Of a DNA stretch of 64,000 bases, positions 1-64,000 are shown in pieces (the first letter of the stretch is position 1; each line of letters starts with the position of its first letter). Source of the stretch: Candidatus Doudnabacteria bacterium. GTDB taxonomy: Bacteria; Patescibacteriota; Doudnabacteria; UBA920; O2-02-FULL-48-8. Under the pieces are notes generated by a model, which was not told the origin of the DNA, made no database searches, and was given only the letters and a program-made list of their open reading frames with translations. The stretch spans positions 12,488-76,487 of the forward strand of contig JACPKU010000006.1 in assembly GCA_016186915.1 (NCBI GenBank). Reading direction: 5' to 3'. Made by a program: the position numbers and the translations under genes.

Positions 1-2
1 AA

Positions 3-452
3 ATGTCAGTCTCAGGCGCCATCGCCTGGTTGGTTAAGTGGTTTTTGTTGATTGCTATTTTCTTAGCAGCAACAGACATCTTGGGCTTAGATCAAATTTC
101 TGAATTCTTAAATGCTGTGTTGGCTTACATTCCTAACGTTGTAGCCGCAGCAGCCATCCTATTGGTTGGTACCTTGGTTGCCGGTTTTCTCGCTCGTTTG
201 GTCCGCCACAGTGTCCAAGCAGCAGGCTTAAGTTCAGCTGATCTTTTGGGTTCAGTTACTCAGTGGTCAGTGATGATTTTTACCATACTTGCTACTTTGG
301 ATCAGTTGAAAGTCGCACAATCGTTCGTGCAGACTTTATTCACTGGCATAATTGCCATGTTGGCAATTGGCGGCGGATTGGCATTTGGTATGGGAGGCAG
401 AGAGCATGCTTCTAAGGTTCTTGATAGAATAGAAAAAGACATCAAGTCATAA
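3..452 (+). CDS. Membrane protein, 5'-partial (multi-TM; resembles small conserved-TM-helix / mechanosensitive-channel-like proteins)
   Basis: ORF open to the window edge; several hydrophobic helices with a GxxxG-rich C-terminal half; ends at a strong bidirectional terminator. Confidence 0.5.
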   Translation: MSVSGAIAWLVKWFLLIAIFLAATDILGLDQISEFLNAVLAYIPNVVAAAAILLVGTLVAGFLARLVRHSVQAAGLSSADLLGSVTQWSVMIFTILATLDQLKVAQSFVQTLFTGIIAMLAIGGGLAFGMGGREHASKVLDRIEKDIKS

Positions 453-480
453 ATAGTTCCTTAAAATAGTTTCCATTTCC

Positions 481-530
481 GACGCCCCGACTTTACGTCG
501 GAGGTCGGAATCCCGACCAAAGCGTCGGGA
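481..530. repeat. Alternating CCGAC/GTCGG pentamers forming 3 overlapping alternative hairpins
   Basis: gacgcc-CCGAC-tttac-GTCGG-ag-GTCGG-aatc-CCGAC-caaagc-GTCGG-gac read directly from the sequence. Confidence 0.5.
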
Positions 531-537
531 CAAAAAT

Positions 538-570
538 ACCCCCACACCAGCCAGGTGTGGGGGTTTAATA
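538..570. terminator. Bidirectional intrinsic terminator between convergent genes
   Basis: 10-bp perfect stem cccccacacc / ggtgtggggg with loop agcca; A-run upstream gives a T-run on the minus strand, TTT downstream on the plus strand. Confidence 0.75.
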
Positions 571-579
571 TATTCAAAA

Positions 580-1056
580 TTATTTGACCGTCAATTTGTC
601 TTCTTTGCTTCCGAAAAATTGAACAATCAGGGTTGTCGCTTGAGTTTGAACTATGGCAATGCCCATCTCGGCGTAATCGGACGAAAGGATGTTATCACGA
701 TGTGTTTCAGAAGCCATCCAGCTTTGCTCTAGCTCGACAGGATTGCTAAATCCCTGGGCCAGATTTTCACCAGCATAAGTATAGTTGTATCCCAAGCTTT
801 TGAACCAATGCCAAGGTTTCGTACCGCTTGGACTGGTATGTGAAAAATAATTATACTCGAGCATGTCATAGGCTTTTGCCGAGGCCGCCAGGTTTAACGA
901 AGGACTTAGTTTTACAGGATTAAGGCCACGTTCCGCCCGATCAGCGTTGACGAGGTCAAGAATTTTTTCGGCAGAGAGCGGAGTATTATTAGCGCTGGCA
1001 TTCAAAGCAAATACAACAACAAACAGTAAAAGTCCAAGTCTAATTTTAGATTTCAT
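580..1056 (-). CDS. Secreted CAP/SCP (PR-1-like, YkwD-type) domain protein
   Basis: N-terminal signal peptide; CAP-domain signature stretches (YNYFSH..GENLA..SETHRDNIL). Confidence 0.7.
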   Translation of the reverse strand: MKSKIRLGLLLFVVVFALNASANNTPLSAEKILDLVNADRAERGLNPVKLSPSLNLAASAKAYDMLEYNYFSHTSPSGTKPWHWFKSLGYNYTYAGENLAQGFSNPVELEQSWMASETHRDNILSSDYAEMGIAIVQTQATTLIVQFFGSKEDKLTVK

Positions 1057-1073
1057 TTTGATTTTAATAGGCG

Positions 1074-1112
1074 ATCCGAATTATCCGAATTAACATCCGA
1101 ATTATCCGAAAC
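1074..1112. repeat. 4 tandem copies of ATCCGAA(TT/AC) immediately upstream of the CAP gene start
   Basis: atccgaatt atccgaattaac atccgaatt atccgaaacc; lies in the promoter/5'-UTR of the minus-strand gene. Confidence 0.6.
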
Positions 1113-1315
1113 CAAATATTCATGGCGCTCGGATGTGTTCTTATGATTTAGAATCGCTTTTTTATTTTTGTTTCTTCAGACGAACCCTAACTTATTCATA
1201 TTATAGCAGAAAAATCGTATTTTGTAAAGGAAAAACCGACTAATTTTACACAAAAATACTTTATTGGCATAATACTAAGGCGACTATTTGATAAATAAAT
1301 AACAGAGGGGAAAAA

Positions 1316-2395
1316 ATGTTTAACAGCGAATACACCGTACAAGACCCCAAAAGAGGGAAGCGCAATATACTAATATTAATTTTTGTTTTGTTCGGCATTG
1401 TTATCTTGATTGCCGCGGTCTATTTTTTTACTAAAGTAAATCTGCCCGGCAGTTCCTCCGATGTTCCAGTTGAGTTCACGGTGGAGCAGGGCGACAGCAC
1501 TAGAGAAGTGGCTCAGCAGCTTGATCAACAAGGTATTATTAACAGTCCGTGGGTTTTTGTGGTTAACGCGATCGTGAATAGCGCTGGAGGCAGAATTCAG
1601 GCAGGGGAATATATTTTGAATACAAATATGAGTATTGCTCAAATACTGGATGTTTTAACCGCCGGCAAAGTTGTAAGAGACGAGTTGACTGTGAGAGCGG
1701 TTGAAGGGTGGACCAACAAGCAAGTTGGGGAGTACCTTGAAGAAAACGAAATTTTTAGCCAATCAGAGTTTAATCAGGCCTTATTAAGTTCTGATCTGGA
1801 ATTTAAGTTTTCCGAAGGCAAAAAGTTTGATTACCAAGGTTTCCTTTTTCCCGATACCTATCAAATCAGCAGGAAAGCGCCGGCACAAGATTTAGTCGCC
1901 AAGATGCTTAATAATTTTGAAGCAAAAGTTTCAGACGATCTGCTGGCTGGTTTATCAAACAGCGGCCGTTCTTTGGCAGACGCCGTCATTCTGGCCTCAA
2001 TTATTGAAAAAGAAGTCGGTCGAAACAAAGACAAAATAACTGAGCAAGATCAAAAAGATATGGAGCAGGAACGTAAACTAGTGGCGAGTGTTTTTTATAA
2101 TCGTTTGAGTATAGGTATGCCGTTGGAATCAGATGCCACTGTAAATTACATAACAGGAAAATCTGATCGACAGGTGAGCCTTGCTGACACGAAGCTTGAT
2201 TCTCCCTACAATACCTACCGCGTCAGGGGATTGCCGCCGGCCCCAATTGGAAATCCCGGCTTGGATTCCATTATCGCCGCGATCAAGCCCGCTGATTCGG
2301 ATTACTTTTTTTTCATAAATAAAACAGATGGAGAGGCAGTGTTTGCGAAAACCCTAGCGGAGCATAATGAGAATCGCGCAAAATACTTAGATTAA
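1316..2395 (+). CDS. mltG: Endolytic murein transglycosylase MltG (YceG family)
   Basis: N-terminal TM, then YceG signatures (LFPDTYQI, LESDATVNYITGK, YNTYRVRGLPPAPIGNPG); SD-like cagagggg before the ATG. Confidence 0.85.
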   Translation: MFNSEYTVQDPKRGKRNILILIFVLFGIVILIAAVYFFTKVNLPGSSSDVPVEFTVEQGDSTREVAQQLDQQGIINSPWVFVVNAIVNSAGGRIQAGEYILNTNMSIAQILDVLTAGKVVRDELTVRAVEGWTNKQVGEYLEENEIFSQSEFNQALLSSDLEFKFSEGKKFDYQGFLFPDTYQISRKAPAQDLVAKMLNNFEAKVSDDLLAGLSNSGRSLADAVILASIIEKEVGRNKDKITEQDQKDMEQERKLVASVFYNRLSIGMPLESDATVNYITGKSDRQVSLADTKLDSPYNTYRVRGLPPAPIGNPGLDSIIAAIKPADSDYFFFINKTDGEAVFAKTLAEHNENRAKYLD

Positions 2396-2496
2396 TTCAA
2401 AAGTCAGAAGTCAAAATGCAAAATGAAAAGGTAAAATTAAAAAAGAACTTGATTTTTGATCTTTGATTTTTGGGTTGTTTATGAAAAACCAGGTTC

Positions 2497-2525
2497 TTGA
2501 CTGAAAGCCTAAAACCATATATACT
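2497..2525 (+). promoter_or_regulatory. Sigma70-type promoter TTGACT-17-TATACT for the rplJ-rplL operon
   Basis: -35 at 2497-2502 and -10 at 2520-2525 with exactly 17-nt spacing. Confidence 0.6.
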
Positions 2526-2559
2526 GGTTAAGAATTAAACAAGCCAAAGACCGTAGACG

Positions 2560-2692
2560 GCTAAAACGCCTTAAAAAACACAAGTCTACGCAGGAAAATG
2601 AGATCCTGAAATGAATTCAGGATTGCAAAACAGCGCAATGCTGAACTTGATTCAGCATCTCAAAATTCCGGCCTTTGGATCCGGGTTTTTTT
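2560..2692 (+). promoter_or_regulatory. Putative ribosomal protein L10 leader / attenuator (3 stem-loops plus terminator-like hairpin with U7)
   Basis: Hairpins cgtagac..gtctacg, atcctgaa..ttcaggat and atgctgaa..ttcagcat, then ccgg..ccgg followed by TTTTTTT (2686-2692) about 30 nt before the rplJ ATG. Confidence 0.45.
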
Positions 2693-2723
2693 ATTCTAAA
2701 TTCAAAATTCTATATTCTAAACT

Positions 2724-3245
2724 ATGGCGATTACACGTAAGCAAAAAGAAGAATCATTGAGAGAAGTGACCGAGGATTTAAAAAATGCCCGGGGAGTTGT
2801 GTTTGCGGAATATGCCGGACTGAGCGTTAAAGACATGGATAAGGTGCGCAAAGATTTGAGAAAAGAGAATGTAAAGTTCAAAGTTTTGAAAGTGACTCTT
2901 TTGAAAAAAGCGATGAATAGTCTGAATATGGATCTGGGCAAGTTTGCATATGCCGGACCTTTGGCCGTGGCGGTTTCAAAAGAAGAAGAAACCACACCGG
3001 CGCGCGTGATCAAGGGCTTGATGAAAAATTTCCCAACTTTAAAAATTGACGGCGGAATTTTTAATAACGAGATAGTCGCCCGGGACGTGGTTTTGCAGCT
3101 GGCCGCCCTGCCCAGCAAAGACCAACTGCTGGGACAACTGCTCTCGGTGATTGCGGGTCCGGCAAGAGGATTGGTTACCGTGCTTTCTGGAAATACCAGG
3201 GACTTGCTGCAAGTATTAAATGCAATCGGTGAAAGTAAGAAATAA
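2724..3245 (+). CDS. rplJ: 50S ribosomal protein L10
   Basis: MAITRKQKEE..VVFAEYAGLSVKDM..LRKENVKFKVLK typical uL10; upstream of rplL. Confidence 0.95.
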   Translation: MAITRKQKEESLREVTEDLKNARGVVFAEYAGLSVKDMDKVRKDLRKENVKFKVLKVTLLKKAMNSLNMDLGKFAYAGPLAVAVSKEEETTPARVIKGLMKNFPTLKIDGGIFNNEIVARDVVLQLAALPSKDQLLGQLLSVIAGPARGLVTVLSGNTRDLLQVLNAIGESKK

Positions 3246-3303
3246 TTTTCAATTTTCAAATTGATAATTACCCAAAAGGTCGATTATAGAAAGGAATAAA
3301 TTT

Positions 3304-3711
3304 ATGTCTGAAGAAGTAAAACAAGTTGCGGTTCCTGAAAAGTTTCAAAGTTTAGTGGGGGAGATTGAGAAACTTTCAGTGCTGGAACTTTCAGAGCTCG
3401 TCAAGGTTTTGGAAGAAAAGTTTGGTGTGTCCGCCGCGGCTCCAGTCGCAGTCGCCGCTGGACCTGCCGCGGCAGGAGATGGCGAAGGAGCTGAGGAAAA
3501 ATCTGAATTTACAGTTGAACTTACCGAGGCCGGCGCTAGCAAAATCAACGTGATTAAAGTCATCCGAGAAGTTATGGGAGTGGGTCTGAAGGAAGCAAAA
3601 GATTTAGTGGACGCCGCTCCAAAGATGGTCAAAGAGAACGTAGCGAAGGCCGAAGCAGAAGAGTTGAAGAAGAAGCTAGAAGAAGCGGGAGCGAAGGTGA
3701 GTTTGAAATAA
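3304..3711 (+). CDS. rplL: 50S ribosomal protein L7/L12
   Basis: N-terminal dimerisation helix, Ala/Pro hinge, C-terminal domain [24 protein letters not shown]..; good RBS gaaagga. Confidence 0.95.
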
Positions 3712-4230
3712 CGCTCGTGCAGCCGGCAAAACTACCGGCAGTAAAAGTCTGCTGACTTTTCTGCCTACTCGCTCGCGCCGAAGCAACTGCGCGGGTTAGT
3801 TTTGCAGCTGCACATCACGCTTCTTCCAGGGGATAGGGAGAGGAAAGGCGGGAGAAGAAGCGGGAGCGAAGGTAACATTGAAATAAGTCACTCGGCATAG
3901 GTTACAAATTTAACGGCTGTCAAACTCTGCTGAGTTTGCAGCCTGGAACGTCAGACGTTCCCTGCGTCCTCGGACCGTCGTCCTGCGGAAGCTAAATTTG
4001 CAACTATGCCTCGCGTCCCGTTCTTCCAGTGAAAAAGAAACGGATAGTGAGAGGAAGCGGGAGCGAAAGTTAGTTTGAAATAATTTAAAAACAGACGCTT
4101 GTTCGACACGCGGTAAATTTGACTGGACGTCAAATTTACCGGATTGTCTCACAAGGTCTGTTTTTAATTTGCTTCTGCTTTGGGGAAGAAATAGAAGGCA
4201 AGGAAAGCGGGCTGGACAAAGGGCTGATTT
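3679..4230 (+). repeat. Three tandem degenerate copies of the rplL 3' end (33 nt each: 3679-3711 genuine, 3854-3886, 4051-4083) separated by hairpin-rich ~140-165-nt spacers, plus a weaker fourth copy ~4170-4228
   Basis: Direct alignment of gaagaagcgggagcgaaggtgagtttgaaataa with copies 2 and 3 (29/33 identical each); copies 2 and 3 also share an upstream ttcttccag..gagaggaa segment; perfect hairpins at 3945-3961 and 4111-4141. Confidence 0.8.
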
Positions 4231-4329
4231 TCTGCTATAATAATTATAACGATACTATATGGGCTAGCCAAAAATGGACAAGTTAGCCAATATGGCGTGA
4301 GCGAAACCAAAAATAAAATAAAAAGAAAA

Positions 4330-4420
4330 GCGATACGAATATTGCGAATTCACACACGAAAGATGCGAATCTTTGCCTGATTCGTGTCATTCGCATGTTA
4401 TATTCGTAGTTTCGCATCGC
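4330..4420 (+). promoter_or_regulatory. Operator-like inverted repeats built from TGCGAAT/ATTCGCA and GATGCG/CGCATC upstream of the HTH gene
   Basis: gatacgaatattgcgaat..gatgcgaatctttgcctgattcgtgtcattcgcatg..tcgcatcgc read from the sequence. Confidence 0.4.
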
Positions 4421-4431
4421 TGACACAAAAG

Positions 4432-4668
4432 ATGGCAGAGGAGTTTTCTGGCAATAAATTGCTGACTTTGAAAGAAGCAGCAGCGCTTTCTCCGTACAGC
4501 GCGGAGTATTTAAATTTGCTTGCGAGAAAAAAGAAGATTAAGGCGCGCAAGATCGGCCGTGACTGGTTAATTACCAAGACCGATCTTTTTGATTACCTTA
4601 AAAAACAGCACAGTGAAAGCAGGAACAGGGTGTTGCAGCTAAGTAAGTACATAGGATTACTTTTATGA
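4432..4668 (+). CDS. Helix-turn-helix DNA-binding protein, excisionase/MerR-like (HTH_17) family
   Basis: LLTLKEAAALSPYSAEYLNLLARKKKIKARKIGRDWLITKTDLFDYL matches the excisionase-family HTH pattern; start chosen at MAEEF (the upstream ATG at 4384 lies inside the palindromic region). Confidence 0.55.
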   Translation: MAEEFSGNKLLTLKEAAALSPYSAEYLNLLARKKKIKARKIGRDWLITKTDLFDYLKKQHSESRNRVLQLSKYIGLLL

Positions 4669-5114
4669 AAAGCATGGAAGAAGATCTGCAAAATTTAAGC
4701 GGCTTCCACGCGGCAGCGGTCGTGATGATAGCGATTGGCATCGGGCTGATAGCCGCAATGCTATTTTTAGCCCTGCCTTCTGATCAACAACTAGCAGTCA
4801 AACAGTCTTTAATTGTTTTCGACGCTCATGAGTCTTTTGGTAAGCAGGTGGAAAGTTTAAGATTCGTATTTGAGATACAGCAAAAATATAATGAAGAATT
4901 TTATCTGGCCTCCACCCAAGTTCTTAGTTTCCCGGATGAAGCGTCCAGAGTAAGTGTGGCGCTGATAAAGTCTTTCGAATCGTTCGCTTTTTTCTCTGAC
5001 GTTTTCGTGGCCAACCAAAACCAAACTCGAATGGCGCAAAGTACCCAGACCAACCTCAGCGGTCAGATTCTTGGCGCATTTATTGAGAGGAGTCTTAACG
5101 CAGTTAGTCAGTAG
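4665..5114 (+). CDS. Small membrane-anchored hypothetical protein (N-terminus weakly prepilin-like; contains one IVFDAHESF motif)
   Basis: GF-HAAAVVMIAIGIGLIAA hydrophobic segment; ATGA overlap with the upstream gene; shares the FDxxxS/Q motif with the next gene. Confidence 0.5.
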   Translation: MKSMEEDLQNLSGFHAAAVVMIAIGIGLIAAMLFLALPSDQQLAVKQSLIVFDAHESFGKQVESLRFVFEIQQKYNEEFYLASTQVLSFPDEASRVSVALIKSFESFAFFSDVFVANQNQTRMAQSTQTNLSGQILGAFIERSLNAVSQ

Positions 5115-5116
5115 TT

Positions 5117-5953
5117 ATGCAAGACCAAAGAGCAACCAAACAGGATATCCACCACCATGAACTAGTAATACTTTTATCGCTAGCCGTGTTTAGCTTATCT
5201 TTTATCTCCACGGTTATGAGCTTCAAATACTCAAATGAGATAAAAAAAGCCGCAGTAATTTTTGACGCTTCAAGTCAATTAACGGACGATAAATATCAGG
5301 TACCAATTAGAGCTGTAAATCTCTTTTATAGTCTTGCCAGTATCGAAGCTGAAAAATTACTCAACGCCGAAGAAAGTTTCCAAGAAACGCAAGGCCTGAT
5401 CCTTAATATGTCAAAAGAATTTGCGGCCGCCGCAGACATCTTTGACGGCTCGTCCCAGTTTGCTGATGCCTATGAATTGACCGGTGCTTTTTCTAGCCGG
5501 TATATAGCCGCTCTAGATATCTTTGATGGTTCAGATCAGATAACAGATATTAGTAAACGTATAACCGGAAATATAACCCCGGCCCTGTCTCTGTTTGATG
5601 CTTCAGATCAGATAACAGGAATCAGATCCTATCATACAGTCATGTATGATAGTGCGGTGGCAGTCCTAGATCTGTTTGACGCCACCACTTTGTCATCGCG
5701 TCAGATTGCCACACCTCCTTCGGAGGTTCGCAATGGCGCACCAGGCCAAGTCGCGGGGGAGGAAATTAACTGGGAAACCCCGACGCAGACTTCGCCTGGT
5801 GCGGAGCAGGCAGAAGAGATTGCTCCTTCCTCCGCTGAAGCTACGGAGGGCGAGTCGTCGGCTTTGGAGGAACCAGAAGCTCCTCGCAATGGTGAGGTGA
5901 TTTCTGAACCAGGGCCACAAATAGAACAGCCGGCAATAGAGCCGGAGGAGTAA
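5117..5953 (+). CDS. Membrane-anchored repeat protein with five ~20-aa (I/L)FD(A/G)(S/T)xQ(I/L/F) repeats and an acidic Pro/Glu-rich tail
   Basis: VIFDASSQL, DIFDGSSQF, DIFDGSDQI, SLFDASDQI, DLFDATTLS read from the translation; N-terminal TM. Confidence 0.55.
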   Translation: MQDQRATKQDIHHHELVILLSLAVFSLSFISTVMSFKYSNEIKKAAVIFDASSQLTDDKYQVPIRAVNLFYSLASIEAEKLLNAEESFQETQGLILNMSKEFAAAADIFDGSSQFADAYELTGAFSSRYIAALDIFDGSDQITDISKRITGNITPALSLFDASDQITGIRSYHTVMYDSAVAVLDLFDATTLSSRQIATPPSEVRNGAPGQVAGEEINWETPTQTSPGAEQAEEIAPSSAEATEGESSALEEPEAPRNGEVISEPGPQIEQPAIEPEE

Positions 5954-6026
5954 ATGTGGTACGTAGATGACGCCCGTTTGTCGGTAAATTCAATATAACA
6001 AAAACAATTCTCCACTAAATAATTCA

Positions 6027-6680
6027 ATGTTTCATCGTCGAGCCACACAACTTTTTTACGGGATTTCAAGCTTAGTGATTTCAGTCGCTGTGTTTTTAGT
6101 CTTGCCATTCGGGTTTGGCGAGCTGCAGGAGTTTAAAAAGGACATAAGGAATCAATTTACGCAAGCCTTTATCCAAACAATAGGGGATCAGCCGTTTGTG
6201 GCTGACCACGTGAGTCTAGTCTGGTCTAGTATAAATAATTTCTATAATCAAGCAACAGACAGCACTCTGGCCTTGCTTGCGCCGGGTGGCAGCGAAGACG
6301 ATTTGATGAGGATTGCGTGGGGAGTGAGGGATCGATTTGCGGCGATTGTCCGTGATTTGGAATATGCGAGGACAGGCCGCTTCGACAGGCTCAGGACAGG
6401 AAGAGTGGCCGGAGAAAACAGCGATCCCCGCCTTCGTCAAGACTTCGGCGGGCAGGCGAATCTAACGAATATACATCCGAATGATCCGAAATTTATGACT
6501 GAAGAGCCTTTGAGGAATATTGTCCCGGAAAGCCTTTTGATCGATGATCAGCCGCGCAACAATGATTTTCCGTGGGTGACACTGCAAGACAATATCACTG
6601 GTCAATTTTATTGCGTGGCGATTTATGACGAGGAGGTAAATAAATATCTTGGGCCATGTAAGTTGGATTTAGGGGAATAA
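6027..6680 (+). CDS. Membrane-anchored hypothetical protein (FYNQATDSTLAL motif shared with the downstream paralogue)
   Basis: N-terminal TM; motif NNFYNQATDSTLALL compared with DEFYNAATDEATALF in the 6783 gene. Confidence 0.5.
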   Translation: MFHRRATQLFYGISSLVISVAVFLVLPFGFGELQEFKKDIRNQFTQAFIQTIGDQPFVADHVSLVWSSINNFYNQATDSTLALLAPGGSEDDLMRIAWGVRDRFAAIVRDLEYARTGRFDRLRTGRVAGENSDPRLRQDFGGQANLTNIHPNDPKFMTEEPLRNIVPESLLIDDQPRNNDFPWVTLQDNITGQFYCVAIYDEEVNKYLGPCKLDLGE

Positions 6681-6686
6681 ACCAAA

Positions 6687-6710
6687 AACCGCCTTTCGGC
6701 GGTTATGGTT
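6687..6710. terminator. Hairpin aaccgcc-tttc-ggcggtt after the 6027 gene (T-run is better on the minus strand)
   Basis: Perfect 7-bp stem; weak U-tract on the plus strand. Confidence 0.4.
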
Positions 6711-6782
6711 AAACTCTAACATAATGTTTTCAGTCGGGATTGTCATCTAAGAATATAGTAACAGAACAGAATAATTATAGCA

Positions 6783-7190
6783 ATGCCAAAAAGAAAAATA
6801 AAAAAGAATAGTTCTCGCAGGCACACGACGAGGAAGCCAAAACATTACCCAGTATATTATCTGGCGGCACTGGTGATTGCTTTTCTGCTTTTGGAAATCG
6901 CGTTGCTTGGCAGTGCCAGGATCAAAGATTGGCAGGAGAGTTTTGGGATTCTGGATGTATCTGAGCAATACGAAGACTTGGTAGATGATTTAAGCTTTAC
7001 TTTTAGTCCGATGGCGCAGGCGGTTTCAGCGGTTGATGAATTTTATAACGCAGCCACTGATGAGGCGACGGCTCTTTTCGACGCCACAGATAGTATCTAC
7101 GAAAATATGAAAGTTTACGAAAATACGAAAAAGTTTGCCCTCAGTGTTTTTAGTAACAGATCCGGCAGTGTAGCAGGAGCAAAAGAATAG
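6783..7190 (+). CDS. Small basic membrane-anchored protein, paralogue of the 5117/6027 family
   Basis: Lys/Arg-rich N-terminus, then TM, then EFYNAATDEATALFDATDSIYE combining both family motifs. Confidence 0.45.
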   Translation: MPKRKIKKNSSRRHTTRKPKHYPVYYLAALVIAFLLLEIALLGSARIKDWQESFGILDVSEQYEDLVDDLSFTFSPMAQAVSAVDEFYNAATDEATALFDATDSIYENMKVYENTKKFALSVFSNRSGSVAGAKE

Positions 7191-7229
7191 GTCGGATAAG
7201 TAAATATATGACCTATAATATTTATATAA

Positions 7230-10200
7230 ATGCTCAATAAAAAACAAACCAAGTTTATTACTAAAGGGTTTAAGATTCTAACCGGTGCAATATTCGTCCT
7301 GGCGGTTTTTGGATCTCTGGTTTCTCCGCAAGCTGCATCTTCAACCACTCTAACCATCCAAGGCGATCATTTTTTGTTAAACGGCCAGGCCAAGTTTTTG
7401 GTCTTGGCTGCTTATTTTGACGGCTTGGACGCGCCCAATGTGGGCGCGGATTTGGATTACCTCAAGTCCAAAGGAATTGACGGCGTGCGCGTGTTTCCAA
7501 ACTGGTGGGACACCACGACGCCGTTGATTTTTGGCAATACTTTAATGAACACGGACGGCAGTTTGGACGCGGGCAGATTAAATGATTTACGGAGTATCAT
7601 CAGCGCTGCCGACAGTCGAGGGATGGTAGTGGATGTGAGTTTTGCCCGCGAGACCGTGGATGGGCCGTGCAATACAGGTGGTAGAAATATGATGTGTGAA
7701 AATGAATACAAAAATGGTGTGGTCGCCACAGTGCAACAGTTGAGCAGTTACAGCAACGTGCTTTATGATTTGCAAAACGAATTTGACGGTGGCATTACGA
7801 ATTTATCCTCCAGTCACGTCTCGGATTTGAAAAATCGAGTGAGAGCCGCGGATTCGAGTGCGACGATTTCCGCCTCCACTGGCTCATATCCTGGCGCGGG
7901 CAGCGCGGCGGCAGGTTATACGAACCAATACGGGTTTGACTTTACCAATGTGCACAGCACGCACCTGACCAGCGCTTCTGGCGTGGCGGGCATGATCTCG
8001 CCGGCCCGTTCGGCAGGCAAGCCGGTTTATCTCGGCGAACCTTATCATTCCACTTTTATTTCCGGCGGCCAGGCGACGGCCTCCGAATTGTTAAATTTTG
8101 CCACGGAAACCAAAAGAACCGGAGCCGCGGCGTTTGTTTATCACACTCGCGCCGGCTTTATTCTGGACGGCTCGAGTTTCCAGGGGAATATGACCGCGGT
8201 GGAAACCAGCTTTCTTAACTCTCTCGCGAATTCTTTAAGTCAAACCACTTGGGGAGTCAATTTAATCAGCCCGCCGCCTCCACCGCCGCCTCCTGGTACT
8301 GATCCGACACCAAGCCCAACGGGTCGCGTAATTAGTTCGCTGAGCCCCACCACGGTTCAGCCGGGAGACACGATGACCATTGATGGTGTCAATCTTGACA
8401 GCACGGTTCAGATTTTCAACAGCAGCAATCTGAGAAGCACTTATGTTGGCCAGATCAATGCGTCTGAAACCCAGGTTACTTGGCTGATCCCTGCGGATTT
8501 AGCCAATGGTTCGTATAGGCTGCGGGTCGGGCCAAACCTGACTGATTATTCGAATTTAATGCCTTTCACAATCACAGGCAGCACTGTGCCACCACCGCCG
8601 CCTCCACCTCCACCACCACCGCCCATAGATTACAGTCCAGAGATACCAGATTGGGTTGACTGCAGCGCCATTCCGGAAGATCTGACCCTGTTATCAGAAT
8701 GGAATTTTTGGTGCGGGATTACGCCCCAGCCGCCACCACCGCCACCACCAGGCCAGGACCCAAGCAATCCTTTGAGCTTGCCCGGAAGTGGAGCTTATGG
8801 CATGAGTATGGCTTACAATCCGACTAACAATACTTTTTTGTATGTCAGCACTGAAGGAATCGGCACCCCGCCCAATGTCCAATCCCGGCTAATCGGCGCC
8901 ATTTTGGACGCTGACGACCTGGCTGTGATCGGTGGTAGTTTTCGGGTTGACCAAGGGGATGAATTCGCGGCCTCGCCCCAAGTGGTCTACAATCCTGACC
9001 AAGACCAGTTTTTGGTAGTGTGGGAGGATTCGCGCGCCGGCAATAACCGCCGGCACATTTACGGCCGGCTGTTTGGAGCAGACGGCAGTCCCTTGGGCAA
9101 TGACTTTGTGATTGTTGACTTGTTTGACGCGTTTTTGAACGATTTGATTTATGATGACGGCAATAAAAAATACGTGGTGCTGTTTGAAGCAGGCGAGCCG
9201 ATGTTTCGAACCGTGGATGCTTCCGGCAATTTAGGCCCCATAGTCAAAGTCGTACCGCAATTAACAGAGTACCAAGGACAAGGCAATTTTACTTACAATT
9301 CTAATTTGAATGAGTATTGGACCGTGTATGTGGCAGGAGTCAGCGGTTCTGACACGCAAGAGGAAGACGACCGGATAATGCTGATGAGGACTGACGCTAC
9401 CACGTTACAGCCTGTCGGTCAGCCAGTTCAATTAAGCGCCACCAGGCCAGCCAGAAACGGTTTTGCCGAACCAAAAATCGCGTATAGCAAGTATGACGGC
9501 GCGGCCATGACGGTTTGGCTGGAACGCGGCCGGCCTGGTGAGGGCGCAGGAGTCTATGGCCGGACAGTGTATGATGATTTAAGTTTATCAGGGGAATTTC
9601 CAGTGATTACGCCTGTTACTTCTCCCTACTCTGACCAATACGGCGCCCCGCAGCTTAATTACAATCCTTACACCGGCTTGTTTTCAGTCAGCACGCTGGA
9701 TAATAACGGCGGGACCATGCTGACGGAACTGCTGGTTGACGGGACTGTTTTAGGAGAAGATCAGGTAATCGGACCTACTGGGTCGCTGGGCAATTTCAAT
9801 CCGAACAGCTATGTTGGTCCGCAAGGGACGATTGTGGCAGCCTCCACGGATTTCGCCTCCACCAGTGCGACGATGAACCGAAGTCTGTTTGCCAACTTAG
9901 GCCCGGAAAGCCAGGGCGGGAGCGGCACGGTTTATCCGCCGGGAACCCCGCCAACTCCCGTGGACACCACGGTTTTGGGCAAACTGATCAGCCAGATTTA
10001 TCTCTGGTCGCTGGGAGTCTCGGCTTTGCTGGCCATGTTGATGATGGTGCTTGGCGGATATCTGGTTATGACTGCGGCGGGTAATGCTGAGCAATCTAGC
10101 AAAGGCAAAGAATTCATCTGGTCCGCAATAATTGGCATGGGGTTGTTGTTTGCTTCTTACCTAATATTAAACACAATCAACCCGGATCTGGTCAACTTTG

Positions 10201-10232
10201 ATCTGACCTCGATTAATCGGTTGGACGGGTAG
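7230..10232 (+). CDS. Large secreted multidomain surface protein: GH5-like (clan GH-A) TIM-barrel domain, polyproline linkers, IPT/TIG-like domain, C-terminal 2-TM VirB2/TrbC-type (T4SS-pilin-like) anchor
   Basis: Signal peptide; LYDLQNEFDG (NEx catalytic-acid motif of clan GH-A); runs of 8-12 Pro; C-terminal LWSLGVSALLAMLMMVLGGYLVMTAAGNAEQSSKGKEFIWSAIIGMGLLFASYLILNTINP two-helix module typical of T4SS-pilin-like tails in CPR surface proteins. Confidence 0.7.
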   Translation: MLNKKQTKFITKGFKILTGAIFVLAVFGSLVSPQAASSTTLTIQGDHFLLNGQAKFLVLAAYFDGLDAPNVGADLDYLKSKGIDGVRVFPNWWDTTTPLIFGNTLMNTDGSLDAGRLNDLRSIISAADSRGMVVDVSFARETVDGPCNTGGRNMMCENEYKNGVVATVQQLSSYSNVLYDLQNEFDGGITNLSSSHVSDLKNRVRAADSSATISASTGSYPGAGSAAAGYTNQYGFDFTNVHSTHLTSASGVAGMISPARSAGKPVYLGEPYHSTFISGGQATASELLNFATETKRTGAAAFVYHTRAGFILDGSSFQGNMTAVETSFLNSLANSLSQTTWGVNLISPPPPPPPPGTDPTPSPTGRVISSLSPTTVQPGDTMTIDGVNLDSTVQIFNSSNLRSTYVGQINASETQVTWLIPADLANGSYRLRVGPNLTDYSNLMPFTITGSTVPPPPPPPPPPPPIDYSPEIPDWVDCSAIPEDLTLLSEWNFWCGITPQPPPPPPPGQDPSNPLSLPGSGAYGMSMAYNPTNNTFLYVSTEGIGTPPNVQSRLIGAILDADDLAVIGGSFRVDQGDEFAASPQVVYNPDQDQFLVVWEDSRAGNNRRHIYGRLFGADGSPLGNDFVIVDLFDAFLNDLIYDDGNKKYVVLFEAGEPMFRTVDASGNLGPIVKVVPQLTEYQGQGNFTYNSNLNEYWTVYVAGVSGSDTQEEDDRIMLMRTDATTLQPVGQPVQLSATRPARNGFAEPKIAYSKYDGAAMTVWLERGRPGEGAGVYGRTVYDDLSLSGEFPVITPVTSPYSDQYGAPQLNYNPYTGLFSVSTLDNNGGTMLTELLVDGTVLGEDQVIGPTGSLGNFNPNSYVGPQGTIVAASTDFASTSATMNRSLFANLGPESQGGSGTVYPPGTPPTPVDTTVLGKLISQIYLWSLGVSALLAMLMMVLGGYLVMTAAGNAEQSSKGKEFIWSAIIGMGLLFASYLILNTINPDLVNFDLTSINRLDG

Positions 10233-12125
10233 TTAATAGGTTATTTTTAAAAGCTGATTTTGATCGAGGAGATAGAGACTGCGCTCTGTTTCGTCGATAT
10301 ACATGTCAGTGAGATCAGAACTGTTCGGGAAATAGATTTGATTGACAAGTTGACCTTGTTTGTTGAAAATTATCAATCTTTGCTTGGCTGGTTCTAAAAT
10401 ATATATTTCCGTGCCGATAAAAATCCTGCTTGCTTGGGTCATTGGATCAGTCAGAACTGCAAGCTCAAATGTTTGCTCTATGCCGCGCGAGAATTTTGAA
10501 AGCCTGTCAGGAAAAAGAACATAAACATCATTATCCACGCCGACATCCACGGCGCCCGACAAATCAGCCGCAGTGGTTAGGAACGGCTGAGAGGAGGCGT
10601 TGCCCCCGGCATCAAACGCCAATCTGAAAATTTGATTGGTGTTTTTGTCAATGACGTAGACGCGGTTGGGAGGGAGAAAAGCAAGTCCCAGCAGGTTCGA
10701 CCCGGCAAAGTCCCGGACCAAATCAAACTGGTTTAAGGATTCATTGATGCGGTAGAGTTGGTTTTCACTAATTACATAGTTGCCCAAATTTTCAACGTGG
10801 GCCAAGCCTTTGATATCAGTGCTGGTTGTGTTGAGCATGAACAAACTGTCTAGATTTTCGCTGTAGGTTAGGACGGTCTGTGTGCTTGAATTGGCGAATA
10901 TAAACCCTGATCCCGCGCGCGCAAATATGTCCGGATTTTGATCAAACGCCAGGAAGATTTCCGGGCTGTCAACCGTGCTGACTCGGTTAACCTTGTTATA
11001 TAAATCCGTTAAAAGTTGGTGGTAGGCAGAAGCTTGCTTATCGTCAAGTTTTTCTAATTTCGTAAATTCTAGCTGCGCTTTGTTTAACAGTTCAAAGGCC
11101 TGATCTTGGTTATTATAGAGCAGGGAAGATTCGGTTTCATTAATTTTCTCCACCAACACATTGATTTGGTTATCTATTGCCATGGCGTGTCGGGAGTTGG
11201 CTGATCTGATTCCGGTAACGATCAGGTTAAGTGCAAGCAAGACGACAAATAAAATGAAACTGATAAAAAAGAATTTTCCTGACGTTGATAAATTACCATA
11301 TGATTTAAAACGGGGGATTTTTATCGAGACAAAAAGTCGTTTGAATCTGCTAATCAGATTTCCCGGAAATGACCAAGGTTTTTTTTCAGTTTCGGCGGCT
11401 GTCACATCTTCGGGCAAAGGAGCATAAATCTCTTCTTCTGTCCCATAAGTGACAGTCTTGCCCAAGCTTTTTCCAAAGCGGAGCATAAAAGCGGCATATC
11501 CTTCGTCAGGTTCGGCAGAGTCCTGTAAAATTTTGGAAATCTTCAGGCAAGCATCGTCTGGCGGTGTATTTGTAAGTATTTGTTTGAATAATTCAAACGA
11601 TACGTAATTAAATACGTTCGTCGTGGTTAGAATCAAATCATCGCCTTCTTTAATTTTGCCCTGCATAAAATTTTGGAATATTTTAAGAGGGTGAGTGCTG
11701 GCTTCTTCGGCAGGCAGAAGCTCAAGAAGTTCTGAGTTTCTTCCGAGCCAAGCTCCCACCTGTCCCGTATTTGTCAAATAAATCTGATCGGAATACTTAA
11801 GAGCTAGGCAGCAAGAAAATTTTCCCAGCCAGCCCCTTCGGCCCTTGTGGGCGGTATCAGCAAGCTCTTCGTTGATCTGGGCCAGCGAAGTCTCAAATAA
11901 TGCATCGGCAGTAAGTTTTTTGTTTGCCTTTAATGTTCGGAGCACAATTTCAGAAATTTTTTTTAAATCAGAGGCTTCGGTTTTTTTTTGGATTTTTTGC
12001 AGCTGCGCCAACAAGAAAACTTGTGTGGTGGCATTTAGCTTCTCATCATACAGAATTATTGAGCTTTTTTTAGCCTCAAGTCCGGATAGATAAATTTGAT
12101 TGATTTGTGTTTCTAACTTGGCCAT
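10233..12125 (-). CDS. Membrane protein with N-terminal degenerate PP2C-like phosphatase domain, central TM and large extracytoplasmic C-terminal domain
   Basis: SCCLALKYSDQIYLTNTGQVGAWL and GDDLILTTTNVF resemble PP2C motifs, but the metal-binding DGHGG motif is not evident; single TM FFFISFILFVVLLALNLIV. Confidence 0.5.
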   Translation of the reverse strand: MAKLETQINQIYLSGLEAKKSSIILYDEKLNATTQVFLLAQLQKIQKKTEASDLKKISEIVLRTLKANKKLTADALFETSLAQINEELADTAHKGRRGWLGKFSCCLALKYSDQIYLTNTGQVGAWLGRNSELLELLPAEEASTHPLKIFQNFMQGKIKEGDDLILTTTNVFNYVSFELFKQILTNTPPDDACLKISKILQDSAEPDEGYAAFMLRFGKSLGKTVTYGTEEEIYAPLPEDVTAAETEKKPWSFPGNLISRFKRLFVSIKIPRFKSYGNLSTSGKFFFISFILFVVLLALNLIVTGIRSANSRHAMAIDNQINVLVEKINETESSLLYNNQDQAFELLNKAQLEFTKLEKLDDKQASAYHQLLTDLYNKVNRVSTVDSPEIFLAFDQNPDIFARAGSGFIFANSSTQTVLTYSENLDSLFMLNTTSTDIKGLAHVENLGNYVISENQLYRINESLNQFDLVRDFAGSNLLGLAFLPPNRVYVIDKNTNQIFRLAFDAGGNASSQPFLTTAADLSGAVDVGVDNDVYVLFPDRLSKFSRGIEQTFELAVLTDPMTQASRIFIGTEIYILEPAKQRLIIFNKQGQLVNQIYFPNSSDLTDMYIDETERSLYLLDQNQLLKITY

Positions 12126-12180
12126 AATCTGTTATATAATAACATATTTAAAAGGTTATTAATATGCTATACTACCTGAT

Positions 12181-12756
12181 ATGTTAGCAGAATTTCTATC
12201 ATCCAAGCAGAAAAGCAAGCTGGTCAATTTATTCCTCTCCAGTCCCAAGCGCAGTTTCTCATACACCGAATTGCGCCAGACCACCAAGTGTCCCAGCAAG
12301 CTTCTGCATCAAACAATTAAAGAGCTTACTAAGCTTGAATTTTTACTGTCGTTCCAAAAAGGCAGACATAAATTTTTTCAGATCAACAAGCACTTCGCCC
12401 TTTATCCGGAATTGATCGGTTTGATCAAGAAGCAGAAACAAATACCGAAAGATTTGCTGGTTAAGCAGGCGAGCAAGATAGGGGACTGTAAATTTGCGGC
12501 GCTTACCGGCGTGTTTGCCGGCCGGCCCAGGATGGAAACTGATGTTTTGTTCGTGGGCAAAGTCAGTCCGATGAGATTAAAAAGGTTTTTGAAATTGGCG
12601 GAGAAGTTTGCCGAGGGAGATGTGGGCTATACCATTTTTAGCTCCCAGGAGTTTGAGTATCGCAAAATTATGAATGACAGATTTATCAAAAATATCCTGG
12701 AAAACAACCCGGTGATTGTTGTGGACAAGACTAGCAAAAAAAAATCTAGAAAATAA
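12181..12756 (+). CDS. Hypothetical protein; possible winged-helix plus minimal nucleotidyltransferase (MNT-like) domain
   Basis: ALTGVFAGRPRMETDVLFVG resembles the GS-x9-13-D-x-D pol-beta-type NTase motif; N-terminal region resembles a wHTH. Confidence 0.4.
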   Translation: MLAEFLSSKQKSKLVNLFLSSPKRSFSYTELRQTTKCPSKLLHQTIKELTKLEFLLSFQKGRHKFFQINKHFALYPELIGLIKKQKQIPKDLLVKQASKIGDCKFAALTGVFAGRPRMETDVLFVGKVSPMRLKRFLKLAEKFAEGDVGYTIFSSQEFEYRKIMNDRFIKNILENNPVIVVDKTSKKKSRK

Positions 12757-12766
12757 AACTGTATTT

Positions 12767-13003
12767 ATGGACCAGATTTTTGATATTTACCAGCAATTCC
12801 TAAATTTTTTTCCAGACAACCTGCACGGGTTTGTTTCTCTTGGGTTGGCGATTTTGATCGTGCTTGCCATTTACAAAATCCTCAAAAGAAATTTTATTTT
12901 TATTATTTTATTAATCGTCTTGTTGCCGGCGTCCATTCCTATTTTATCAAACCTTTGGGAAAGCTTGGTGAATTTGTTGAAATTTCTATTGACTAAAAGC
13001 TAG
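12767..13003 (+). CDS. Small hydrophobic membrane protein (2 TM)
   Basis: ORF with two hydrophobic helices; start uncertain. Confidence 0.3.
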   Translation: MDQIFDIYQQFLNFFPDNLHGFVSLGLAILIVLAIYKILKRNFIFIILLIVLLPASIPILSNLWESLVNLLKFLLTKS

Positions 13004-13071
13004 AAATTATTTATAATGTTTAAGAAGTATTAATATCCCATCAAATTTTGGGATAAGAAAGTTGAGATAAC

Positions 13072-13176
13072 ATGCTACAAGATCCAAACATGCCAGCAGG
13101 TGGTGACGCAGCAGGCGATGGTGCAGCAGCACCTGAGGGAGGAACACCAGCTGGTGGCTCAGAAGAGTCGCAATAA
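13072..13176 (+). CDS. Candidate 34-aa acidic Gly/Ala/Pro-rich small ORF (MLQDPNMPAGGDAAGDGAAAPEGGTPAGGSEESQ)
   Basis: Not in the ORF track (too short); preceded by hairpin atccca..tgggat and a gaaag..gag RBS-like sequence; immediately followed by a very strong intrinsic terminator. Confidence 0.25.
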   Translation: MLQDPNMPAGGDAAGDGAAAPEGGTPAGGSEESQ

Positions 13177-13194
13177 AGAAAATAGTACGTTTAA

Positions 13195-13227
13195 ATCACC
13201 CCGCAAGTTTGCGGGGTGATTTTTTTG
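13195..13227 (+). terminator. Intrinsic terminator (10-bp stem atcaccccgc/gcggggtgat, loop aagttt, T6)
   Basis: Read directly from the sequence. Confidence 0.8.
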
Positions 13228-13308
13228 TTTTTGTCTTGTGTGGACAGAAAAATTTTACAGTTGACTGTTTATCCTGTTTTTGTTGTATTTAAGTGATTTT
13301 TTTAGGTT

Positions 13309-13337
13309 TTGACTCGGGGTTTAAGGAGGAATATAAT
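13309..13337 (+). promoter_or_regulatory. Consensus sigma70 promoter TTGACT-17-TATAAT of the dcw (mraZ) operon
   Basis: -35 at 13309-13314 and -10 at 13332-13337 with exactly 17-nt spacer. Confidence 0.7.
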
Positions 13338-13355
13338 TGAATAGAAATGGGTTTC

Positions 13356-13397
13356 TGTGGATAATTGTGGGGATATGTGGGAGTAAATGTGGATAAC
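13356..13397 (+). promoter_or_regulatory. MraZ operator: four direct TGTGG(A/G) repeats at 10-12-nt spacing just downstream of the promoter
   Basis: tgtggataat tgtggggata tgtgggagtaaa tgtggataac; matches the known MraZ-binding direct GTGGG-type repeat arrangement upstream of mraZ. Confidence 0.65.
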
Positions 13398-13412
13398 ATA
13401 AATAAAACACTA

Positions 13413-13844
13413 ATGTTTATAGGTGAACATAGTTTGAGTATGGACGTGAAGGGACGAATAGCAGTACCAGTTAAGTTCCGGCCAATGCTGAATAATGGCA
13501 TAGTGATTACCCGAGGGCTTGATAAAAGCTTGTTTGTGTACACCAAGCCAGAGTGGGGAAAGTTAGCGGAAAAATTGTCACAGCTGCCTTTAGCCACAGC
13601 CAACTCCCGAGCATTTGCCAGATTGATGTTGGCAGGCGCTTGGGATGCGGAAATGGACAAGCAAGGGCGGGTTATTATCCCTGATTATCTCCGCAAGTTT
13701 GCCTCACTTGCCAAAAAAGTAATAATGGCAGGCCTCTATAACCGGATTGAGATTTGGGACCAGGAAGCATGGGAAGCCTACAAATTAGGAACCGAGCGTG
13801 AAAGCACGGCAATAGCCGAAGCCTTGGGTGAATTGGGCGTCTGA
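13413..13844 (+). CDS. mraZ: Transcriptional regulator MraZ
   Basis: MFIGEHSLSMDVKGRIAVPVKFR..; duplicated MraZ half-domains; first gene of the dcw cluster; start set at the MFIGEH methionine rather than the extended track ORF. Confidence 0.9.
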   Translation: MFIGEHSLSMDVKGRIAVPVKFRPMLNNGIVITRGLDKSLFVYTKPEWGKLAEKLSQLPLATANSRAFARLMLAGAWDAEMDKQGRVIIPDYLRKFASLAKKVIMAGLYNRIEIWDQEAWEAYKLGTERESTAIAEALGELGV

Positions 13845-14776
13845 TGTATCATATCCCGGTATTATTGGATGAAGTGGTTAAGCAAATTTTGGCAACCAGT
13901 CCTGGGAACGTGGTTGACGGGACAGTTGGAGGAGGCGGTTACCTAAAAGCGGTTCTTGATAAAAATAAGCAGGCGAAAGTTTTGGGGATTGATCTGGATC
14001 AGGATGCTTTGCACAAACTCGAACAAGAGCTTGCCCAAAGCAATTTGAACCAGAGAGCAGAGTTGGTGCATGGCAATTATTCTGACCTTAAAGAAATTGT
14101 CAGAAAGTTCGGTTTTACTCCTGTCCGCGCCGTAGTGTTGGATTTAGGATTTTCTTCTCTGCAGCTTGACGATCCACAGCGAGGATTCAGTTTCCAGTCA
14201 ACCGGGCCCCTGGACATGCGATTTGACCGATTCCAGAAACTCACTGCTGAGCTGGTGGTTAACAACTACCCCCAAAGACAGTTAGAAGAGATTTTTAGAA
14301 TTTACGGGGAAGAGAAATTTGCGCGGGCAATCGCCAAGCAAATTGTAAGGGTTCGCGAAATACAAAAGATACAGACCACGGCTCAACTATCTGAGAACAT
14401 TCAGCAAGCCCTACCCGCAAGAATCCGGCATAAGTCCTCTGACAGCGCCCGAAGAATATTCCAGGCAATCAGGATTGAGGTGAATAAAGAACTGGATAAT
14501 CTGAGAAAATTTTTGACTGCTGCGGTTGAAATTTTAGATCCGGGGGGCCGGATACTGATAGTTTCGTTTCACTCTTTGGAAGATCGGATAGTCAAGGAGT
14601 TTTTTAAGAAGGGGGCCCAAGCGTGTACCTGTCCCCCAGAGTTTCCGGAATGTGTTTGCGGCAAAAGAGCCGAGCTTAAAATAATCACTAAAAAACCGAT
14701 TAGAGCGGACCAATCAGAGATTGAGAAAAATCCCCGAAGCCGGCCAGCGAAGTTGAGGGTAGCGGAAAAAATTTAG
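13844..14776 (+). CDS. rsmH: 16S rRNA (cytosine1402-N4)-methyltransferase RsmH (MraW)
   Basis: IPVLLDEV..DGTVGGGGY..; 4-nt ATGA overlap with the mraZ stop. Confidence 0.9.
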   Translation: MYHIPVLLDEVVKQILATSPGNVVDGTVGGGGYLKAVLDKNKQAKVLGIDLDQDALHKLEQELAQSNLNQRAELVHGNYSDLKEIVRKFGFTPVRAVVLDLGFSSLQLDDPQRGFSFQSTGPLDMRFDRFQKLTAELVVNNYPQRQLEEIFRIYGEEKFARAIAKQIVRVREIQKIQTTAQLSENIQQALPARIRHKSSDSARRIFQAIRIEVNKELDNLRKFLTAAVEILDPGGRILIVSFHSLEDRIVKEFFKKGAQACTCPPEFPECVCGKRAELKIITKKPIRADQSEIEKNPRSRPAKLRVAEKI

Positions 14777-14878
14777 CCCGTTAGAAATTTGATAGACCAA
14801 AATTAATCTATAAATATTAAAAATTAGCTCGGAAGTATTTAACGATGTCGCATTATTATTCACTCTGCGTTAGTTATT
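14777..14878. repeat. 13-bp long-range inverted repeat (gcccgttagaaat .. atttctaacgggc) enclosing ~76 nt between rsmH and the ftsL-like gene
   Basis: Read directly; could form a long stem-loop in the rsmH-ftsL intercistronic RNA. Confidence 0.5.
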
Positions 14879-14902
14879 TCTAACGGGCTGTAGGCGGCAA
14901 GA

Positions 14903-15238
14903 ATGTTCAATTTGGCTGCGGTAATCCCGCAAATTACAACAAAACAAAAACCAAAAACTAATATTTCTGTGCTGTATTTGAACTCAGCGATTTTAGTTTT
15001 TATTGTGGTTCTGGGGCTGGCTTATTTGATTCAGCTTAATGCGCTCTCAACCAAGGGGTATGAGATAAGACAACAGCAGGAGGCAATCTCCGGGCTTTCA
15101 ACCGAATACAAACATCTGGAGATGCAAGTTTCAAACATGCAATCAATCAATAGAATTAAGCAGGAAGCGGCCAAATTAAATTTTGTCCCGACTTCGGGTG
15201 TTACTTATATCAATGTTTCTGATTTTGTGTTAAAATAG
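14903..15238 (+). CDS. FtsL-like cell-division membrane protein
   Basis: Small bitopic protein (single TM, coiled-coil-like remainder) in the canonical position between rsmH and ftsI. Confidence 0.6.
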   Translation: MFNLAAVIPQITTKQKPKTNISVLYLNSAILVFIVVLGLAYLIQLNALSTKGYEIRQQQEAISGLSTEYKHLEMQVSNMQSINRIKQEAAKLNFVPTSGVTYINVSDFVLK

Positions 15239-15244
15239 AAAACC

Positions 15245-16984
15245 ATGAATGTCGTTACCAATGGAAAAGAGTTATCAAATTCTTATAACCTAAGAATTTT
15301 TTTGTTATTAAGCTTCCTGACAGCCTTTATCGGGTTGGTGGTTCTGCGTTTGTTTAACCTGCAGGTTATAAATCATGATTATTATCAGGCAATTGCCAGC
15401 GGGCAGCACAGTTTTGAACAAACCATCTTGCCGAATCGCGGAGACATTTATCTCAATTCGATCAAGGAAAATCCATTATTGGTTGCAACTAATATTGATA
15501 AAAATTTAATTTATGCCTCTCCAAAAGAGATCAATGATCCTATCAACACAGCAAGCAAACTTGCTCCTTTGCTGGAACTGACAAGCCAAGAAATCATTAA
15601 TCGTTTTGCGCAAGGAAATCCGAACTATGTAGTTTTGCAAAAACAGGTGAGTGACGAGCAGGCGGACCAAATTGCGGGACTGGGATTGATAGGCATTCAC
15701 TCTGAGCCGGAAGTAGTTCGCTTCTATCCGGAAAATAATTTGGCCAGTCATGTTTTGGGATTTTTAGGCTTTCAAGCGGACAGACGAGTTGGGCAATACG
15801 GAGTTGAAGGGCGCTTCGATCAGGTTTTGTCCGGAGCGGCCGGCATTGAGGGGATAGAAAGCGACCTGGCCGGAAGATGGATCACTTTAGGGAGCAGAAA
15901 TTTCCAACCGGCAGAGAATGGGGACGATATTTATTTGACGATCGATCCTGCCATTCAGTTAAAAGCGCAGGAAGTATTGAAATCCACGGTAGAACAGCAC
16001 GGAGCCGATCGGGGAAGCGTGGTAGTGATAAATCCAAAGACCGGTGCGATTTTAAGCTTGGCGGTGTATCCTGACTTTGATCCGAATGCCTATAATTTAG
16101 TGGATGACATTGGCGTTTACAGCAATGCTGTTTTGGCCGCCGACTACGAACCCGGCTCGGTGTTTAAGCCGATCACAATGGCGGCCGCACTTAACGAAGG
16201 CGTAGTCACGCCGGAAACGACCTATGAAGATACGGGGGCTGTGGAGCTGGATGAGTTTACAATTAGAAACTCGGACGGTGAGGCCCATGGAATTCAAACC
16301 ATGAACGAAGTTTTGGAAAAATCCTTGAATACCGGCGCCGTATTTGTCGAGCAGCAGCTAGGGCACAAAAAATTTAAAAAATATGTGGAGGAGTTTGGAT
16401 TCGGACAGTTGTGGGGGGTGGATCTGCCGGGCGAAGTTTTGGGCAACATTAACAACCTCAATAAGAAAGGTGAAGTGTTTTTTGGCACTGCCTCATACGG
16501 CCAAGGCATTACGGTTACTCCTTTACAGCTGATCGCGGCTTATACTGCGATAGCAAATGGCGGCAAGCTTATGAAGCCGTATATTGTGGATCGCATGGTT
16601 CATCCTGATGAAACTGTGGAGCAGACTTTCCCCGAGCAGGTGCGAGAGGTGATTAGCCCTAAAACCGCGGCTACGGTTTCAGCCATGATGGTCAACGTGG
16701 TTGAGAACGGACACGGCAAAAGAGCGGCGGTCCCGGGATACTACATCGCGGGGAAAACCGGCACAGCGCAGGTGGCTTATCAGGACCGGATCGGGTATGA
16801 TCCCAGCAAAACCATTGGATCATTCGTCGGATTCGGCCCGGTTGACAATCCCAAATTTTTAATGCTGGTGAGGATTGATAATCCGAAAGACGTGAAGTTT
16901 GCGGAGTCTACTGCTGCTCCGGCATTTGGCGAAATTGCCAGTTTTATCCTTAATTATTTGCAAATCCCTCCGCCTCGCGATTAA
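15245..16984 (+). CDS. ftsI: Peptidoglycan D,D-transpeptidase FtsI/PBP2-like (class B PBP)
   Basis: SVFKP (SxxK), SLN (SxN) and KTGTA (KTG) motifs in the correct order; N-terminal TM. Confidence 0.85.
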   Translation: MNVVTNGKELSNSYNLRIFLLLSFLTAFIGLVVLRLFNLQVINHDYYQAIASGQHSFEQTILPNRGDIYLNSIKENPLLVATNIDKNLIYASPKEINDPINTASKLAPLLELTSQEIINRFAQGNPNYVVLQKQVSDEQADQIAGLGLIGIHSEPEVVRFYPENNLASHVLGFLGFQADRRVGQYGVEGRFDQVLSGAAGIEGIESDLAGRWITLGSRNFQPAENGDDIYLTIDPAIQLKAQEVLKSTVEQHGADRGSVVVINPKTGAILSLAVYPDFDPNAYNLVDDIGVYSNAVLAADYEPGSVFKPITMAAALNEGVVTPETTYEDTGAVELDEFTIRNSDGEAHGIQTMNEVLEKSLNTGAVFVEQQLGHKKFKKYVEEFGFGQLWGVDLPGEVLGNINNLNKKGEVFFGTASYGQGITVTPLQLIAAYTAIANGGKLMKPYIVDRMVHPDETVEQTFPEQVREVISPKTAATVSAMMVNVVENGHGKRAAVPGYYIAGKTGTAQVAYQDRIGYDPSKTIGSFVGFGPVDNPKFLMLVRIDNPKDVKFAESTAAPAFGEIASFILNYLQIPPPRD

Positions 16985-16994
16985 ATTTGAATTT

Positions 16995-18260
16995 ATGCAG
17001 AAGCTTCTAACTGTTGTTTTAAAAATTCTGGCTCAGTTGACCCTGATCAGATTTCAGCCGAAGATCGTTGGGGTTACCGGCAGTGTGGGCAAAACCTCCG
17101 CTAAAGAAGCGATCTTTTGTGTGCTGAGTAAAAAATACAGAGTGAGGGCCAGTCTGGAAAATTACAACAACGAGATCGGGGTGCCGTTGTCAATTTTGGG
17201 TGAGAAATCAGCGGAACATAATATTCTAATCTGGCTTTGGGTAATCTTCAAAGGAATTTTGAAATTGATTTATTCTAAGTATCCGGAGATTTTAGTGCTG
17301 GAGATGGCAGTGGACAGGCCAGGAGACATGGGTTATTTGGTCAAGATAGTCAGAAAATTGGATTTGGCGGTGATTACTAATGTTGGCATAAGTCATTTAG
17401 AATTTTTTTCAAATCCTGCGGCATTAATGCGCGAAAAGCTTGGAATTTTGCAAGGATTAGGGGAGGACGGAAAAGTGATTGTTAATTCCGACGATTCTGC
17501 TCTTTTAGAAAACATTGACCGGACAAAATATAGAGTTGTTGGATTTGGATTTAAAGATAACTCTCTGATTAAAGCTTCGGATTTCCAGTTGATAAAAAAA
17601 GATGGTTTCTGGGGAGTGAATTTTAAGATTCACTACCAAGGAACCGTGGTTCCGGTTTTTATACCTAATACTTTGGGACGTCCTGCGATTTATTCAGCGC
17701 TTGCTGCCAGCGCAGTGGCTTTGGATTTTGGATTAAACTTAGTAGACGTGTCCAGCTCTCTTCAAAAATTTGTCTCTCCAGCAGGGAGGCTTAAGTTGAT
17801 TGCCGGGATCAAACATACGCAGATTTTGGACGATTCATACAATGCCTCTCCTGATTCGACGATTGTCGCACTGGAAGCTTTGAATTTGATGGCTCAAGGA
17901 AGAAAGGTGGCGGTCTTGGGAAGCATGACCGAGCTGGGGAAAGAATCTGAACGAGGCCATAAAGAGGTTGCCGCCAAGCTAATGGAGTTTGGGGCTACTC
18001 TGGTTTTTTTGATCGGAAGCGAAGCCAGGATAATTGAATCAGAGTTGAGGCAAAGAAAATTTGCCGGGCAGGTACGTTGGTTTGCGACCTCAGATGAGGC
18101 GAGGCTGGAAGTGCAGAAGCAAATATTGCCGGCAGACACGATTTTAGTGAAAGGCTCCCAGGCTGTACGGGTTGAGAAAGTGGTCAAAGAAATCATGGCC
18201 GAGCCTCTAAAGGCAAAAAAACTTTTGGTCAGGCAGTCAGAAAGTTGGAAGGATAAATAA
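16995..18260 (+). CDS. murF: UDP-N-acetylmuramoyl-tripeptide--D-alanyl-D-alanine ligase MurF
   Basis: KIVGVTGSVGKTSAKE P-loop and YNNEIGVPLSIL; the track ORF is extended upstream into ftsI, start set at MQKLL (16995). Confidence 0.85.
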   Translation: MQKLLTVVLKILAQLTLIRFQPKIVGVTGSVGKTSAKEAIFCVLSKKYRVRASLENYNNEIGVPLSILGEKSAEHNILIWLWVIFKGILKLIYSKYPEILVLEMAVDRPGDMGYLVKIVRKLDLAVITNVGISHLEFFSNPAALMREKLGILQGLGEDGKVIVNSDDSALLENIDRTKYRVVGFGFKDNSLIKASDFQLIKKDGFWGVNFKIHYQGTVVPVFIPNTLGRPAIYSALAASAVALDFGLNLVDVSSSLQKFVSPAGRLKLIAGIKHTQILDDSYNASPDSTIVALEALNLMAQGRKVAVLGSMTELGKESERGHKEVAAKLMEFGATLVFLIGSEARIIESELRQRKFAGQVRWFATSDEARLEVQKQILPADTILVKGSQAVRVEKVVKEIMAEPLKAKKLLVRQSESWKDK

Positions 18261-18290
18261 AAAAACTCGGTCGCAGGACCGAGTTTTTTT
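18261..18290. terminator. Bidirectional intrinsic terminator aaaaa-ctcggtc-gcag-gaccgag-ttttttt
   Basis: Perfect 7-bp stem flanked by A5 and T7; serves murF (+) and the DUF360 gene (-). Confidence 0.8.
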
Positions 18291-18291
18291 A

Positions 18292-18639
18292 TTATACGCT
18301 GTGGTATCTTGGTCTTGATTGTTTGTGCACCCATGAATTAGTGATAGATAGTATGATGCTGAAAAGCAGGGCCCACCAGAAATTTCCAACACTAAACCCC
18401 GGCACAATCGCACTTGCCAGCATTACGAGGACCGCGTTGATAACCAGAGTAAACAGTCCGAGCGTAAAGACATTAATCGGCAAGGTAAAAAGAACAATGA
18501 TCGGTTTGAGGAAAGAATTGATTAACCCCAAAACCAGCGCCGCGACCACTGCGGCAAAAAATCCATCGACCACGATTCCGGGAAGGATGTAAGCGAGGGC
18601 GAGGATGATGACCGCAGTAATAAGCCATTTTATTAACAT
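18292..18639 (-). CDS. DUF360 / phage-holin-4_2-like small membrane protein
   Basis: Four hydrophobic helices (MLIKWLITAVIILALAYILPGIVVDGFFAAVVAALVLGLINSF..); the track ORF extension to 18783 runs across the tRNA gene and is rejected. Confidence 0.6.
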   Translation of the reverse strand: MLIKWLITAVIILALAYILPGIVVDGFFAAVVAALVLGLINSFLKPIIVLFTLPINVFTLGLFTLVINAVLVMLASAIVPGFSVGNFWWALLFSIILSITNSWVHKQSRPRYHSV

Positions 18640-18722
18640 AGTGTTTGTTTTAATTATTGCTTTAATATTATAGCAGTCTTTAAAAATAAGCAAAAAGTCT
18701 ATATAAGGTATAGAAATTTTTC

Positions 18723-18797
18723 TGGTGACCCATAAGGGAGTCGAACCCTTGTTCCGACGTTGAGAACGTCGTGTCCTAACCACTAGACGAATGGGCC
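18723..18797 (-). tRNA. tRNA-Glu (anticodon CUC) with genomically encoded CCA
   Basis: Minus-strand read GGCCCATTCGTCTAGTGGTTAGGACACGACGTTCTCAACGTCGGAACAAGGGTTCGACTCCCTTATGGGTCACCA folds as a cloverleaf (7-bp acceptor stem with one GU, anticodon stem CGACG/CGTCG, loop TTCTCAA). Confidence 0.8.
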
Positions 18798-18844
18798 AAA
18801 TGCAGCAATATTATAACTTTGTTTGCTTTTATTTTCAAGTTGTT

Positions 18845-18855
18845 TATGGTATAAT
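18845..18855 (+). promoter_or_regulatory. Extended -10 promoter element TATGGTATAAT upstream of the GH1 gene
   Basis: The same 11-mer recurs upstream of the exonuclease gene (29903-29913) and the S8 protease gene (46811-46821). Confidence 0.5.
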
Positions 18856-18872
18856 TAGTTTACTAAGCTTTC

Positions 18873-20105
18873 ATGGAAGAAACCAAAACAGCCCAAAAAA
18901 CCCGCCTAACCTTTCCGAAGGGTTTTTTGTTAGGGGCGGCGGCCGCGGCGCATCAAGTGGAAGGAAATAATACCAAAAATGACTGGTGGCGAGCGGAAGA
19001 GGAAGGGAAACTTAAGGCCAAGTCCGGGTTGGCCTGTGACCATTACAACCGTTATGAGGAAGATTTCCAGATAGCCAAAAAATTGGGACTCAACGCGCTG
19101 CGCATCTCCATTGAATGGAGCAGGATTGAGCCTCAGGAAGGGAAATGGAACAGCAAAGAGATAGAACATTACCGAACTGTTTTGCAAAAAATGAAAGACC
19201 TTGGGTTAACTAGGATGGTAACGCTTTTTCATTTTACGCTGCCTGTGTGGGTGGCGGATAGCGGGGGGTTTGAAAACCAAAAAGGAGTAGAAGCGTTCGC
19301 CAGGTTTGCCTGGTTTGTGGCCGAGAATTTGGGAAATGAGATAGATCTTTGGTGCACGATTAATGAACCTGGGGTTTATACTGCCATGGGTTATAGAAAG
19401 GGACTGTGGCCGCCTTTTAAAAAAAGCACCGTTCCCATGATTAGCGTTTATCTGAATCTTATCAAAGCTCATAAGTCTGCCTATCACGCCATTAAGGAAG
19501 TTATTCCAGAAGCACAAGTCGGGATTGCAAAAAATAATCCTTACAACGAGCCTTTTTATCGCAATCACTGGCTTGATCGACTGCTGACGAGGGTCGTGAC
19601 GTATATTGGTAACCATTATTTTTTGGATCGGATACAAAACGAGTGCGAGTTCATCGGCCTAAACTACTATTTTTATCATCAGTTGAGATTCCACCACAAA
19701 CACGGCGGCGTGGACATGAATCGCAATAGACATGAAGAGTATCGCCACGACCATACCGAATTTGTCCGTTCTGATTTGGGCTGGCGATTGTTTCCGGAAG
19801 GACTGTACCATCTGCTCAAGGATTTAAAAAAATATAGTAAACCAATTTATATCACTGAAAACGGACTGGCTGATGCGAAAGATGCCCATAGATACAATTA
19901 CATCAGCGAAGCGTTGAGTGCCACCAAACACGCCATTGACGAAGGCGTGGACGTTCGCGGATATTTTTATTGGTCTTTGACCGACAACTTTGAATGGCAC
20001 GAAGGATTTTGGCCGCGATTCGGGCTGGTGGAGATTGATTACGAAACGCAAAAAAGAACTGTTCGGGACAGCGCCAAGATTTTTAAGGAAATAAAAATCG
20101 AATGA
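18873..20105 (+). CDS. Beta-glucosidase, glycoside hydrolase family 1
   Basis: GH1 signatures: N-terminal FLLGAAAAAHQVEG, catalytic acid TINEP, nucleophile ITENG, WSLTDNFEW. Confidence 0.9.
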   Translation: MEETKTAQKTRLTFPKGFLLGAAAAAHQVEGNNTKNDWWRAEEEGKLKAKSGLACDHYNRYEEDFQIAKKLGLNALRISIEWSRIEPQEGKWNSKEIEHYRTVLQKMKDLGLTRMVTLFHFTLPVWVADSGGFENQKGVEAFARFAWFVAENLGNEIDLWCTINEPGVYTAMGYRKGLWPPFKKSTVPMISVYLNLIKAHKSAYHAIKEVIPEAQVGIAKNNPYNEPFYRNHWLDRLLTRVVTYIGNHYFLDRIQNECEFIGLNYYFYHQLRFHHKHGGVDMNRNRHEEYRHDHTEFVRSDLGWRLFPEGLYHLLKDLKKYSKPIYITENGLADAKDAHRYNYISEALSATKHAIDEGVDVRGYFYWSLTDNFEWHEGFWPRFGLVEIDYETQKRTVRDSAKIFKEIKIE

Positions 20106-20995
20106 GTTTATACATTACAATCGCGATCAGTGCGTATTTGCTGTTTGCTTTTAACGGCATAGCAGACAAGTTTCTGCTGACTAAGGCGGTGAAGCATCCT
20201 GTAACTTACGCGTTTTATTCAAGCGCCGGTTCGGTTTTGATTCTGGCGCTCGCGCCTTTTTTCTTGGAAGCCATATCCTGGTCAACTTTTTATATCGCCA
20301 TAGTTGCTGGGGCTTGTTTTTCTTTTGCTCTTTATTTTCTGTACGATGCGACGCAAGACACTTCTATTTCCAGGATCTTGCCAATCGAAGGGGGACTGGT
20401 GCCGGTGTTTACACTTGTTCTCTCTTATCTTTTGCTCGCTGAAAGACTAAACAATACCCAGTTGTCAGCTTTTTTCTTTTTAGTTATGGGCGCGATCATG
20501 ATTTCTTTCAGACATGAGCGTGACGGTTGGCACATTACGGCTTTGAAAAATGCCACCATCGCCGCAGTTTTATTCGCGCTGTCTTTCGTTTTAACCAAAT
20601 ATGTTTATCTTGAAACAAGTTTTCTGTCTGGGTTGGTTTGGACGCGAATGGGCTTGGTGGTAGGCGCCTTAAGCTTTTTGCTTATTAAGCAGTTCAGAAA
20701 AGTTATTTTTGCCGCGCCAGAGAAGACCAGCGGCCAGAACAAGTTGATTTTTTACGGCGCCCGTGTTTCGGGGGGGCTTGGCGGGTTTTTGCAAAATTAC
20801 GCGATTTCTTTGGGCAGTGTAACCATCGTCAATGCCCTGCAGGGCACGCAGTTTGTCTTTTTGCTTATCATGACCAGCATTTTATCAATTTATTTTCCCC
20901 AAATAATCAAAGAGAAAATCAGCAGACTTATTTTGCTGATTAAAATCGTGGCAATGCTACTGATCACTTTTGGGCTTACAGTGTTGACCGTATGA
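20102..20995 (+). CDS. EamA/DMT-superfamily transporter (10 TM)
   Basis: Two 5-TM repeat halves; ATGA overlap with the upstream gene. Confidence 0.7.
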   Translation: MSLYITIAISAYLLFAFNGIADKFLLTKAVKHPVTYAFYSSAGSVLILALAPFFLEAISWSTFYIAIVAGACFSFALYFLYDATQDTSISRILPIEGGLVPVFTLVLSYLLLAERLNNTQLSAFFFLVMGAIMISFRHERDGWHITALKNATIAAVLFALSFVLTKYVYLETSFLSGLVWTRMGLVVGALSFLLIKQFRKVIFAAPEKTSGQNKLIFYGARVSGGLGGFLQNYAISLGSVTIVNALQGTQFVFLLIMTSILSIYFPQIIKEKISRLILLIKIVAMLLITFGLTVLTV

Positions 20996-21996
20996 AGAAG
21001 AGGATCTTGGAAATATTTGTTGGAACACTAGTATTATTTTTTTTAATGCTGGTTTTCTTTTATTCTCAGCACGTATCAGCGCCTCAAGAAGAAGCGGAGT
21101 GGGGTATCAGTTTTTCGCACAGCCATGCCGAATATTTGGGCTTTGATTGGCGGACTATGTATCTGGACATGCTTAATGACCTGAAACCCAAGAAATTGCG
21201 GCTAATGACATATTGGGATGCTTTGGAACCTGAAAAAGGAGTTTACGATTTTCAGGCAGTAGACGAGATGCTGATTGAAGCGGAAAAACAAAACATAGAC
21301 GTGATTTTGGTGGTTGGTCGCAAACAGCCGCGCTGGCCAGAATGTCATAATCCAGCATGGTTCGATGGCTATTCTTCTGAAGAGCAGGACCAGGAACAAC
21401 TCAAGTTTGTTAAGGTGTCAGTTGAGCATTTCAAACAGTTCAAGGCCATAAAAATCTGGCAAGTGGAAAATGAAGCCTTGTTTAACTTTGGTGAGGGCTG
21501 TACCAATACGCCTAAATTGGTGCTGCAACAGGAAATGGGGATTGTCAGAGCTTTGGACAACAGGCCTATTATGGTAACAGATAGCGGCGAGCTAGGGCGA
21601 TGGGTGCCAGTTGCCAAAACTGCGAAGCCGGATATTTTTGGCACCACGATGTATCGCACCATATATAACGAATACACCGGCTATCTTAAATATCCTCTAC
21701 CTCCTGGGTTTTTCAAAATCAAATCAGGGATCTTGCGAACTCTTACTCCGATTACAGACATTCGGGGCGTGGAGCTGCAGGCTGAGCCTTGGTTTAAAGA
21801 CCCAATCGAAGCAACAGACCTGGAGACTCAAATGACCCTGATGAATCCGAAGATCTTTGCGGACAATATTGAGTATGCAAAGAAGACAGGCTTGAAAGAA
21901 CATTATCTTTGGGGCGTGGAGTGGTGGTATTGGTTGGCGCACAAGCAGGGGGATTGGGGAATGTGGCAGACAGCTAAAGAATTATTGGTTAACTAG
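20992..21996 (+). CDS. Membrane-anchored clan GH-A glycoside hydrolase (GH5-like; family uncertain)
   Basis: N-terminal TM; QVENEAL (NEx acid/base motif) and TIM-barrel-like periodicity; ATGA overlap with the DMT gene. Confidence 0.6.
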   Translation: MKKRILEIFVGTLVLFFLMLVFFYSQHVSAPQEEAEWGISFSHSHAEYLGFDWRTMYLDMLNDLKPKKLRLMTYWDALEPEKGVYDFQAVDEMLIEAEKQNIDVILVVGRKQPRWPECHNPAWFDGYSSEEQDQEQLKFVKVSVEHFKQFKAIKIWQVENEALFNFGEGCTNTPKLVLQQEMGIVRALDNRPIMVTDSGELGRWVPVAKTAKPDIFGTTMYRTIYNEYTGYLKYPLPPGFFKIKSGILRTLTPITDIRGVELQAEPWFKDPIEATDLETQMTLMNPKIFADNIEYAKKTGLKEHYLWGVEWWYWLAHKQGDWGMWQTAKELLVN

Positions 21997-22270
21997 TCCT
22001 GCATGTTGTTTTGTCGAGCAATCGATTTGCCCAGAAACGTAGAGAAAAGGGAGAAGGTCGGGTGTCTTCTCGAGATACTGGAGATAAAAGAATATACCGT
22101 AACGTAAAATGCGCGGCCGCGAAAAAGACGTGCAGGGAGTTTTTAAGGGTTTTGAGTTTTTTTGATTTGTGTTGGACAATTCGGCGGGGTTGACAAAGAT
22201 TGTTAATTGATATAAGATAATAGTCCTCTCAAAACATGCTTGAAATAAAGGTAGAAAGGAGAAAACTAAA

Positions 22271-22453
22271 ATGCCAAAACATTTGTTGGTTATTTATGAG
22301 ATTGCTCTGAAAGCCGCTCGTGTTACAAACAAAAAAACCTATCGCGAGTTTGAACGATGGGTAAGAAGGGTAATTAACGAGTGCAAAGACGCGGCCGTGG
22401 AGCGAGTGGCCAGAATCCATTTAATCAGGCTGCAGCAACAATTTAGTATGTAA
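22271..22453 (+). CDS. Small hypothetical protein (60 aa)
   Basis: Strong RBS aaaggagaaaac-N5-ATG, TTGACA-like -35 upstream, followed immediately by a terminator. Confidence 0.35.
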   Translation: MPKHLLVIYEIALKAARVTNKKTYREFERWVRRVINECKDAAVERVARIHLIRLQQQFSM

Positions 22454-22490
22454 CAAAACGCCCCGTGATGAGCGGGGCGTTTTGTTACAA
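22451..22490. terminator. Bidirectional intrinsic terminator aacgccccg-tgatgag-cggggcgtt
   Basis: 9-bp GC-rich stem flanked by A/T runs on both strands; sits between the small ORF (+) and scpB (-). Confidence 0.75.
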
Positions 22491-23021
22491 CCTTTTTTCC
22501 GGCAGATGAATGTCGCGAGTTAACTCTTCAAAGTCAGGCAATTCCTTCATATCTTTAATTCCCAGATGCTGCATAAACTCGAGTGTGGTTTTGTAAAGCT
22601 GCATTCTTCGGTCTTTCTCAGAAGCAGTCTTTTCAATCAACCCTCGGATCAGCAGCTGCCTTAGGATGTATTGCGAATTAACGCCGCGGATATTTTCTAT
22701 CTCCGCTTTGGATACCGGTTGTCGATAAAGAACGATCGCTAAAGTTTCAAGGGACGCCTCAGTCAGTTTTTCTCGCAGCTCCAAAGAAAGAAATCTTTTG
22801 ATCTGGGAGCTGTTGTCCGGATTAGATGCTAGTTGGAGTTTGTCATTATGGGCAAGCAAAATAATCCCGGAATTTTGATTTTCCCGCGTAAGCTCGGAGA
22901 TGGCCAGTTTAGTAGTTTCCACGTCGACGTCCAGGCTTTTGCTGAGTTCTTTGACAGATATCGGCTTAGAAGCAACAAATAGAATTGATTGGATTTGGGA
23001 TTTGAGCTGCGGAAGATCCAT
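22485..23021 (-). CDS. scpB: Segregation and condensation protein B
   Basis: Tandem winged-helix ScpB pattern (IQSILFVASKPISVKELSKSL .. LETLAIVLYRQPVSKAEIENIRGV). Confidence 0.85.
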   Translation of the reverse strand: MDLPQLKSQIQSILFVASKPISVKELSKSLDVDVETTKLAISELTRENQNSGIILLAHNDKLQLASNPDNSSQIKRFLSLELREKLTEASLETLAIVLYRQPVSKAEIENIRGVNSQYILRQLLIRGLIEKTASEKDRRMQLYKTTLEFMQHLGIKDMKELPDFEELTRDIHLPEKRL

Positions 23022-23026
23022 AGTAA

Positions 23027-23725
23027 CTATATTTTTTTAATGATAATGTCTGCAAACGCGTCATTTTGTTCAACCGTTAGGATCCTTTGTTTGATCAGTT
23101 CAAGGAGGGCGAGGAAGGTTACAATCACTTCTGTTTTGTCGCCGGAATTTTTTATCAATCCAGACAGAGATAATTCAAGTTTTTCTGAAATGAGCTCTTG
23201 GATATGATCTATTTTTTCAGAAATAGAAACAACTTCCGCCAGCGCTTCTCGTGGAAGACGGACAATTTGTTTTAGTTCCTCGGCAAGAACATGTAGCTTT
23301 TGAGCGAGCTTATCCGCAGTGGCGTCAGGATCAGGGACAAAAGTTATTTTGTCAGCAAATTCTATTTCTCGAATCCAGGACTGTCGTCTTTTCAGTTCTA
23401 GTTTGCGCAAAAAACTGGCAGCCTCTTTATATTTTTTATAAACTAAGAGCTGTTCGGTTAAATCAAACGCTTCTTCCTCTTCTTCTCTCTCCAGTTCAAG
23501 CGAGGGGAGCAGGGCCTTGGATTTGATGACCAAGAGCTTAGCGGCAATCACCAAAAAATCCGCCAGACTGAGCGGGTTTTTATTCTGTAAGTTTTTTATA
23601 TATTCCAAAAACTGTTCAGTTACGTTGGCCAGTGAGACCGTGGTAATGTCCAGCTCCTGGTTTTCGATCAACTGTAGCAAAAGATCCAGAGGACCCTCGA
23701 ATTGTTGGAGCTTTACTTGAACCAT
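23027..23725 (-). CDS. scpA: Segregation and condensation protein A
   Basis: FEGPLDLLLQLIENQELDITTVSLANVTEQFLEYI; immediately upstream of scpB. Confidence 0.85.
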   Translation of the reverse strand: MVQVKLQQFEGPLDLLLQLIENQELDITTVSLANVTEQFLEYIKNLQNKNPLSLADFLVIAAKLLVIKSKALLPSLELEREEEEEAFDLTEQLLVYKKYKEAASFLRKLELKRRQSWIREIEFADKITFVPDPDATADKLAQKLHVLAEELKQIVRLPREALAEVVSISEKIDHIQELISEKLELSLSGLIKNSGDKTEVIVTFLALLELIKQRILTVEQNDAFADIIIKKI

Positions 23726-23760
23726 AGAGCGTTTAGCTGTTAGCGTTTAGCGTATAGAGG
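23726..23760. repeat. (T)AGCGT-rich repeat flanking the 3' side of the four-helix-bundle gene; imperfect inverted partner at 24112-24146
   Basis: agcgtttagctgttagcgtttagcgtataga compared with the reverse complement of aacgctctacgctgtacgctatacgc (shared GCGTATAG/AGCGT cores). Confidence 0.45.
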
Positions 23761-24108
23761 TTTTAGACTTTGTATTAAGGCGTGCAACATTTTCTGTATT
23801 TCTTCTAAAAGAAGTTCGGCCCTTAGGTAATTTATATTTTGGTATTGGCGCTTAGCGATGACAATTTGTGTTTCTAGTTCACCCGAAGAAGAATTAGCTA
23901 TTCCAAGAAATTGGATAAACTCTAAGCGATGATTGCGTTTATAGCCCTCGGCAATATTCGACGCTATTGCAACCGCTGCTCTCTGCATCTGAGAAGCTAA
24001 ACCGTATGTTTCAGATTTCGGAAATTTAGCAGTAATTTTATAAATTTCGTCCACGAGATTGATCGCTTTTTGCCAAACTGTTAAATCCTTAAACGATTTT
24101 AATTTCAT
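23740..24108 (-). CDS. Four-helix-bundle protein (23S rRNA intervening-sequence-protein family, TIGR02436-like)
   Basis: WQKAINLVDEIY..FPKSETYGLASQMQRAAVAIASNIAEG..NSSSGELETQI is the classic family signature. Confidence 0.85.
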   Translation of the reverse strand: MKLKSFKDLTVWQKAINLVDEIYKITAKFPKSETYGLASQMQRAAVAIASNIAEGYKRNHRLEFIQFLGIANSSSGELETQIVIAKRQYQNINYLRAELLLEEIQKMLHALIQSLKPLYAKR

Positions 24109-24134
24109 GATTTCTAAACGCTCTACGCTGTACG

Positions 24135-24605
24135 CTATACGCTTTTTTTAACTGAGAAATTACCGAGTATGGGATTTTCCAGCCTTAGATAATCTTTGGA
24201 GCTAATTTGCACGGATTCGGTATAGGAGCCGGCGGGGAGGATTAGTTTTTTCGCGCGGGCAAGCTTGTTGTCGAGATAAACCGGCAAGCCGTAGAGACTG
24301 CCGAACGGCGCGATTAACCCTATCTTGGTTTTTAATTTGGCCGTAATCTCTCGCTCTTTTGCCATGGAGACCTTGGCGCCGATCAGTTTGGAGAGTTTTT
24401 TGAAATCCGTGTTTTGTCCAGCTGGTAAAACAGCAAGATATAACCCCTCTTTGCTTTTAACTAGAACCGCCTTGCCCACATCGGAAAGTTTAGCATGCTG
24501 GGTTTCCGCGGCGTCGAAAGCGGTGTAGACTTTTTTGTGTGCCACTGTTTCGTACCTGATTTTGTTTTGCTTTAATAGCTTTTCAAGATTTTTTGATATG
24601 GGCAT
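24135..24605 (-). CDS. ybaK: YbaK/ProX-family aminoacyl-tRNA deacylase
   Basis: YbaK-domain pattern; start set at MPISKN. Confidence 0.7.
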   Translation of the reverse strand: MPISKNLEKLLKQNKIRYETVAHKKVYTAFDAAETQHAKLSDVGKAVLVKSKEGLYLAVLPAGQNTDFKKLSKLIGAKVSMAKEREITAKLKTKIGLIAPFGSLYGLPVYLDNKLARAKKLILPAGSYTESVQISSKDYLRLENPILGNFSVKKSV

Positions 24606-24664
24606 CGTCTTCGACTCCGCTTCGCTTCGCTCAGACAGCAATGCTGGCTGAGCTTGTCGAAGCC

Positions 24665-26101
24665 TTAGTTTATTTTTTTCTTCTTCTTAGGCACCTCTAC
24701 CTTGAGATGCAATTCTTTGAGTTGTTTTTCAGTAACTTCCGAAGGGGAGCCCATCATCGGATCGGAAACAGATCCAGCAAGTGGAAAAGCGATTACTTCA
24801 GCAATTCTTTCTTCGCTGGCTAAGATTCGAATTAATCGATCAATTCCCGGAGCAATACCGCCGTGAGGGGGAACTCCGTAAGTAAAGGCTTCCAACATGT
24901 GGCTAAATTGTTTTTTTTGTTCTGGCGTAAAGCCAATGAGTTCAAAGATTTTTTCCTGTATTTTAGGATCGTGAATCCGAATACTGCCCCCGCCGATTTC
25001 CACCCCATTGAGCACTAAGTCGTGTTGTAGCCCCCGAGCCTTACCCGGGTCGCTGACCAGCAGAGAGATGTCATCAGGATGCGGAGCGGTGAACATATGA
25101 TGAGAAGGGGCCCACTTGCTTTCCCCTGAACCGTAGAAGAAGTCTTCCTCCGATTGTTCCGTGAACAGAGGGAAGTCCAAGACCCAGCAAAAAGCCAATT
25201 CATTGGGGTCTTGTTTATTTTTTCTTAAATCCGGCTTATCACTGTCGTATTTTGTCTTGGCTTCTCTGTGGCTAATCCGAGGCCAGGGAGTTTGAGTAAT
25301 TTTTTTCTCAGGCGTTAGAGTTTGGACTAAGGCAGTGAACAGTTTTTCAATCAGCTCTAAAATGTCGTTTTGTTCGACAAACGACACCTCCAAGTCGAGT
25401 TGATAAAATTCGCCTGGGCTTCTGTCCGCTCTGGCGTCTTCGTCGCGGAAACAGGGGGCGATTTGGAAATATTTTTCCAAACCCGCGACCATTAAAAGTT
25501 GTTTGTATTGCTGGGGGGATTGAGGGAGAGCGAAAAATTTTCCCGGATAAATACGAGAAGGAACCAGATAATCCCTTGCACCTTCAGGCGTAGATTTGGT
25601 TAAAATTGGCGTTTGGACTTCGGTGAATCCGAGGTCAGTTAAGTAGTTTCTAATAAAGTGGATGACTTTGTGTCGAAGTTTAAGATTTTTCTTCATCCGC
25701 TCACTTCTCAAATCAAGATAGCGGTACTTGAGTCTTTTTTCCTCATTTACATCTTTTGTATTGTCGATTTCAAAAGGTAAGGTTTCTGATTTATTGAGTA
25801 CGGTTAATTTACTTACCTCCAATTCAATCTTGCCTGTAGGCAACTCGTTGTTGATTTGTTTTTCATTGCGCTTTTTGATGGTCCCCTCTACCGCAAGTAC
25901 ATATTCACTTCGCACCGCTTGGGCGTTTTTGTGGGCTTGTGCCGCTACTTTTGGATTGACTACCAACTGCAAGATGCCTGTCATATCGCGCAAATCAAAA
26001 AAAATCAGCTTGCCGTGGTCGCGCCTGACATTCACCCAGCCCTGCAGCAAGACTTTTTCTCCAATTTTTTGCGGCGTTTCAGAAACGTAGGTTCTTTGCA
26101 T
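24665..26101 (-). CDS. aspS: Aspartyl-tRNA synthetase (compact, archaeal/non-discriminating-type length)
   Basis: N-terminal OB fold, class II motifs FRDEDARADRSPGEFYQLDLE and GGGSIRIHDP, C-terminal GIDRLIRIL. Confidence 0.9.
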   Translation of the reverse strand: MQRTYVSETPQKIGEKVLLQGWVNVRRDHGKLIFFDLRDMTGILQLVVNPKVAAQAHKNAQAVRSEYVLAVEGTIKKRNEKQINNELPTGKIELEVSKLTVLNKSETLPFEIDNTKDVNEEKRLKYRYLDLRSERMKKNLKLRHKVIHFIRNYLTDLGFTEVQTPILTKSTPEGARDYLVPSRIYPGKFFALPQSPQQYKQLLMVAGLEKYFQIAPCFRDEDARADRSPGEFYQLDLEVSFVEQNDILELIEKLFTALVQTLTPEKKITQTPWPRISHREAKTKYDSDKPDLRKNKQDPNELAFCWVLDFPLFTEQSEEDFFYGSGESKWAPSHHMFTAPHPDDISLLVSDPGKARGLQHDLVLNGVEIGGGSIRIHDPKIQEKIFELIGFTPEQKKQFSHMLEAFTYGVPPHGGIAPGIDRLIRILASEERIAEVIAFPLAGSVSDPMMGSPSEVTEKQLKELHLKVEVPKKKKKIN

Positions 26102-26131
26102 ATACTATAAATTTACTTGGCCAGTATAACA

Positions 26132-26170
26132 TAAAAAAAGCCCGGGCGCGAGTTGTGTTACGCGTCCGGG
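26132..26170 (-). terminator. Intrinsic terminator for the purSL-purQ operon (minus strand)
   Basis: gcccgggcgcg..cgcgtccgggc stem with A7 on the plus strand giving U7 on the minus strand; marks the low-GC/high-GC boundary. Confidence 0.7.
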
Positions 26171-26202
26171 CACACTGTGTGTCCATTGATCTTTCTTGAT
26201 TC

Positions 26203-26931
26203 CTAGCGCACCGCATCCACGCCGTTGCGGAAGATGGCTAGGCCGTCATCACCTCCTCGAAGTTTGTCCACCCGGCGGTCAGGGTGGGGCATTATTCCCA
26301 TGATCAGACCTGTTGCGTCGCAGGCTGCTGCGATGTGTGAGCCGTTCGGACTGGCCGGGTACTCTTTAGTCCCTTCTTCCGTTCCGTACGTGCCGGTAAT
26401 GTGGAGCCGGTCCAAGTCGCCGACGGGTCGTCCTTCGCCGTGCGCTGTAGGGATCACGATCGGCACACCCTCCAGTCCTTTGGTCCATATGCATCGGACC
26501 TTGGGCTCGTGTAGGTATACCGTGACGTTGTACCAGTGTTCGAAGTTGGCTGACTGGTTGAAATCCAGCGCCACAGTCGGCTCTCTTGCTGGGCCTGCGC
26601 CGATGAGTCCGGCAGCGGTCAGGACCTGGAAGCCGTTGCAGATTCCCAGCATGGGAATCCTTCGTTCGAGTACACGACTCAGTTGATCGGAAAGCCGGAG
26701 TCTCAGGTCAATGGCTTGCACTCGGCCAGTGCCGAAGTGATCGCCGTGACCGAATCCGCCCGGCCAGATAATCAGATCCGCCTCATCCAGCCGGCGCCTG
26801 CCCAGGAGGCACAGCTTGAGCGGCAGGACCTCCGGTCTGGCACCGGCAAGTTCAAGGGCGCGTTGGGTTTCCAGGTGGCAGTTCGTGCCCGGAACCCAAG
26901 GGATGATCGCACGAGGCTTGTGGGTTCTCAT
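26203..26931 (-). CDS. purQ: Phosphoribosylformylglycinamidine synthase, glutaminase subunit PurQ-like (class I GATase); high-GC island
   Basis: PGTNCHLE, PGGFGHGDH, GICNGFQVL, HGEGR, NPNGS motifs; start set at MRTHKP, giving an ATGA overlap with the purL stop; local GC ~60%. Confidence 0.85.
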   Translation of the reverse strand: MRTHKPRAIIPWVPGTNCHLETQRALELAGARPEVLPLKLCLLGRRRLDEADLIIWPGGFGHGDHFGTGRVQAIDLRLRLSDQLSRVLERRIPMLGICNGFQVLTAAGLIGAGPAREPTVALDFNQSANFEHWYNVTVYLHEPKVRCIWTKGLEGVPIVIPTAHGEGRPVGDLDRLHITGTYGTEEGTKEYPASPNGSHIAAACDATGLIMGIMPHPDRRVDKLRGGDDGLAIFRNGVDAVR

Positions 26932-29786
26932 GACACTACCTCCCGGAACGTTTTTGCCCACAGCGTGCTTAGTGTTGCGATGTCGGTTGTGAACAGGCGA
27001 TCCCCCGACACGTCGATTACCTGAACGTCGGGGTTGGGCGTGACCCAGCCGATTTCGACTGCGTCGTGGCCGAGCCATTTGTAGTCATCGGTTTTGGTCG
27101 TGAACACGATGCCACACGACATCTCTCCGAAAAGCGAGAAGAGCGAGTCGAAGGGTAGGTTGAGAACAAACCCGAGCCTGGATCCGATGGCCATCTCGAA
27201 CAGTCTTCGGATTAGTCCACCCTCAACCACGGCCGAACGCGAGCCTACCACACCTTTTCGCGCCAGGCTGTGGTATTTCGAAAATCCCTTGACTGCTTGA
27301 GCGAGGTCCACGATGGGCAGTTCGTTTCCGCGTTGTCCGTAGAGATCGAACAGCACTGATCCGCCGAGGTGCTTCTGCATAAGCCCTGGGCAGAACAGAA
27401 TGATGCGTTCTCCGACGTTTCCGAACGCCTTGGGTCGTAGTAGTCGGCCATCAGCCATGCGGCCAACTGTGAGAATATCCAGTGTCAGCGGCGCGTCGAT
27501 TCGTTCTCCTGATTTCGTTACAAACGTGCCGCTTGAACTGTCTTTGCCGGTGATGATAGGAACCCCGAGTTGTTCTGATGCCGGGACATACCCTTCCTTG
27601 ACCAGCTCGATCAGGGCTCGAGCATTGGTGGGGTTGTCCAGCACCTTAGGAGTGTAGACGTTGGCACAGGCTGTGATCTGCTTTGGGTCAAACCCGGCAG
27701 CCACAAGCTTGGTGACTGCTTGCAGGAAGACAAGTCGACCCAAGCCAGCTGGCGAGACCTCGCCGTAGAACTGATTGACCGCGTTACCTACCCCAAGCGC
27801 AAATCTTTTGCCTGGAACAGGTGCGGCGGCAAACAGATCATCTGGCATGTTCTGATCTTCACCACCGAGGTAGGGGATGAATGTGTTTCCTTGGACGGTC
27901 TGGTCGAATCGGTGTGCAGCCCACGATTGGTCGGCGAGATGGAAGTGGCCGAGGTGCTGGACGACAAGGTCTATCCAGTCCTGCTCGCTTGTGGGGATTG
28001 GCGGTTGGAACGGTTTTGGCTTTGGGAGCCGATCAGCCACCTCAATGCGTGGAAGGGGACAGTCATCCGTGAGGAACTCGTATGGCAGGTCCTCTACAAT
28101 CCCTTTTTCCGAAAGGGCCGGGGTTTGGAGCCATTGACGCTGGTCGAGTTCATCGTCAAACGCCACGACGCAGCGTCCGGTGTTGGTAAACATACCGATT
28201 ACGTCTGACGGCACGTCGTATTGGTCCAGAGTGTCTAGGGCCAGATCAAGGCGGCCAGGAGGAACGGCGATAACCATCCGCTCCTGGGATTCAGATAGCC
28301 AGATTTGCCAGCAGGACAGGCCAGCTGTCTTGAGTCGCACCCAAGCCAGGTTGACCCAGATGCCGCAACTCGAACCCATCTCACCAGCAGCAGAAGCAAG
28401 TCCGGCTGCGCCGCAGTCTGTGATTGCTCGGATGCAGCCCTGGTCGCGCAGAATAGGCACTGCTTCCATGAACTTGCGCTGTTCGATTGGGGCGCCGATT
28501 TGGACATGCGCTGCGTCCACGACTGCTGTTTGGTGGGTCATGCTGTCTGAACTGACCGTGGCGCCGTGGATCCCGTCGTTGCCTGTGGGACCACCAATGA
28601 GGAAGATGAAATCCCCAGGCACAGGTGCGCCCTTTTGGGCTTTGTCCTCGGGAATGATCCCGATACTGTGCCCTAGCGCAAACCCTTTCCAGTTGCGAGG
28701 ATGCATGAGGTAGGCAGAACAGGCCATGGGGATGCCCATTGGGTTCGTATATTCGTGTGTTCCGCGGATGGCTTCTTGGATTACTCTGGCCGGGTGGAAA
28801 GCACCTTCTGGCACGTCGTTCCAGTTGGTTCTGGGATCGGTAGTGGCCATGATGGTTGTGCCGCAAACAGGCCAACCTCCGAGCCCAGTTCCGATAACGT
28901 CGCGGATCACCCCGCCGTGCTTGGTCATGATACCGCCGTAAGGGTCGCCAGCGAATGTGGGAGAGATGTGGGTCTCGCCCTTGATGATCACGGCCCAGCC
29001 GCCGAACAGCTCCATCACTCCGCCGTTGTCCACGAAACATGACAGCACCAGCGGGTGGTTGATCTTTTCGGTCGCGGCCCGAATACACGGCAGCAGCCCC
29101 AGAGCCTTGAAGGTTGTGTGGAAGCAGTGGTCAGACCAGGCCGCGGCCGGATGTTCGAGTTCGACATCAGTCAGTGCGCGTCGCAGATTTCGACTGATGT
29201 GCTGTATCGCTAGTAGTTGTGCGTCCGTGAGGTGAGTCATCTTTCGGCTCTTTGCGAGGGTTTTCAGTTCTGCTTTGTCCATGCCCGCGACTGAAAAAAA
29301 CTGGACGGGCAAAGCCTCTGCTTGAGGGATCAGGGTGTCCCATTGCGCTTCGTTGATCACCTGCACTTCTGGGTTGTACAGATGGCGTGCGGCGATTTCC
29401 CGAGCAGCGATTTCGTCCACACCGGAAAATTGATACCGGTGCGCCAAGCGAACCCAGGTAACACCTTGGACACCGACAGCCTGGAAAGCGTGGAGGGCGG
29501 TTGGCATTTCCGGGTCGGTCATTGCCCGTTTGTAAGCCACTTCGATCACTGGTCCGCGGCTTAGATCGAGACGTGAACTAGAGAACGCAGTCTCGATCAC
29601 GGGATTTGCAAAAAGAATCCCGATGCGCGCCAGGTCAGCGATGGAAAGCTCAGGGCCTTCGCAACGGATCACCACCTCAATGTTCACTGACCTGAGTGAC
29701 GGCCAGGAGGCGAGAGCCGCGGCATGCAGTCTTTTGGCGATTGGGTCGTCGACGGTCCGAGTTTTGAAGAGAGTCAAAATTGGCAT
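26928..29786 (-). CDS. purL: PurS-PurL fusion: phosphoribosylformylglycinamidine synthase synthetase subunit with N-terminal PurS-like domain; high-GC island
   Basis: N-terminal FANPVIETAF-type PurS-like module; ETHISPTFAGDPYGGIMTKHGGVIRDVIGTG matches the PurL ETHNHP..PY.GAATG.GG.IRD motif; duplicated PurM-like halves; start set at the ATG preceded by ggaga (the track start at 29798 is a TTG). Confidence 0.85.
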   Translation of the reverse strand: MPILTLFKTRTVDDPIAKRLHAAALASWPSLRSVNIEVVIRCEGPELSIADLARIGILFANPVIETAFSSSRLDLSRGPVIEVAYKRAMTDPEMPTALHAFQAVGVQGVTWVRLAHRYQFSGVDEIAAREIAARHLYNPEVQVINEAQWDTLIPQAEALPVQFFSVAGMDKAELKTLAKSRKMTHLTDAQLLAIQHISRNLRRALTDVELEHPAAAWSDHCFHTTFKALGLLPCIRAATEKINHPLVLSCFVDNGGVMELFGGWAVIIKGETHISPTFAGDPYGGIMTKHGGVIRDVIGTGLGGWPVCGTTIMATTDPRTNWNDVPEGAFHPARVIQEAIRGTHEYTNPMGIPMACSAYLMHPRNWKGFALGHSIGIIPEDKAQKGAPVPGDFIFLIGGPTGNDGIHGATVSSDSMTHQTAVVDAAHVQIGAPIEQRKFMEAVPILRDQGCIRAITDCGAAGLASAAGEMGSSCGIWVNLAWVRLKTAGLSCWQIWLSESQERMVIAVPPGRLDLALDTLDQYDVPSDVIGMFTNTGRCVVAFDDELDQRQWLQTPALSEKGIVEDLPYEFLTDDCPLPRIEVADRLPKPKPFQPPIPTSEQDWIDLVVQHLGHFHLADQSWAAHRFDQTVQGNTFIPYLGGEDQNMPDDLFAAAPVPGKRFALGVGNAVNQFYGEVSPAGLGRLVFLQAVTKLVAAGFDPKQITACANVYTPKVLDNPTNARALIELVKEGYVPASEQLGVPIITGKDSSSGTFVTKSGERIDAPLTLDILTVGRMADGRLLRPKAFGNVGERIILFCPGLMQKHLGGSVLFDLYGQRGNELPIVDLAQAVKGFSKYHSLARKGVVGSRSAVVEGGLIRRLFEMAIGSRLGFVLNLPFDSLFSLFGEMSCGIVFTTKTDDYKWLGHDAVEIGWVTPNPDVQVIDVSGDRLFTTDIATLSTLWAKTFREVVS

Positions 29787-29902
29787 CAGGTTCTCCAATA
29801 TTGAAAGAAAGATCGTTTTCCTCCTACGAACTTACAAGAACTTCAAGGACGCTCGCCCTTGACTTTCCAGTCTACCATAGTTTGATGGTTGGAGAAAATA
29901 AT

Positions 29903-29913
29903 TATGGTATAAT
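29903..29913 (+). promoter_or_regulatory. Extended -10 TATGGTATAAT promoter; the transcript is probably near-leaderless for the exonuclease gene
   Basis: -10 ends 8 nt before the ATG at 29922. Confidence 0.5.
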
Positions 29914-29921
29914 GCACGAGT

Positions 29922-30500
29922 ATGTTAAATAAAATTGTTCTCGATCTTGAAACTCAAAAATCGTTTGATGAAGTAGGCGGCAGGGACCGGAACCATATGT
30001 TGAAAGTCTCGGTGGTGGGGATTTATTCTTATTCGTTGAATAAATTTTCGACCTTCACCGAAAGTCAGTTGTTTCGCCTTGGCGAGATGCTCGCAGAGGC
30101 AGATCAGATCATTGGTTTTAACATAAAAAATTTCGATTTTCCAGTCTTACAGCCTTATCTAAGTTTTAAACTTAATAAAATTCCTCATCTCGACATCTTG
30201 GAAGAGGTGGAGAAGCTTATCGGGCACAGAGTGAAGCTGGACAACCTGGCCCAGACGACCCTGGGGACAGCCAAGAGCGGGGACGGACTGATGGCCTTAA
30301 AGCTTTTCAAACAGGGGAGGATGGAGGAGTTAAAAAAATATTGTTTGGATGATGTCAAAATCACGCGCGATTTGTACAACTACGTCCGGAAATACGGCAA
30401 ACTTATTTATAAAGATTACTTTGAAACCCGAGAAATAAAAATAAATTTTGAGGAGCCGCAAGGAAGACAGAAGGCCTCGCGTCAAGCTTCATTATTCTGA
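29922..30500 (+). CDS. RNase H-fold 3'-5' exonuclease-like protein (PolB-exonuclease-like / YprB-type)
   Basis: VLDLETQ (Exo I-like acidic motif) and IIGFNIKNFDFPVL (Exo II-like), plus YCLDDVKITRDLY. Confidence 0.5.
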   Translation: MLNKIVLDLETQKSFDEVGGRDRNHMLKVSVVGIYSYSLNKFSTFTESQLFRLGEMLAEADQIIGFNIKNFDFPVLQPYLSFKLNKIPHLDILEEVEKLIGHRVKLDNLAQTTLGTAKSGDGLMALKLFKQGRMEELKKYCLDDVKITRDLYNYVRKYGKLIYKDYFETREIKINFEEPQGRQKASRQASLF

Positions 30501-30501
30501 C

Positions 30502-31359
30502 ATGAAAAAATATATCTTTTGGTTATCAGTGTCGGTATCAGTATTGACAGGCACGGCGTTAGTTTATTTTTTCTTTGTGCCCGCGTTCGCAGGAAAGATT
30601 ATAATCTCTCCAGTTATTGATCTTGGTATTTTCACTATTCGCTGGTATGGTCTAATGATCGCTTTGGCGGTTTTGACAGGATTTTTAGTCGCCCGGAAGT
30701 ATGCTTGGAAATTCGGCATTGATGCAAGACAGTTGACTGATTTTGCTTTTTGGTTGGTGATTGTGTCGGGAATCGGGGCAAGATTATACTTTGTTATTTT
30801 CGAGTTTAATTATTTTGTTCGCAATCCTCTGGAGATTGTAGAAATCTGGCATGGCGGGATTTCGATTTATGGCGCAGTCATCTCAGGCTTCGTTTTTGCT
30901 TTTTTCTATGCAAGGCGAAAAGCATATTCTTCCTGGCAACTGATGGATCTGACCGCGCTTTCATTACCGCTGGCGCAGGCAGTCGGCCGTTTCGGTAATT
31001 TTTTCAATCAAGAAGCTTTCGGACTCCCTACGAACTTGCCCTGGAAAATGTTCGTTGGTAGAAACAACCGGCCTCTGGAGTTTGTTGACGCTGATTTTTT
31101 TCATCCTACTTTTTTGTATGAAGCAATCTGGAATGTTATTGTTTTTTTCGTTCTTTTAAAACTGGTCGGGCGGCACAAAAGCGGAGTTTTAGCCTTTGCA
31201 TATTTGATGTCCTATTCATTGGGCAGGTTTTTTATTGAAGGCATCCGGCTTGACAGCGCCCTTATTATGGGGTTTAGATCTGATCAGGTTATCGCGTTGA
31301 TTATTTTTCTTTTCGCCGGATTTATGATTTACCGCTTGTCTCGCACGCCACAACAGTAA
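30502..31359 (+). CDS. lgt: Prolipoprotein diacylglyceryl transferase
   Basis: Lgt signature GRFGNFFNQEAFG, WHGGISIYG, HPTFLYEAIWN; 7 TM. Confidence 0.9.
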   Translation: MKKYIFWLSVSVSVLTGTALVYFFFVPAFAGKIIISPVIDLGIFTIRWYGLMIALAVLTGFLVARKYAWKFGIDARQLTDFAFWLVIVSGIGARLYFVIFEFNYFVRNPLEIVEIWHGGISIYGAVISGFVFAFFYARRKAYSSWQLMDLTALSLPLAQAVGRFGNFFNQEAFGLPTNLPWKMFVGRNNRPLEFVDADFFHPTFLYEAIWNVIVFFVLLKLVGRHKSGVLAFAYLMSYSLGRFFIEGIRLDSALIMGFRSDQVIALIIFLFAGFMIYRLSRTPQQ

Positions 31360-31418
31360 TGGCGCCTAAGTGCGGGGGTTGAAAAAAGCCTGAAAAATTG
31401 CTATTCTTTTAGTCTAAT

Positions 31419-32135
31419 TTGCTTATGACCAAACACCTTTCTGCCATTTCGCTAAGTTTGCTGCTCCTTTTTGCACTAAGTGGAAGTACAGGCAGTATTT
31501 CATTACTCGCAGTATTTGTGTTAGGGCTGATTCTGATCACCTACCTTGTTAATTTTTTCAGATTAGGATTCACCTGGCCGCACCTGCTCCTCCCGACTTT
31601 TTTCTTGCTGGCCGTCGGGTTTGTGTTTACGATTATTACCACCCCGACATTGCGATTGATTTTTCTTTTGGTTGCCGCTGCCCTGTTTTATTTCTTGGAA
31701 ACAAAGCTCGGCCGCGAAAGTCATTATCTTCAAGGACTGTACTTATTTTCCATATTTGGCATCTATGCCGGACTGTTTGCTTTGCGATTTTATCTTAATC
31801 TAAATGTTTGGCTGTTGTTGCTGTTGATAATTTTGGCTACTTATTTTTTTTCCATCCAGGGATTTGCCGGATTTGATCTTTCGTCCAAACGGAATTTTAT
31901 CTTCATAATTGTTTTAGTTATTGCACAGTCAGGTCTGGGACTGACGCTTTGGCCAACCCATTTTTTGATCAACGCCGCAGTATTGTTTACGTTTTTCTAT
32001 TTATTGTGGATTTTTGCTGTTTCCGCCTTTTTGGGCAAACTGACTATGAAAAAGATCTTTTGGCAGATTGGTTTGGTAAGCGTTTTTTTGCTAATCATAT
32101 TGTCTTCAGCGGCTTGGCGCCCGCTTTTGAGTTAA
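31419..32135 (+). CDS. Polytopic membrane protein, hypothetical
   Basis: 6-7 hydrophobic helices; no recognisable motif. Confidence 0.5.
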   Translation: MLMTKHLSAISLSLLLLFALSGSTGSISLLAVFVLGLILITYLVNFFRLGFTWPHLLLPTFFLLAVGFVFTIITTPTLRLIFLLVAAALFYFLETKLGRESHYLQGLYLFSIFGIYAGLFALRFYLNLNVWLLLLLIILATYFFSIQGFAGFDLSSKRNFIFIIVLVIAQSGLGLTLWPTHFLINAAVLFTFFYLLWIFAVSAFLGKLTMKKIFWQIGLVSVFLLIILSSAAWRPLLS

Positions 32136-32139
32136 ACTC

Positions 32140-32433
32140 ATGTCTCCATCCCGAAGAATTGATTGGTCAATTTATACCCCGTTTCAGCAGAGAGTCTTTC
32201 GTGTCATTATGAAAATCCCGAAAGGCCGGGTGTTGACTTATGGCCAGGTGGCCACAAAAATGGGAAACAAAAAATGGGCCAGAGCAGTGGGACAAGCGCT
32301 GGCTAAAAACCAACACGCGCCCGCTATTCCTTGCCATAGGGTTGTGGGTTATAATAGTATGGGTGGCTACAGTGCCGAAGGAGGCGTGAAGCGCAAGGCT
32401 AAATTATTATTGAGGGAAGGACATCATGTCTAA
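32140..32433 (+). CDS. Methylated-DNA--protein-cysteine methyltransferase (Ogt/MGMT) DNA-binding/active-site domain protein
   Basis: PCHRVV active-site motif and the surrounding HTH of the MGMT C-terminal domain. Confidence 0.8.
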   Translation: MSPSRRIDWSIYTPFQQRVFRVIMKIPKGRVLTYGQVATKMGNKKWARAVGQALAKNQHAPAIPCHRVVGYNSMGGYSAEGGVKRKAKLLLREGHHV

Positions 32434-33490
32434 AAAACTTTTACTTCAGATATTAATCATTTCATTCATTGTGGGTGCTTTTGGCAGTATTTTTTTTGAT
32501 CGCGTGGTTCTCCCGCCGCTTTCTACCTTCCCGGGTCTGTCATGGTTGAGCAGGCTTCGAAGCGACACGCCAATTGTGATTACCAGAAAAGAAGAAGTCC
32601 GGCTCAACGAGGGCGTGAATTTGATAGAGTTGACTAAGCAAGCACAGGGGTTTACAGTCAGCATCTTTAATGTTTCAGAATCAAGCACCGAGCTTTTGGG
32701 AAGCGGGATTATCCTATCTTCCGACGGTTTAATTTTTACTGCCAAAGCAGTGGTCGGATCACAAAGCGAAGTTACTGTGGTGCTCAACGACGGCTCAAAT
32801 TATCCAGGCTTGGTGCGGGCGCTGGACCCAAACAGTGAGTTGGCCGTGGTGACCATTCCGACAAACAATCTTCCTATAGCGCAGTTTGAAAAAGTGGCTG
32901 ATTTGGTGGTGGCGCAAAGAGTTTTGGCGCTTGGCAAAACCACGGAGCCGTTTACTAGAAAATTCGCCTCCGGCTTTGTGACCAAAACGGTTTTCAATAA
33001 TCCTGACCCGAATAAAGTTTTTTCCTCTGATTTTTTGGGCAGCACGATTCTTACTGACGCTCCGCTGTCAAACGATTTTGCAGGAGGCCCGGTGTTTAAC
33101 CTAAACGGCCGAGTGGTGGGTATGGTGGCGGATACCGGCGGGAAAATATTAATTTCTGAAAGCTTGGATCCCGCGCTGAAGACCTATTTGGCAGAAGGCA
33201 AAATTGTCCGTCCTAAGCTCGGATTGAATTATATCAACATCACTGATAGTCTGGCGAAGCTCCTTGGTTTGAATTTTGGCGGCGCTAGAGTGGTACAGAT
33301 TCAACGGGGGGGAGCAGCGAGCCTGGCAGGCCTGAAGGTTAATGACGTGGTCGTGGAGATTGAGGGGCAATCAGTTGTGGAGAAAAACTTTGAGTTTGTT
33401 TTCAACAGCAATCTTTCCGAGAACATGAGATTTGTGATTTTGCGAGACAACGAAAGGGAAGAGATAATTGTTAATCCAGTAATTGAGTAA
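32426..33490 (+). CDS. HtrA/DegP-like trypsin-fold + PDZ protein with all three catalytic-triad positions substituted (predicted pseudo-protease)
   Basis: Aligned to the DegP motifs TNAHVV / DIALL / GNSGGP this protein reads TAKAVV / ELAVV / NDFAGGP (His to Lys, Asp to Glu, Ser to Ala); C-terminal PDZ domain intact; N-terminal TM. Confidence 0.65.
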   Translation: MSKKLLLQILIISFIVGAFGSIFFDRVVLPPLSTFPGLSWLSRLRSDTPIVITRKEEVRLNEGVNLIELTKQAQGFTVSIFNVSESSTELLGSGIILSSDGLIFTAKAVVGSQSEVTVVLNDGSNYPGLVRALDPNSELAVVTIPTNNLPIAQFEKVADLVVAQRVLALGKTTEPFTRKFASGFVTKTVFNNPDPNKVFSSDFLGSTILTDAPLSNDFAGGPVFNLNGRVVGMVADTGGKILISESLDPALKTYLAEGKIVRPKLGLNYINITDSLAKLLGLNFGGARVVQIQRGGAASLAGLKVNDVVVEIEGQSVVEKNFEFVFNSNLSENMRFVILRDNEREEIIVNPVIE

Positions 33491-33492
33491 AT

Positions 33493-33900
33493 ATGCAAGA
33501 TTGTATTTTTTGTAAAATCGTTGAAGGATCGATTCCGTCGAATAAGGTTTACGAGGACGATCAGGTCTTAGCATTTTTGGATATCCGGCCAGTGAGTAAG
33601 GGGCACACCTTAGTTATTCCCAAAAAACATTCTCAAGACTTGTTGGATACTGACGACGAGACGCTGCAGCACCTTCTACTGGCAGCCAAAAAAGTGTCCC
33701 GGGCCGTAGTAAAGGCCACGGGGGCTCAAGGCTTTAATCTCGGGGTGAACAATGGCAAAGATTCAGGTCAGGAAGTGATGCATTTGCATTTTCATATCAT
33801 TCCTCGATACGTCAATGACGGTCTAAGCCCGTGGCCGCACCGAGAAAGCGATCCCACCGCCCTTTCCGAGCTTGCAAAAAATATTAAGCAGGCGTTTTGA
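33493..33900 (+). CDS. HIT-family (histidine triad) nucleotide hydrolase
   Basis: CIFCKI..; HLHFHIIPR histidine-triad motif. Confidence 0.85.
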   Translation: MQDCIFCKIVEGSIPSNKVYEDDQVLAFLDIRPVSKGHTLVIPKKHSQDLLDTDDETLQHLLLAAKKVSRAVVKATGAQGFNLGVNNGKDSGQEVMHLHFHIIPRYVNDGLSPWPHRESDPTALSELAKNIKQAF

Positions 33901-33901
33901 T

Positions 33902-34909
33902 ATGAAATATCTCATCACCGGCGGAGCGGGATTTATTGGTTCGAATTTCATTCATTATCTTTTTAAAAAATATCCAGATTGCGAAGTGGTAAATTTGGAT
34001 TTGCTTACTTATGCGGGGAATCTGGACAATTTAAAAGACATAGAAAATAATCCCAACTATAGATTTGTAAAAGGTGATATTGGAGATTTGGATTTGGTTT
34101 CTAAACTTGTGCAAGGGATAGATATGATCGTAAATTTTGCCGCAGAATCGCATAATGATCGTGCAATCATGGACCCTGGTATATTTGTAAAAACAAACGT
34201 GCTTGGAACCCAAATCCTTTTAGAGGCTGCCAAAAGAGCAGGGAACAAAAGATTCCATCATATCTCGACTTGTGAAGTCTTTGGAGATTTAGAATTGAAT
34301 GAAGATAGGAAATTTTTGGAAACAGACAAATTTCAGCCAAAAACTCCTTATAATGCCTCAAAAGCTGCAGCAAACCATGAGGTCATGGCCTATTTTCATA
34401 CTTATAAATTACCAGTGACAATCAGCCACTGTTCGAATAATTACGGCCCGTACCAATTTCCAGAGAAATTGATTCCATTGTTTGTTACCAATGCTCTGGA
34501 AGATAAACCTCTGCCACTTTTCAAAAATAGCCATTATAAGAGGGAATGGATACACGTTGATGATCATTCATCAGCAGTTGATTTAATACTACAAAAAGGA
34601 AAAATTGGGCAGAGCTATAATATCGGCACTGGCGTTGAAAAATCGGTTGAAGAAATCACTGATTTACTTTTAAAAATCCTTAATAAACCCGTGAGTCTTA
34701 AAACTTATGTTTCTGATAGATTGCAACATGACAAAAGGTATGTTTTGGATAATACAAAGATAAAAGAAGAATTGGGGTGGGGTCCGCAAATCGATTTTCA
34801 GAAAGGAATGGAAGAAACTATACAATGGTATCAGGAAAATAAAGATTGGTGGCAACGATGTAAAAGTGGCTCTTATCAAGACTATTACAACAGTTATTAC
34901 AAAAAATAA
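33902..34909 (+). CDS. rfbB: dTDP-glucose 4,6-dehydratase
   Basis: MKYLITGGAGFIGSNF Rossmann motif, YNASKAAAN (YxxxK), RmlB-typical C-terminus. Confidence 0.9.
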   Translation: MKYLITGGAGFIGSNFIHYLFKKYPDCEVVNLDLLTYAGNLDNLKDIENNPNYRFVKGDIGDLDLVSKLVQGIDMIVNFAAESHNDRAIMDPGIFVKTNVLGTQILLEAAKRAGNKRFHHISTCEVFGDLELNEDRKFLETDKFQPKTPYNASKAAANHEVMAYFHTYKLPVTISHCSNNYGPYQFPEKLIPLFVTNALEDKPLPLFKNSHYKREWIHVDDHSSAVDLILQKGKIGQSYNIGTGVEKSVEEITDLLLKILNKPVSLKTYVSDRLQHDKRYVLDNTKIKEELGWGPQIDFQKGMEETIQWYQENKDWWQRCKSGSYQDYYNSYYKK

Positions 34910-34932
34910 TTTAACAAACAATAAATAATAAC

Positions 34933-34956
34933 TTATAATACTTTAACGTATTATAA
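34933..34956. promoter_or_regulatory. Perfect palindrome TTATAATAC-TTTAAC-GTATTATAA (copy 1) upstream of the yerC-like gene
   Basis: Read directly; the conserved core AATACTTTAACGTATTATAA is also at 35357-35380 and 59294-59317. Confidence 0.7.
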
Positions 34957-34957
34957 C

Positions 34958-35353
34958 TTGAACGATATGACAAAAATATCGAGGAAAAAACTTTCTGAAG
35001 ACAAAATGGGCTTGTTGATTGATCAACTTTGGCGTGGATTTGCCTCCCTCAAAGACAAAGACGAGGTTCATGAATTTTTACATGATTTATTATCTCGAAC
35101 TGAAATCCAGATGCTGGCTAAACGTTTAGAAGTAGTTCGACTGCTTAATGAAGGTTGGAAATACGAGGAAATTAAAAACCGGTTAAATATCAGTGAAGCG
35201 ACCATCTCGAAGATAAATAATTGGAAAGAGGCGTTTGGCCAAGGTTATCAGAAGGTTATAGAAAGACTTAAGCGAGAAAGTGAGAAGAGAAAAAGAAAAT
35301 TACCGGGATTTGTAAAGAGCAGTCGATCGGCTGCAGCAAGTATTTGGAGTTAA
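34958..35353 (+). CDS. TrpR-related YerC/YecD-family HTH regulator
   Basis: LSRTEIQMLAKRLEVVRLLNEGWKYEEIKNRLNISEATISKIN matches the YerC/YecD (TrpR-like) family pattern. Confidence 0.75.
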   Translation: MNDMTKISRKKLSEDKMGLLIDQLWRGFASLKDKDEVHEFLHDLLSRTEIQMLAKRLEVVRLLNEGWKYEEIKNRLNISEATISKINNWKEAFGQGYQKVIERLKRESEKRKRKLPGFVKSSRSAAASIWS

Positions 35354-35356
35354 AAC

Positions 35357-35380
35357 TTAAAATACTTTAACGTATTATAA
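35357..35380. promoter_or_regulatory. Palindrome copy 2 (TTAAAATAC-TTTAAC-GTATTATAA) downstream of yerC-like, upstream of rmlC-like
   Basis: One mismatch in the left arm relative to copy 1. Confidence 0.7.
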
Positions 35381-35400
35381 GTTAAAGTTTAATCAAATAT

Positions 35401-35853
35401 ATGGACCAGGCGCACAACAAGGTGTATAAAGAATCGGCAAAAAAAGTGGAAACGAAGGATCATAATACCAATCCTAATGGTTGGCTCTTGGAATTGTTTA
35501 AAAGCCAAGACGGCAGTAAAACAGAGGTTTATCTTTCGGCAGCGTTACCTGGGGCGTTCAAAGGATACCATTTGCATAGGGTCCGCGCAGCACGATATGT
35601 CTGTCTTAAGGGTAGGATGAAAATCATTACGTATGAGCGCGAAGGCGAGCAATGGATTCGTTCAGAAAAAATTTTAGACGCATCAGTGCCGGAAAGACTA
35701 TTCATCCCCAAAGACGTTGCCACTGGACTGGAAAACATTGGCGGCGAAGAAGCTTGGCTGATCAATTATCCTGATCCGGCTTATGATCCCTCCCTCAAAG
35801 AGGAACAGGTAGAATATACGCAAAAAGAGTTAGAGTCAGGAGTGATCAAATAG
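35401..35853 (+). CDS. Cupin-fold sugar-nucleotide epimerase/isomerase (RmlC / FdtA-like)
   Basis: Small cupin with AFKGYHLHR..; located between rmlB and rmlD. Confidence 0.55.
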   Translation: MDQAHNKVYKESAKKVETKDHNTNPNGWLLELFKSQDGSKTEVYLSAALPGAFKGYHLHRVRAARYVCLKGRMKIITYEREGEQWIRSEKILDASVPERLFIPKDVATGLENIGGEEAWLINYPDPAYDPSLKEEQVEYTQKELESGVIK

Positions 35854-35909
35854 TAATTTACGCATTGTTTGACCGATCGGTCAAGAGTTGCGAAAGATTA
35901 TATAGTAAA

Positions 35910-36752
35910 ATGCCACAAAAGATTATAATTCTTGGAAGCAAAGGAAACCTGGGCGGAAAACTTATGGAGGTTTATGCTGACTTAAGGCCCGCTGGCTGGG
36001 ATCGAGAAGAGCTGGATGTGACGGATGAGGAGCAAGTAAAGCCCAAGCTCAAAGAATTTAAACCCGATTTAGTGATCAATTGCACTGCTTATAATGATGT
36101 GGATGGCGCAGAAGAGGATCGGGCAGTGGCAGAAGCGATAAACGGGTTGGCACCTGGCTATCTCGCTGCGGTGTGCGCGGAGATGGACGCTGTTTTTGTG
36201 CATTTTAGCACTGGCCAAGTTTTTGCCGGAGACAATAGTCAGGGGTATAATGAAGACGACGTCCCAAGCCCGCTAAACACCTATGGCAGGTCTAAGCTGA
36301 TGGGGGAGATGGAAGTTGAAAAAAACACTGAAAAATATTATTTGATTCGCACCGCCTGGCTTTATGGGGCTGGCCCGTCGTCGGGCAAGAAGAAGAGTTT
36401 TGTGGATATAATGCTCGATTTGGCGAAAAAGGACAGGCCGATAAAAGGCGTAGATGATGAGTTTGGCAACCCAACCTATAGCTTGGATTTGGCGCAAGCC
36501 GTGCGTGCGATGATAGAAGAGAAAAAGCCGTTTGGAGTTTATCACCTGGTAAACGAAGGCGTGGCTTCGCGTTTGGATTGGATGAAAGAAATATTCATAA
36601 TCAAAGAAATGGAAGTGGGGATTGTGCCAGTAAGTCGTGAGGAGTTTGCAGGCAAACGGAAAGCCAAGCGCCCGCAATACGAAGTTTTGAACAACACGAA
36701 ATTTATCAAGCTTCGGCCGTGGACCGAGGCACTGAAGGAATATTTGAAATGA
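35910..36752 (+). CDS. rfbD: dTDP-4-dehydrorhamnose reductase
   Basis: KIIILGSKGNLG, YGRSKLMGE, RmlD-typical length and order; start set at MPQKIII. Confidence 0.85.
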   Translation: MPQKIIILGSKGNLGGKLMEVYADLRPAGWDREELDVTDEEQVKPKLKEFKPDLVINCTAYNDVDGAEEDRAVAEAINGLAPGYLAAVCAEMDAVFVHFSTGQVFAGDNSQGYNEDDVPSPLNTYGRSKLMGEMEVEKNTEKYYLIRTAWLYGAGPSSGKKKSFVDIMLDLAKKDRPIKGVDDEFGNPTYSLDLAQAVRAMIEEKKPFGVYHLVNEGVASRLDWMKEIFIIKEMEVGIVPVSREEFAGKRKAKRPQYEVLNNTKFIKLRPWTEALKEYLK

Positions 36753-37483
36753 AAGGTGTGATTCTCGCAGGTGGGAAGGCTACAAGATTAAGACCCTTAA
36801 CTTTCGTTACGAACAAACACTTGTTGCCAGTCTATAACAAACCGATGATCTTTTATCCGCTTGAAGCCATGGCTAAAGCTGGGATTAAAGATGTGTTAAT
36901 GATCACAGGTCCTGATCATGCCGGGCATTTTTTAAATTTGCTTCGATCCGGAGGTGAATTTGGACTGAATCTAACATATGAGATTCAAGATGAAGCAGGG
37001 GGACTGTCTCATGCAGTAAGACTTGCAGAATCGTTTGCAGATAACCAAAAACTTCTTGTGATTTTAGGGGATAATATATTTGAGCATGATTTATCCGATG
37101 CTGTAAAAGATTTTGAAAGCCAAGACAGAGGAGCAAGAATTTTTGCTAAAGAGATGGATGAAGCAGGGCAGTATGGTGTAGTTGAGATAGACAGTGAAGG
37201 CACGGTTTTATCAATTGAAGAAAAGCCAAAAAAGCCAAAAAGTAAATTGGCCCAGACAGGAATTTATATGTATGATAATCAAGTGTTTGATTTGATAAAA
37301 GAACTTAAGCCTTCCACAAGAGGCGAGCTGGAAATTACTGATTTAAATAATTTATATTTGAAACAAGGAATCTTAAGTTGTGAAGTTATGAAAGGCTGGT
37401 GGGTTGACGCGGGAACTTCTTTTGATGAATTGCTGCGCGCCAGCAATCAAGTCGCAAAACTTACAAAACAAAAAGATAAATAA
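36749..37483 (+). CDS. rfbA: Glucose-1-phosphate thymidylyltransferase-like sugar nucleotidyltransferase
   Basis: MKGVILAGGKATRLRPLT..; ATGA overlap with the rmlD stop. Confidence 0.85.
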   Translation: MKGVILAGGKATRLRPLTFVTNKHLLPVYNKPMIFYPLEAMAKAGIKDVLMITGPDHAGHFLNLLRSGGEFGLNLTYEIQDEAGGLSHAVRLAESFADNQKLLVILGDNIFEHDLSDAVKDFESQDRGARIFAKEMDEAGQYGVVEIDSEGTVLSIEEKPKKPKSKLAQTGIYMYDNQVFDLIKELKPSTRGELEITDLNNLYLKQGILSCEVMKGWWVDAGTSFDELLRASNQVAKLTKQKDK

Positions 37484-38385
37484 TGACTGAGCTTCAACAC
37501 AAAACTTTATCAACATTTATAGTAACTGCCATTTCGTTTTTGGGCTTTCAAGCCCTGGTTTTTATTGTTTCAATTTATCAACTAGGGCAATACTTTCGTG
37601 CCGCGTTTTGGATTTACGCCTTTCTGGTTTTCTGGCTGCTTTTCATTTTTGACCTGCATTTGAGAAATCGCGGTGTGTTTGCGCTGTTGAAACTCAAACA
37701 CAACGGCGTAAGGTTAGTCTGGGAAGCCTTGAAAAAGCGCGTGGAGCATGTTTTTAATTGGCATTATTTCAGCCACTTGCTAGCTTTTCTGGTTTTACCA
37801 AGCATTATTTTTTGGAGTACCGTAGCCTTAATTGCTCTCAATCCGTTTGCTGAGCAAATCAAACAAATCATTGTGGTTATGACTGTGATTAATCTTGCCG
37901 TGGCTTATTGGTATTTCACGGAGCGGTTTAGCAAAAAATTAGAAGCCCACGAACTGGGCTTGAAAGTTTTGAACCTGGTTAAGCTTTTTGCTGCGTATTT
38001 AGCGGCAGCTTCTATCTTGGGGCTCACTTGGTATTTCGGTTTTGGAGAAGGCTTTTTGCTTGCCGGCATTTTTACTTTGACTTTCTTGGTTATGTATCAA
38101 GCTTTGTTTCAGCACAAACTCCTCAAGCTTAGCTCTGAATTTTACGCTTTAGGAGTTGCTGGCGCTTGCTCTTTGGCCGGACTTTGGCTTTATAGTAATT
38201 GGGATCTGCAATACTTCAGCGGGGGAATCGTGGTGTTGGCAACCTATAATGCATTATGGGGAATATTGCACCACCACCTGGACCAGAGCTTAAACAAAAA
38301 GCTGGTGGGTGAATATTTGCTGATGTTGTTAGTGGTTTTTTCTATTCTTTTCGCCACTCATAACTTTGCCGGCAGAGTATTGTAG
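37483..38385 (+). CDS. Polytopic membrane protein, hypothetical
   Basis: 8 or more hydrophobic helices; start overlaps the rmlA stop. Confidence 0.45.
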   Translation: MTELQHKTLSTFIVTAISFLGFQALVFIVSIYQLGQYFRAAFWIYAFLVFWLLFIFDLHLRNRGVFALLKLKHNGVRLVWEALKKRVEHVFNWHYFSHLLAFLVLPSIIFWSTVALIALNPFAEQIKQIIVVMTVINLAVAYWYFTERFSKKLEAHELGLKVLNLVKLFAAYLAAASILGLTWYFGFGEGFLLAGIFTLTFLVMYQALFQHKLLKLSSEFYALGVAGACSLAGLWLYSNWDLQYFSGGIVVLATYNALWGILHHHLDQSLNKKLVGEYLLMLLVVFSILFATHNFAGRVL

Positions 38386-38410
38386 TTGGCGGGAAATCTT
38401 TTGTTTCAGG

Positions 38411-38983
38411 CTATTCAACGATGATGGGGATCGTATACGACGCCGCGGTTTGACTATCCGGCCAGTAAGGAATGAAGTCAAAAGAAGCCACCGCCTGGAA
38501 GCTAACTTCTTTTGACTCACCCGAAGGTATATTACCTGTATCAACTACAGGGCTTCTGAAATCTAATCCATGATAGGCCACGTTTTTTGTATCCACTCGG
38601 AAGACGAGGGTGACCTTCGTATCTTTGGCAACGGTGATACTTTGGGGACTGGCCTGCAGGTCATTTGCCAATAGAATCACGATTACTGGGTTTGGAGTAG
38701 AGGAAGGAGCGGGTTGTTCTTCCGCAGGCTCCAATGTCGGCGGGAGCGTATCCAGTCCCGAGTCAGATTCAGCAGGCAGGAGGACGGAAGTTTCAGGTTT
38801 ATCCGCGGGGTTCGGCTCTTCTTCTTTTCCTGTTTTATCAAGAGGCGCTGCGCCTTGTTTTGTTATGCCCGCATTTTCGGAAAGCGGCTGATTGATATTT
38901 TCCGAAGAAGGGTTCTGGACAATAAAAATGACCAGCCCGATAATAGCGATTGCAACAATGATCAAAACAATAAATTTTGCCAT
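38411..38983 (-). CDS. Membrane-anchored protein with Pro/Glu-rich linker and C-terminal beta-sandwich (cupredoxin-like, no obvious Cu ligands) domain
   Basis: N-terminal TM; ITVAKDTKVTLVFRVDTKNVAYHGLDF..SFQAVASFDFIPYWP. Confidence 0.35.
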   Translation of the reverse strand: MAKFIVLIIVAIAIIGLVIFIVQNPSSENINQPLSENAGITKQGAAPLDKTGKEEEPNPADKPETSVLLPAESDSGLDTLPPTLEPAEEQPAPSSTPNPVIVILLANDLQASPQSITVAKDTKVTLVFRVDTKNVAYHGLDFRSPVVDTGNIPSGESKEVSFQAVASFDFIPYWPDSQTAASYTIPIIVE

Positions 38984-38991
38984 GTGTTTAG

Positions 38992-39906
38992 TTAGTACAA
39001 GACAAACAGGCTCGTCACCACAATCAAAAGAAAGATAACGGTGTGCGGGGATGCGTGCATATTTATTCGTTTAATCTTGGCACGATGAATGATAATAGAA
39101 TCAATAATGAGAAACATCGCGTAAATCCCAGCCAAAATAGCTACAATTATCCGGAAGAAATTTAAAAATTGAGCCTCCCTGGAAACTGGTATTTGCAAAT
39201 CAGCCGGAGTAGTTATAGATTCTGTTTCAATTTGTTCAGTGTTACTTGCTTCCGAAGGAATGATTGGCTGTTCGATCGGTTGTTTAGTGTCTTGTTGAGC
39301 AGTTGGCGGAGACGAGGTTGGTGGCGCGGTTGCTTGTGCTATTGCAGGCGTTGGATTTTGATTGAGAAGCGTCCCGAACAGGCTGGTAATCAGAATGCTG
39401 TTGTGATTTGGTTCGAATAGTCCGAAAATGGCGGCTAGACCTTGGTCCTGAAATTTTTCATTGACGATATTTTCTCGGTGAGTTGGGCTGTTCATCCAGG
39501 CACGAACAACCGCGTCACCAGAAACAAAATCCATGGCGAGATTTTCGCCGAGTGTTAGGTATGGCCTGTAGCCTTGAACCTCAATAGTTGGCCAGACGTA
39601 ACTGCCATCTGGATTGAGATGGGCAAAATAACTTCGGTCTAACATGTCGTTTGATTTAATGCCGGCCGCAGAAACCAGGCGCTGATCACTCAAAAGGGCT
39701 GGAACAAACCTTTGCGTCCTTTCACTATTGATACTTGTCATAAGATCTTGAGCATCAATACTGGACTGAGCGTAAGTCACCGCGCTAGGCCCTAAAATTC
39801 TCAATGACCAGATAATTACCATAAAAACCGCCAAAGCAATAGGCTTGGTCAGCACTGGCTGGTAGTCATTTTCTTCGCTGGCAATTAGATAGTGTTTTAG
39901 TTTCAT
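38992..39906 (-). CDS. CAP/SCP-domain protein (second paralogue) with Thr/Pro-rich linker and C-terminal TM anchors
   Basis: SINSERTQ..SYFAH..GENLA..SPTHRENI CAP motifs. Confidence 0.7.
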   Translation of the reverse strand: MKLKHYLIASEENDYQPVLTKPIALAVFMVIIWSLRILGPSAVTYAQSSIDAQDLMTSINSERTQRFVPALLSDQRLVSAAGIKSNDMLDRSYFAHLNPDGSYVWPTIEVQGYRPYLTLGENLAMDFVSGDAVVRAWMNSPTHRENIVNEKFQDQGLAAIFGLFEPNHNSILITSLFGTLLNQNPTPAIAQATAPPTSSPPTAQQDTKQPIEQPIIPSEASNTEQIETESITTPADLQIPVSREAQFLNFFRIIVAILAGIYAMFLIIDSIIIHRAKIKRINMHASPHTVIFLLIVVTSLFVLY

Positions 39907-40014
39907 TTAGCTAGGTTATATCTATATTTTAGCGGTTTTTTTAAGCCTTGACAAATAGGGCTTGATGTGCTAAGATTGCGTGTTATAATTATATATTAAA
40001 TTCATTAAATTCAA

Positions 40015-41103
40015 ATGCAGTCATATTTATCCAATCCAATAAACACGCGTTCCCCCAAGGAAATTCATAGAATTCTCAAACTTGGCGATAATGTTGTGTT
40101 GCCTCTGCAGGCGGAACCTATGCCACGAAAGCCAAGCAAATTGATTTTGGCAGGCAGTTGGCTTTGGAGAAAAATTAAGCCGCATACTCCTAAGCTTTTT
40201 TATCCTGTGGTATTTATCGTGGCTTTTGCCTTTTTTTACACGCTATTCAATTTTTCTTCCTTGGTCAGCCAGGTGGACGCGGTGTTTAACAACCAATCGC
40301 AGGATGAAGTGATTTTGGGCGAAGATATCGGCGACTACTACGAATGGATTAGCCGCTATTACTTTGCCGTGAGCGACAAGAAGTTGCTTTCAGCCACCAA
40401 TGATATTGACGAGGACGGTCTTGCTAATTATGACGAGTTTGTTTTACAGACCAATCCCACTGTTCTTGACTCTGACAACGACGGCGTAAGCGACGGACTG
40501 GAGGTTATTAACCAAACCAACCCTTGGGGCCAAGGCAGCATGACCCAAGACCAGCTCAAATCAAGCGAGCCGCTTGATTTGATTATGATTAACAACCGAA
40601 TCAGTTTCAACATCGCAAATCATCAATCAAACGCTTCAAACAATCCGAAGATCGATTATGATTTGGAAAAACACGGCACGCTTTCAATCCCCAAACTTAA
40701 TCTGCAAGTGCCAATCGTCTGGACCAAAGATCCGGCAAGTTTCAGCGAAGACCTAAAGAATGGTGTGGTGCATTATCCAGGCACCGCGTTGCCCGGGGAG
40801 CCGGGAGTGGTATATATTGCCGGCCACTCTTCTGATTATATTTGGAACAACCATCCATATACTCGCGTCTTTGCCAAGCTGAATTTTCTAGAACCAGGCG
40901 ATGACGTCTTTGTGGATGTTACTGGAGCAGACGGACAAATTCGAAACTTTCGTTATGTGGTGACTGAAGAAAATGTATACAACCCAGACGATCAAGCACA
41001 GTTTATTGACGATTCGACCGCCAAGCTCAATCTTTCCACCTGTTGGCCGATTGGAACCCAGAGAGATAGATACGTGGTTTCTGCTGTTTTGGAAGGGATA
41101 TAA
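40015..41103 (+). CDS. Sortase-family transpeptidase with N-terminal TM and thrombospondin-type-3-like Ca-binding repeats
   Basis: Catalytic His in YIAGHS and Cys in LNLSTCWP (TLxTC-type) plus conserved R in RDRYVV; DIDEDGLANYDE..DSDNDGVSDGLE acidic DxDxDG repeats; alternative start at MPRKPS (40120). Confidence 0.8.
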   Translation: MQSYLSNPINTRSPKEIHRILKLGDNVVLPLQAEPMPRKPSKLILAGSWLWRKIKPHTPKLFYPVVFIVAFAFFYTLFNFSSLVSQVDAVFNNQSQDEVILGEDIGDYYEWISRYYFAVSDKKLLSATNDIDEDGLANYDEFVLQTNPTVLDSDNDGVSDGLEVINQTNPWGQGSMTQDQLKSSEPLDLIMINNRISFNIANHQSNASNNPKIDYDLEKHGTLSIPKLNLQVPIVWTKDPASFSEDLKNGVVHYPGTALPGEPGVVYIAGHSSDYIWNNHPYTRVFAKLNFLEPGDDVFVDVTGADGQIRNFRYVVTEENVYNPDDQAQFIDDSTAKLNLSTCWPIGTQRDRYVVSAVLEGI

Positions 41104-41202
41104 CCTTGACAATGGTGTTGACAATTGGCAAGATTTTTGCTAGCATTGTCAGTTAATAACTAAGCATTAATTAACATAAGCATTAATTAACACATTCAAT
41201 AT

Positions 41203-44200
41203 ATGAATTTCATAGCTGCCAGAAAAAATAGATATTTTATTAAAAGCAAAACCGCTAAGTTTGTCGGTTTGGGCTTCGTGTTGGCTCTAACCGTTTCTTT
41301 TATTGGATTTTCACTGGCTAACCACAACAGCGGCACTGGAATCCCGGTGGACACTGGCTGGATTGACGCTTCTAGATTTGTTGGAAGCGTGGAGTTTGAT
41401 TGTGGCCAGACCGTGGGTTCAGTCTGGGGGCAAAGAGGTGACCAATTCACGATTCCAGGACATGTTTTAAATATTCCGGAAGGTTCATATACGATTGATA
41501 TCCGCGCTCATTATGGGTTTTATGAAGCAGACCCACAAGCGCCGCAAACCAATGAAACTATGAGAGTAAGCACCTCTGTTGCTTCCAGACAAATCCCTGA
41601 TTTGAATGGCCATGGCGGATCTAGACCTGACAGAGACAACTGTGATCAGATCAACGCTAATTTTAGAATTTACACCAACATTACCCGCAGTCCGATTAAC
41701 TACCAGGACGGTGGGATTAGATTTGCCGGCTTAACCTCAGATTCGCAGAGTATCAGCATTCAGGCGGTGCGGGTGCATGGCACTTCAACTCCTCCGCCCC
41801 CGCCTCCGCCGCAGCCGTGCGTGCCAGTGGGTTTGATTATGCCGCAAAGCGGGCAGGTATTTGGGGCCAATGAGACCAACCCTGCTTTCCAGTGGCAGGG
41901 GACCAACCGGACCTTCTATATCCTGGACATTACCGAGGATCCGAACTTTTCTTGGTGGTGGAATAATGGCAGTGGCGCTGGCGGCGGTATTCAAATTACT
42001 TCTGCTAATTTTTCGGACGTCACCAATACTTTCTACTCCCAAGGGCACCCCGCTCCGGGATTGGCTCAAGCCGGCAAAACTTATTACTGGCGAGTGTTTG
42101 CTTACAATACGGACGATCCGGGCGCTGGCTGTCACTCAGTCGTGAGGTCGTTCTCTTTGCAATCAACTCCGCCGCCGCCCCCGCCTCCTCCTCAAAAAGC
42201 CCAAATTACCTTAGTCAAAGAAGTGATCAACAACAACGGTGGCAACAAGCAGCCCTCAGATTTCGCCTTACATATCGCGGGGCACACGTTAACCAGTGGC
42301 CAATCTGTCGAACTTAACCCCGGCAATTATCAAGCTACGGAAACTCAGCAAGCCGGTTATGCCTTGTTAGGTTGGCGAGGCGCTTGTGATGGTAGCGGTA
42401 GCGTAACCTTGCAAGCCGGTCAGAACGTGACTTGTGTAGTAACCAATGATGACCAAGCCCAGCCTACTGTTTCGTTGTCTTTAGTGAAAAATGTGCGAAA
42501 CGTGACCCAAGGGCAAACCACATTTGTAGATTCAGTTTCCGCCCAGCCAAACGAACAGGTAGAGTTCAGAATCCAAGTGGCGGCTTCTGGCAACACCAGC
42601 GCCCAAAACGTCGTGGTGACTGATACTCTGCCAAATAACTTTAATCTTAGTTCCGGTAGTTTAACCAACAATCTAGGCAACATGTCAGCCGGCAGCACTC
42701 AAATCATAACCTTGAGCGCTACTGCTGCCTCGGCCTTTAACTTCCCAATCGGTTCGTCCACTTGGATCAATACCGCTACAGCTACCGCCTCTAACGCCAA
42801 CACGGTTTCAGACACTGCTCACGTGGTAGTTAACCGCCAAATTACCGGTACCCCCAGCCTGACCATTGACAAAACTGTCCGAAACGTCACAGCCGGCCAA
42901 GCAATATTTAGCAATTCTGTATCAGCCAACCCGCAAGATCAAGTGGAATTCAAAGTTGTTGTGAGCAACGTCGGACAGGCCACAGCCAACAATGTGGTGG
43001 TGACTGATACTCTGCCAAATAACTTTAATCTTAGTTCTGGCAGTTTAACCAACAATCTAGGCAACATGTCAGCCGGCAGCACTCAAATCATAACCTTGAG
43101 CGCCACTGCTGCCTCTGCCTCTAACTTCCCCATCGGTTCGTCCACTTGGACCAATACTGCTACGGCTACCGCTTCTAATACCAATACGGTTTCTGATACC
43201 GCCAATGTGATTGTAGAAAGAGACGGACCACCTGGCGATGCTCAACTAAGTATCACCAAAGAAGTCAGAAACGTTACTCAAGGAGTAGCTTTCTTTTCTA
43301 AATCCGCATCAGCTCAGCCAAACGAACAAGTCGAGTTTAGAATCCGCGTTCGATCAACTGGTCAAACTACAGCCAACAATGTGAACCTGACTGATATTTT
43401 GCCAAATAACTTTGTATTGAACTTTGCCCAGACGGGCGCAGGAGTCAGCGGCTCCAACACCCAGTTTAGTTTGGGCAATATGCCGACGAACACTGAAAGA
43501 ACTCTGTCCTTGTTTGTGACTGCGGCTTCAGCCGCCAATTTCCCAATCGGCACCAGCACTCACACCAACACAGCCACTGCCACAGCCTCTAACGCCAATT
43601 CCGTCTCTGACAATGCTTCAGTCGTGATTAACCGGGACGGCGGAGGCAATGGCAACCCATTCTTAGCAATCACGAAAGAAGTAAGAAATCTCACTGACAA
43701 CACGGGCTATTCTCATTCAGTAACCGCGGATGACAGCGATCGCGTAGAGTTTAGAATTGTTGTGCGAAACACCGGCAGCTCAAACTCTACTGCTACCAAC
43801 GTTCGCGTGACGGATTTCTTGCCGGCCAACCTGGAATTTGTTGCCAGTACGTTAAGGATTGACAGCAACACGCAGTTTAGCAATAACCTGCTTGGCAATA
43901 TTTTCTTAGGCAATCTGTCTGCGAATCAGAGCAAAACTATTACCTTTGAAGCAAGGGTAAATGCCAACTTCAACAATACGCTGATAAACACTGCCACTGC
44001 TTTCTCGGACAACACCTCGCCAGTCAATGACAGCGCCAGCGTGTTCGTCTCGCGCGTGGTTGGCGGAAATATTGATCTGGTCTTGAGCAAGTCCGCGTAT
44101 AACTTAACTCAAGGACGGGACGCTACCGCGGTAACCGCGCGTGCAGGCGATCAGATTGAATACATTTTGCGCGTAGAAAATCGCGGCAACGCCACTGCCA

Positions 44201-44583
44201 CCAACTTCGTCATTGAGGACAGCATTGCGGACATTCTGGAACTGGCTGACCTGCTTAGCTATTCTGGCGCCACATTTGACTCAAGCGCTCGGGTACTTCG
44301 ATGGCCGTCTGAAAATATTGGGGCCGGGCAAACTGTAGAGAAAAGATTCTCTGTCCGGGTAAAAAGCCCTGTTCCTGGCGGCACTGATCTGGTTATGACT
44401 AATGTCTACGGCAACACGGTCAGAGTACCGGTTGGCACCCCGCCTTCTGTTCCTCCTCCCGTGTATCCTCCGTACAAAGCTCCGCCCACCGGCCCTGCCA
44501 CCACTTTCAGTTTGATCTTGGCTGGCTTGACTGTCGCGGGAGCGTTCGGGATTAAAAAAATTAAGCAAGCCTCGAGAGCATGA
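41203..44583 (+). CDS. Large cell-surface protein: N-terminal TM, two fibronectin/Ig-like modules separated by polyPro linkers, about 6 DUF11 repeat domains, C-terminal sorting-signal-like tail
   Basis: Repeated L(S/T)(L/I)xK.VRNVTQG..F..SVSAQPNEQVEFRI.V...G...A.NV.VTD.LP modules (DUF11 pattern); C-terminal KAPPTGPATT + hydrophobic + KKIKQASRA. Confidence 0.8.
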   Translation: MNFIAARKNRYFIKSKTAKFVGLGFVLALTVSFIGFSLANHNSGTGIPVDTGWIDASRFVGSVEFDCGQTVGSVWGQRGDQFTIPGHVLNIPEGSYTIDIRAHYGFYEADPQAPQTNETMRVSTSVASRQIPDLNGHGGSRPDRDNCDQINANFRIYTNITRSPINYQDGGIRFAGLTSDSQSISIQAVRVHGTSTPPPPPPPQPCVPVGLIMPQSGQVFGANETNPAFQWQGTNRTFYILDITEDPNFSWWWNNGSGAGGGIQITSANFSDVTNTFYSQGHPAPGLAQAGKTYYWRVFAYNTDDPGAGCHSVVRSFSLQSTPPPPPPPPQKAQITLVKEVINNNGGNKQPSDFALHIAGHTLTSGQSVELNPGNYQATETQQAGYALLGWRGACDGSGSVTLQAGQNVTCVVTNDDQAQPTVSLSLVKNVRNVTQGQTTFVDSVSAQPNEQVEFRIQVAASGNTSAQNVVVTDTLPNNFNLSSGSLTNNLGNMSAGSTQIITLSATAASAFNFPIGSSTWINTATATASNANTVSDTAHVVVNRQITGTPSLTIDKTVRNVTAGQAIFSNSVSANPQDQVEFKVVVSNVGQATANNVVVTDTLPNNFNLSSGSLTNNLGNMSAGSTQIITLSATAASASNFPIGSSTWTNTATATASNTNTVSDTANVIVERDGPPGDAQLSITKEVRNVTQGVAFFSKSASAQPNEQVEFRIRVRSTGQTTANNVNLTDILPNNFVLNFAQTGAGVSGSNTQFSLGNMPTNTERTLSLFVTAASAANFPIGTSTHTNTATATASNANSVSDNASVVINRDGGGNGNPFLAITKEVRNLTDNTGYSHSVTADDSDRVEFRIVVRNTGSSNSTATNVRVTDFLPANLEFVASTLRIDSNTQFSNNLLGNIFLGNLSANQSKTITFEARVNANFNNTLINTATAFSDNTSPVNDSASVFVSRVVGGNIDLVLSKSAYNLTQGRDATAVTARAGDQIEYILRVENRGNATATNFVIEDSIADILELADLLSYSGATFDSSARVLRWPSENIGAGQTVEKRFSVRVKSPVPGGTDLVMTNVYGNTVRVPVGTPPSVPPPVYPPYKAPPTGPATTFSLILAGLTVAGAFGIKKIKQASRA
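42607..43215 (+). repeat. Intragenic ~200-bp near-identical (~90%) tandem duplication inside the DUF11 gene
   Basis: gtggtgactgatactctgccaaataactttaatcttagtt..caacatgtcagccggcagcactcaaatcataaccttgagcgc occurs at ~42613 and ~42997. Confidence 0.8.
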
Positions 44584-45194
44584 ATTTGCGAACCATTCTG
44601 ATCATTGGAGTTTTGCTGGCGATTTTAGGAATCGTGTTCCTGATTGACCGCGCCAGACAGGATGATGTCAGCGACCTCTCAAACATCATCACTTCGATAA
44701 TCGCTGAAAATCAAACTCAAGGACAAGACGCAGTCGCCACCGAAGCACGAAGCCAAGATTTTATTGTCTATACCTTGACGGCTGAAAATCCGACCAAAAG
44801 AGCGGTTGAGGGTTATGAGTTTGAAGTAAACATCGCTGACATTACCGAGTTGGCAACTTTAGTAGACGCAACCGGTGCCAATTACAACTCAGACAAAAAT
44901 TCGCTCACGTGGGCGCCACTCTCCGTCCCGGCCAATGATAAGGCAGACAAACAGTTTACTGTCCGAGTGAAGGATGATTTACCGGCTGATTCAGACCTCG
45001 TGATGACTGCGCAGTTCAACAACGAAGTCAAAGTGAAAGTGAGCAATGATCGAATTGCGGGTGAGGGGATTAATATTGAGCAGAAAGACCAAACGCCGTT
45101 CGTTGCGCCTACAGTTGGTTTGCCGGCTACAATCAGTTTGTTTTTTGCCGGATTGGCGACACTCGCGTTTTCTTTGGTGAGAATTAAGGTTTAA
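44580..45194 (+). CDS. Small DUF11-like surface protein, paralogue of the C-terminal module of the 41203 protein, with the same sorting-signal-like tail
   Basis: IADITELATLVDATGANYNSDKNSLTW..QFTVRVKDD compared with IADILELADLLSYSGATFDSSARVLRW..RFSVRVKSP; tail VAPTVGLPAT + hydrophobic + RIKV; ATGA overlap with the upstream gene. Confidence 0.6.
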   Translation: MNLRTILIIGVLLAILGIVFLIDRARQDDVSDLSNIITSIIAENQTQGQDAVATEARSQDFIVYTLTAENPTKRAVEGYEFEVNIADITELATLVDATGANYNSDKNSLTWAPLSVPANDKADKQFTVRVKDDLPADSDLVMTAQFNNEVKVKVSNDRIAGEGINIEQKDQTPFVAPTVGLPATISLFFAGLATLAFSLVRIKV

Positions 45195-45206
45195 GCCGCG
45201 TCAAAC

Positions 45207-45240
45207 AAAAACCCCGCAGCCTTGCGGGGTTTTTTGTTTT
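45207..45240 (+). terminator. Intrinsic terminator aaaa-accccgca-gcct-tgcggggt-ttttt
   Basis: 8-bp GC stem plus T-run. Confidence 0.8.
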
Positions 45241-45288
45241 TGGCTATGATGGGTTTATAGAAATCAAAACAAAACCGAGCATCCGGTT

Positions 45289-46455
45289 TTGTCTTTATTT
45301 ATGAGCAAGAGAGTAATAGATTTTGAAAAGCTAGAAGAATTGCTGAAACAGCATGACGGGCAAATGCTGGTTTTTGAACATGGCGAGCCGAGATTGGTTA
45401 TTTTGGATCCCAAGCGGTACCCAAATTTGTTTTTGGACAAAGAAGTTAACCCCTCTGGACTTGAAGAGAAAGTCAGAGGGGCAAAGATTTTGGTAACCGG
45501 GGGCGCTGGTTATATCGGTTCAGTGGCGGTGGAAAATTTATTAGCGAGCGGATATGATGTGGTGGTTTTGGATAATCTAAGCAGCGGCAAGGCAAGCAAT
45601 GTTAGTTGTCCTTTGATCGTGGGGGATATCGGGGATCCCAAAACACTGGACAAGCTTTTTTCTGAACACCAGATTGACGCCGTGATGCATTTTGCGGCTT
45701 TCGTGAAAGTAGAGGAGTCAGTCAAATTTCCGGAAAAATATTTTCAAAACAATGTGGTGAACAGCCTGGCGCTTCTGAACAGCATGCTCAAACACGGGGT
45801 GAAGAAGCTGATTTTTTCTTCAAGCGCGGCTGTTTACGGCCAACCCTCTTCAATTCCGATCACTGAAAAGCATCCTTGTTTTCCCACCAATCCTTACGGC
45901 GAAAGTAAATTGATGTTTGAAAAAATAATTCAATGGTACTCAAAGGTTCACGGGATTTCCGCTGTGATTTTAAGATATTTTAATGCCGCAGGCGCTAGTA
46001 TCAGCGGTAATCTGGGGGAGATTCGCGAAGACGTGACGCATTTAATTCCTAAGGTTTTGCAAGTTGCGGCACAGCAGGAAGAAGAGTTGCGGATTTTTGG
46101 ACAGGATTACCCAACTTTTGACGGCACAGCCGTCAGGGACTACGTTCACGTGGACGATTTAGCCTTGGCGCATATTTTGGCTTTGGATAAGCTTACAAAA
46201 GACCAGGGAGTTTTCACCTACAATATTGGCACCGGCACAGGTTACTCAGTAAATCAGGTGGTGGACTGTATCATGGAACAAACAGGCAAGATGATTATGA
46301 CTGAACATGCTCCGAGAAGAGAGGGCGATCCTGCAAGTTTGGTTGCGGATGCAAGTTTGGCGTTTTCTGAGTTGGGATTTGCTGCGCAGTATTCGGACCT
46401 GCCGACAATCGTGGATACTGCCTGGAGCTGGCACAAGAAACGATTCCGGCTGTAA
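45289..46455 (+). CDS. galE: UDP-glucose 4-epimerase GalE with ~55-aa N-terminal extension (or mis-called start)
   Basis: KILVTGGAGYIGS Rossmann motif, YGESKLMFE (YxxxK), GalE-like C-terminus; the Rossmann motif begins at residue ~66 of the ORF. Confidence 0.8.
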   Translation: MSLFMSKRVIDFEKLEELLKQHDGQMLVFEHGEPRLVILDPKRYPNLFLDKEVNPSGLEEKVRGAKILVTGGAGYIGSVAVENLLASGYDVVVLDNLSSGKASNVSCPLIVGDIGDPKTLDKLFSEHQIDAVMHFAAFVKVEESVKFPEKYFQNNVVNSLALLNSMLKHGVKKLIFSSSAAVYGQPSSIPITEKHPCFPTNPYGESKLMFEKIIQWYSKVHGISAVILRYFNAAGASISGNLGEIREDVTHLIPKVLQVAAQQEEELRIFGQDYPTFDGTAVRDYVHVDDLALAHILALDKLTKDQGVFTYNIGTGTGYSVNQVVDCIMEQTGKMIMTEHAPRREGDPASLVADASLAFSELGFAAQYSDLPTIVDTAWSWHKKRFRL

Positions 46456-46482
46456 CGCACAGCTTGGAGCGAAGGAGGAACA

Positions 46483-46752
46483 ATGCAGCCCGGAGCGTTT
46501 AAAAAGGCCCGGTTGATGATCGCGTTCATGCAGCGGGAGACAGGTCGTGTTTGGGGCAGAAGGACCGACCTGGCAGAAGAGTTGGGAGACTATGAGGCAA
46601 AATTCGGCGAACCACCCTGGGCAGAGGAATTTCGCGCTGACATTGACCGCCGAGGCTGGATGCCCAGACCTTCGTCACCCGTGTTCGTGAACGATTTAGA
46701 GACAGAAACGGAAGAGCTTGTTCGGAAGATGCTCGCGGAGGATGGAAACTAG
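46483..46752 (+). CDS. Hypothetical 89-aa protein in a ~330-bp high-GC mini-cassette
   Basis: Strong SD gaaggagg-N5-ATG; GC ~56% versus ~40% flanks; own terminator follows. Confidence 0.4.
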   Translation: MQPGAFKKARLMIAFMQRETGRVWGRRTDLAEELGDYEAKFGEPPWAEEFRADIDRRGWMPRPSSPVFVNDLETETEELVRKMLAEDGN

Positions 46753-46765
46753 CCGGGTCGGTCGC

Positions 46766-46798
46766 TAGCCGCGGATTTTCCCTGTTCGCGGTTTTTTT
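46766..46798 (+). terminator. Terminator-like hairpin ccgcg-gattttccctgtt-cgcgg followed by T7
   Basis: Read directly from the sequence. Confidence 0.55.
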
Positions 46799-46810
46799 AT
46801 TTTTAATATT

Positions 46811-46821
46811 TATGGTATAAT
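46811..46821 (+). promoter_or_regulatory. Extended -10 TATGGTATAAT promoter for the S8 protease gene
   Basis: Third copy of this 11-mer in the window. Confidence 0.5.
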
Positions 46822-46934
46822 TCGAACACTGTGATTTCTGAACTGAAATAAACTCCCTGATTATTATAGGAAATTAACACAGAGTAACAATCTAAGTATT
46901 GGCGCGTCTTGTTTTTTGTCAACCAAACACAGAA

Positions 46935-48935
46935 ATGTTAATCAATTTGAAAACAAAGCTCTTATCTTTGGTCGTTATTTTGCTGGTTTTTTTATTTGCA
47001 GGAACCTTTGAGCATAACGCAACCAGCGTAAAGATAATTTTTGCGCTGAAGGAGGGGGTGGAGGTACAAGACATTGTTGTTGATTACCAACTTTTAGACA
47101 ATCAACTGCTTTTTGCTGCCAGCAAAGGATTAGCGCCAACATTTACCGCCGCAGTTAAATCCGGATTGTTGGGCAAATTAAACAGCGATAAGCGGCTGTT
47201 ATACGCTGAAGCGGACACGAAAGTTTTAGCCAGCAAGATCACGACCAATGACAGTTTTTTCACGACTGACGACAATAACCAAAACAGCCAGTGGTATCTG
47301 CCGAAGATAAAAATTCCTGACGCCTGGGAGTTTTCCAAGGGCAGTAGCTCGGTTAAAGTGGCAATAGTTGATACGGGGATTCACGCTTCTCACATTGAAC
47401 TCAATGACGGACGGGTGATTGGTGGATATAACTCGATTACCAAAGAAACGATTTTGCCCCAGGCCAGCTCTGACGACAACGGTCATGGTACCGCGGTGGC
47501 GGGCATCATCGGTGCGATTCCGAATAATGGACGAGGACTGAGCGGGATTAACTGGAACATCAGCCTTATGCCGATCAAGGCTTTAGATGCGGCAGGCAAC
47601 GGCTTCATCTCTTCAGTGGCTTCTGGGATTGTGAGGGCCGTTGATGAGGGCGCGGATATTATTAATCTAAGTTTGGGTGGACCCGGTTTTGGCGCTGATG
47701 CCACGCTGAACAGCGCGGTAAAATACGCATTCGACCGAGGCGTTCTGGTGGTGGCGGCGGCCGGAAACGATCTGGCAGAATTTGGCTCGAATCTGGACAT
47801 CAACCCCGTGTATCCAATTTGTTCTGATTTGGGACAGAACATGGTTTTAGGTGTAGCAGCCACGGATGTTACAGATCAAAAAGCTGATTTTTCCAACTTT
47901 GGCATTAACTGCGTGGATTTGTCCGCCCCAGGAAAAAGGATTTTGACCACGGCTTTTATTCCATCTGACCCGGCAAATAATATTTTGATTTACGGCTCGG
48001 GAACTTCCTTGGCCACCCCGCTGGTTTCCGGAGTCGCCGCGCTTTTGAAAGCCAAAAATCCCACTCTCACCAACATTCAGCTAAGAGATATCCTGATAAA
48101 GTCTGTGGATGATATTAGCAATCTTAACAAGACTAATTGTTTAGGCACCTCTTGCAATGGCTTTTTGGGTTCAGGGCGCCTGAATGCTCTCAAGGCTTTA
48201 ACGCCCACGCCGTTTTCGGACGGAGACTTGATTAGAGAGTCCGGAACGAACCGCATATTTCTTTTAACAGACGGCACAAAACATTATGTCTCACAGTTTG
48301 TGTTTGACCAAAAAGGGTTTAGCCTGGCCAATGTGGTAAACGAAACCAGTGGCCAGCTGAGCACCTATACCGAGGGAGCGCCGCTGTTGCCGGTTGAGGG
48401 AACCCTGATTAAGGCCGAGAATAATCCCACCGTTTACATTATCCATGAGAATGTTAAACGCGCTTTAACTTTCTTAGTATTTAATTCCAGAAAGTTTAGC
48501 TTTGCTGATGTCCGCTCCCTGCCCAGCCCGGATGTGGCTTTGTTTCCTGAAGGAGACTGGTTTTGGCCGCCGGACGGCACTATGGTCCTGGTTTCTAGTG
48601 ATCCAACAGTCTATGTAATGGATCAGGAAGTGAGAAGGCCGGTTACATTTTTGGTTTTCAATTTGCGCAAACTTTCATTTGCCAATGTCGTGACAGTCAG
48701 CCCTGACGAACTGACGCATATTCCAGTCCCCGAAGATTCATACTGGCTGGCGCCGCCGGAAGGAACTTTAGTTAAGTCTGTCTCGGACCCGACAGTTTAT
48801 ACTATTGAAAACGCGAGCAGGCGAGGATTAACTGGGGTTGCTTTTACTAACCGAGGGTTGAGCTTCGGGGCAATTCACGTTCTCCCGCAAGCGGAATTGG
48901 AAGTAATTAAACCAGGAGATCCAATCATTGAATAA
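46935..48935 (+). CDS. Secreted subtilisin-like serine protease (S8) with three C-terminal ~55-aa repeats
   Basis: Catalytic triad in VAIVDTGI (Asp), HGTAVAGII (His), GTSLATPLVSGVAAL (Ser); signal peptide from the ATG at 46935 (track start 46899 is a TTG). Confidence 0.85.
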   Translation: MLINLKTKLLSLVVILLVFLFAGTFEHNATSVKIIFALKEGVEVQDIVVDYQLLDNQLLFAASKGLAPTFTAAVKSGLLGKLNSDKRLLYAEADTKVLASKITTNDSFFTTDDNNQNSQWYLPKIKIPDAWEFSKGSSSVKVAIVDTGIHASHIELNDGRVIGGYNSITKETILPQASSDDNGHGTAVAGIIGAIPNNGRGLSGINWNISLMPIKALDAAGNGFISSVASGIVRAVDEGADIINLSLGGPGFGADATLNSAVKYAFDRGVLVVAAAGNDLAEFGSNLDINPVYPICSDLGQNMVLGVAATDVTDQKADFSNFGINCVDLSAPGKRILTTAFIPSDPANNILIYGSGTSLATPLVSGVAALLKAKNPTLTNIQLRDILIKSVDDISNLNKTNCLGTSCNGFLGSGRLNALKALTPTPFSDGDLIRESGTNRIFLLTDGTKHYVSQFVFDQKGFSLANVVNETSGQLSTYTEGAPLLPVEGTLIKAENNPTVYIIHENVKRALTFLVFNSRKFSFADVRSLPSPDVALFPEGDWFWPPDGTMVLVSSDPTVYVMDQEVRRPVTFLVFNLRKLSFANVVTVSPDELTHIPVPEDSYWLAPPEGTLVKSVSDPTVYTIENASRRGLTGVAFTNRGLSFGAIHVLPQAELEVIKPGDPIIE

Positions 48936-50652
48936 AATTTTTCAAATATCAAATAACAAATATCAAATAACAATCATCGTTCTAGTCCTAGCGTTAATGA
49001 TAGGTCCGCTGACGGTGTTTGCGCAAAGTGCAATTGATCCTGCTTTCAATCCCGGACTTTTGATTACTGATACGGCTTTTTCTGATAAAGGCACCTTTGG
49101 TTCCGCTGAAGGAATCCAACAGTTTTTTGAACAACGTGGCTCTGTCTTGGCCCGCACGGACCAAAGCTTTTTACTGAAACTGAAAGAGCCGGACTATGCG
49201 ACCAAGGAAGCCTTGGAGGACCCCAACCCACAGTTAGGCAGATTGAGGTCAGCAGCCGAATTAATCTACGACGCGACGCAAAAGCACGGCTTGAATCCGC
49301 AAGTTATCTTGGTACTGCTGCAGAAAGAACAGAGTCTCGTAGACGGCAATTTTACCAGCGATGATCGATTGCAAAGAGCTTTGGATCGAGCACTAGGCTT
49401 TGGGTGCCCGGACAATGGCGGGTGCGGTGACATATTTTTAAGTTTCTACCGTCAGCTGTTTGGATCATTTGATTCGCAAGGAAGCCGGTGGCTTGGCGCT
49501 GCTGCGTCTTTGATGCGTTCATTTGAGACGGCGGGCGGGAGAGGTCCGAGAGTTGATTCTGCAAACCAAGTTTTTGGCAGCCCGACCGTCCGAACTTCGC
49601 AGGTCGGGGATACCATAGTTTTGGACAACACGACAGGCGGATATAGCGGAGTTCAGCCAACCCAGAGTGTTACCATTGGCAACAAGGCTACCGCCGCACT
49701 TTATCGCTACACACCGCATGTGTTTAACGGGAATTATAATTTTTGGCGATTTTACAGCAAGTGGTTTAAGTATCCGAACGGCACAGTGATTCAATTAAGC
49801 GGCGAAGCGGTGCGATACGTAATTGATAATGGAACCAAAAGATTATTTTCTGACTTCGTGGCGGTTCAGCGAAAGTTGAAAACCGACACAGTCGTAACTT
49901 TGTCTCAGTCAGAGTTCAGCGAGTATTTGACAGAGAAGCCGCTGCCTCCTTTGGAAGATACTTTGCTCAAGGGCGAGGCGGATGCCACGGTGTTTGTTGT
50001 TAAAGTTAACAAAAAGCGGCCGATCTCTGGAGCTGTATTTTCGCAGCGCGGTCTGTCATTTGCCAAGGTGGTGAGTTTGCCGCAAGCGGAAGTTGATGGC
50101 TATGAATTGGGGGCGCACTTGCCGCCCAAAGACGGCACGCTGATTATCGCTGAATCTGACCCAACAGTTTATTTGATTGAGAACGGCGTGAAACGGCCGA
50201 TTACCGGTGATGTATTTACGGCACGCAAGTTTTCTTTCAAGAATTTAATGCGGCTTACTGATCCGGAATTGGCCAGTCTTCCTACCGGCGATTTTGTACG
50301 GCCTCCTGACAGTACCGCACTCCAGCTCAAAGGCGATACGGGAATTTATTGGTTCAAGGACGGGCAGAAACGATTTGTCTCTGCATTTGTTTACAAACAG
50401 CGCGGTGTTAATGCTTTCCCGCATATCATTATTGGGTCAGAAGAATTTGAGCAGGTTCCGACGGCCACGCCTTTTCCGCCCCGCGATGGCACAGTGATCA
50501 AGGGTGATGTAAGCACCGCAATTTATAGGATTGAGAACGGTGTAAAAAGAATGTTTACGGCAGCATCTTATGCCGTTGCCAGACACCCCGTGGCCACGGT
50601 CCTGCCGCAAGCCGAAGTCGACAGTTTTGCCGAAGGTGCCGTGATCGAATAA
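48928..50652 (+). CDS. Secreted hypothetical protein with N-terminal unknown domain and 4-5 copies of the same ~55-aa repeat found in the S8 protease
   Basis: Repeat consensus G(T)L(I/V)K..SDPTVY.IENGVKR.I....F..R.(L/F)SF..V..L...E; apparent TTG start overlapping the S8 stop with a good signal peptide. Confidence 0.55.
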   Translation: MNKIFQISNNKYQITIIVLVLALMIGPLTVFAQSAIDPAFNPGLLITDTAFSDKGTFGSAEGIQQFFEQRGSVLARTDQSFLLKLKEPDYATKEALEDPNPQLGRLRSAAELIYDATQKHGLNPQVILVLLQKEQSLVDGNFTSDDRLQRALDRALGFGCPDNGGCGDIFLSFYRQLFGSFDSQGSRWLGAAASLMRSFETAGGRGPRVDSANQVFGSPTVRTSQVGDTIVLDNTTGGYSGVQPTQSVTIGNKATAALYRYTPHVFNGNYNFWRFYSKWFKYPNGTVIQLSGEAVRYVIDNGTKRLFSDFVAVQRKLKTDTVVTLSQSEFSEYLTEKPLPPLEDTLLKGEADATVFVVKVNKKRPISGAVFSQRGLSFAKVVSLPQAEVDGYELGAHLPPKDGTLIIAESDPTVYLIENGVKRPITGDVFTARKFSFKNLMRLTDPELASLPTGDFVRPPDSTALQLKGDTGIYWFKDGQKRFVSAFVYKQRGVNAFPHIIIGSEEFEQVPTATPFPPRDGTVIKGDVSTAIYRIENGVKRMFTAASYAVARHPVATVLPQAEVDSFAEGAVIE

Positions 50653-50678
50653 ACAGAGAACGAGAATCAAACGTAACA

Positions 50679-50692
50679 TTCACGATCGTGAA
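50679..50692. promoter_or_regulatory. Perfect 14-bp palindrome TTCACGATCGTGAA (copy 1) 15 nt upstream of the PaaX-like gene
   Basis: Extended 27-nt match ttcacgatcgtgaaaaag(g/a)cgttag shared with copy 2 at 51324-51350. Confidence 0.7.
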
Positions 50693-50706
50693 AAAGGCGT
50701 TAGATC

Positions 50707-51267
50707 ATGAAAGCGAGCACAAAAAGGAAAATCAAAAAGAAAAGCCTCCAGCTCACCAAACAAATATTGGTAACTTTAGCAACAGCTCCGAAAGCTCTTT
50801 TTGATATTTTTATAGATAGCAGTCCTTATACCAGACGTTTGTTTGCTGACCGTGAAATTACTCGGAGTCAATTGCAACGCGCAATACAGGATTTAAAAAG
50901 GCAGCGCTTAATTAAGATGAGGGAATATAAGCAAAAACTGATTTATGAGCTAACTGACCTGGGAAGAGCGCAAATGCTTCGGTGGAATTACAAATTTCGC
51001 CCTAAGCAAGAGAGACGAGATGGCTTAGGCACCATCGTGATATTTGACATCCCTGAAACTAAACGGCAGGCGCGTGATTTCTTGCGGCGTTTTTTAAAAG
51101 AGAATCAATTCACTCAGTTGCAGAAAAGTGTGTTTATTGGACGGTTTTGGCTACTGGCAGAGTTTTATGATTTATTGACTGAACTTCGAATAGTAGAACA
51201 TGTATCAGTGTTGGAAGGACGAATTCCACATACGACTGCTAATAATCGTTTTAGAAACCGTTCCTAA
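50707..51267 (+). CDS. PaaX-like small transcriptional regulator (winged-helix N-terminal domain + Cas2-fold middle domain)
   Basis: LIYELTDLGRAQMLRW (wHTH) followed by GTIVIFDIPETKRQARDFLRRFLKENQFTQLQKSVFIG (Cas2-like beta-alpha-beta pattern seen in the PaaX central domain). Confidence 0.55.
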   Translation: MKASTKRKIKKKSLQLTKQILVTLATAPKALFDIFIDSSPYTRRLFADREITRSQLQRAIQDLKRQRLIKMREYKQKLIYELTDLGRAQMLRWNYKFRPKQERRDGLGTIVIFDIPETKRQARDFLRRFLKENQFTQLQKSVFIGRFWLLAEFYDLLTELRIVEHVSVLEGRIPHTTANNRFRNRS

Positions 51268-51317
51268 ATTATTAATTGTGGTGTAATGGTAAATAACCGT
51301 AAACTTAATTTTCTAGC

Positions 51318-51350
51318 GTATAATTCACGATCGTGAAAAAGACGTTAGGG
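51318..51350 (+). promoter_or_regulatory. -10 box TATAAT fused to palindrome TTCACGATCGTGAA (copy 2): repressor-type operator overlapping the promoter of the purM-like gene
   Basis: tagcgTATAATTCACGATCGTGAAaaagacgttag read directly. Confidence 0.65.
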
Positions 51351-51463
51351 AGGGAAGCAAGAAAAACTGCATTTGCATAAGGTCTTCAGTATTGATATTC
51401 TGATATATCAAGTCAGGACTTGAAGTTTTGGTGTTTCGTGGACAATTCAGAGGGGAGGATTCT

Positions 51464-52615
51464 ATGCGTCAGAGCGAGTATGCTCAAGCCGGAGTCGATT
51501 ACACGCAGATCCAAGGGTTCAAGGACGCAATGGTCGAAGTGGGGAAGAAAACTCTGGCTTTCCCAAATCGGCGAGGCGTCTACGTCGAGCAAGACGTCAT
51601 GCACAGCCACGGGGTGGTTTACTACTACCACGGGCCGGCGAGGACTCATCGTTGGGCGAAGACCCAGGAAGGCCTTGGCAACAAGAACTGGATCGCCGAA
51701 TGGATGTACCAGTTCAGTGGAACGGGTCGGACCTACTACGAAGGTATCGGGATCGACACTGCCCGCATGGCAGTCAACGACAACATCGCTCAGGGCGCGA
51801 TGCCTGCCGTGTACACCGACGAGGTCGCGGCCGGTCCAAGCAGTTGGTTTTCAGACCGGCGTCGAGCGGCGGATTTGGCGAACGGGTTCTTTCGTGCATG
51901 TGAAGAGGATGGGATGGCTCTCGGAGCAGGCGAATCGCCAGCGCTCAAGTACCTCATCAACGCGCTGCCGCCGGTTACCAGTGCACCGTCCCTGAGTGGG
52001 TCGGTTACGGGGATCATTGCGCCAGCAAGTCGGCTGATCACCGGCAAGAAGCTGCGAGCTGGGGACAAGATCATCGGCGTGCCTTCGAGCGGTCTTCAGG
52101 CGAACGGAATTTCGCTCGTGATCCGTCGAACCATGGGCGACCCGTCAGCCGGCATCCCTCCATTGAAGGACGGGTTCCTCACCAAGTTGCCGAACGGCAA
52201 CACTCTTGGAGAGGAAGCGTTGATCCCGACGCGGTCATACGTGGCGTTCGTTGAAGCGCTTCAGGAAGCTGATGTGGAGATTCACGCACTACTTCCTGGG
52301 ACAGGGGATGGCGTCGCGAAGCTGGCGTTCGACAAGCGTCCGTTCACTTACCGCGTACACACCTGGACGCCGAACATTCCGCTTTTGTTCTTGTTCATGC
52401 GGGAGTTGGGCGTTTCCCTGGAAGATTGTCTCAAGACTTTCAACTGGGGGATCGGCCTCTACGCGTTCGTGCCGCCTAACGAAGTTGACCATGTGATCCA
52501 GATCGGGAGGGACATAGGGGACGAGGTCCTGGAGGTCGGGGTGGTCGAGCAGGGTGAACGCATGACCATCTTCGGGCCAGCGAACGATCTTAAGCTCCCA
52601 CCCCCAGGGGAGTAG
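51464..52615 (+). CDS. purM: Phosphoribosylformylglycinamidine cyclo-ligase (AIR synthetase) PurM homologue with a ~45-aa insertion; high-GC island
   Basis: EYAQAGVDY (PurM SYKDAGVDI), GIGIDTARMAVNDNIAQGAMP, PSSGLQANGISLVIRR (PurM GSSGPHSNGYSLVRK), ALIPTRSYV (LLAPTRIYV), KTFNWGIGLYAFVP; SD ggggagg-N6-ATG; GC ~60%. Confidence 0.8.
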   Translation: MRQSEYAQAGVDYTQIQGFKDAMVEVGKKTLAFPNRRGVYVEQDVMHSHGVVYYYHGPARTHRWAKTQEGLGNKNWIAEWMYQFSGTGRTYYEGIGIDTARMAVNDNIAQGAMPAVYTDEVAAGPSSWFSDRRRAADLANGFFRACEEDGMALGAGESPALKYLINALPPVTSAPSLSGSVTGIIAPASRLITGKKLRAGDKIIGVPSSGLQANGISLVIRRTMGDPSAGIPPLKDGFLTKLPNGNTLGEEALIPTRSYVAFVEALQEADVEIHALLPGTGDGVAKLAFDKRPFTYRVHTWTPNIPLLFLFMRELGVSLEDCLKTFNWGIGLYAFVPPNEVDHVIQIGRDIGDEVLEVGVVEQGERMTIFGPANDLKLPPPGE

Positions 52616-52641
52616 CGGGGATGCTATTGTCCGGATCTGTT

Positions 52642-52679
52642 GCCGCTTTCGTGAGGGAATGAAAGCGGCTTATTTTTTT
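52642..52679 (+). terminator. Intrinsic terminator gccgctttc..gaaagcggc followed by a T-run
   Basis: 9-bp stem then ttattttttt; marks the end of the high-GC island. Confidence 0.75.
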
Positions 52680-52696
52680 GCTATAATGGGATTACC

Positions 52697-54220
52697 ATGA
52701 CCTATGATTTGAAACAGCGTGGGGGGAAGCTGATTTTGCTGACTGCCATCATCGCTTCTGGCATGGCGTTTTTGGATGGCACAGTGGTGAATATCGCCCT
52801 GCCTGTGATTCAGGAAAGCTTTGGCGCGAGTTTGGGGCAATTAGCCTGGATCGTGAACGCGTTTGCCTTGACTCTCGCGTCCTTTTTGTTGATCAGCGGA
52901 GCGCTGGCTGATCGTTTGGGGCGCAAGAAAATGTTTTTGTTTGGGATCGTGTTGTTCACGCTGTCCTCTTTGTGGTGCGCTTTGGCGCGGGATGCCACCA
53001 TGTTGATTATCGCGCGCGCTGTGCAGGGTTTGGGCGCGGCCATCATGATCCCAGGCAGCCTGACTATTATTAATTTATCTTTTGAGTCCAGCACCCGCGG
53101 CAAGGCCATTGGACTTTGGTCCGGCCTTTCCGGAGGGATTGCGGCGCTGGGCCCCTTCTTGGGCGGCGCTTTGGTGCAGAGTTTTGGCTGGCCGTCGATT
53201 TTTCTTATCAATTTACCACTCGGGGTGATCGCGTTTTTAGTGGGCTGGTGGGTGATTGCAGAAAGCAAAGCGGAGCAGGAGGGCAAGATTGACTGGTGGG
53301 GCGTGATCTTGTTAGTGCTGGGATTAACCGGTTTATCTTACGGCTTGATGCAAGCGCCGGCTCGAGGCTTTAGCCACCCGTTTATTCTGGCAGGTTTAAT
53401 TGGCGGAGCAGTATTGTTGGTTGCGTTTATCCTCCTCGAACTAAGAATCGCGAATGCCATCATGCCGTTGCATATTTTCAAAAATCGGCTGGTCGCGGGC
53501 GCCAATTTGGTCACCCTGTTTCTGTATTTCGCCCTCTATGGCACGATTTTCTTTTTGCCCTTAATTTTTCAACAAGCCCAGGGGTATACGCCGCTGCAGG
53601 CGGGGTTGGCGTTATTGCCCTCAATTTTGATTATTACGTTTCTTTCAGGTCCCGCAGGTGGCTTGGCAGACAAAATTGGACCCAGAAAGCAAATGATTTT
53701 TGGGCCCCTGACCGTGGCCATCGGTTTTGCGTCTTTGATCTGGCCCAATGTTGGGACGAATTACTGGACTGGTTATTTTCCGGGATTGGCATTGTTCGGT
53801 TTAGGCATGGCATTTGTGATCGCGCCCTTAACCAAGTCAGCGCTGTCGGTGGAAGAACGTTTCTCAGGTGCGGCTTCTGGCGTGAATAACGCGGTTTCCA
53901 GAATCGCGGCTTTACTCGCAGTGGCGATTCTGGGCATCGTGGCGTTGGGATTGTTTGGAGACAATTTAGCGGAAAAATTAAAACAAACCTCGCTTCACGA
54001 AGCGCAAAGACAGGAAATCAAAAACCAAGCGGACAAGCTTGGTGGCATAGAGATTCCAGAAACTTTTAATCAGGTCGAAGCCTCGGAAGCCGCAAGAGTG
54101 ATAGATGAAGCATTCGTCTTCAGCTTCAGATGGATCGCCGGAATTAACGCGCTCTTAGCGTTTTTGAGTGCCTTGGTTTCAGTTTGGTTGATACGTCCGA
54201 AAGTCAAGCCAGTTATTTAG
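52697..54220 (+). CDS. MFS transporter, DHA2 (EmrB/QacA-type, 14 TM) drug:H+ antiporter family
   Basis: MFS motif A-like LADRLGRKKMF, 14 predicted helices; TATAAT 9 nt upstream of the ATG. Confidence 0.85.
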   Translation: MTYDLKQRGGKLILLTAIIASGMAFLDGTVVNIALPVIQESFGASLGQLAWIVNAFALTLASFLLISGALADRLGRKKMFLFGIVLFTLSSLWCALARDATMLIIARAVQGLGAAIMIPGSLTIINLSFESSTRGKAIGLWSGLSGGIAALGPFLGGALVQSFGWPSIFLINLPLGVIAFLVGWWVIAESKAEQEGKIDWWGVILLVLGLTGLSYGLMQAPARGFSHPFILAGLIGGAVLLVAFILLELRIANAIMPLHIFKNRLVAGANLVTLFLYFALYGTIFFLPLIFQQAQGYTPLQAGLALLPSILIITFLSGPAGGLADKIGPRKQMIFGPLTVAIGFASLIWPNVGTNYWTGYFPGLALFGLGMAFVIAPLTKSALSVEERFSGAASGVNNAVSRIAALLAVAILGIVALGLFGDNLAEKLKQTSLHEAQRQEIKNQADKLGGIEIPETFNQVEASEAARVIDEAFVFSFRWIAGINALLAFLSALVSVWLIRPKVKPVI

Positions 54221-55279
54221 CTCCGACTGTGTAGAAACATAGCCGGCGATATCGGTGCTAACACCTTTCCTAATTCCCAAATGCAGGTGTTTGCGTTCGT
54301 CGTCGGTTTCTGTGCTAAATCCGTTTCCTAAGACAGCAATTTGTTCTCCCGGCAAAATATAATTGCCGGGATTTTTCGTCACAGAAGAAAGCCGGACGTG
54401 TCCATACAATATAGTCACATTTTGCCCTTCAATTTCGCAATCTTGAATGATTAAGCCGCCATAACCAGAAGTAGAGCGTTTTTGCCTGAGACTGCCACCG
54501 CAGATCGCATAGACTGCCACATCCGTGTTTTCTTCACCCGGCAAGATTTCATAATCCACAGCATTGTGAAAGCCGGTAAATTTTTCCGGGCTGACTGGGG
54601 AGTTGCCGGGTTCCACGTAAAGGCCAAAGGGTTTTTTCGTCACTCTTTCATTCGCCCGGTCAATCGGCTGCTTGAGGCCTGCTTGGTCATTGTGAAAAGC
54701 CAAACTATCCAGAAAATTTTCAAATTCATTTTCAGAATATTCGGGGTTGTGTGCAAACACGTAAAAAGTAGTAGGGGAATTTTGAGAGAAACGAATGTCT
54801 GTGAGTTTGTGTTGTTCATTTCGCCACGAAGGCTGGGAAGGAAAATTTGCCACCCCTGGTTTTTTCCTGATTTCGTATTCGACAGCGGCGTGTCCGTGAA
54901 TTTCGGTTTCATTCCTTTGTAAAATATCCACGGTAGTAAGCGTCAGAAATTGGCTGGCTTCAAAGTAACGAATAAAAATCCGCGAGCGTTCCCGCAGGTC
55001 GCCATCGCCGTCTTTTTCGTAAAGATTGAGGCTTTCTATTTCCGGCACGTATTCCACAGCCAAATCTTCAGAAATTTCTGCAGAGAATCGGAATTTGGGA
55101 TTAAAGCCGGCAAACTCCATGCGGTTGACATCTGCCTCAGTTTGTGGCGAATCGGATGCTTGATTATTCAAGGGTTGATTTGAGAGCCGCGAGTCACTGG
55201 ATCTATTGCTAAACACGATTATCCCAATGATTATAAGCAATCCCGCCAATCCCCATCCAATATATTTATAGTTATTCAT
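54179..55279 (-). CDS. Membrane-anchored M23-family (LytM-like) metallopeptidase
   Basis: HNAVDY (HxxxD) and HLHLGI (HxH) zinc-ligand motifs; N-terminal TM; 3' end overlaps the convergent MFS gene by ~40 nt. Confidence 0.8.
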   Translation of the reverse strand: MNNYKYIGWGLAGLLIIIGIIVFSNRSSDSRLSNQPLNNQASDSPQTEADVNRMEFAGFNPKFRFSAEISEDLAVEYVPEIESLNLYEKDGDGDLRERSRIFIRYFEASQFLTLTTVDILQRNETEIHGHAAVEYEIRKKPGVANFPSQPSWRNEQHKLTDIRFSQNSPTTFYVFAHNPEYSENEFENFLDSLAFHNDQAGLKQPIDRANERVTKKPFGLYVEPGNSPVSPEKFTGFHNAVDYEILPGEENTDVAVYAICGGSLRQKRSTSGYGGLIIQDCEIEGQNVTILYGHVRLSSVTKNPGNYILPGEQIAVLGNGFSTETDDERKHLHLGIRKGVSTDIAGYVSTQSELNNWLDFRTYQPN

Positions 55280-55329
55280 ATCCTTATTAAACTTTTAAAT
55301 AAAAGAAAAATCAAGTATACTAATTAACG

Positions 55330-56781
55330 ATGTTGCAAATTGGCCGGAACATTTTTAGTCTAGTGTTTAGTCGGGTAATTGCCGGGATTATCCTGTTTTT
55401 AATTTATGCCCAACTGGCGCAGTATTTGGGACCGGTGAAGGCCGGGCAATACGGCCTCTTGGCAGGATTCATCACGGTGTTTAGCATATTCGTGGATTTG
55501 GGCATGTCCCAGCTGGTGATCAAAAAAATCAGCGAGGACAGGGCGCGTGCCTCAAAAATACTAGCCAATTATTTTAGTATACAGTTTTTGTTGGGGGTAG
55601 GGTTTATGCTGATTATGGCTGGATATATTTTCACCACGGACTATCCGCAGATCGTGAAAAATGCCTTGTATATCACCAGCGTGGCTCTACTTCTTTCGTC
55701 CATGAGTTTGCCGTTTCGTTCAGTGATCAACGCTTTTCAGAAATTAACCATCATCGCCCAAGTTAATTTTGTCAATTCAGTGATCAACGGCGGCATGATG
55801 ATTTTGGCCATTTATTTCCGCACCGACATTTTTTTTCTGGCTTTTATTAGTATCGCTGTCAGCGTATTTGATTTGCTGATCTATGGAATAGTCACGCACA
55901 AAAAATTTACGCCTTTCCGGATAGAATTTGATAAATCATTCGTCAAACAACTTTTTATCTGGACCTTCCCTTTTACCTTGCTGACTTTTTTCAGCATTTA
56001 CAACCGGATTGACGCGCTCATGCTCCCGCAGCTGCGGGATTTTCGTGAGACTGGTTATTATGCGGCGGCTTACAAGTTTTGGGATGTGCTGGCTTTTTTC
56101 CCGGCGGTGATCGCGATCTCGCTTTATCCTTTTTTTGCGGAAGCTTTGAGCCGCAATCTTAGAGATCAAGCAAAAAAGGGATTGGAAACCTATACGCGTT
56201 ACATGATTGCGATTGCTCTGCCATTGGCAGCCGGTGCTTTTTTAGTCTCGGGTGAACTTATAAATATTTTTTACGGTGCAGATTTTGCTCCAGCGGCCCC
56301 TGCCATGTGGATCTTGATTGCTGCGGTGGCAGTGCTGTTTATTTATACGCCTGTTAACAGCATGATTATTTCCCAAGAGACCAAGGCTGCTACCAAGATA
56401 ACCGGATTTACTTTGCTGTTTAACTTTACGACCAACTTGATTTTCATCCCGATCTTTGGGTTTGTGGCCGCGGCTGTAACCACAGTGGCCAGCGAGTTGA
56501 TCCAGCTGTTTGGGTATACTTGGGTGATAAAGCGGCGGGTGGTGCAGTTTCAATTTTTTAGACATTTCATAAAACCGATTGCTGCAGTGGTCGTGATGGC
56601 TGGGGCAGTTGTTTATCTGAAACCTTTGCTCCAGCTTTGGCTTGTGATTGGGTTGGCAGGAGTGATTTATGCGATGGCGTTATACTTGCTTAAATTTTTT
56701 AACCGAGAAGACTGGGAGCTGTTTAAGGCCGCAGTGAACGTCCGCAAACAAGTGGATACAGAAAGGGATGTGATCACATGA
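55330..56781 (+). CDS. Polysaccharide biosynthesis protein / Wzx-like flippase (MOP superfamily)
   Basis: 12-14 TM with MOP-flippase-like N-terminal pattern. Confidence 0.7.
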   Translation: MLQIGRNIFSLVFSRVIAGIILFLIYAQLAQYLGPVKAGQYGLLAGFITVFSIFVDLGMSQLVIKKISEDRARASKILANYFSIQFLLGVGFMLIMAGYIFTTDYPQIVKNALYITSVALLLSSMSLPFRSVINAFQKLTIIAQVNFVNSVINGGMMILAIYFRTDIFFLAFISIAVSVFDLLIYGIVTHKKFTPFRIEFDKSFVKQLFIWTFPFTLLTFFSIYNRIDALMLPQLRDFRETGYYAAAYKFWDVLAFFPAVIAISLYPFFAEALSRNLRDQAKKGLETYTRYMIAIALPLAAGAFLVSGELINIFYGADFAPAAPAMWILIAAVAVLFIYTPVNSMIISQETKAATKITGFTLLFNFTTNLIFIPIFGFVAAAVTTVASELIQLFGYTWVIKRRVVQFQFFRHFIKPIAAVVVMAGAVVYLKPLLQLWLVIGLAGVIYAMALYLLKFFNREDWELFKAAVNVRKQVDTERDVIT

Positions 56782-57923
56782 CTATAGGGTTAGAAGCAGA
56801 ACGAGCAAATTTGCCGAATCCAACAGGAGTGGAGGTTTATGCGGCCCAGTTGATAAAACATTTGGCAAAACTGGATCAGCGAAATCAGTATGTTTTATAC
56901 TTCCGCACCAAACCGCAGGATTGGTTTTACAAACTGCCTTCGAATTTTAGGATTAAGGTAATGCCGTTTCCAAAGTTTTGGACCCAGCTGCGTTTGTCTT
57001 GGGAAATGATTTGGCATCCAGTGGACGTGCTGGTGATTCTGGCTTCTGCTCTGCCTTTCATCCATCCAAAAAATTCAATTTTTACCGCCCACGACATTGC
57101 CTACGAATTTTTTCCAGAGGCGTTTACCCCGTTTATGCGCAATTATTTAATTTGGTCTACGCGATTCGCCGCCCGTCATGCGGCAAAAATTATCGCGGTA
57201 TCGGATTCCACAAAGCATGATTTGGTTAAGCGGTATCAGGTGTCACCAGAGAATGTGAAAACCATTCATCTTGCCGTAGATCACAGCCAGCTTAAGCCCC
57301 TTGCAGAAGGTGAGGTAAAAGCCGTTTTAGATAAGTTTGGTCTGGAATATAAAAAATATATATTATTTATTGGCACCTTGCAGCCAAGAAAAAATATCAA
57401 ACGATTAGTCGACGCCTATATTCAGTTGAAAAAAGAAAAGGGGATTGAGGAAAAGCTGGTTATAGCCGGCGGGAAAGGCTGGTTGTTCGAGCCGATTTTG
57501 AAAAAAATCAATCAGGCGGGAATGCAAGAAGAGATTAAATTTTTAGGCTACATCGAAGAAGCAGACAAATGCGCTTTATACAACGGTGCCGTAGCTTTGA
57601 CCTTGCCCGCTTTGTATGAAGGCTTTGGCCTGCCGCCACTTGAGGCCATGGCTTGCGGCGTGTCGGTGGTGGTGTCGAATGTTTCTTCTTTGCCGGAAGT
57701 GGTGGGCGAGGCGGGTGTTATGGTTGATCCGAATTCCACGGATTCGATAGCACAGGGGCTGTTTAAGATTTTGTCGGATAAAAATCTCCAAAAGGAATTG
57801 GGTGAGAAAGGCATTGCAAGAGCAAGGCAGTTTACCTGGGCGGAGACCGCAAGGAAGACACTGGCTTTGCTTGAAAGCTTAAATACCCCTGACCATCCCC
57901 GAGTCGAGGATTTAGGTAAGTAA
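56778..57923 (+). CDS. Glycosyltransferase family 4
   Basis: GT4 C-terminal signature ALYNGAVALTLPALYEGFGLPPLEAMACGVSVVVSN; ATGA overlap with the wzx-like gene. Confidence 0.85.
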   Translation: MTIGLEAERANLPNPTGVEVYAAQLIKHLAKLDQRNQYVLYFRTKPQDWFYKLPSNFRIKVMPFPKFWTQLRLSWEMIWHPVDVLVILASALPFIHPKNSIFTAHDIAYEFFPEAFTPFMRNYLIWSTRFAARHAAKIIAVSDSTKHDLVKRYQVSPENVKTIHLAVDHSQLKPLAEGEVKAVLDKFGLEYKKYILFIGTLQPRKNIKRLVDAYIQLKKEKGIEEKLVIAGGKGWLFEPILKKINQAGMQEEIKFLGYIEEADKCALYNGAVALTLPALYEGFGLPPLEAMACGVSVVVSNVSSLPEVVGEAGVMVDPNSTDSIAQGLFKILSDKNLQKELGEKGIARARQFTWAETARKTLALLESLNTPDHPRVEDLGK

Positions 57924-57995
57924 TCGGGGATCTTTGCGAGCTTAGTAAGATCCCCGCTCAGCTCAAAGAATTCTTAGCGGGGATGGGAATGCAAT
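57924..57995 (+). promoter_or_regulatory. Two mutually exclusive hairpins (cggggatctt..aagatccccg and atccccgct..agcggggat) between the GT4 and wzy-like genes
   Basis: Both stems share the gatccccg segment, so only one can form at a time. Confidence 0.45.
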
Positions 57996-59267
57996 ATGCT
58001 TTTATTTATCTTCTTCACAATTTTAGCTCTCGCATTTTTCTACCTTTTCATCCGCGGGCCGTACAAACAAAGCCCGTTGTGGCTTATGCTCTCTGCCTGG
58101 ATGATCGGTTTGGGCGTGCCGCAATTGCATTTATCCCGCCTCGAAAAAGATTGGTATCCGGAATATTGGGGCTTGGTTTTGATTTCCTTGTTAAGTTTTA
58201 GCTTGGGATTCTTTGTTTTTTATTACATTTGGGAACATTGGCCAATTTGGAACAAAGTAAAGTTTTTGGTGAAAGACACTGTTTCAGTTAAGAATTTGCG
58301 CATAGTTATTTATGTTCTGTTTGCCGTTTCGCTGGTTGCGCTTTATTTGTTTTATGTTAGGGCCGGTAATTTTCCGCTTTTGGCCGAAGATACCGACGTG
58401 TTTCGATTCGAAGCCGATGAGCAAGTGCCGGGACTGATCAACTACACCGCCCAGTTTGCCCGCTTGTTTATCCCTTTGTCTTTTTTCTTGTTTTTCTTTG
58501 AAGGTTTTGGCTGGCGTAAACACTGGGATTTGGTTCTGCTTTCCCTGTTAGGGACAATAGCGCTCATCTTATTTGCCTCGCGCACCCAGATATTTTTTAT
58601 AGACCTTTGGGTTATGGCCTTGTATTTGTTTATGCGAAGGCCTAACTGGAAACAAGCCTTAAAGTTTTATCCCGTGTTTTTGCTAATTTCAATTCTGGTT
58701 TTAGCAGCCGTGCCGTTGTATCGGCAATACAAAAGCTATGGCACCACAGATTACTTGGCAGGTGTTACTGCCATAGACTCGTCTGGGTATAACCCTTTTA
58801 AAAAAGCCTTGCTGCCGATTTATGTAGGAGTATCATTTAACCAGCAAGCGCTTTTGCATGCGCACGAATACTATGAAACGCACCCGATCCAAAATGGACG
58901 AGTGACCTTGGATCCGTTTACCAACATTTTAGGTTTGGATAAGCTTAAATCAGATTTTGACCTTTGCCAAATCTTTAAGTGTTGGTGGAACACGGGCACT
59001 TATCTGTTCCCGTTTGTGCAGGATTTCGGCGCCAAGGCTTTTTATTTCATTCCATTTTTGATGGCCGGTATCCTGACTTTACTTTGGCGTTATTGGATAG
59101 ACGTGAAAAATTTTCTCTCTCACAATCTTTATGCTTATGCCGTATTTTTTATGGTGATGACGATTTATCTCTCCTTCACCGTCCGCGCCGAAATGTATTT
59201 GGACTTGTTTTTATTGCTTGCAATTTATTTATTCGTCAGTAAAACACATTCATACAGTCGTGTATGA
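57996..59267 (+). CDS. Polytopic membrane protein, possibly O-antigen/oligosaccharide polymerase (Wzy-like)
   Basis: 10 or more TM with a large periplasmic loop; located in the polysaccharide cluster. Confidence 0.45.
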   Translation: MLLFIFFTILALAFFYLFIRGPYKQSPLWLMLSAWMIGLGVPQLHLSRLEKDWYPEYWGLVLISLLSFSLGFFVFYYIWEHWPIWNKVKFLVKDTVSVKNLRIVIYVLFAVSLVALYLFYVRAGNFPLLAEDTDVFRFEADEQVPGLINYTAQFARLFIPLSFFLFFFEGFGWRKHWDLVLLSLLGTIALILFASRTQIFFIDLWVMALYLFMRRPNWKQALKFYPVFLLISILVLAAVPLYRQYKSYGTTDYLAGVTAIDSSGYNPFKKALLPIYVGVSFNQQALLHAHEYYETHPIQNGRVTLDPFTNILGLDKLKSDFDLCQIFKCWWNTGTYLFPFVQDFGAKAFYFIPFLMAGILTLLWRYWIDVKNFLSHNLYAYAVFFMVMTIYLSFTVRAEMYLDLFLLLAIYLFVSKTHSYSRV

Positions 59268-59293
59268 ATGTGTGACATATCACAAAATAAAAG

Positions 59294-59317
59294 GTAAAAT
59301 ACTTTAACGTATTATAA
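59294..59317. promoter_or_regulatory. Palindrome copy 3 (TAAAATAC-TTTAAC-GTATTATAA) upstream of the small basic protein + GT2 genes
   Basis: Core AATACTTTAACGTATTATAAG is identical to copy 2. Confidence 0.7.
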
Positions 59318-59319
59318 GT

Positions 59320-59541
59320 ATGCGCAAACTTAATTCCAAATTAAATCGTAAACAACAAAGAGAAAAGCTGCTTCAGAAGATGCTTTTCCTGATTCGGAAA
59401 AGTCCGGGGATTAGGCCGTCTAAACTTAATCGGCTTTTGAAGCTTGCTCATTCGGCGAGTTTTCGAAAGACATTAATTAAGCGTGGACTGATTATAAAAC
59501 GTAAAAAGGGTCCGGCGGTTTATTATTATGCACAAAGTTAG
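59320..59541 (+). CDS. Small basic (Lys/Arg-rich) hypothetical protein, possible winged-helix DNA-binding protein
   Basis: 73 aa with predicted pI above 10; overlaps the GT2 start by 14 nt. Confidence 0.4.
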   Translation: MRKLNSKLNRKQQREKLLQKMLFLIRKSPGIRPSKLNRLLKLAHSASFRKTLIKRGLIIKRKKGPAVYYYAQS

Positions 59542-60652
59542 CGTCATTGTAGTAATTTATAACGCGAAGAAATATATCAGACCGGTGTTTGAGGCGGTTT
59601 TGGCGCAGACCCATAAAGACCTGGAATTGATTGCGGTAATCAACGGCAACGATGATGGATCAAAAGAAATGATTGAGAAAAACTATTCCGCCTTCGCTAA
59701 AGCTTCGGCGGACAAGCCTCAAGTGAAAATCATTGATCCCGGGCGAAACACTTGGTTTGCGGAAGGGAATAATTTGGGGATTAAAGCATCAATTGGGGAA
59801 TTTGTTCAGTTGGTCAATCAAGATTTGATTTTAGAACCAGATTACATAGAAAAGCTTTTAAGGTCTTTTTTGGATCCACAAGTTGGGGCGGCTACTGGCA
59901 AGTTGTTGCGCTATGATTTTTCCGCCTACGCGCAAGGCTTCGGCGGATCCGCCGTAGCTTTAAGCGAAGGTGGAGAAAAAAACCAAAAGACAAACATCAT
60001 TGATTCCACGGGCGTGGTGATGTCAGCTTCCGGACGCGCTCGTGACCGCGGGCAGAATCAGGTTGATCAAAATCAGTTTCAGGCTGGGGAAGTGTTTGGC
60101 GTGTCGGGTGCAGGGCCGATGTATAGGAGAAGTGCATTGGAAAGCGTAAAATGGTGCGAGCCTTCGACTTTGCTTCGCTTGCTCAGGAAACGTCTGATGT
60201 TTCAGGCAACAAACAATTTGACCCCTGAGCCTGTCGAAGGGTCAAATTATTGTGAATACTTTGATCAGGATTTTGTGGCGTATTGGGAAGATGTGGATTT
60301 GTCGTGGCGGCTCAACCGCGCAGGGTTTAAAAACGTTTACGTGCCGGGCGCTGTGGCTTATCACGGCAGGACAGCAGGGCAGTCAAAAGGCGGGTACTGG
60401 CATTTTTGGCATTTTATTAAGCACCACTCTAAACTCTCAACTCAAATCCGCCGACTGAACTACAAAAACCACATACTTATGTACATTAAAAACGCGCCTT
60501 TCATTTTTCATCCCGCATTTTTGTTGCGTGAGATAGTGATGCTTGGATATATTTTTTTATTTGAAATCTCCACTTTGAAAATTTTCCCGGAACTAATTAG
60601 GCAAATACCGCGAGCACTGAGGAAGAGAGCACAAAAGTCATCCCAAACTTGA
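59528..60652 (+). CDS. Glycosyltransferase family 2
   Basis: VSVIVVIYNAKKYI..; DxD-type region and GT2 fold pattern. Confidence 0.8.
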   Translation: MHKVSVIVVIYNAKKYIRPVFEAVLAQTHKDLELIAVINGNDDGSKEMIEKNYSAFAKASADKPQVKIIDPGRNTWFAEGNNLGIKASIGEFVQLVNQDLILEPDYIEKLLRSFLDPQVGAATGKLLRYDFSAYAQGFGGSAVALSEGGEKNQKTNIIDSTGVVMSASGRARDRGQNQVDQNQFQAGEVFGVSGAGPMYRRSALESVKWCEPSTLLRLLRKRLMFQATNNLTPEPVEGSNYCEYFDQDFVAYWEDVDLSWRLNRAGFKNVYVPGAVAYHGRTAGQSKGGYWHFWHFIKHHSKLSTQIRRLNYKNHILMYIKNAPFIFHPAFLLREIVMLGYIFLFEISTLKIFPELIRQIPRALRKRAQKSSQT

Positions 60653-60668
60653 TTTGGGATCCAGGGGT

Positions 60669-60959
60669 ATGAATTTCTATTATATTTATATTTTAGCAAG
60701 CAAGCGAAACGGAACATTGTATATCGGCGTGACTTCAGACTTAGTAAAGCGAGTATATGAGCATAAAAATAATTTCGTGCAAGGGTTTACAGAAAGATAT
60801 AATGTTCACACTCTGGTTTATTTTGAAGTGGTCGAAGATGCAGAAAGCGCAATAAAAAGGGAGAAGCAGTTAAAGACTTGGAAACGAAAATGGAAACTCG
60901 AACTGATTGAAACGAACAATCCTGATTGGCGCGATTTATACGAGGAAATAATCAAATAA
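60669..60959 (+). CDS. GIY-YIG nuclease-superfamily small protein
   Basis: FYYIYILASKRNGTLYIGVTSDLVKRVYEHKNN matches the GIY-YIG core. Confidence 0.8.
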   Translation: MNFYYIYILASKRNGTLYIGVTSDLVKRVYEHKNNFVQGFTERYNVHTLVYFEVVEDAESAIKREKQLKTWKRKWKLELIETNNPDWRDLYEEIIK

Positions 60960-60992
60960 CTGGATTCCAGCTTTTGCTGGAATGACAAATTT

Positions 60993-61844
60993 ATGGATTT
61001 ATCGATTATTATTGTTAGTTATAACACCAAAGATCTTTTAAGAAGGTGTCTTAGAACATGTTTTGGATCAGCCACTAATTTTAGGTTTGAGGTATTTGTT
61101 TCAGACAATGGATCAACTGACGGCAGCGTTGAATTGATAAAGCAAGAATTTCCGCAGGTCAAGCTTGTGGAAAACAACGCCAACTTGGGATTTTCCAAAG
61201 GCAACAATGTAGCGCTTAAACAAGCGCAAGGGCGATACTCATTATTATTGAATTCAGATACTGAAGTAAACTCTGATACCTTTGATTTGTCCATCAAATA
61301 TATGGATCAAAATCCTGCAGTTGGAGCTTTGAGCTGTAAAATTTTGCTTCCGGACGGAAGCTTGGATAAATCAGCAAGAAGAAGATTCCCCAATCCCACA
61401 AACTCCTTCTTCAGACTCTTTGGGCTAAGAAAGTTTAGTGATTACAACATCACGGCCGGGATAGACGAGGAAGTTGAGATTGATTCTGGCGTAGGCGCGT
61501 ATTTAATGGTCAGAAAAGAAGCGATAGCGCAGGTGGGTTATCTGGATGAAGAGTTTTTTATGTACGGCGAAGATTTGGACTGGTGCTGGCGGATCAAAGA
61601 AGCAGGCTTTAAGATTATGTATTATCCTAAGGCCTCTATTTTGCATCTGAAATCAGCATCATCCAAAAGCCTCCCCTTTACCGTGATCAAATGGGCACAC
61701 CAAGCCATGAAAATTTTTTATCGCAAGCATTATGCGCAAAAAAATAACTGGTTATTCAACCAGTTGGTGTATTTGGGGATCAACTTACGCATGTTGTTGG
61801 TGCTTGCTATGAATTTATTTAGAAACAAAAAGTCGGTTCATTAA
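60993..61844 (+). CDS. Glycosyltransferase family 2
   Basis: LSIIIVSYNTKDLLRRCL..DNGSTDGS..; GT2-A fold signature. Confidence 0.85.
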   Translation: MDLSIIIVSYNTKDLLRRCLRTCFGSATNFRFEVFVSDNGSTDGSVELIKQEFPQVKLVENNANLGFSKGNNVALKQAQGRYSLLLNSDTEVNSDTFDLSIKYMDQNPAVGALSCKILLPDGSLDKSARRRFPNPTNSFFRLFGLRKFSDYNITAGIDEEVEIDSGVGAYLMVRKEAIAQVGYLDEEFFMYGEDLDWCWRIKEAGFKIMYYPKASILHLKSASSKSLPFTVIKWAHQAMKIFYRKHYAQKNNWLFNQLVYLGINLRMLLVLAMNLFRNKKSVH

Positions 61845-62476
61845 ACTTCTAAGTCTTGACCGGCCTTTAGGGGGACAAACTTTGTTCCGGTTTCAGGAAG
61901 AAATTTTTCTGGCAGAAAATGGAAAGGGCCATAATAAGACAACATCCCGTCGTGGATAGGCAGAGCTATTTTAGATTTGATTGCTTTCGCGTAGTCCAGA
62001 CTCTGTCCTATTGTTGCCCAAGGAGCACCTACTGGCATAGCAAGTATCTCTACTGGCTTAGGTGGCAGGGTCAATGAATCACCGCAGTGGAAGAAGCGGT
62101 GATTAATATAAAATCCGGTGTTAAGTACCATTTCGATGCCAGGATAGATCGGTGCATGATCTGAATCAAAGCCCTCCACTATGATGCTACCTAGTATCAT
62201 AGTGGTGCCGTTTTTTAAAATTTCATAATCAATTCCGGCTTTCTCCAAATCTTTTCCAGATCTGAGATTAGCAATTATCCTTGCGTTCGGGTTGTTTTTC
62301 AGAATAGTTTTGATTGAATCAGGATCCATGTGATCGGGGTGGACATGAGTAATTAAAACCGCATCTAAATTTTTTTCTTTGTTTTGATCGGTGGTAACAT
62401 TGCCCGGATCAATCAGGATTTTCGATCCAGCATCTTCGATTACTAAACAAGAATGTCCAATTTTATGTATCTTCAT
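61841..62476 (-). CDS. MBL-fold metallo-hydrolase
   Basis: LITHVHPDHMD (HxHxDH) motif. Confidence 0.8.
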   Translation of the reverse strand: MKIHKIGHSCLVIEDAGSKILIDPGNVTTDQNKEKNLDAVLITHVHPDHMDPDSIKTILKNNPNARIIANLRSGKDLEKAGIDYEILKNGTTMILGSIIVEGFDSDHAPIYPGIEMVLNTGFYINHRFFHCGDSLTLPPKPVEILAMPVGAPWATIGQSLDYAKAIKSKIALPIHDGMLSYYGPFHFLPEKFLPETGTKFVPLKAGQDLEV

Positions 62477-62667
62477 ACCTGCAGTTTAACATGAAAGTAA
62501 GATTATGGTAAAATTAGCTTACGCCAGGTAGTAGAAATTTGATAGTTGTCCCGCTTTGCGGGGCAACTACAAGATTCAAGAGATGAATCTGGTTTCTATT
62601 TTCTGACACAAGCTGCGCACCAAAAACATAAAAATTGTTATCATTAATCAAATTTTCACTACCTGGC

Positions 62668-63912
62668 ATGACAGAAAAAGAAGAGCCAAAGATTAGCCCA
62701 GAAACCCGATCTTCGAACCCCAAACTATTTACCCAGGTGATAGTGGTGATTTTGATCGCCGTCTTTTTTGGGTTTGGATATTATCTTGGCAATGGCCAAA
62801 TCAAAGTCAGTTCCGACGGAATAGAAATTGATCGCGGCAGGGGGCCGTCCTTGAGCGCTGACTACAGTCTGCTTTGGGATACCTTGGATTTGCTCAACAG
62901 CCGGTTTTATAATAAGCCCTTGGATCAGAAAGAATTGATGTATGGCGCTGTCAAAGGACTGGTCAAAGCGGCCGGCGATCCTTACACTGTTTTTTTTGAT
63001 CCAGAAGAGTCGAAGTTTTTTGCAGATGGCCTGAGTGGCACGTTTGAAGGAATTGGGGCGGAAATCGGGATTAAGAATGATCAACTGGTTATAATTGCTC
63101 CTTTAGACAATACTCCCGCATCCAGAGCCGGGCTTCAGGCTGGTGACATTATTTTGGCCATTGACGGGGAATCGTCTGCGAGCATGAGCGTTGACCAGGC
63201 GGCTTCTTTGATTCGAGGAGTGAAGGGGACAGAAGTAGTTTTGGCAGTTCTGAAAGAAGGAGAGAGAAACCCGGTTGACATTACTATTCTCCGCGACAAG
63301 ATTGTGGTGAAGAGCCTGGAGTTTGAAACAAGACAGCTCGGTGACAAAAAAATTGCGCTGATTAAAATCAGCAGATTCAGTGAAGACACCAAGGGACTGT
63401 TCGATCGGTTGGTGGATCGGATTTTGACCGAAGGATTTGATGGAATCATTTTGGATCTGAGAAACAACCCCGGGGGATATTTGGAAACCTCGATTGATCT
63501 GGCTTCCAACTGGGTGGATATCGGAGAAGTGGTGGTTAAGGAAGTTAATCACGAGAATGAAATTCAGGAATACGATTCAACCATAATTCCAAGATTGAAA
63601 GGTACAAAGACCGTGGTGCTGGTAAATGAAGGCTCGGCTTCAGCTTCGGAAATTCTAGCCGGGGCCTTGCAGGATTACGGTTTGGCGACTTTGGTCGGCG
63701 AGACGACTTTTGGCAAAGGATCAGTGCAGGAGTTGAGCGAACTGAAAGGCGATTCGACTTTGAAAATTACAGTCGCGCACTGGCAGACACCTGCGGGCCG
63801 CGATATTGATAAAAACGGACTTCAGCCAGATATTGTGGTGGAGACCACGAAGGAAGATTTTGAGAGTGACCGAGATCCGCAGCTGGATCGGGCATTGGAA
63901 TTGTTTCAGTAA
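62668..63912 (+). CDS. ctpA: Carboxyl-terminal processing protease (S41, CtpA/Prc-like) with PDZ domain
   Basis: PDZ (AGLQAGDIILAIDGE), ILDLRNNPGG, GSASASEILAGAL (catalytic Ser), TFGKGSVQ (Lys); N-terminal TM; an alternative TTG start exists at 62635. Confidence 0.85.
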   Translation: MTEKEEPKISPETRSSNPKLFTQVIVVILIAVFFGFGYYLGNGQIKVSSDGIEIDRGRGPSLSADYSLLWDTLDLLNSRFYNKPLDQKELMYGAVKGLVKAAGDPYTVFFDPEESKFFADGLSGTFEGIGAEIGIKNDQLVIIAPLDNTPASRAGLQAGDIILAIDGESSASMSVDQAASLIRGVKGTEVVLAVLKEGERNPVDITILRDKIVVKSLEFETRQLGDKKIALIKISRFSEDTKGLFDRLVDRILTEGFDGIILDLRNNPGGYLETSIDLASNWVDIGEVVVKEVNHENEIQEYDSTIIPRLKGTKTVVLVNEGSASASEILAGALQDYGLATLVGETTFGKGSVQELSELKGDSTLKITVAHWQTPAGRDIDKNGLQPDIVVETTKEDFESDRDPQLDRALELFQ

Positions 63913-63914
63913 TC

Positions 63915-64000
63915 ATGAAATCTGCAGAGCTTAGGGAAAAATATTTGAAATTTTTTGTCGAACGGGGACACAAGATAATTCCCTCGGTTTCGCTCGTCCC
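63915..64000 (+). CDS. alaS: Alanyl-tRNA synthetase, 5' fragment (continues beyond the window)
   Basis: MKSAELREKYLKFFVERGHKIIPSVSLV is the canonical AlaRS N-terminus. Confidence 0.7.
   Translation, partial: MKSAELREKYLKFFVERGHKIIPSVSLV

Follow-up and report, generated by a model that had tools for sequence, protein, structure and literature searches.

In a Candidatus Doudnabacteria genome, the end of rplL, the gene for ribosomal protein L7/L12, is repeated twice downstream of the intact gene among large hairpins, and on balance we favour the reading that this array is a stack of displaced rplL ends, left by modules that were serially inserted into the end of the gene. The extra copies differ from the working end as coding sequences do, and comparable duplications flank mobile cargo in other genomes of the CPR (Patescibacteria). 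Mobile DNA and the routes of gene acquisition are poorly known in these bacteria; judging by the array and by similar loci in four further CPR lineages, the rplL end is a recurrent insertion point in their reduced genomes. We analysed a stretch of 64,000 nucleotides, here called the window, together with related loci, which are given L numbers.

Two further copies of the rplL end lie downstream of an intact gene

The L10 leader upstream of rplJ (Table 1) shows that the rplJL operon of the window is an ordinary one, and its recovery establishes that the Rfam search works on this operon. RplL itself is 100% identical to a protein of a Candidatus Doudnabacteria MAG. The last 33 nt of the gene (R1) recur twice (R2 and R3), with repeat starts 175 and 197 nt apart and 142-164 nt between copies; a 30-nt pattern searched with up to three mismatches matched three times in the window, compared to 0.00 matches expected from 100 shuffles. 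The array probably lies in the 3' UTR of rplJL and would be transcribed with it.

An earlier sequence-only reading had placed all three copies correctly, and its identity of 29/33 gave way to a count of 30/33 for each displaced copy. The fourth echo that it described at ~4170-4228 dissolved on scoring (15, below the shuffle median of 16), and an extra look-alike at 4295-4321 scored 19, only the 90th percentile of shuffles. This look-alike sits in the region upstream of the HTH_17 gene, alignable by eye with L039. As for the segment thought to be common to the second and third copies, TTCTTCCAG does precede both (3821-3829 and 4021-4029), whereas GAGAGGAA occurs twice but out of register, 9 nt upstream of copy 2 and overlapping the first 4 nt of copy 3. 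The linkers before R2 and R3 match the part of rplL upstream of R1 at only 11 of 30 ungapped positions, a likeness that is only compositional; between themselves they share direct repeat D6 (3831-3856 and 4042-4067, 77%).

Table 1. Features of the rplJL locus and the array, in window coordinates
Feature	Position	Strand	Description
L10 leader	2526-2701	+	upstream of rplJ; Rfam RF00557, 41.5 bits (gathering 44), E = 1.6e-5, full-length
rplJ (ribosomal protein L10)	2724-3245	+	ORF of 173 aa; the identical gene on L081-L084 has PF00466 Ribosomal_L10
rplL (L7/L12)	3304-3711	+	intact, 135 aa; Pfam Ribosomal_L12_N and Ribosomal_L12 on the identical protein
R1	3679-3711	+	functional final 10 codons and stop of rplL; reference copy of the repeat
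U1	3717-3813		multi-branched hairpin module; outer 7-bp + 9-bp stem, hairpin P1 (GGCAG-T-AAAAGTC, TGCT loop), second hairpin
anti-R(A)	3815-3829		inverted copy of rplL 3676-3690 (CTAGAAGAAGCGGGA); contains TTCTTCCAG; inverted repeats I4 (15 nt, 87%) and I10
Purine-rich linker	3830-3853	+	partial R-like half-site GAGGAAAGGCGGGA (3840-3853) abutting R2; read from the sequence
R2	3854-3886	+	displaced rplL end; codes EEAGAKVTLK*; not translatable in place; 30/33 to R1
U2	3894-4010		U1 paralogue with an extra hairpin (GGAACGTCAGACGTTCC, 3944-3960)
anti-R(B)	4012-4029		inverted, slightly gapped copy of the R 5' part (CGCGTCCCGTTCTTCCAG); read from the sequence
R3	4051-4083	+	displaced rplL end; TAG TGA directly before; 30/33 to R1
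U3	4085-4167		long near-perfect hairpin; A-tract before, T-tract after; inverted repeats I2 and I7
Promoter-like site (HTH_17 operon)	4213-4241	+	TGGACA, 17 nt, TATAAT, with TG; 11/12 match in promoter scan
HTH_17 gene	4432-4668	+	78 aa; Pfam PF12728, E = 8e-10; overlaps the start of the next gene

The displaced copies vary as coding sequence and are not translatable in place

The base differences among R1, R2 and R3 (G>A, G>C, T>A, A>G, G>A and G>T) fall almost entirely where they leave the encoded peptide unchanged. Relative to R1, R2 has one synonymous and one Ser-to-Thr codon change, and all three changes in R3 are synonymous (P = 0.0076 for random placement), bearing out the earlier statement that the substitutions are synonymous or conservative, with one Ser/Thr codon as the sole exception to synonymy. 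Equally sound were the in-frame stops reported upstream: counted back from the stop codon of each copy, they lie 28 codons away for R2 and 10 for R3; for R2 this places a stop 18 codons 5' of its first codon. Translation of R2 and R3 as small ORFs or by readthrough was considered and rejected, given these upstream stops, an ORF list of the window with no entry ending at R2 or R3, and, by coordinate arithmetic, a frame of R2 that differs from that of rplL. Since the differences are coding-like, yet R2 and R3 are untranslatable where they now lie, each copy was, or periodically is, a working rplL end.

The array is reproduced across assemblies and does not stand in for rpoBC

The array was found at 99.96-100% identity in four Logan assemblies of different sequencing runs (SRR12113420, SRR12113424, SRR12113384 and SRR12113383), and agrees in the NCBI MAG. 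All public copies of the locus were identical, with no excised or variant state among them, and the exact repeat pattern had 0 matches in a metagenome scan.

The sequence-only reading had assumed that rpoBC is to be expected after rplL in CPR and was here replaced by the array, a premise that proved false. An RpoB-like gene lies in the downstream flank of only five of 178 sequences (177 loci and the window), four of which are titled or labelled as non-Patescibacteria while the fifth, L125, has no organism label; rpoB was absent after rplL in the close CPR relatives examined, including L039 and the syntenic L087. Since these relatives lack it, the observation that had been named as a refutation, rplL followed directly by rpoB in relatives, does not apply, and the idea of a recombination hotspot that relocated rpoBC loses its support with the same count. 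An assembly artefact, in the form of a repeat that was collapsed or chimeric, or loss of rpoBC from the locus by rearrangement is thus scarcely credible: the earlier expectation of rpoBC was all that spoke for it, whereas four independent assemblies reproduce the array, the three copies differ mutually and are therefore no collapsed repeat, and rpoB is so seldom found downstream of rplL. For annotation, such arrays are by themselves evidence neither of missing rpoBC nor of novel riboregulators.

Large, paralogous hairpin units accompany the copies

Each copy is followed by a hairpin unit, U1 to U3, in which the window contains no ORF. The region 3670-4240 folds far more stably than its shuffles (z = -7.65 on the plus and -10.35 on the minus strand), single units reaching z of about -5 to -10.3: U1 with an MFE of -52.9 kcal/mol and z = -5.45 (+) and -4.86 (-), U2 with -54.3 kcal/mol (+, z = -5.5) and a better minus-strand fold of -68.4 (-, z = -8.0), and U3 with -43.3 (+, z = -7.4) and -45.3 kcal/mol (-, z = -10.3). 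The GC content of the array is 51-54%, compared to 29-41% in neighbouring non-coding stretches. The hairpins described earlier are therefore real, including the perfect 13-nt arms at 4111-4123 and 4129-4141, with two amendments: the GGAACGTCAGACGTTCC hairpin lies one base from the position first given (Table 1), and GGCTG-T-CAAACTC/GAGTTTGCAGCC, described as perfect, has a 1-nt bulge.

Terminal inverted repeats of 12-15 nt (I4 and I10), formed by the 5' part of R and anti-R, bound the units; anti-R(B) pairs with the 5' part of R3 in the MFE fold, and its TTCTTCCAG constitutes direct repeat D7. U3 is probably the bidirectional terminator of the rplJL operon; a simple terminator scan did not list it, and a T-run is lacking in both U1 and U2. 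These two units are paralogous, agreeing in order and architecture, and share a conserved bulged T in P1. In a hand alignment, 11 of their 28 pairs changed on both sides (compensatory); every variable stem pair is Watson-Crick in both units, and G-U intermediates are absent (G-U pairs number 2 on the plus and 7 on the minus strand in the full MFE folds). Compensation of this all-Watson-Crick kind suits DNA palindromes and RNA equally well.

No second copy of U1, U2 or U3 was found in the window, in ~1.4 Mb of related loci (blastn, nhmmer) or in viral contigs, where pattern scans also gave 0 matches, and a structural search for P1-type hairpins in 2.78 Mb (both strands) recovered only U1, U2 and one chance match. 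The array region holds no tRNA or tmRNA.

These features could be taken to describe a functional structured RNA, either a long rplJL 3' UTR that stabilises, processes or attenuates the mRNA or minus-strand sRNAs with anti-rplL, in which R and anti-R would be alternative pairings. The very strong folding of both strands, the high GC content, the pairing kept through the double changes, the complementarity of the anti-R boxes to R 5' parts (I4, I10), the better minus-strand fold of U2 and a further promoter-like sequence (minus strand, 4271 to 4243) that points into the array all agree with such a function. We nevertheless hold it to be quite improbable: no Rfam family appeared even at E up to 10 (nothing better than E = 4 with the Rfam 15 covariance models over 3600-4450), no related locus holds a homologue and hence there is no conservation across genomes, a plain terminator suffices in the syntenic L087, an RNA function leaves the codon-periodic conservation of R2 and R3 unexplained, and the Watson-Crick-only variable pairs are accounted for no worse by DNA palindromes or by self-correction of palindromes. 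What remains of the earlier suggestion of a non-coding RNA or attenuator array is thus a structure that is real and maintained between U1 and U2, but that has no homologue in the related loci, Rfam or the viral contigs.

The paralogy of U1 and U2 also allows that one unit was duplicated in situ in the window, a point that counts against insertion. In its full form, this account holds that slippage or unequal crossing-over duplicated the rplL end together with its 3'-UTR hairpin in tandem, with no foreign DNA, and that gene conversion from R1 and selection acting through R1 kept the R copies alike. Nothing lies between the units, no recombinase was found in the Pfam-scanned ORFs, and a long structured 3' UTR follows rplL in L039 too, all of which suits such a history. 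The degree of conservation does not: R1 and R2 are 91% identical, whereas U1 and U2, when aligned, agree at only ~60% of U1 positions, so that the repeat is far better conserved than the rest of the unit. At the latter rate, untranslated copies such as R2 and R3 would be expected to carry about a dozen random changes, but each has three, almost all of them synonymous. With the evidence from other lineages, considered below, we regard in-situ duplication as rather unlikely.

Close relatives have unoccupied sites, and the downstream genes are resident

In the syntenic L087, rplL is followed by a simple terminator, a promoter and then a homologue of the window's 149-aa gene. In L039, another Doudnabacteria genome, the spacer after rplL is structured but of a different kind, and a terminator, a promoter and an orthologue of the HTH_17 gene follow, with no repeats. 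Both thus provide unoccupied sites for comparison with the window, as L029 and L122 do for L010. L177, which is among the closest RplL relatives, has a convergent gene directly after rplL.

The right limit of the array is marked by the promoter-like site of the HTH_17 operon, whose TTGCTATAAT region has homologues in L039 and L087. The HTH_17 gene beyond it had been described as an excisionase-family gene. A role as excisionase of an integrated element was considered and rejected: its orthologue in L039 occupies the matching position and is 67% identical, and the gene overlaps the start of a conserved downstream gene. It is a conserved Doudnabacteria resident, regulator-like and outside the repeat system.

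Duplicated rplL ends recur in other CPR lineages, some around mobile cargo

A duplicated rplL end was present in ~3% of CPR rplL loci. Four of ~160 related loci fetched by RplL similarity carry one (L010, L063, L110 and L137), and it was also seen in the window and in L168. Among 2293 ORF ends tested, genuine duplication occurred at rplL only. The duplicated segment measures 33, about 45, 51 or 68 nt depending on the lineage, a variability that a single fixed crossover site fits poorly.

The pattern of substitution seen in the window holds across these loci, with 26 of the 30 bases that differ between copies falling in synonymous or stop-to-stop codon changes. All changes were synonymous in L137 (10/10, P < 5e-5), L063 (5/5, P = 2.5e-4) and L110 (5/5, P = 5e-4). 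In L137 the ten changes are spread over 51 positions, a degree and kind of divergence that is neither that of recent gene conversion nor that of neutral drift and so speaks against in-situ duplication. Homogenisation, which in-situ duplication calls for, is suggested by L010, where the two copies are identical (28/28), and by L168, where the repeats are 95-97% identical, the non-coding terminator included.

In L063, L168 and L172 repeats of this kind flank mobile cargo, a further point against a history without foreign DNA. In L063 and L168 the duplicates flank a module of a 284-aa HATPase-like and a 120-aa STAS-like protein. The same module is found immediately downstream of tRNA-His in L172, where a direct repeat of 64 nt begins within the 3' end of the tRNA, and downstream of tRNA-Gln in L175, next to HicBA or Fic genes. 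A HicBA cassette in L168 interrupts the displaced copy exactly at the 33-nt boundary.

L010 carries a terminator of foreign type, and what was inserted there matches the terminator of another lineage rather than L010's own copy, again contrary to duplication in situ. The sequence and terminator after its R2 match the unoccupied L122 just after the stop codon (score 71, compared to 36 for the sequence after R1); with L029 the difference was small (43 compared to 39). The sequence after R1 (T1 and a small hairpin) instead matches what L155, a member of another lineage, has as its native terminator region (score 55), and also the inserted module of L110. A small patch of the L010 rplL is closer to another lineage, a mosaic that would be more in keeping with ordinary homologous recombination than with a dedicated recombinase. 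No integrase or recombinase was found near the duplicates of L010, L063 or L110. By eye, anti-R was not evident in the units of L010, L110, L063 and L137.

Serial insertion of replacement ends as the favoured explanation

To account for the array we propose a succession of insertions, in which small DNA modules entered rplL within its conserved last ~33 nt. Every one of them would have brought a synonymous replacement of the final 10 codons and stop, followed by a large hairpin, and each insertion would have restored an intact rplL while pushing the prior end downstream. By analogy with L010, the gene would at first have ended in R3, with U3 as its bidirectional terminator, and R2-U2 and finally R1-U1 would have been added later. 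Recombination may have taken place inside the block that encodes E-(E/A)-A-G-A. Today the extra copies are untranslated, any action of U1 and U2 would be limited to that of RNA or DNA hairpins, and U3 would serve as the terminator. We infer the order of insertion, the recombination mechanism, transcription through the array and any present function of the hairpins.

Two mechanisms could produce such a series. A site-specific recombinase might act in trans on the rplL end as attB, as in the accretion of streptococcal ICEs and CIMEs; alternatively, homology-facilitated recombination might have taken up foreign rplL-end DNA. The first is close to one of the earlier suggestions, that the copies are att scars of elements integrating at the rplL 3' end. 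The comparative evidence favours this, although the HTH_17 gene is a resident and a Pfam scan of window ORFs (10 genes downstream of the array, 3 upstream and most ORFs of 280-1126 aa) recovered no integrase or other recombinase. A counterpoint is size, as the ORF-less spacers of 142-164 nt are much smaller than any characterised integrative element.

A bolder version, which we consider unlikely, envisages an undescribed cassette system of CPR in which the last ~33 nt of rplL, along with tRNA ends, would serve as attachment site. Its modules would consist of a synonymous replica of the gene end and a hairpin acting as both recombination site and terminator, some of them empty and others carrying defence- or TA-like genes; either a recombinase whose gene lies elsewhere or the host's own recombination machinery would add them at the head of the array. 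The window would then represent its minimal, ORF-less form.

Whichever mechanism is responsible, serial insertion would leave a recognisable trace: the inserted DNA must supply a working gene end, and the resulting signature is a set of untranslated copies that differ only synonymously. This signature can be searched for, and could point to integration hot spots, to their cargo (HATPase/STAS, HicBA and Fic modules) and to any recombinase responsible.

Comparison with known systems

Judged as a site-specific element, the array has repeats that overlap the intact 3' end of the target, and relatives with unoccupied sites; a recombinase was not found in the Pfam-scanned ORFs. Cargo lies between the repeats of L063 and L168 (HATPase-like and STAS-like genes, HicBA) and a foreign-type terminator in L010; the units of the window have neither an ORF nor a homologue in the loci searched.

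Two classes were rejected. A CRISPR array does not agree with copies 175 and 197 nt apart, with paralogous structured units between them, or with one copy being the coding end of rplL, and the scanned neighbours gave no Cas-related Pfam match. Nor is this a diversity-generating retroelement, as the differences are not adenine-specific and the Pfam-scanned neighbouring genes include no RT.

REP/BIME and MITE-type palindromes resemble the array as GC-rich, strongly folding units of ~100-200 bp downstream of a highly expressed gene, with inverted repeats of 12-15 nt. They differ in that the array has no dispersed copies in the 64-kb window or the related loci, one of its terminal repeats is the coding end of rplL, and a target-site duplication is not evident.

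Integrons and CALINs, and the Xer-dependent IMEX arrays at dif (CTX phage), share with the array serial insertion at one site, small cassettes of which some have no ORF, hairpin sites and independence from a recombinase in cis. One could accordingly take the last 33 nt of rplL for the attachment site of integron-like cassettes whose ORF-less units fold as single-stranded recombination sites, in the manner of attC or the CTX-phage attP, with the recombinase encoded elsewhere. The layout, with insertion at the head of the array beside a strongly expressed gene, would agree with this, as would the pairing in each unit of R with an inverted partial R, whose duplex could mimic the target, the conserved bulged T and Watson-Crick-only pairing of U1 and U2, and the occurrence, at the rplL site of other CPR genomes, of cassettes that bring promoters of their own along with defence- or TA-like cargo. 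We still judge it very improbable. None of the canonical attC boxes is in place: RYYYAAC and GTTRRRY were each matched a single time, which is chance level (~0.55 expected per strand and motif), with the two matches on opposite strands (3908 and 3914) and off the unit borders. Neither an IntI with an attI adjacent to the array nor another recombinase was found among the Pfam-scanned ORFs of the window, the attachment site would lie inside coding sequence, the anti-R element is not apparent in the other four loci, and we know of no circular or excised form.

Homology-facilitated illegitimate recombination is known from transformation studies in Acinetobacter and pneumococcus. As the alternative to site-specific recombination, it would explain the foreign modules of rplL end plus terminator (T1 of L010, which resembles L155), the mosaic patch of L010 and the lack of a recombinase. 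It normally replaces or deletes sequence, however, and does not leave an intact displaced end at a recurrent boundary; to our knowledge, it has not been described as producing arrays.

The nearest counterpart is found in streptococci, where the rplL 3' end is a documented integration site with tandem accretion, used by ICEs of the Tn5252/ICESa2603 superfamily and their deleted derivatives (PMC7168690). The likeness extends to the target gene and the part of it that is used, to direct repeats that overlap the rplL 3' end and leave the gene intact, to stacking and to empty sites in relatives. In contrast, the streptococcal elements are kilobases long and carry an integrase, often an excisionase, and conjugation genes, while the units described here span 175-197 bp, have no ORF and no integrase nearby, reside in a CPR host and are of putative mobility. 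The att core of the streptococcal rplL elements is about 15 bp, and the concept of the CIME comes from the literature on ICESt1 and ICESt3.

Islands and prophages in the 3' ends of tRNA and tmRNA genes likewise carry a replacement end and leave a displaced partial copy. Common to them and the array are the restoration of the gene end and the old end lying downstream, and cargo of the L063 type does occur after tRNA-His and tRNA-Gln; unlike theirs, the target here is protein-coding and the cassettes of the window are non-coding. A protein-coding target imposes constraint at the codon level, and hence the differences between copies are synonymous only. Replacement of a gene end is thus a known habit of mobile elements, of which the array is most likely a tiny, gene-less form.

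Results

The window stems from a Candidatus Doudnabacteria (CPR/Patescibacteria) MAG, and its rplL locus is an ordinary rplJL operon, with an RplL 100% identical to an NCBI Candidatus Doudnabacteria protein (the next closest RplL only 83%). The copies of the rplL 3' end claimed by the sequence-only reading were confirmed: besides the functional gene end (R1), the terminal 33 nt of the gene are found again, with 3 mismatches each, at 3854-3886 (R2) and 4051-4083 (R3), so that the window has 3 matches where 0 would be expected; a supposed fourth echo was not above chance. The array was unchanged in four independent Logan assemblies. The L10 leader scores just under the Rfam gathering score of 44 bits, and default annotation would miss it.

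The spacers (U1, U2 and U3, downstream of R1, R2 and R3, respectively) are as hairpin-dense as had been claimed, the inter-copy units folding far more strongly than shuffled sequence on both strands, and unit GC is 51-54% versus 29-41% in adjoining non-coding stretches. U1 and U2 share two nested outer stems plus a hairpin that closes in a TGCT loop and has a bulged T; behind each, the 5' part of R recurs in inverted form (containing TTCTTCCAG) and a purine-rich linker follows; U3 is probably a bidirectional terminator. In a hand-built, structure-derived alignment of these two sequences only, which is biased towards pairing, 16 of the 28 shared U1/U2 stem pairs are invariant, 11 are changed on both sides and 1 is broken (A·C), with no G-U intermediates. 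Such Watson-Crick-only upkeep is compatible with DNA-level recombination sites, self-correcting palindromes or an RNA-level 3'-UTR structure. The proposal of a structured non-coding RNA or attenuator has the strong folding in its favor but is unproven, as the array region has no Rfam family match and no homologue of U1-U3 offering covariation was found in ~1.4 Mb of related loci or in viral contigs. The array lacks the canonical features of integrons, CRISPR arrays and DGRs. A partial R-like half-site (GAGGAAAGGCGGGA, 3840-3853) directly adjoins R2 and resembles either the remnant of another copy or a recombination junction.

Features of the window and of related loci (L-numbers)
Feature	Position	Strand	Description
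L10 leader	2526-2701	+	full-length Rfam match, 41.5 bits, E = 1.6e-5
rplJ	2724-3245
rplL	3304-3711
U1	3717-3813		paralogue of U2, common architecture
U2	3894-4010		paralogue of U1, one additional hairpin
U3	4085-4167		near-perfect long hairpin unlike U1/U2; A- and T-tract flanks
HTH_17 gene	4432-4668		downstream of array
HATPase/STAS module	L063 6501-7743; L168 4001-5267; L172 4001-5259; L175 4001-5246

An RpoB-like gene lies in the downstream flank of rplL in only 5 of 178 fetched sequences, of which one (L125) has no organism label and the other four have non-Patescibacteria titles or labels; for these relatives it is therefore false to expect rpoBC behind rplL, and the idea of a hotspot that relocated rpoBC is wrong. 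Nor is the excisionase-family HTH_17 gene part of an element: it is resident, since a 67% identical orthologue occupies the matching locus of another Doudnabacteria genome (L039), behind a different structured spacer, terminator and promoter. In L087, which has the MS-channel/CAP/YceG/L10/L12 order and a homologue of the window's 149-aa downstream gene, rplL is followed by a plain terminator and promoter and nothing more. Judged by these loci, rplL is normally followed by a simple terminator-promoter interval, to which the array has been added.

HTH_17 is followed by genes for several hypothetical membrane proteins and for a 1000-aa protein whose C-terminus is of T4SS-pilin type; mraZ/mraW and cell-division genes lie beyond these. 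The other window ORFs scanned with Pfam encode housekeeping or cell-envelope functions, and no recombinase domain turned up in those scanned. The region upstream of HTH_17 (4335-4420), part of which can be aligned by eye with L039, contains recurring half-sites of GCGAAT/ATTCGC type (ACGAATATTGCGAAT, ACGAAAGATGCGAAT and their inverted counterparts), probably an autoregulatory operator.

Duplicated rplL ends occur sporadically across other CPR lineages (L010, L110, L063 and L137 among ~160 loci, and L168); across all cases, the window included, the duplicated segment measures 33, about 45, 51 or 68 nt. When 2293 ORF ends of those loci were scanned as a control, rplL alone showed genuine 3'-end duplication; the other hits were due to tandem paralogues, to repeats within proteins or to spurious ORFs carrying repeats. 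Separately, in several CPR genomes (L129, L145 and L146, each with an inverted repeat of 16-17 nt directly behind the rplL stop codon, and L137 at 579-625) the last rplL codons and stop form the 5' arm of the adjoining hairpin.

In every duplicate case the pattern of differences is that of coding sequence: across all cases, 26 of 30 differing bases fall in synonymous or stop-to-stop codon changes (10/10 in L137, 5/5 in L063, 5/5 in L110 and 3/3 between R1 and R3 of the window; Monte Carlo P from <5e-5 to 0.0076). The claim that substitutions in the copies are conservative or synonymous thus held, the window's single replacement being Ser/Thr, with Thr encoded by related Doudnabacteria. R is 91% conserved, versus ~60% invariant U1 positions in the rest of the paralogous units, and neutral drift since the U1/U2 split would not give this pattern. 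In L137, the copies have diverged by 20% through synonymous changes alone, which rules out neutral decay as well as recent conversion. As R is much better kept than the units, its changes are mostly synonymous and R2 and R3 are not translatable in place, the copies must once have served as functional gene ends, whether in a different genome prior to transfer or in their own lineage before displacement or between cycles of excision and insertion.

The order of insertion can be followed in L010, where the sequence and terminator after R2 match the post-stop sequence of the empty-site locus L122 with a score of 71 (36 for the sequence after R1; against L029 the scores are close, 43 and 39, respectively), and the stretch behind R1, composed of a terminator (T1) and a small hairpin, finds its match in the rplL terminator region native to another lineage, L155 (score 55), and in the module inserted in L110. 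Hence it is the distal copy that is original, and the proximal module came later. By analogy, the original end and terminator of the window would be R3-U3, with R2-U2 and R1-U1 arriving afterwards. A patch of the L010 rplL (some 90 to 50 nt before the stop) is 90-93% identical to L155, versus 80-90% to its nearest relatives L029/L122, suggesting a recombination mosaic adjoining the inserted module.

Gene cargo lies behind other rplL ends. The L063 repeats flank a two-gene module encoding an about 284-aa HATPase-like and a 120-aa STAS-like protein. In L168-L171 the repeats that flank this module behind rplL are 95-97% identical and comprise the final 68 nt of the gene together with its terminator; a HicBA cassette splits the displaced copy exactly at the 33-nt boundary. 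In L172 the module directly follows tRNA-His between 64-nt repeats whose start lies within the 3' end of the tRNA gene, and behind it come a Fic cassette and a third repeat; in L175 it follows tRNA-Gln. Its presence at these tRNA gene ends, classical integration targets, marks the module as mobile. Together with L010, these loci are evidence that incoming foreign or mobile DNA gives rise to such duplicates. It is widespread and highly conserved in CPR (55-83% identity across lineages), adjoins HicBA or Fic genes at rplL or tRNA gene ends, and in its behaviour resembles a mobile cassette of defence or TA type; its large protein weakly matches the PADLOC DrmA model. In L010, a HATPase_c_3 (413 aa) and PLD-family nuclease (DrmC-like, 344 aa) pair (6575-8870, minus strand), which looks like a defence-type pair, converges on rplL right behind the duplicated end.

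Elsewhere in the window, a partly palindromic ~21-nt motif (AAATACTTTAACGTATTATAA; ~34914-34956, 35338-35391, 59275-59317) lies upstream of sugar-nucleotide and glycosyltransferase genes and may be a common promoter or operator. Near-identical palindromic 37-mers (ACGTAACATTCACGATCGTGAAAAAGGCGTTAG; 50667-50703, 51312-51348) flank a 186-aa ORF (50707-51267), and at 40015-44583 a sortase gene precedes one for a 1126-aa DUF11/SpaA-like surface protein with 384-nt internal tandem repeats (42538-43413).

Discussion

The locus is real and unusual, and is best explained by gene-end-restoring insertion and accretion of candidate mobile units at a conserved gene 3' end. The earlier suggestion of integration scars was thus essentially right, though no recombinase was found near the CPR duplicates (Pfam-scanned window ORFs; genes near the duplicates in L010, L063 and L110). 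Because of this, the variable repeat length and the short L010 rplL patch closer to another lineage, homology-facilitated recombination with foreign rplL-end DNA, instead of a dedicated site-specific enzyme, is a serious alternative. Under gene-end-restoring insertion, untranslated copies with purely synonymous differences provide a signature by which CPR genomes can be searched for integration hot spots.

In streptococci, the rplL 3' end is the attachment site of Tn5252/ICESa2603-type ICEs, tandem accretion included (PMC7168690), of which the window array is like a miniature without ORFs. Gene-end-restoring insertion is thus known; new are the lack of an integrase found in cis, the CPR host and the 175-197-bp hairpin-only units.

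What the first reader, a model, noticed from the sequence alone, without database searches (positions are those of the whole stretch)
4330..7190. Excisionase-family HTH gene followed by a family of small membrane-anchored proteins built from shuffled FDxSxQ and FYNxATD motifs
Directly after the rplL repeat array comes a palindrome-rich promoter (TGCGAAT/ATTCGCA inverted repeats) and an HTH_17-like gene. Four consecutive genes follow, each encoding an N-terminal TM anchor. Gene 2 has five ~20-aa repeats (I/L)FD(A/G)SxQ(I/L/F). Gene 1 has one such motif and a GF-HAAAVVMIAIGIGLIAA segment faintly reminiscent of a prepilin N-terminus (with Ala instead of Glu at +5). Genes 3 and 4 share FYN(Q/A)ATD(S/E)(T/A)LAL, and gene 4 also carries LFDATDSI. 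A mix-and-match motif family next to an integration-like scar suggests a diversifying surface or pilus-associated module, or cargo of a degraded mobile element.
Basis: partly seen in the sequence, partly recalled or inferred. Interest (0 to 1): 0.55.

Follow-up and report, generated by a model that had tools for sequence, protein, structure and literature searches.

The report
Conserved Doudnabacteria membrane-protein paralogue operon
A small DNA-binding gene is followed by four related single-pass membrane proteins of an undescribed family; the set sits at one fixed chromosomal site across a group of ultra-small (CPR) bacteria, so it is a real lineage-specific envelope gene set of unknown function and not leftover mobile DNA or pilus subunits.

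Summary
HTH_17 gene 4432-4668 is followed by four genes (4665-5114, 5117-5953, 6027-6680, 6783-7190). Each encodes one N-terminal TM helix and the reported motifs.

The motifs are not shuffled modules. The four proteins are collinear paralogues. Relatives carry a conserved triad (g1-, g4-, g3-type, in that order) between rplJ-rplL and mraZ-rsmH-ftsI in all 12 independent related lineages that show all three genes (metagenome/MAG contigs). The named ones are mostly Candidatus Doudnabacteria. Window g2 is an extra, very divergent g4-like copy with a five-fold repeat expansion and an acidic tail.

AlphaFold of g3 (pLDDT 80) shows a TM helix, three ecto-helices, a disordered linker and a small two-Cys beta-sheet. 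The FYN motif lies mid-helix. The FDxS/LLDxS motif is the helix-helix turn. A third motif, GxVAG(A)S, is shared by all types.

No Pfam, NCBIfam, PHROG, PADLOC, PDB-sequence or PDB-fold relative exists. No integrase lies in the 64 kb. The HTH is present in 8 of 13 lineages. The triad proteins are the fastest-evolving in the block (29-40% identity against 50-78% for most neighbours).

Best reading: an HTH-headed operon for a hetero-oligomeric extracytoplasmic envelope complex, function untested. The mobile-element and prepilin readings are rejected. Interest is moderate to low.

The parts
4213..4241 (+). Sigma-70-type promoter of the operon: TGGACA, 17-nt spacer, TG-extended TATAAT
   Evidence: It matches 11 of 12 consensus positions and has the TG extension. 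The same (T)TGACA-17-TGCTATAAT (TGCTATACT in L039) is found upstream of the operon in L039, L042, L044, L046, L033, L045 and L047.
4251..4271 (+). Conserved 21-nt element GATACTATATGGGCTAGCCAA at the predicted transcript start; candidate HTH operator or 5'-leader element
   Evidence: The degenerate pattern GATAYWRTATSGKYTAGCCMA occurs once in the window even at up to 3 mismatches, against 0.06 expected. It occurs once in each HTH-containing locus, always right after the -10. It is absent in HTH-less L033 and L045. HTH-less L047 has a diverged look-alike, so the operator role is an inference.
4333..4417 (.). Cluster of five ATGCGAAT-like sites in the 5' leader (three on +, two on -), specific to this organism
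   Evidence: locates the sites. The leaders of relatives lack this sequence.
4432..4668 (+). HTH_17 (excisionase-fold) small DNA-binding protein, 78 aa; its stop overlaps the g1 start (ATGA)
   Evidence: Pfam PF12728 hit at 8.2e-10. PHROG excisionase families hit at 2.8e-07. It is 73% identical to the L042 orthologue, as conserved as RplL and MraZ.
4665..5114 (+). g1: g1-type bitopic membrane protein, 149 aa, shorter than its 148-232-aa relatives
   Evidence: It scores 99.9 bits on a g1-type HMM built without window sequences. TM segment at 10-40. Motifs are IVFDAHES, EEFYLAST and GQILGA.
5117..5953 (+). g2: lineage-specific divergent paralogue, 278 aa: TM, FY helix, five FDxS(x)Q units, GQVAGE, then a 73-aa acidic Glu/Ala/Pro-rich tail
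   Evidence: Only itself was found among 5.8e9 proteins. Its best subfamily match is the g4 type at 17.5 bits. AF2 gives pLDDT 57: the N-terminal 110 aa are helical, the repeat region is low-confidence helices broken at the first two internal FD motifs (109-115, 136-141), and the tail is disordered. L031, the closest relative, also has a gene with a VAG motif and acidic tail upstream of its g3.
6027..6680 (+). g3: g3-type protein, 217 aa: TM, three-helix ectodomain, linker with GRVAGE, C-terminal two-Cys beta domain
   Evidence: It scores 193.6 bits on the g3-type HMM. An exhaustive HMMER search found 95 cluster representatives in 1.84e9 proteins; at least two of the weakest are spurious eukaryotic repeat proteins. 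AF2 gives pLDDT 79.8.
6687..6704 (.). GC-rich hairpin AACCGCCTTTCGGCGGTT between g3 and g4; possible partial terminator or attenuator
   Evidence: There is no T-run on the + strand.
6783..7190 (+). g4: g4-type protein, 135 aa: Lys/Arg-rich N-terminus, TM with Glu, ILDVSEQ, DEFYNAATDEATALFDATDS, C-terminal GSVAGAKE
   Evidence: It scores 92.5 bits on the g4-type HMM. In relatives this type sits second, between g1 and g3.
7230..10232 (+). g5: adjacent 1000-aa surface protein: GH5-like domain, poly-Pro linkers, C-terminal VirB2-like T4SS_pilin membrane domain
   Evidence: PF18895 hit at 7.6e-07 and PF00150 at 8.3e-06. A pilin-domain gene is seen in this slot in 6 of the 13 lineages whose downstream neighbour is visible, counting the window.
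10233..12125 (-). Convergent 630-aa transmembrane protein with a beta-propeller-like ectodomain; syntenic partner of the block
   Evidence: A homologue or a similarly sized minus-strand gene (501-691 aa) is present in L030, L032, L034, L035, L042, L044, L046, L047, L048 and both JGI contigs. It is 42% identical to the L042 copy.
3678..4083 (+). Three copies of the last 34 nt of rplL, heading tandem units of 175 and 197 nt; upstream context, not part of the operon
   Evidence: The duplication is specific to this organism. It is reproduced in independent assemblies L001 and L002.

Best explanation
The locus is a vertically inherited chromosomal operon of a Candidatus Doudnabacteria (CPR/Patescibacteria) clade.

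A strong extended -10 promoter (4213-4241) drives a small, highly conserved HTH_17 DNA-binding protein. This is tightly coupled to genes for paralogous single-pass membrane proteins of a previously undescribed family. The ancestral set is a triad of g1-type, g4-type and g3-type. This organism has added g2, a divergent g4-like copy with an internal repeat expansion, and has g4 after g3.

Each protein is anchored by a conserved N-terminal TM helix, probably N-in and C-out. Outside the membrane it carries a helical-hairpin or three-helix domain. Within that domain:
- The FYNxA(T/S) signature lies inside a helix.
- The (L/F)(F/L)DxS(x)Q signature marks the end of one helix, the turn, and the N-cap of the next. 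This is why duplicating the helix-turn unit repeats the motif.
- A conserved GxVAG(A)S peptide follows in a flexible segment. It is followed by nothing (g4 type), a short tail (window g1), a longer C-terminal region (g1-type relatives), an acidic tail (g2), or a disulfide-type beta domain (g3 type).

The most likely mechanism has three parts:
1. The three or four paralogues assemble through their TM helices and helical ectodomains into one hetero-oligomeric envelope or surface complex.
2. The GxVAG peptide acts as a docking strand for a partner.
3. The HTH protein regulates the operon from the conserved element at the transcript start.

Shown: paralogy, conservation, synteny, fold class, motif placement, and absence of mobile-element features.

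Inferred: topology, hetero-oligomerisation, the docking role of GxVAG, and autoregulation.

Unknown: the biochemical function.
For: Paralogy:
- Collinear pairwise alignments place the motifs in the same order in all four proteins.
- hhalign gives g4-type against g3-type probability 95.9%; for the ectodomain alone it gives 94.9%, E 4.5e-8.
- hhalign gives g1-type against g4-type 95.8%; for the ectodomain alone 82.6%.
- Cross-subfamily HMM hits reach 15-42 bits.

Orthology:
- On subfamily HMMs built without window sequences, window g1 scores 99.9 bits, g4 92.5 and g3 193.6.

Synteny:
- Relatives show MS-channel, CAP, MltG, rplJ, rplL, [variable slot], (HTH), g1, g4, g3, [pilin slot], 630-aa (minus strand), 196-aa, 78-aa, mraZ, rsmH, ftsL, ftsI, murE.
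- This holds in L030, L032-L041, two JGI contigs, L042/43, L044, L045, L046, L047 and L048.
- The triad order was confirmed by HMM.

Structure:
- AF2 of g3 with 55 sequences gives pLDDT 79.8.
- Helices run 2-25 (TM), 32-52, 57-84 and 88-116.
- FYN (72-78) lies mid-helix. LLAPGGSED (83-91) spans the end of helix 57-84, the 85-87 break and the start of helix 88-116.
- The GRVAGE region has pLDDT near 52-60. The beta-sheet 184-208 has pLDDT above 93 and carries invariant C196 and C211.
- In the g2 model, helices break at the first two internal FD motifs, residues 109-115 and 136-141.

Motif census:
- A VAG-like motif occurs in 117 of 139 family sequences, against 10% of shuffles.

Operon organisation:
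- The HTH stop overlaps the g1 start. In relatives the HTH-g1 gap is 0-3 nt in the five loci where gene calls give both coordinates, about 10 nt in L039 and about 20 nt in L030.
- The promoter is conserved.
- The 21-nt element is unique in the window and present in all five HTH-containing loci that have DNA.

Not mobile:
- No recombinase was found.
- g1-g4 have no credible PHROG hit (two marginal matches at E about 0.006-0.008 to unknown-function families) and no PADLOC hit.

Extracytoplasmic and fast-evolving:
- g4 has a net +10 N-terminal side.
- Identity to L042 is g1 29%, g4 29% and g3 40%, against 50-78% for neighbouring housekeeping genes and 73% for the HTH.
Against: - No experiment or multimer prediction supports a complex.
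- Topology by charge is clear only for g4 and g3.
- The HTH gene is missing directly upstream of the triad in 5 of 13 lineages: L033, L045, L034, L047 and L048. It is therefore not obligatory.
- HTH-less L047 carries a diverged look-alike of the 21-nt element. That element could simply be a conserved leader that tracks phylogeny.
- The repeat region of the g2 model has pLDDT near 40.
- The pTM of the g3 model is 0.32, so the relative packing of its parts is not established.
- Fold searches found nothing that would indicate a function.
Confidence: 0.5

Rival explanations
1. The triad is an accessory or assembly module for VirB2-like (T4SS_pilin) surface proteins. The small bitopic proteins would help insert, anchor or display the pilin-domain protein encoded immediately downstream (g5 here), and the GxVAG peptide or the g3 beta domain would contact it.
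For: - A pilin-domain gene directly follows, often overlapping the g3-type gene. Sizes are 187 aa, 563 aa, 546 aa, 135 aa in L036, a partial gene in L045, and the 1000-aa g5 here.
- VirB2-like pilins are widespread in Patescibacteria, often occur in arrays, and their function there is unknown (PMC12102498).
Against: - The pilin gene is absent from the slot in L042/43, L046, L032, L035, L047 and L048.
- The L034 protein in this slot lacks the pilin domain.
- No VirB4, VirB6 or VirD4 was found in the 64-kb window.
- T4SS_pilin domains are very common in CPR genomes, so adjacency may be coincidental.
Confidence: 0.17
2. The locus is a membrane-tethered signalling module. The bitopic proteins sense an envelope or host-contact cue and control the HTH_17 protein, for example by sequestering it through their conserved cytoplasmic N-termini, much as anti-sigma or anti-regulator proteins do.
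For: - The HTH gene is tightly coupled to g1, with overlapping or nearly abutting stop and start in most loci.
- The N-terminal peptides and TM helices are among the best-conserved parts of each type: MKTDYKNLN in the g1 type and a K-rich N-terminus in the g4 type.
- The HTH is very highly conserved.
- A beta-propeller sensor-like transmembrane protein is a constant neighbour.
Against: - The triad persists without an adjacent HTH in 5 of 13 lineages.
- Three or four paralogues is unusual for an anti-regulator.
- There is no similarity to known anti-sigma or regulator-binding domains.
Confidence: 0.1
3. One reading: the HTH is an excisionase, and the membrane proteins are cargo of a degraded integrative element that inserted at the rplL 3' end.
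For: - The HTH matches the excisionase fold family.
- The rplL 3' end is present three times upstream.
- The rplL-to-HTH gap holds different genes in different relatives.
Against: - No integrase or transposase lies in the 64 kb.
- The triad occupies the same site in every related contig, including the most divergent.
- Its divergence scales with that of the flanking core genes.
- GC content is not distinct from the flanks.
- The rplL-end copies lie 175-197 nt apart with only structured non-coding DNA between them, and relatives lack them.
- g1-g4 have no credible phage-family hits.
Confidence: 0.03
4. g1, and perhaps the others, are type IV (pseudo)pilins processed by a prepilin peptidase.
For: The window g1 has 'SGFHAAAVVMIAIGIGLIAA', which loosely resembles G|F-x-x-x-E followed by a hydrophobic helix.
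Against: - There is no N_methyl (PF07963) or TIGR02532 hit at permissive thresholds.
- Orthologues have N-x-F-E/D-V with no Gly.
- There is no Glu at +5.
- Genuine N_methyl pilins exist elsewhere in related loci, next to mltG.
- The g3 model has a three-helix ectodomain, not a pilin alpha/beta fold.
Confidence: 0.02

Closest known systems
HTH_17 / excisionase-family small DNA-binding proteins (Pfam PF12728, TIGR01764; by own knowledge includes Xis/AlpA/TorI-type excisionases and the stand-alone developmental regulator BldC)
   Same: The 78-aa product of 4432-4668 has the domain (39.2 bits). It has no effector domain. It is the first gene of an operon and sits next to a conserved palindrome-like element (GATAC-N-GTATC core in L046) at the transcript start.
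   Different: It has no partner integrase or att sites. It is a syntenic core gene in 8 of 13 related lineages and as conserved as ribosomal proteins (73% identity). It scores just below the TIGR01764 cut-off. It therefore behaves like a chromosomal regulator of the BldC or MamR kind of usage, not like a recombination directionality factor.
Sets of adjacent paralogous bitopic envelope proteins with helical ectodomains, such as PilN/PilO or FtsL/FtsB(DivIC) (own knowledge)
   Same: The proteins are small and have a single N-terminal TM helix and a mainly helical extracytoplasmic part. They are encoded side by side in a fixed order and conserved as a set, which in those known systems reflects hetero-oligomer formation.
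   Different: There is no sequence or profile similarity and no fold match. The architecture differs: a three-helix domain, a GxVAG peptide, and a two-Cys beta domain in one member. A separate FtsL-like gene is present in the dcw cluster of relatives. No T4P assembly genes are nearby.
VirB2-like T4SS_pilin genes and arrays of Patescibacteria (PF18895; PMC12102498)
   Same: Same organisms. The downstream neighbour g5 carries this domain. Both show fast divergence of tandem surface-protein paralogues; the paper reports about 25% mean identity within pilin arrays.
   Different: g1-g4 do not have the T4SS_pilin domain. They have one TM helix, not the two-TM hairpin. The pilin neighbour is seen in only about half of the lineages (6 of 13). 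No virB4 is nearby.
Type IV prepilins (N_methyl, PF07963)
   Same: N-terminal hydrophobic helix in a small secreted or membrane protein.
   Different: The cleavage/methylation motif is absent and not conserved, and the predicted fold differs.
T3SS tip/translocon proteins SipD and IpaC
   Same: Only sub-threshold helical matches: IpaC_SipC at E 0.0046, 17 bits against a cut-off of 25, for g1 only; SipD chains at E 0.16-0.21 for the family profile.
   Different: The matches are below all thresholds, the IpaC_SipC match is seen in one member of 24, and there is no T3SS context. Treated as chance.

Membership tests
HTH_17 (PF12728) | Sequence match to the domain model above the gathering score | tested here: met
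   39.2 bits against 27, E 8.2e-10, residues 10-59.
Excisionase (recombination directionality factor, TIGR01764 'excise') | Score above the NCBIfam cut-off | tested here: inconclusive
   27.9 bits against 28.8. PHROG excisionase families hit at 2.8e-07.
Excisionase (recombination directionality factor) | Partner integrase and att sites within a mobile element; patchy or variable genomic location | tested here: not met
   No integrase or transposase was found among ORFs of 120 aa or more in the 64 kb. The locus sits at a fixed position between rplL and mraZ in all related contigs.
Type IV prepilin / pseudopilin | G|(F/M)(T/S)LxE class III signal peptide (N_methyl domain) | tested here: not met
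   No PF07963 or TIGR02532 hit at E up to 1 and 0.1 respectively. The Gly is absent in g1 orthologues and there is no Glu at +5.
T4SS_pilin / VirB2-like (PF18895) | Two-TM hairpin pilin domain | tested here: not met
   g1-g4 have no hit and a single TM segment. Only the neighbour g5 has the domain, at 29.6 bits against 26.6.
Integrated mobile element cargo | Atypical composition, flanking direct repeats enclosing the genes, presence/absence polymorphism among relatives | tested here: not met
   GC is 0.41-0.50, as in the flanks. The rplL-end repeats lie entirely upstream and do not flank the genes. The triad is present in every relative.
Doudnabacteria 'g1/g4/g3' bitopic triad (family defined here) | Single N-terminal TM helix, N(E/N)FYxxA(T/S) helix motif, and GxVAG(A)S peptide | tested here: met
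   All four window proteins meet these features. Subfamily HMM scores are 92-194 bits for g1, g3 and g4. g2 scores only 17.5 bits, making it a divergent member.
Doudnabacteria 'g1/g4/g3' bitopic triad (family defined here) | Gene order g1-g4-g3 between rplL and the 630-aa/mraZ block | tested here: not met
   The position is met. The order here is g1-g2-g3-g4, against g1-g4-g3 in all 12 related lineages that show all three genes. This is a rearranged, expanded variant.
Tandem-repeat protein (g2) | Internal repeats beyond chance, with DNA-level similarity | tested here: met
   Five motif copies against a maximum of 2 in 1e5 shuffles. Two 32-nt units are 88% identical.
Hetero-oligomeric envelope complex | Physical interaction of the paralogues; surface or membrane location | not testable with these tools
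   No multimer prediction or proteomics was available. The claim is inferred from conserved co-occurrence and conserved TM helices only.

The most novel reading that the evidence does not exclude
The g1/g4/g3 triad is a previously unrecognised, clade-wide cell-surface machine of Doudnabacteria. It would use a shared GxVAG docking strand and a disulfide-stabilised beta domain to hold or present VirB2-like pilin-domain proteins (or host-contact factors) in an organism that lacks a nearby T4SS core. That would make it a new kind of pilin-display or host-interaction platform for an episymbiotic CPR bacterium, under rapid evolutionary pressure.
Probability: 0.1. Interest if true: 0.6.

Novelty: new variant of a known kind. 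Interest (0 to 1): 0.33.

Why it matters
CPR/Patescibacteria genomes consist largely of unannotated small membrane proteins, and how their envelopes and host-contact surfaces are built is an open question.

This work gives four 'hypothetical proteins' a definable family:
- three orthologous types plus one lineage-specific expansion;
- diagnostic motifs;
- a medium-confidence fold for one member;
- a fixed genomic address;
- a candidate regulator and a candidate cis element.

This is enough to seed a new family model, to annotate roughly 90 or more sequence clusters for the g3 type alone, and to design multimer predictions or metaproteomic searches.

It also removes a false lead. The excisionase-fold gene and the duplicated rplL ends do not mark a mobile element.

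The function remains unknown, and the family appears restricted to one candidate phylum. The general impact is therefore modest.

Tried and rejected
1. Pfam, NCBIfam, PHROGs and PADLOC scans of g1-g4 gave nothing above threshold. The IpaC_SipC, pLS20_p028 and DUF5301 matches are sub-threshold and were treated as chance.

2. The word-indexed search of 5.8e9 proteins with g2 returned only g2 itself.

3. The genome-contig scan anchored on RplJ returned unrelated taxa (Tenacibaculum, Saccharibacteria) and not the source genome. The scan was wasted.

4. The third word-indexed search, with the whole-family alignment, returned mostly g1-type proteins. Lys-rich words saturated the 8000-candidate limit.

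6. Profile searches of PDB sequences with the g3 family and with the whole family found nothing significant.

It was rerun with permitted rows, but the repeat region stayed at low confidence.

8. The cluster look-up for taxonomy of divergent g3-type members returned no organism names.

9. Rfam on 2400-7300 found only the L10 leader, so the conserved leader element and the rplL-downstream structures match no known RNA family.

10. I considered signal-peptidase cleavage at V-A-G. I rejected it because the motif lies about 100 residues from the TM helix.

11. I considered the ATGCGAAT palindromes as the HTH operator. I set this aside because relatives with a nearly identical HTH lack them.

12. 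An apparent rplL-end duplication in L048 proved to be an internal insertion or possible assembly chimera, not the same phenomenon.

Full report
**What is there**

The window is a chromosomal stretch of a Candidatus Doudnabacteria (CPR) genome. g2 and g3 are identical to NCBI MAG proteins HYW51_01530 and HYW51_01535, which lie on a 420-kb contig. The gene order runs as follows:

| Feature | Coordinates |
|---|---|
| MltG | 1316-2395 |
| L10 leader | 2526-2701 |
| rplJ | 2724-3245 |
| rplL | 3304-3711 |
| HTH_17 gene | 4432-4668 |
| g1 | 4665-5114 |
| g2 | 5117-5953 |
| g3 | 6027-6680 |
| g4 | 6783-7190 |
| g5 (1000 aa, GH5-like plus T4SS_pilin) | 7230-10232 |
| 630-aa transmembrane protein (minus strand) | 10233-12125 |
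| 191-aa protein | 12181-12756 |
| mraZ, rsmH, ftsI, murE | downstream |

The rest of the 64 kb is ordinary housekeeping and envelope genes. No integrase, transposase or T4SS ATPase was found.

**Checking the observation**

- HTH_17 is confirmed at 39.2 bits.
- Each of g1-g4 has exactly one N-terminal hydrophobic helix.
- The FD motif occurs five times in g2, against at most two in 100,000 shuffles. Two of the repeat units are still 88% identical at the DNA level.
- The FY motif is in all four proteins, not two.
- A third motif, GxVAG, is also shared by all four.
- The TGCGAAT/ATTCGCA sites are a genuine local cluster. They lie in the 5' leader, and relatives lack them.
- The promoter is TGGACA-17-TGCTATAAT at 4213-4241.

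**The proteins are paralogues, not shuffled modules**

Pairwise alignments are collinear. The order is TM, then (DWxxG)xx[ILV][LF]D[VMA]S, then about 25 aa, then N(E/N)FYxxA(T/S)...LLDxS, then GxVAG.

The homologues came from several searches:
- the g3 search;
- a JGI metagenome scan;
- an exhaustive HMMER search, which found 95 representatives in 1.84e9 proteins, nearly all 180-250 aa (a few of the weakest hits are spurious eukaryotic repeat proteins);
- a family-profile search.

These homologues define three orthologous types. Scores on type HMMs built without the window sequences:

| Window protein | Best type | Score (bits) |
|---|---|---|
| g1 | g1-type | 99.9 |
| g4 | g4-type | 92.5 |
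| g3 | g3-type | 193.6 |
| g2 | g4-type (weak) | 17.5 |

Profile-profile comparison links the types:
- g4-type against g3-type: probability 95.9%; ectodomain only 94.9%, E 4.5e-8.
- g1-type against g4-type: probability 95.8%; ectodomain only 82.6%.

**Conserved chromosomal synteny**

Every related contig with enough sequence shows the same arrangement: MS-channel, CAP, MltG, rplJ, rplL, a variable slot, usually the HTH_17 gene, then g1-type, g4-type, g3-type, a second variable slot, the roughly 630-aa protein on the opposite strand, a 196-aa and a 78-aa protein, and then mraZ, rsmH, ftsL, ftsI, murE. The triad order was confirmed by HMM. This includes the two most divergent g3-type relatives examined, L047 and L048.

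- The HTH gene is present in 8 lineages. It is absent directly upstream of g1 in 5: L033, L045, L034, L047 and L048.
- The slot after g3 holds a VirB2-like pilin-domain gene of 135 to 1000 aa in 6 of 13 lineages, counting the window. It holds a g5-like protein without the pilin domain in L034, and no pilin-domain gene in the rest.
- The window is a rearranged, expanded version with order g1-g2-g3-g4.
- Its closest relative, L031 (g3 52% identical), also has a gene ending in GNVAGEN plus an acidic tail upstream of g3. g2 is therefore a young lineage-specific paralogue.

**Evolutionary rate**

Identities against L042:

| Protein | Identity to L042 |
|---|---|
| RplL | 78% |
| HTH | 73% |
| MraZ | 71% |
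| RplJ | 66% |
| 191-aa protein | 63% |
| FtsI | 59% |
| RsmH | 56% |
| MltG | 55% |
| CAP/YkwD | 53% |
| MurE | 50% |
| 630-aa protein | 42% |
| g3 | 40% |
| g1 | 29% |
| g4 | 29% |

The triad is thus the fastest-evolving part of the block, while its regulator-like partner is among the slowest. Seven independent assemblies encode an identical g2, so there is no sign of active hypervariation.

**Structure**

AF2 of g3 with a 55-sequence alignment gives pLDDT 79.8:
- a TM helix at 2-25;
- three ecto-helices at 32-52, 57-84 and 88-116, separated by the invariant GDQP turn and by APG;
- a disordered stretch at 117-180 that contains GRVAGE (pLDDT about 52-60);
- a confident three-stranded sheet at 184-208 carrying the invariant C196 and C211.

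FYN (72-78) therefore lies inside helix 57-84. The segment homologous to LFDATDS/LLDxS (LLAPGGSED) spans the end of that helix, the turn, and the N-cap of the next helix.

This explains why duplicating a helix-turn unit in g2 multiplies the FDxSxQ motif. The g2 model is poor in the repeat region (pLDDT about 40), but it is helical with breaks at the first two internal FD motifs, and the acidic tail is disordered.

**Regulation**

The promoter is conserved in all loci.

Immediately after the -10 there is a 21-nt element, GATAYWRTATSGKYTAGCCMA, at window 4251-4271.
- It occurs once in the window, even when 3 mismatches are allowed.
- It occurs once in each of the five HTH-containing lineages for which DNA was available.
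- Two HTH-less loci with the same promoter lack it.
- HTH-less L047 has a diverged look-alike.

The operator interpretation is therefore plausible but could reflect phylogeny.

In the window the HTH stop overlaps the g1 start. In relatives the gap is 0-3 nt in five loci and about 10-20 nt in L039 and L030, which indicates co-expression.

**Interpretation**

The best-supported reading is a vertically inherited operon for a set of paralogous, membrane-anchored, extracytoplasmic helical proteins that probably act together as one envelope or surface complex. An HTH_17 protein acts as its dedicated regulator in most lineages.

- Shown: family, paralogy, synteny, fold class, motif placement, non-mobility.
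- Inferred: topology, hetero-oligomerisation, a docking role for GxVAG, autoregulation.

Rivals are a pilin-accessory role (0.17), a membrane-tethered signalling module controlling the HTH (0.10), mobile-element cargo (0.03) and pseudopilins (0.02).

**Comparison with known systems**

- The HTH is a member of HTH_17. It fails the contextual tests for an excisionase.
- g1-g4 fail the tests for prepilins and for T4SS pilins.
- They match no described family in Pfam, NCBIfam, PHROGs, PADLOC or the PDB.
- They work most like other adjacent sets of small bitopic helical envelope proteins (PilN/PilO, FtsL/FtsB), but without detectable homology.
- The paper on Patescibacteria T4SS (PMC12102498) documents abundant, fast-diverging VirB2-like pilin arrays of unknown function. 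It gives context for the neighbour g5 only.

**Verdict**

This is a real, previously undescribed, lineage-restricted protein family in a conserved operon. Novelty: a new variant of a generic kind. Interest is moderate to low (0.33) until a function or partner is shown.

Noticed in passing
window 3678-4212: The last 34 nt of rplL occur three times (3678, 3853, 4050; 91% identity). They head tandem units of 175 and 197 nt, each folding into a strong multi-stem structure (-50 to -66 kcal/mol). The array is reproduced in independent assemblies L001 and L002, and none of the relatives checked has it. L039 has one related structure with the same outer stem (GCAAAACTA/TAGTTTTGC). There is no Rfam match. 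It looks like a tandem duplication of the rplL 3' end plus a structured 3' UTR, not an att scar.
   Followed up: partly
window 2526-2701: A ribosomal protein L10 leader (RF00557) lies upstream of rplJ at 41.5 bits, just under the gathering score of 44 (E 2e-4).
   Followed up: no
window 12181-12756: The 191-aa protein matches the PADLOC candidate defence family PDC-M05A (E 3e-20). Yet it is a syntenic core gene (63% identical in L042), and a 188-214-aa gene occupies the same slot in most related contigs, which sits oddly with a defence role.
   Followed up: no
window 7230-10232 and the equivalent slot in L034, L036, L044, L045: g5 combines a GH5-like domain, three poly-proline linkers, repeated beta domains and a C-terminal VirB2-like T4SS_pilin membrane domain. 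In relatives the same slot holds a bare 135-aa pilin, fusions of 187-563 aa, a 677-aa version without the pilin domain, or nothing. The pilin domain appears to serve as an exchangeable membrane anchor for surface enzymes or adhesins.
   Followed up: partly
window 10233-12125 (minus strand): A conserved 630-aa protein has a cytoplasmic N-domain, one central TM helix, and an NHL/beta-propeller-like ectodomain. The matches are weak: PknD sensor at E 0.016 and DUF5128 at 0.03. Its stop codon directly abuts the g5 stop (10232/10233).
   Followed up: no
L042 7739-9559, L043 467-2287, L046 857-3221, against window 3712-4212: The gap between rplL and the HTH promoter is a variable slot. It holds a 606-aa Flg_new_2 protein in L042/L043, three genes in L046, and the rplL-end repeat array in the window.
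   Followed up: partly
window 40015-44583: A sortase gene (with a TSP3 repeat) is followed by a 1126-aa DUF11/SpaA-like surface protein. This may be a sortase-dependent surface fibre in a CPR genome.
   Followed up: no
window 1074-1102: Three ATCCGAAT copies at a 9-12-nt pitch lie just upstream of the minus-strand YkwD/DalA-like gene (580-1056), between it and mltG.
   Followed up: no
L048 6380-6560: The rplL of this distant relative carries an internal insertion or duplication of about 60 nt that breaks its C-terminus. The normal C-terminal coding sequence resumes right after it. This is possibly an assembly chimera.
   Followed up: partly
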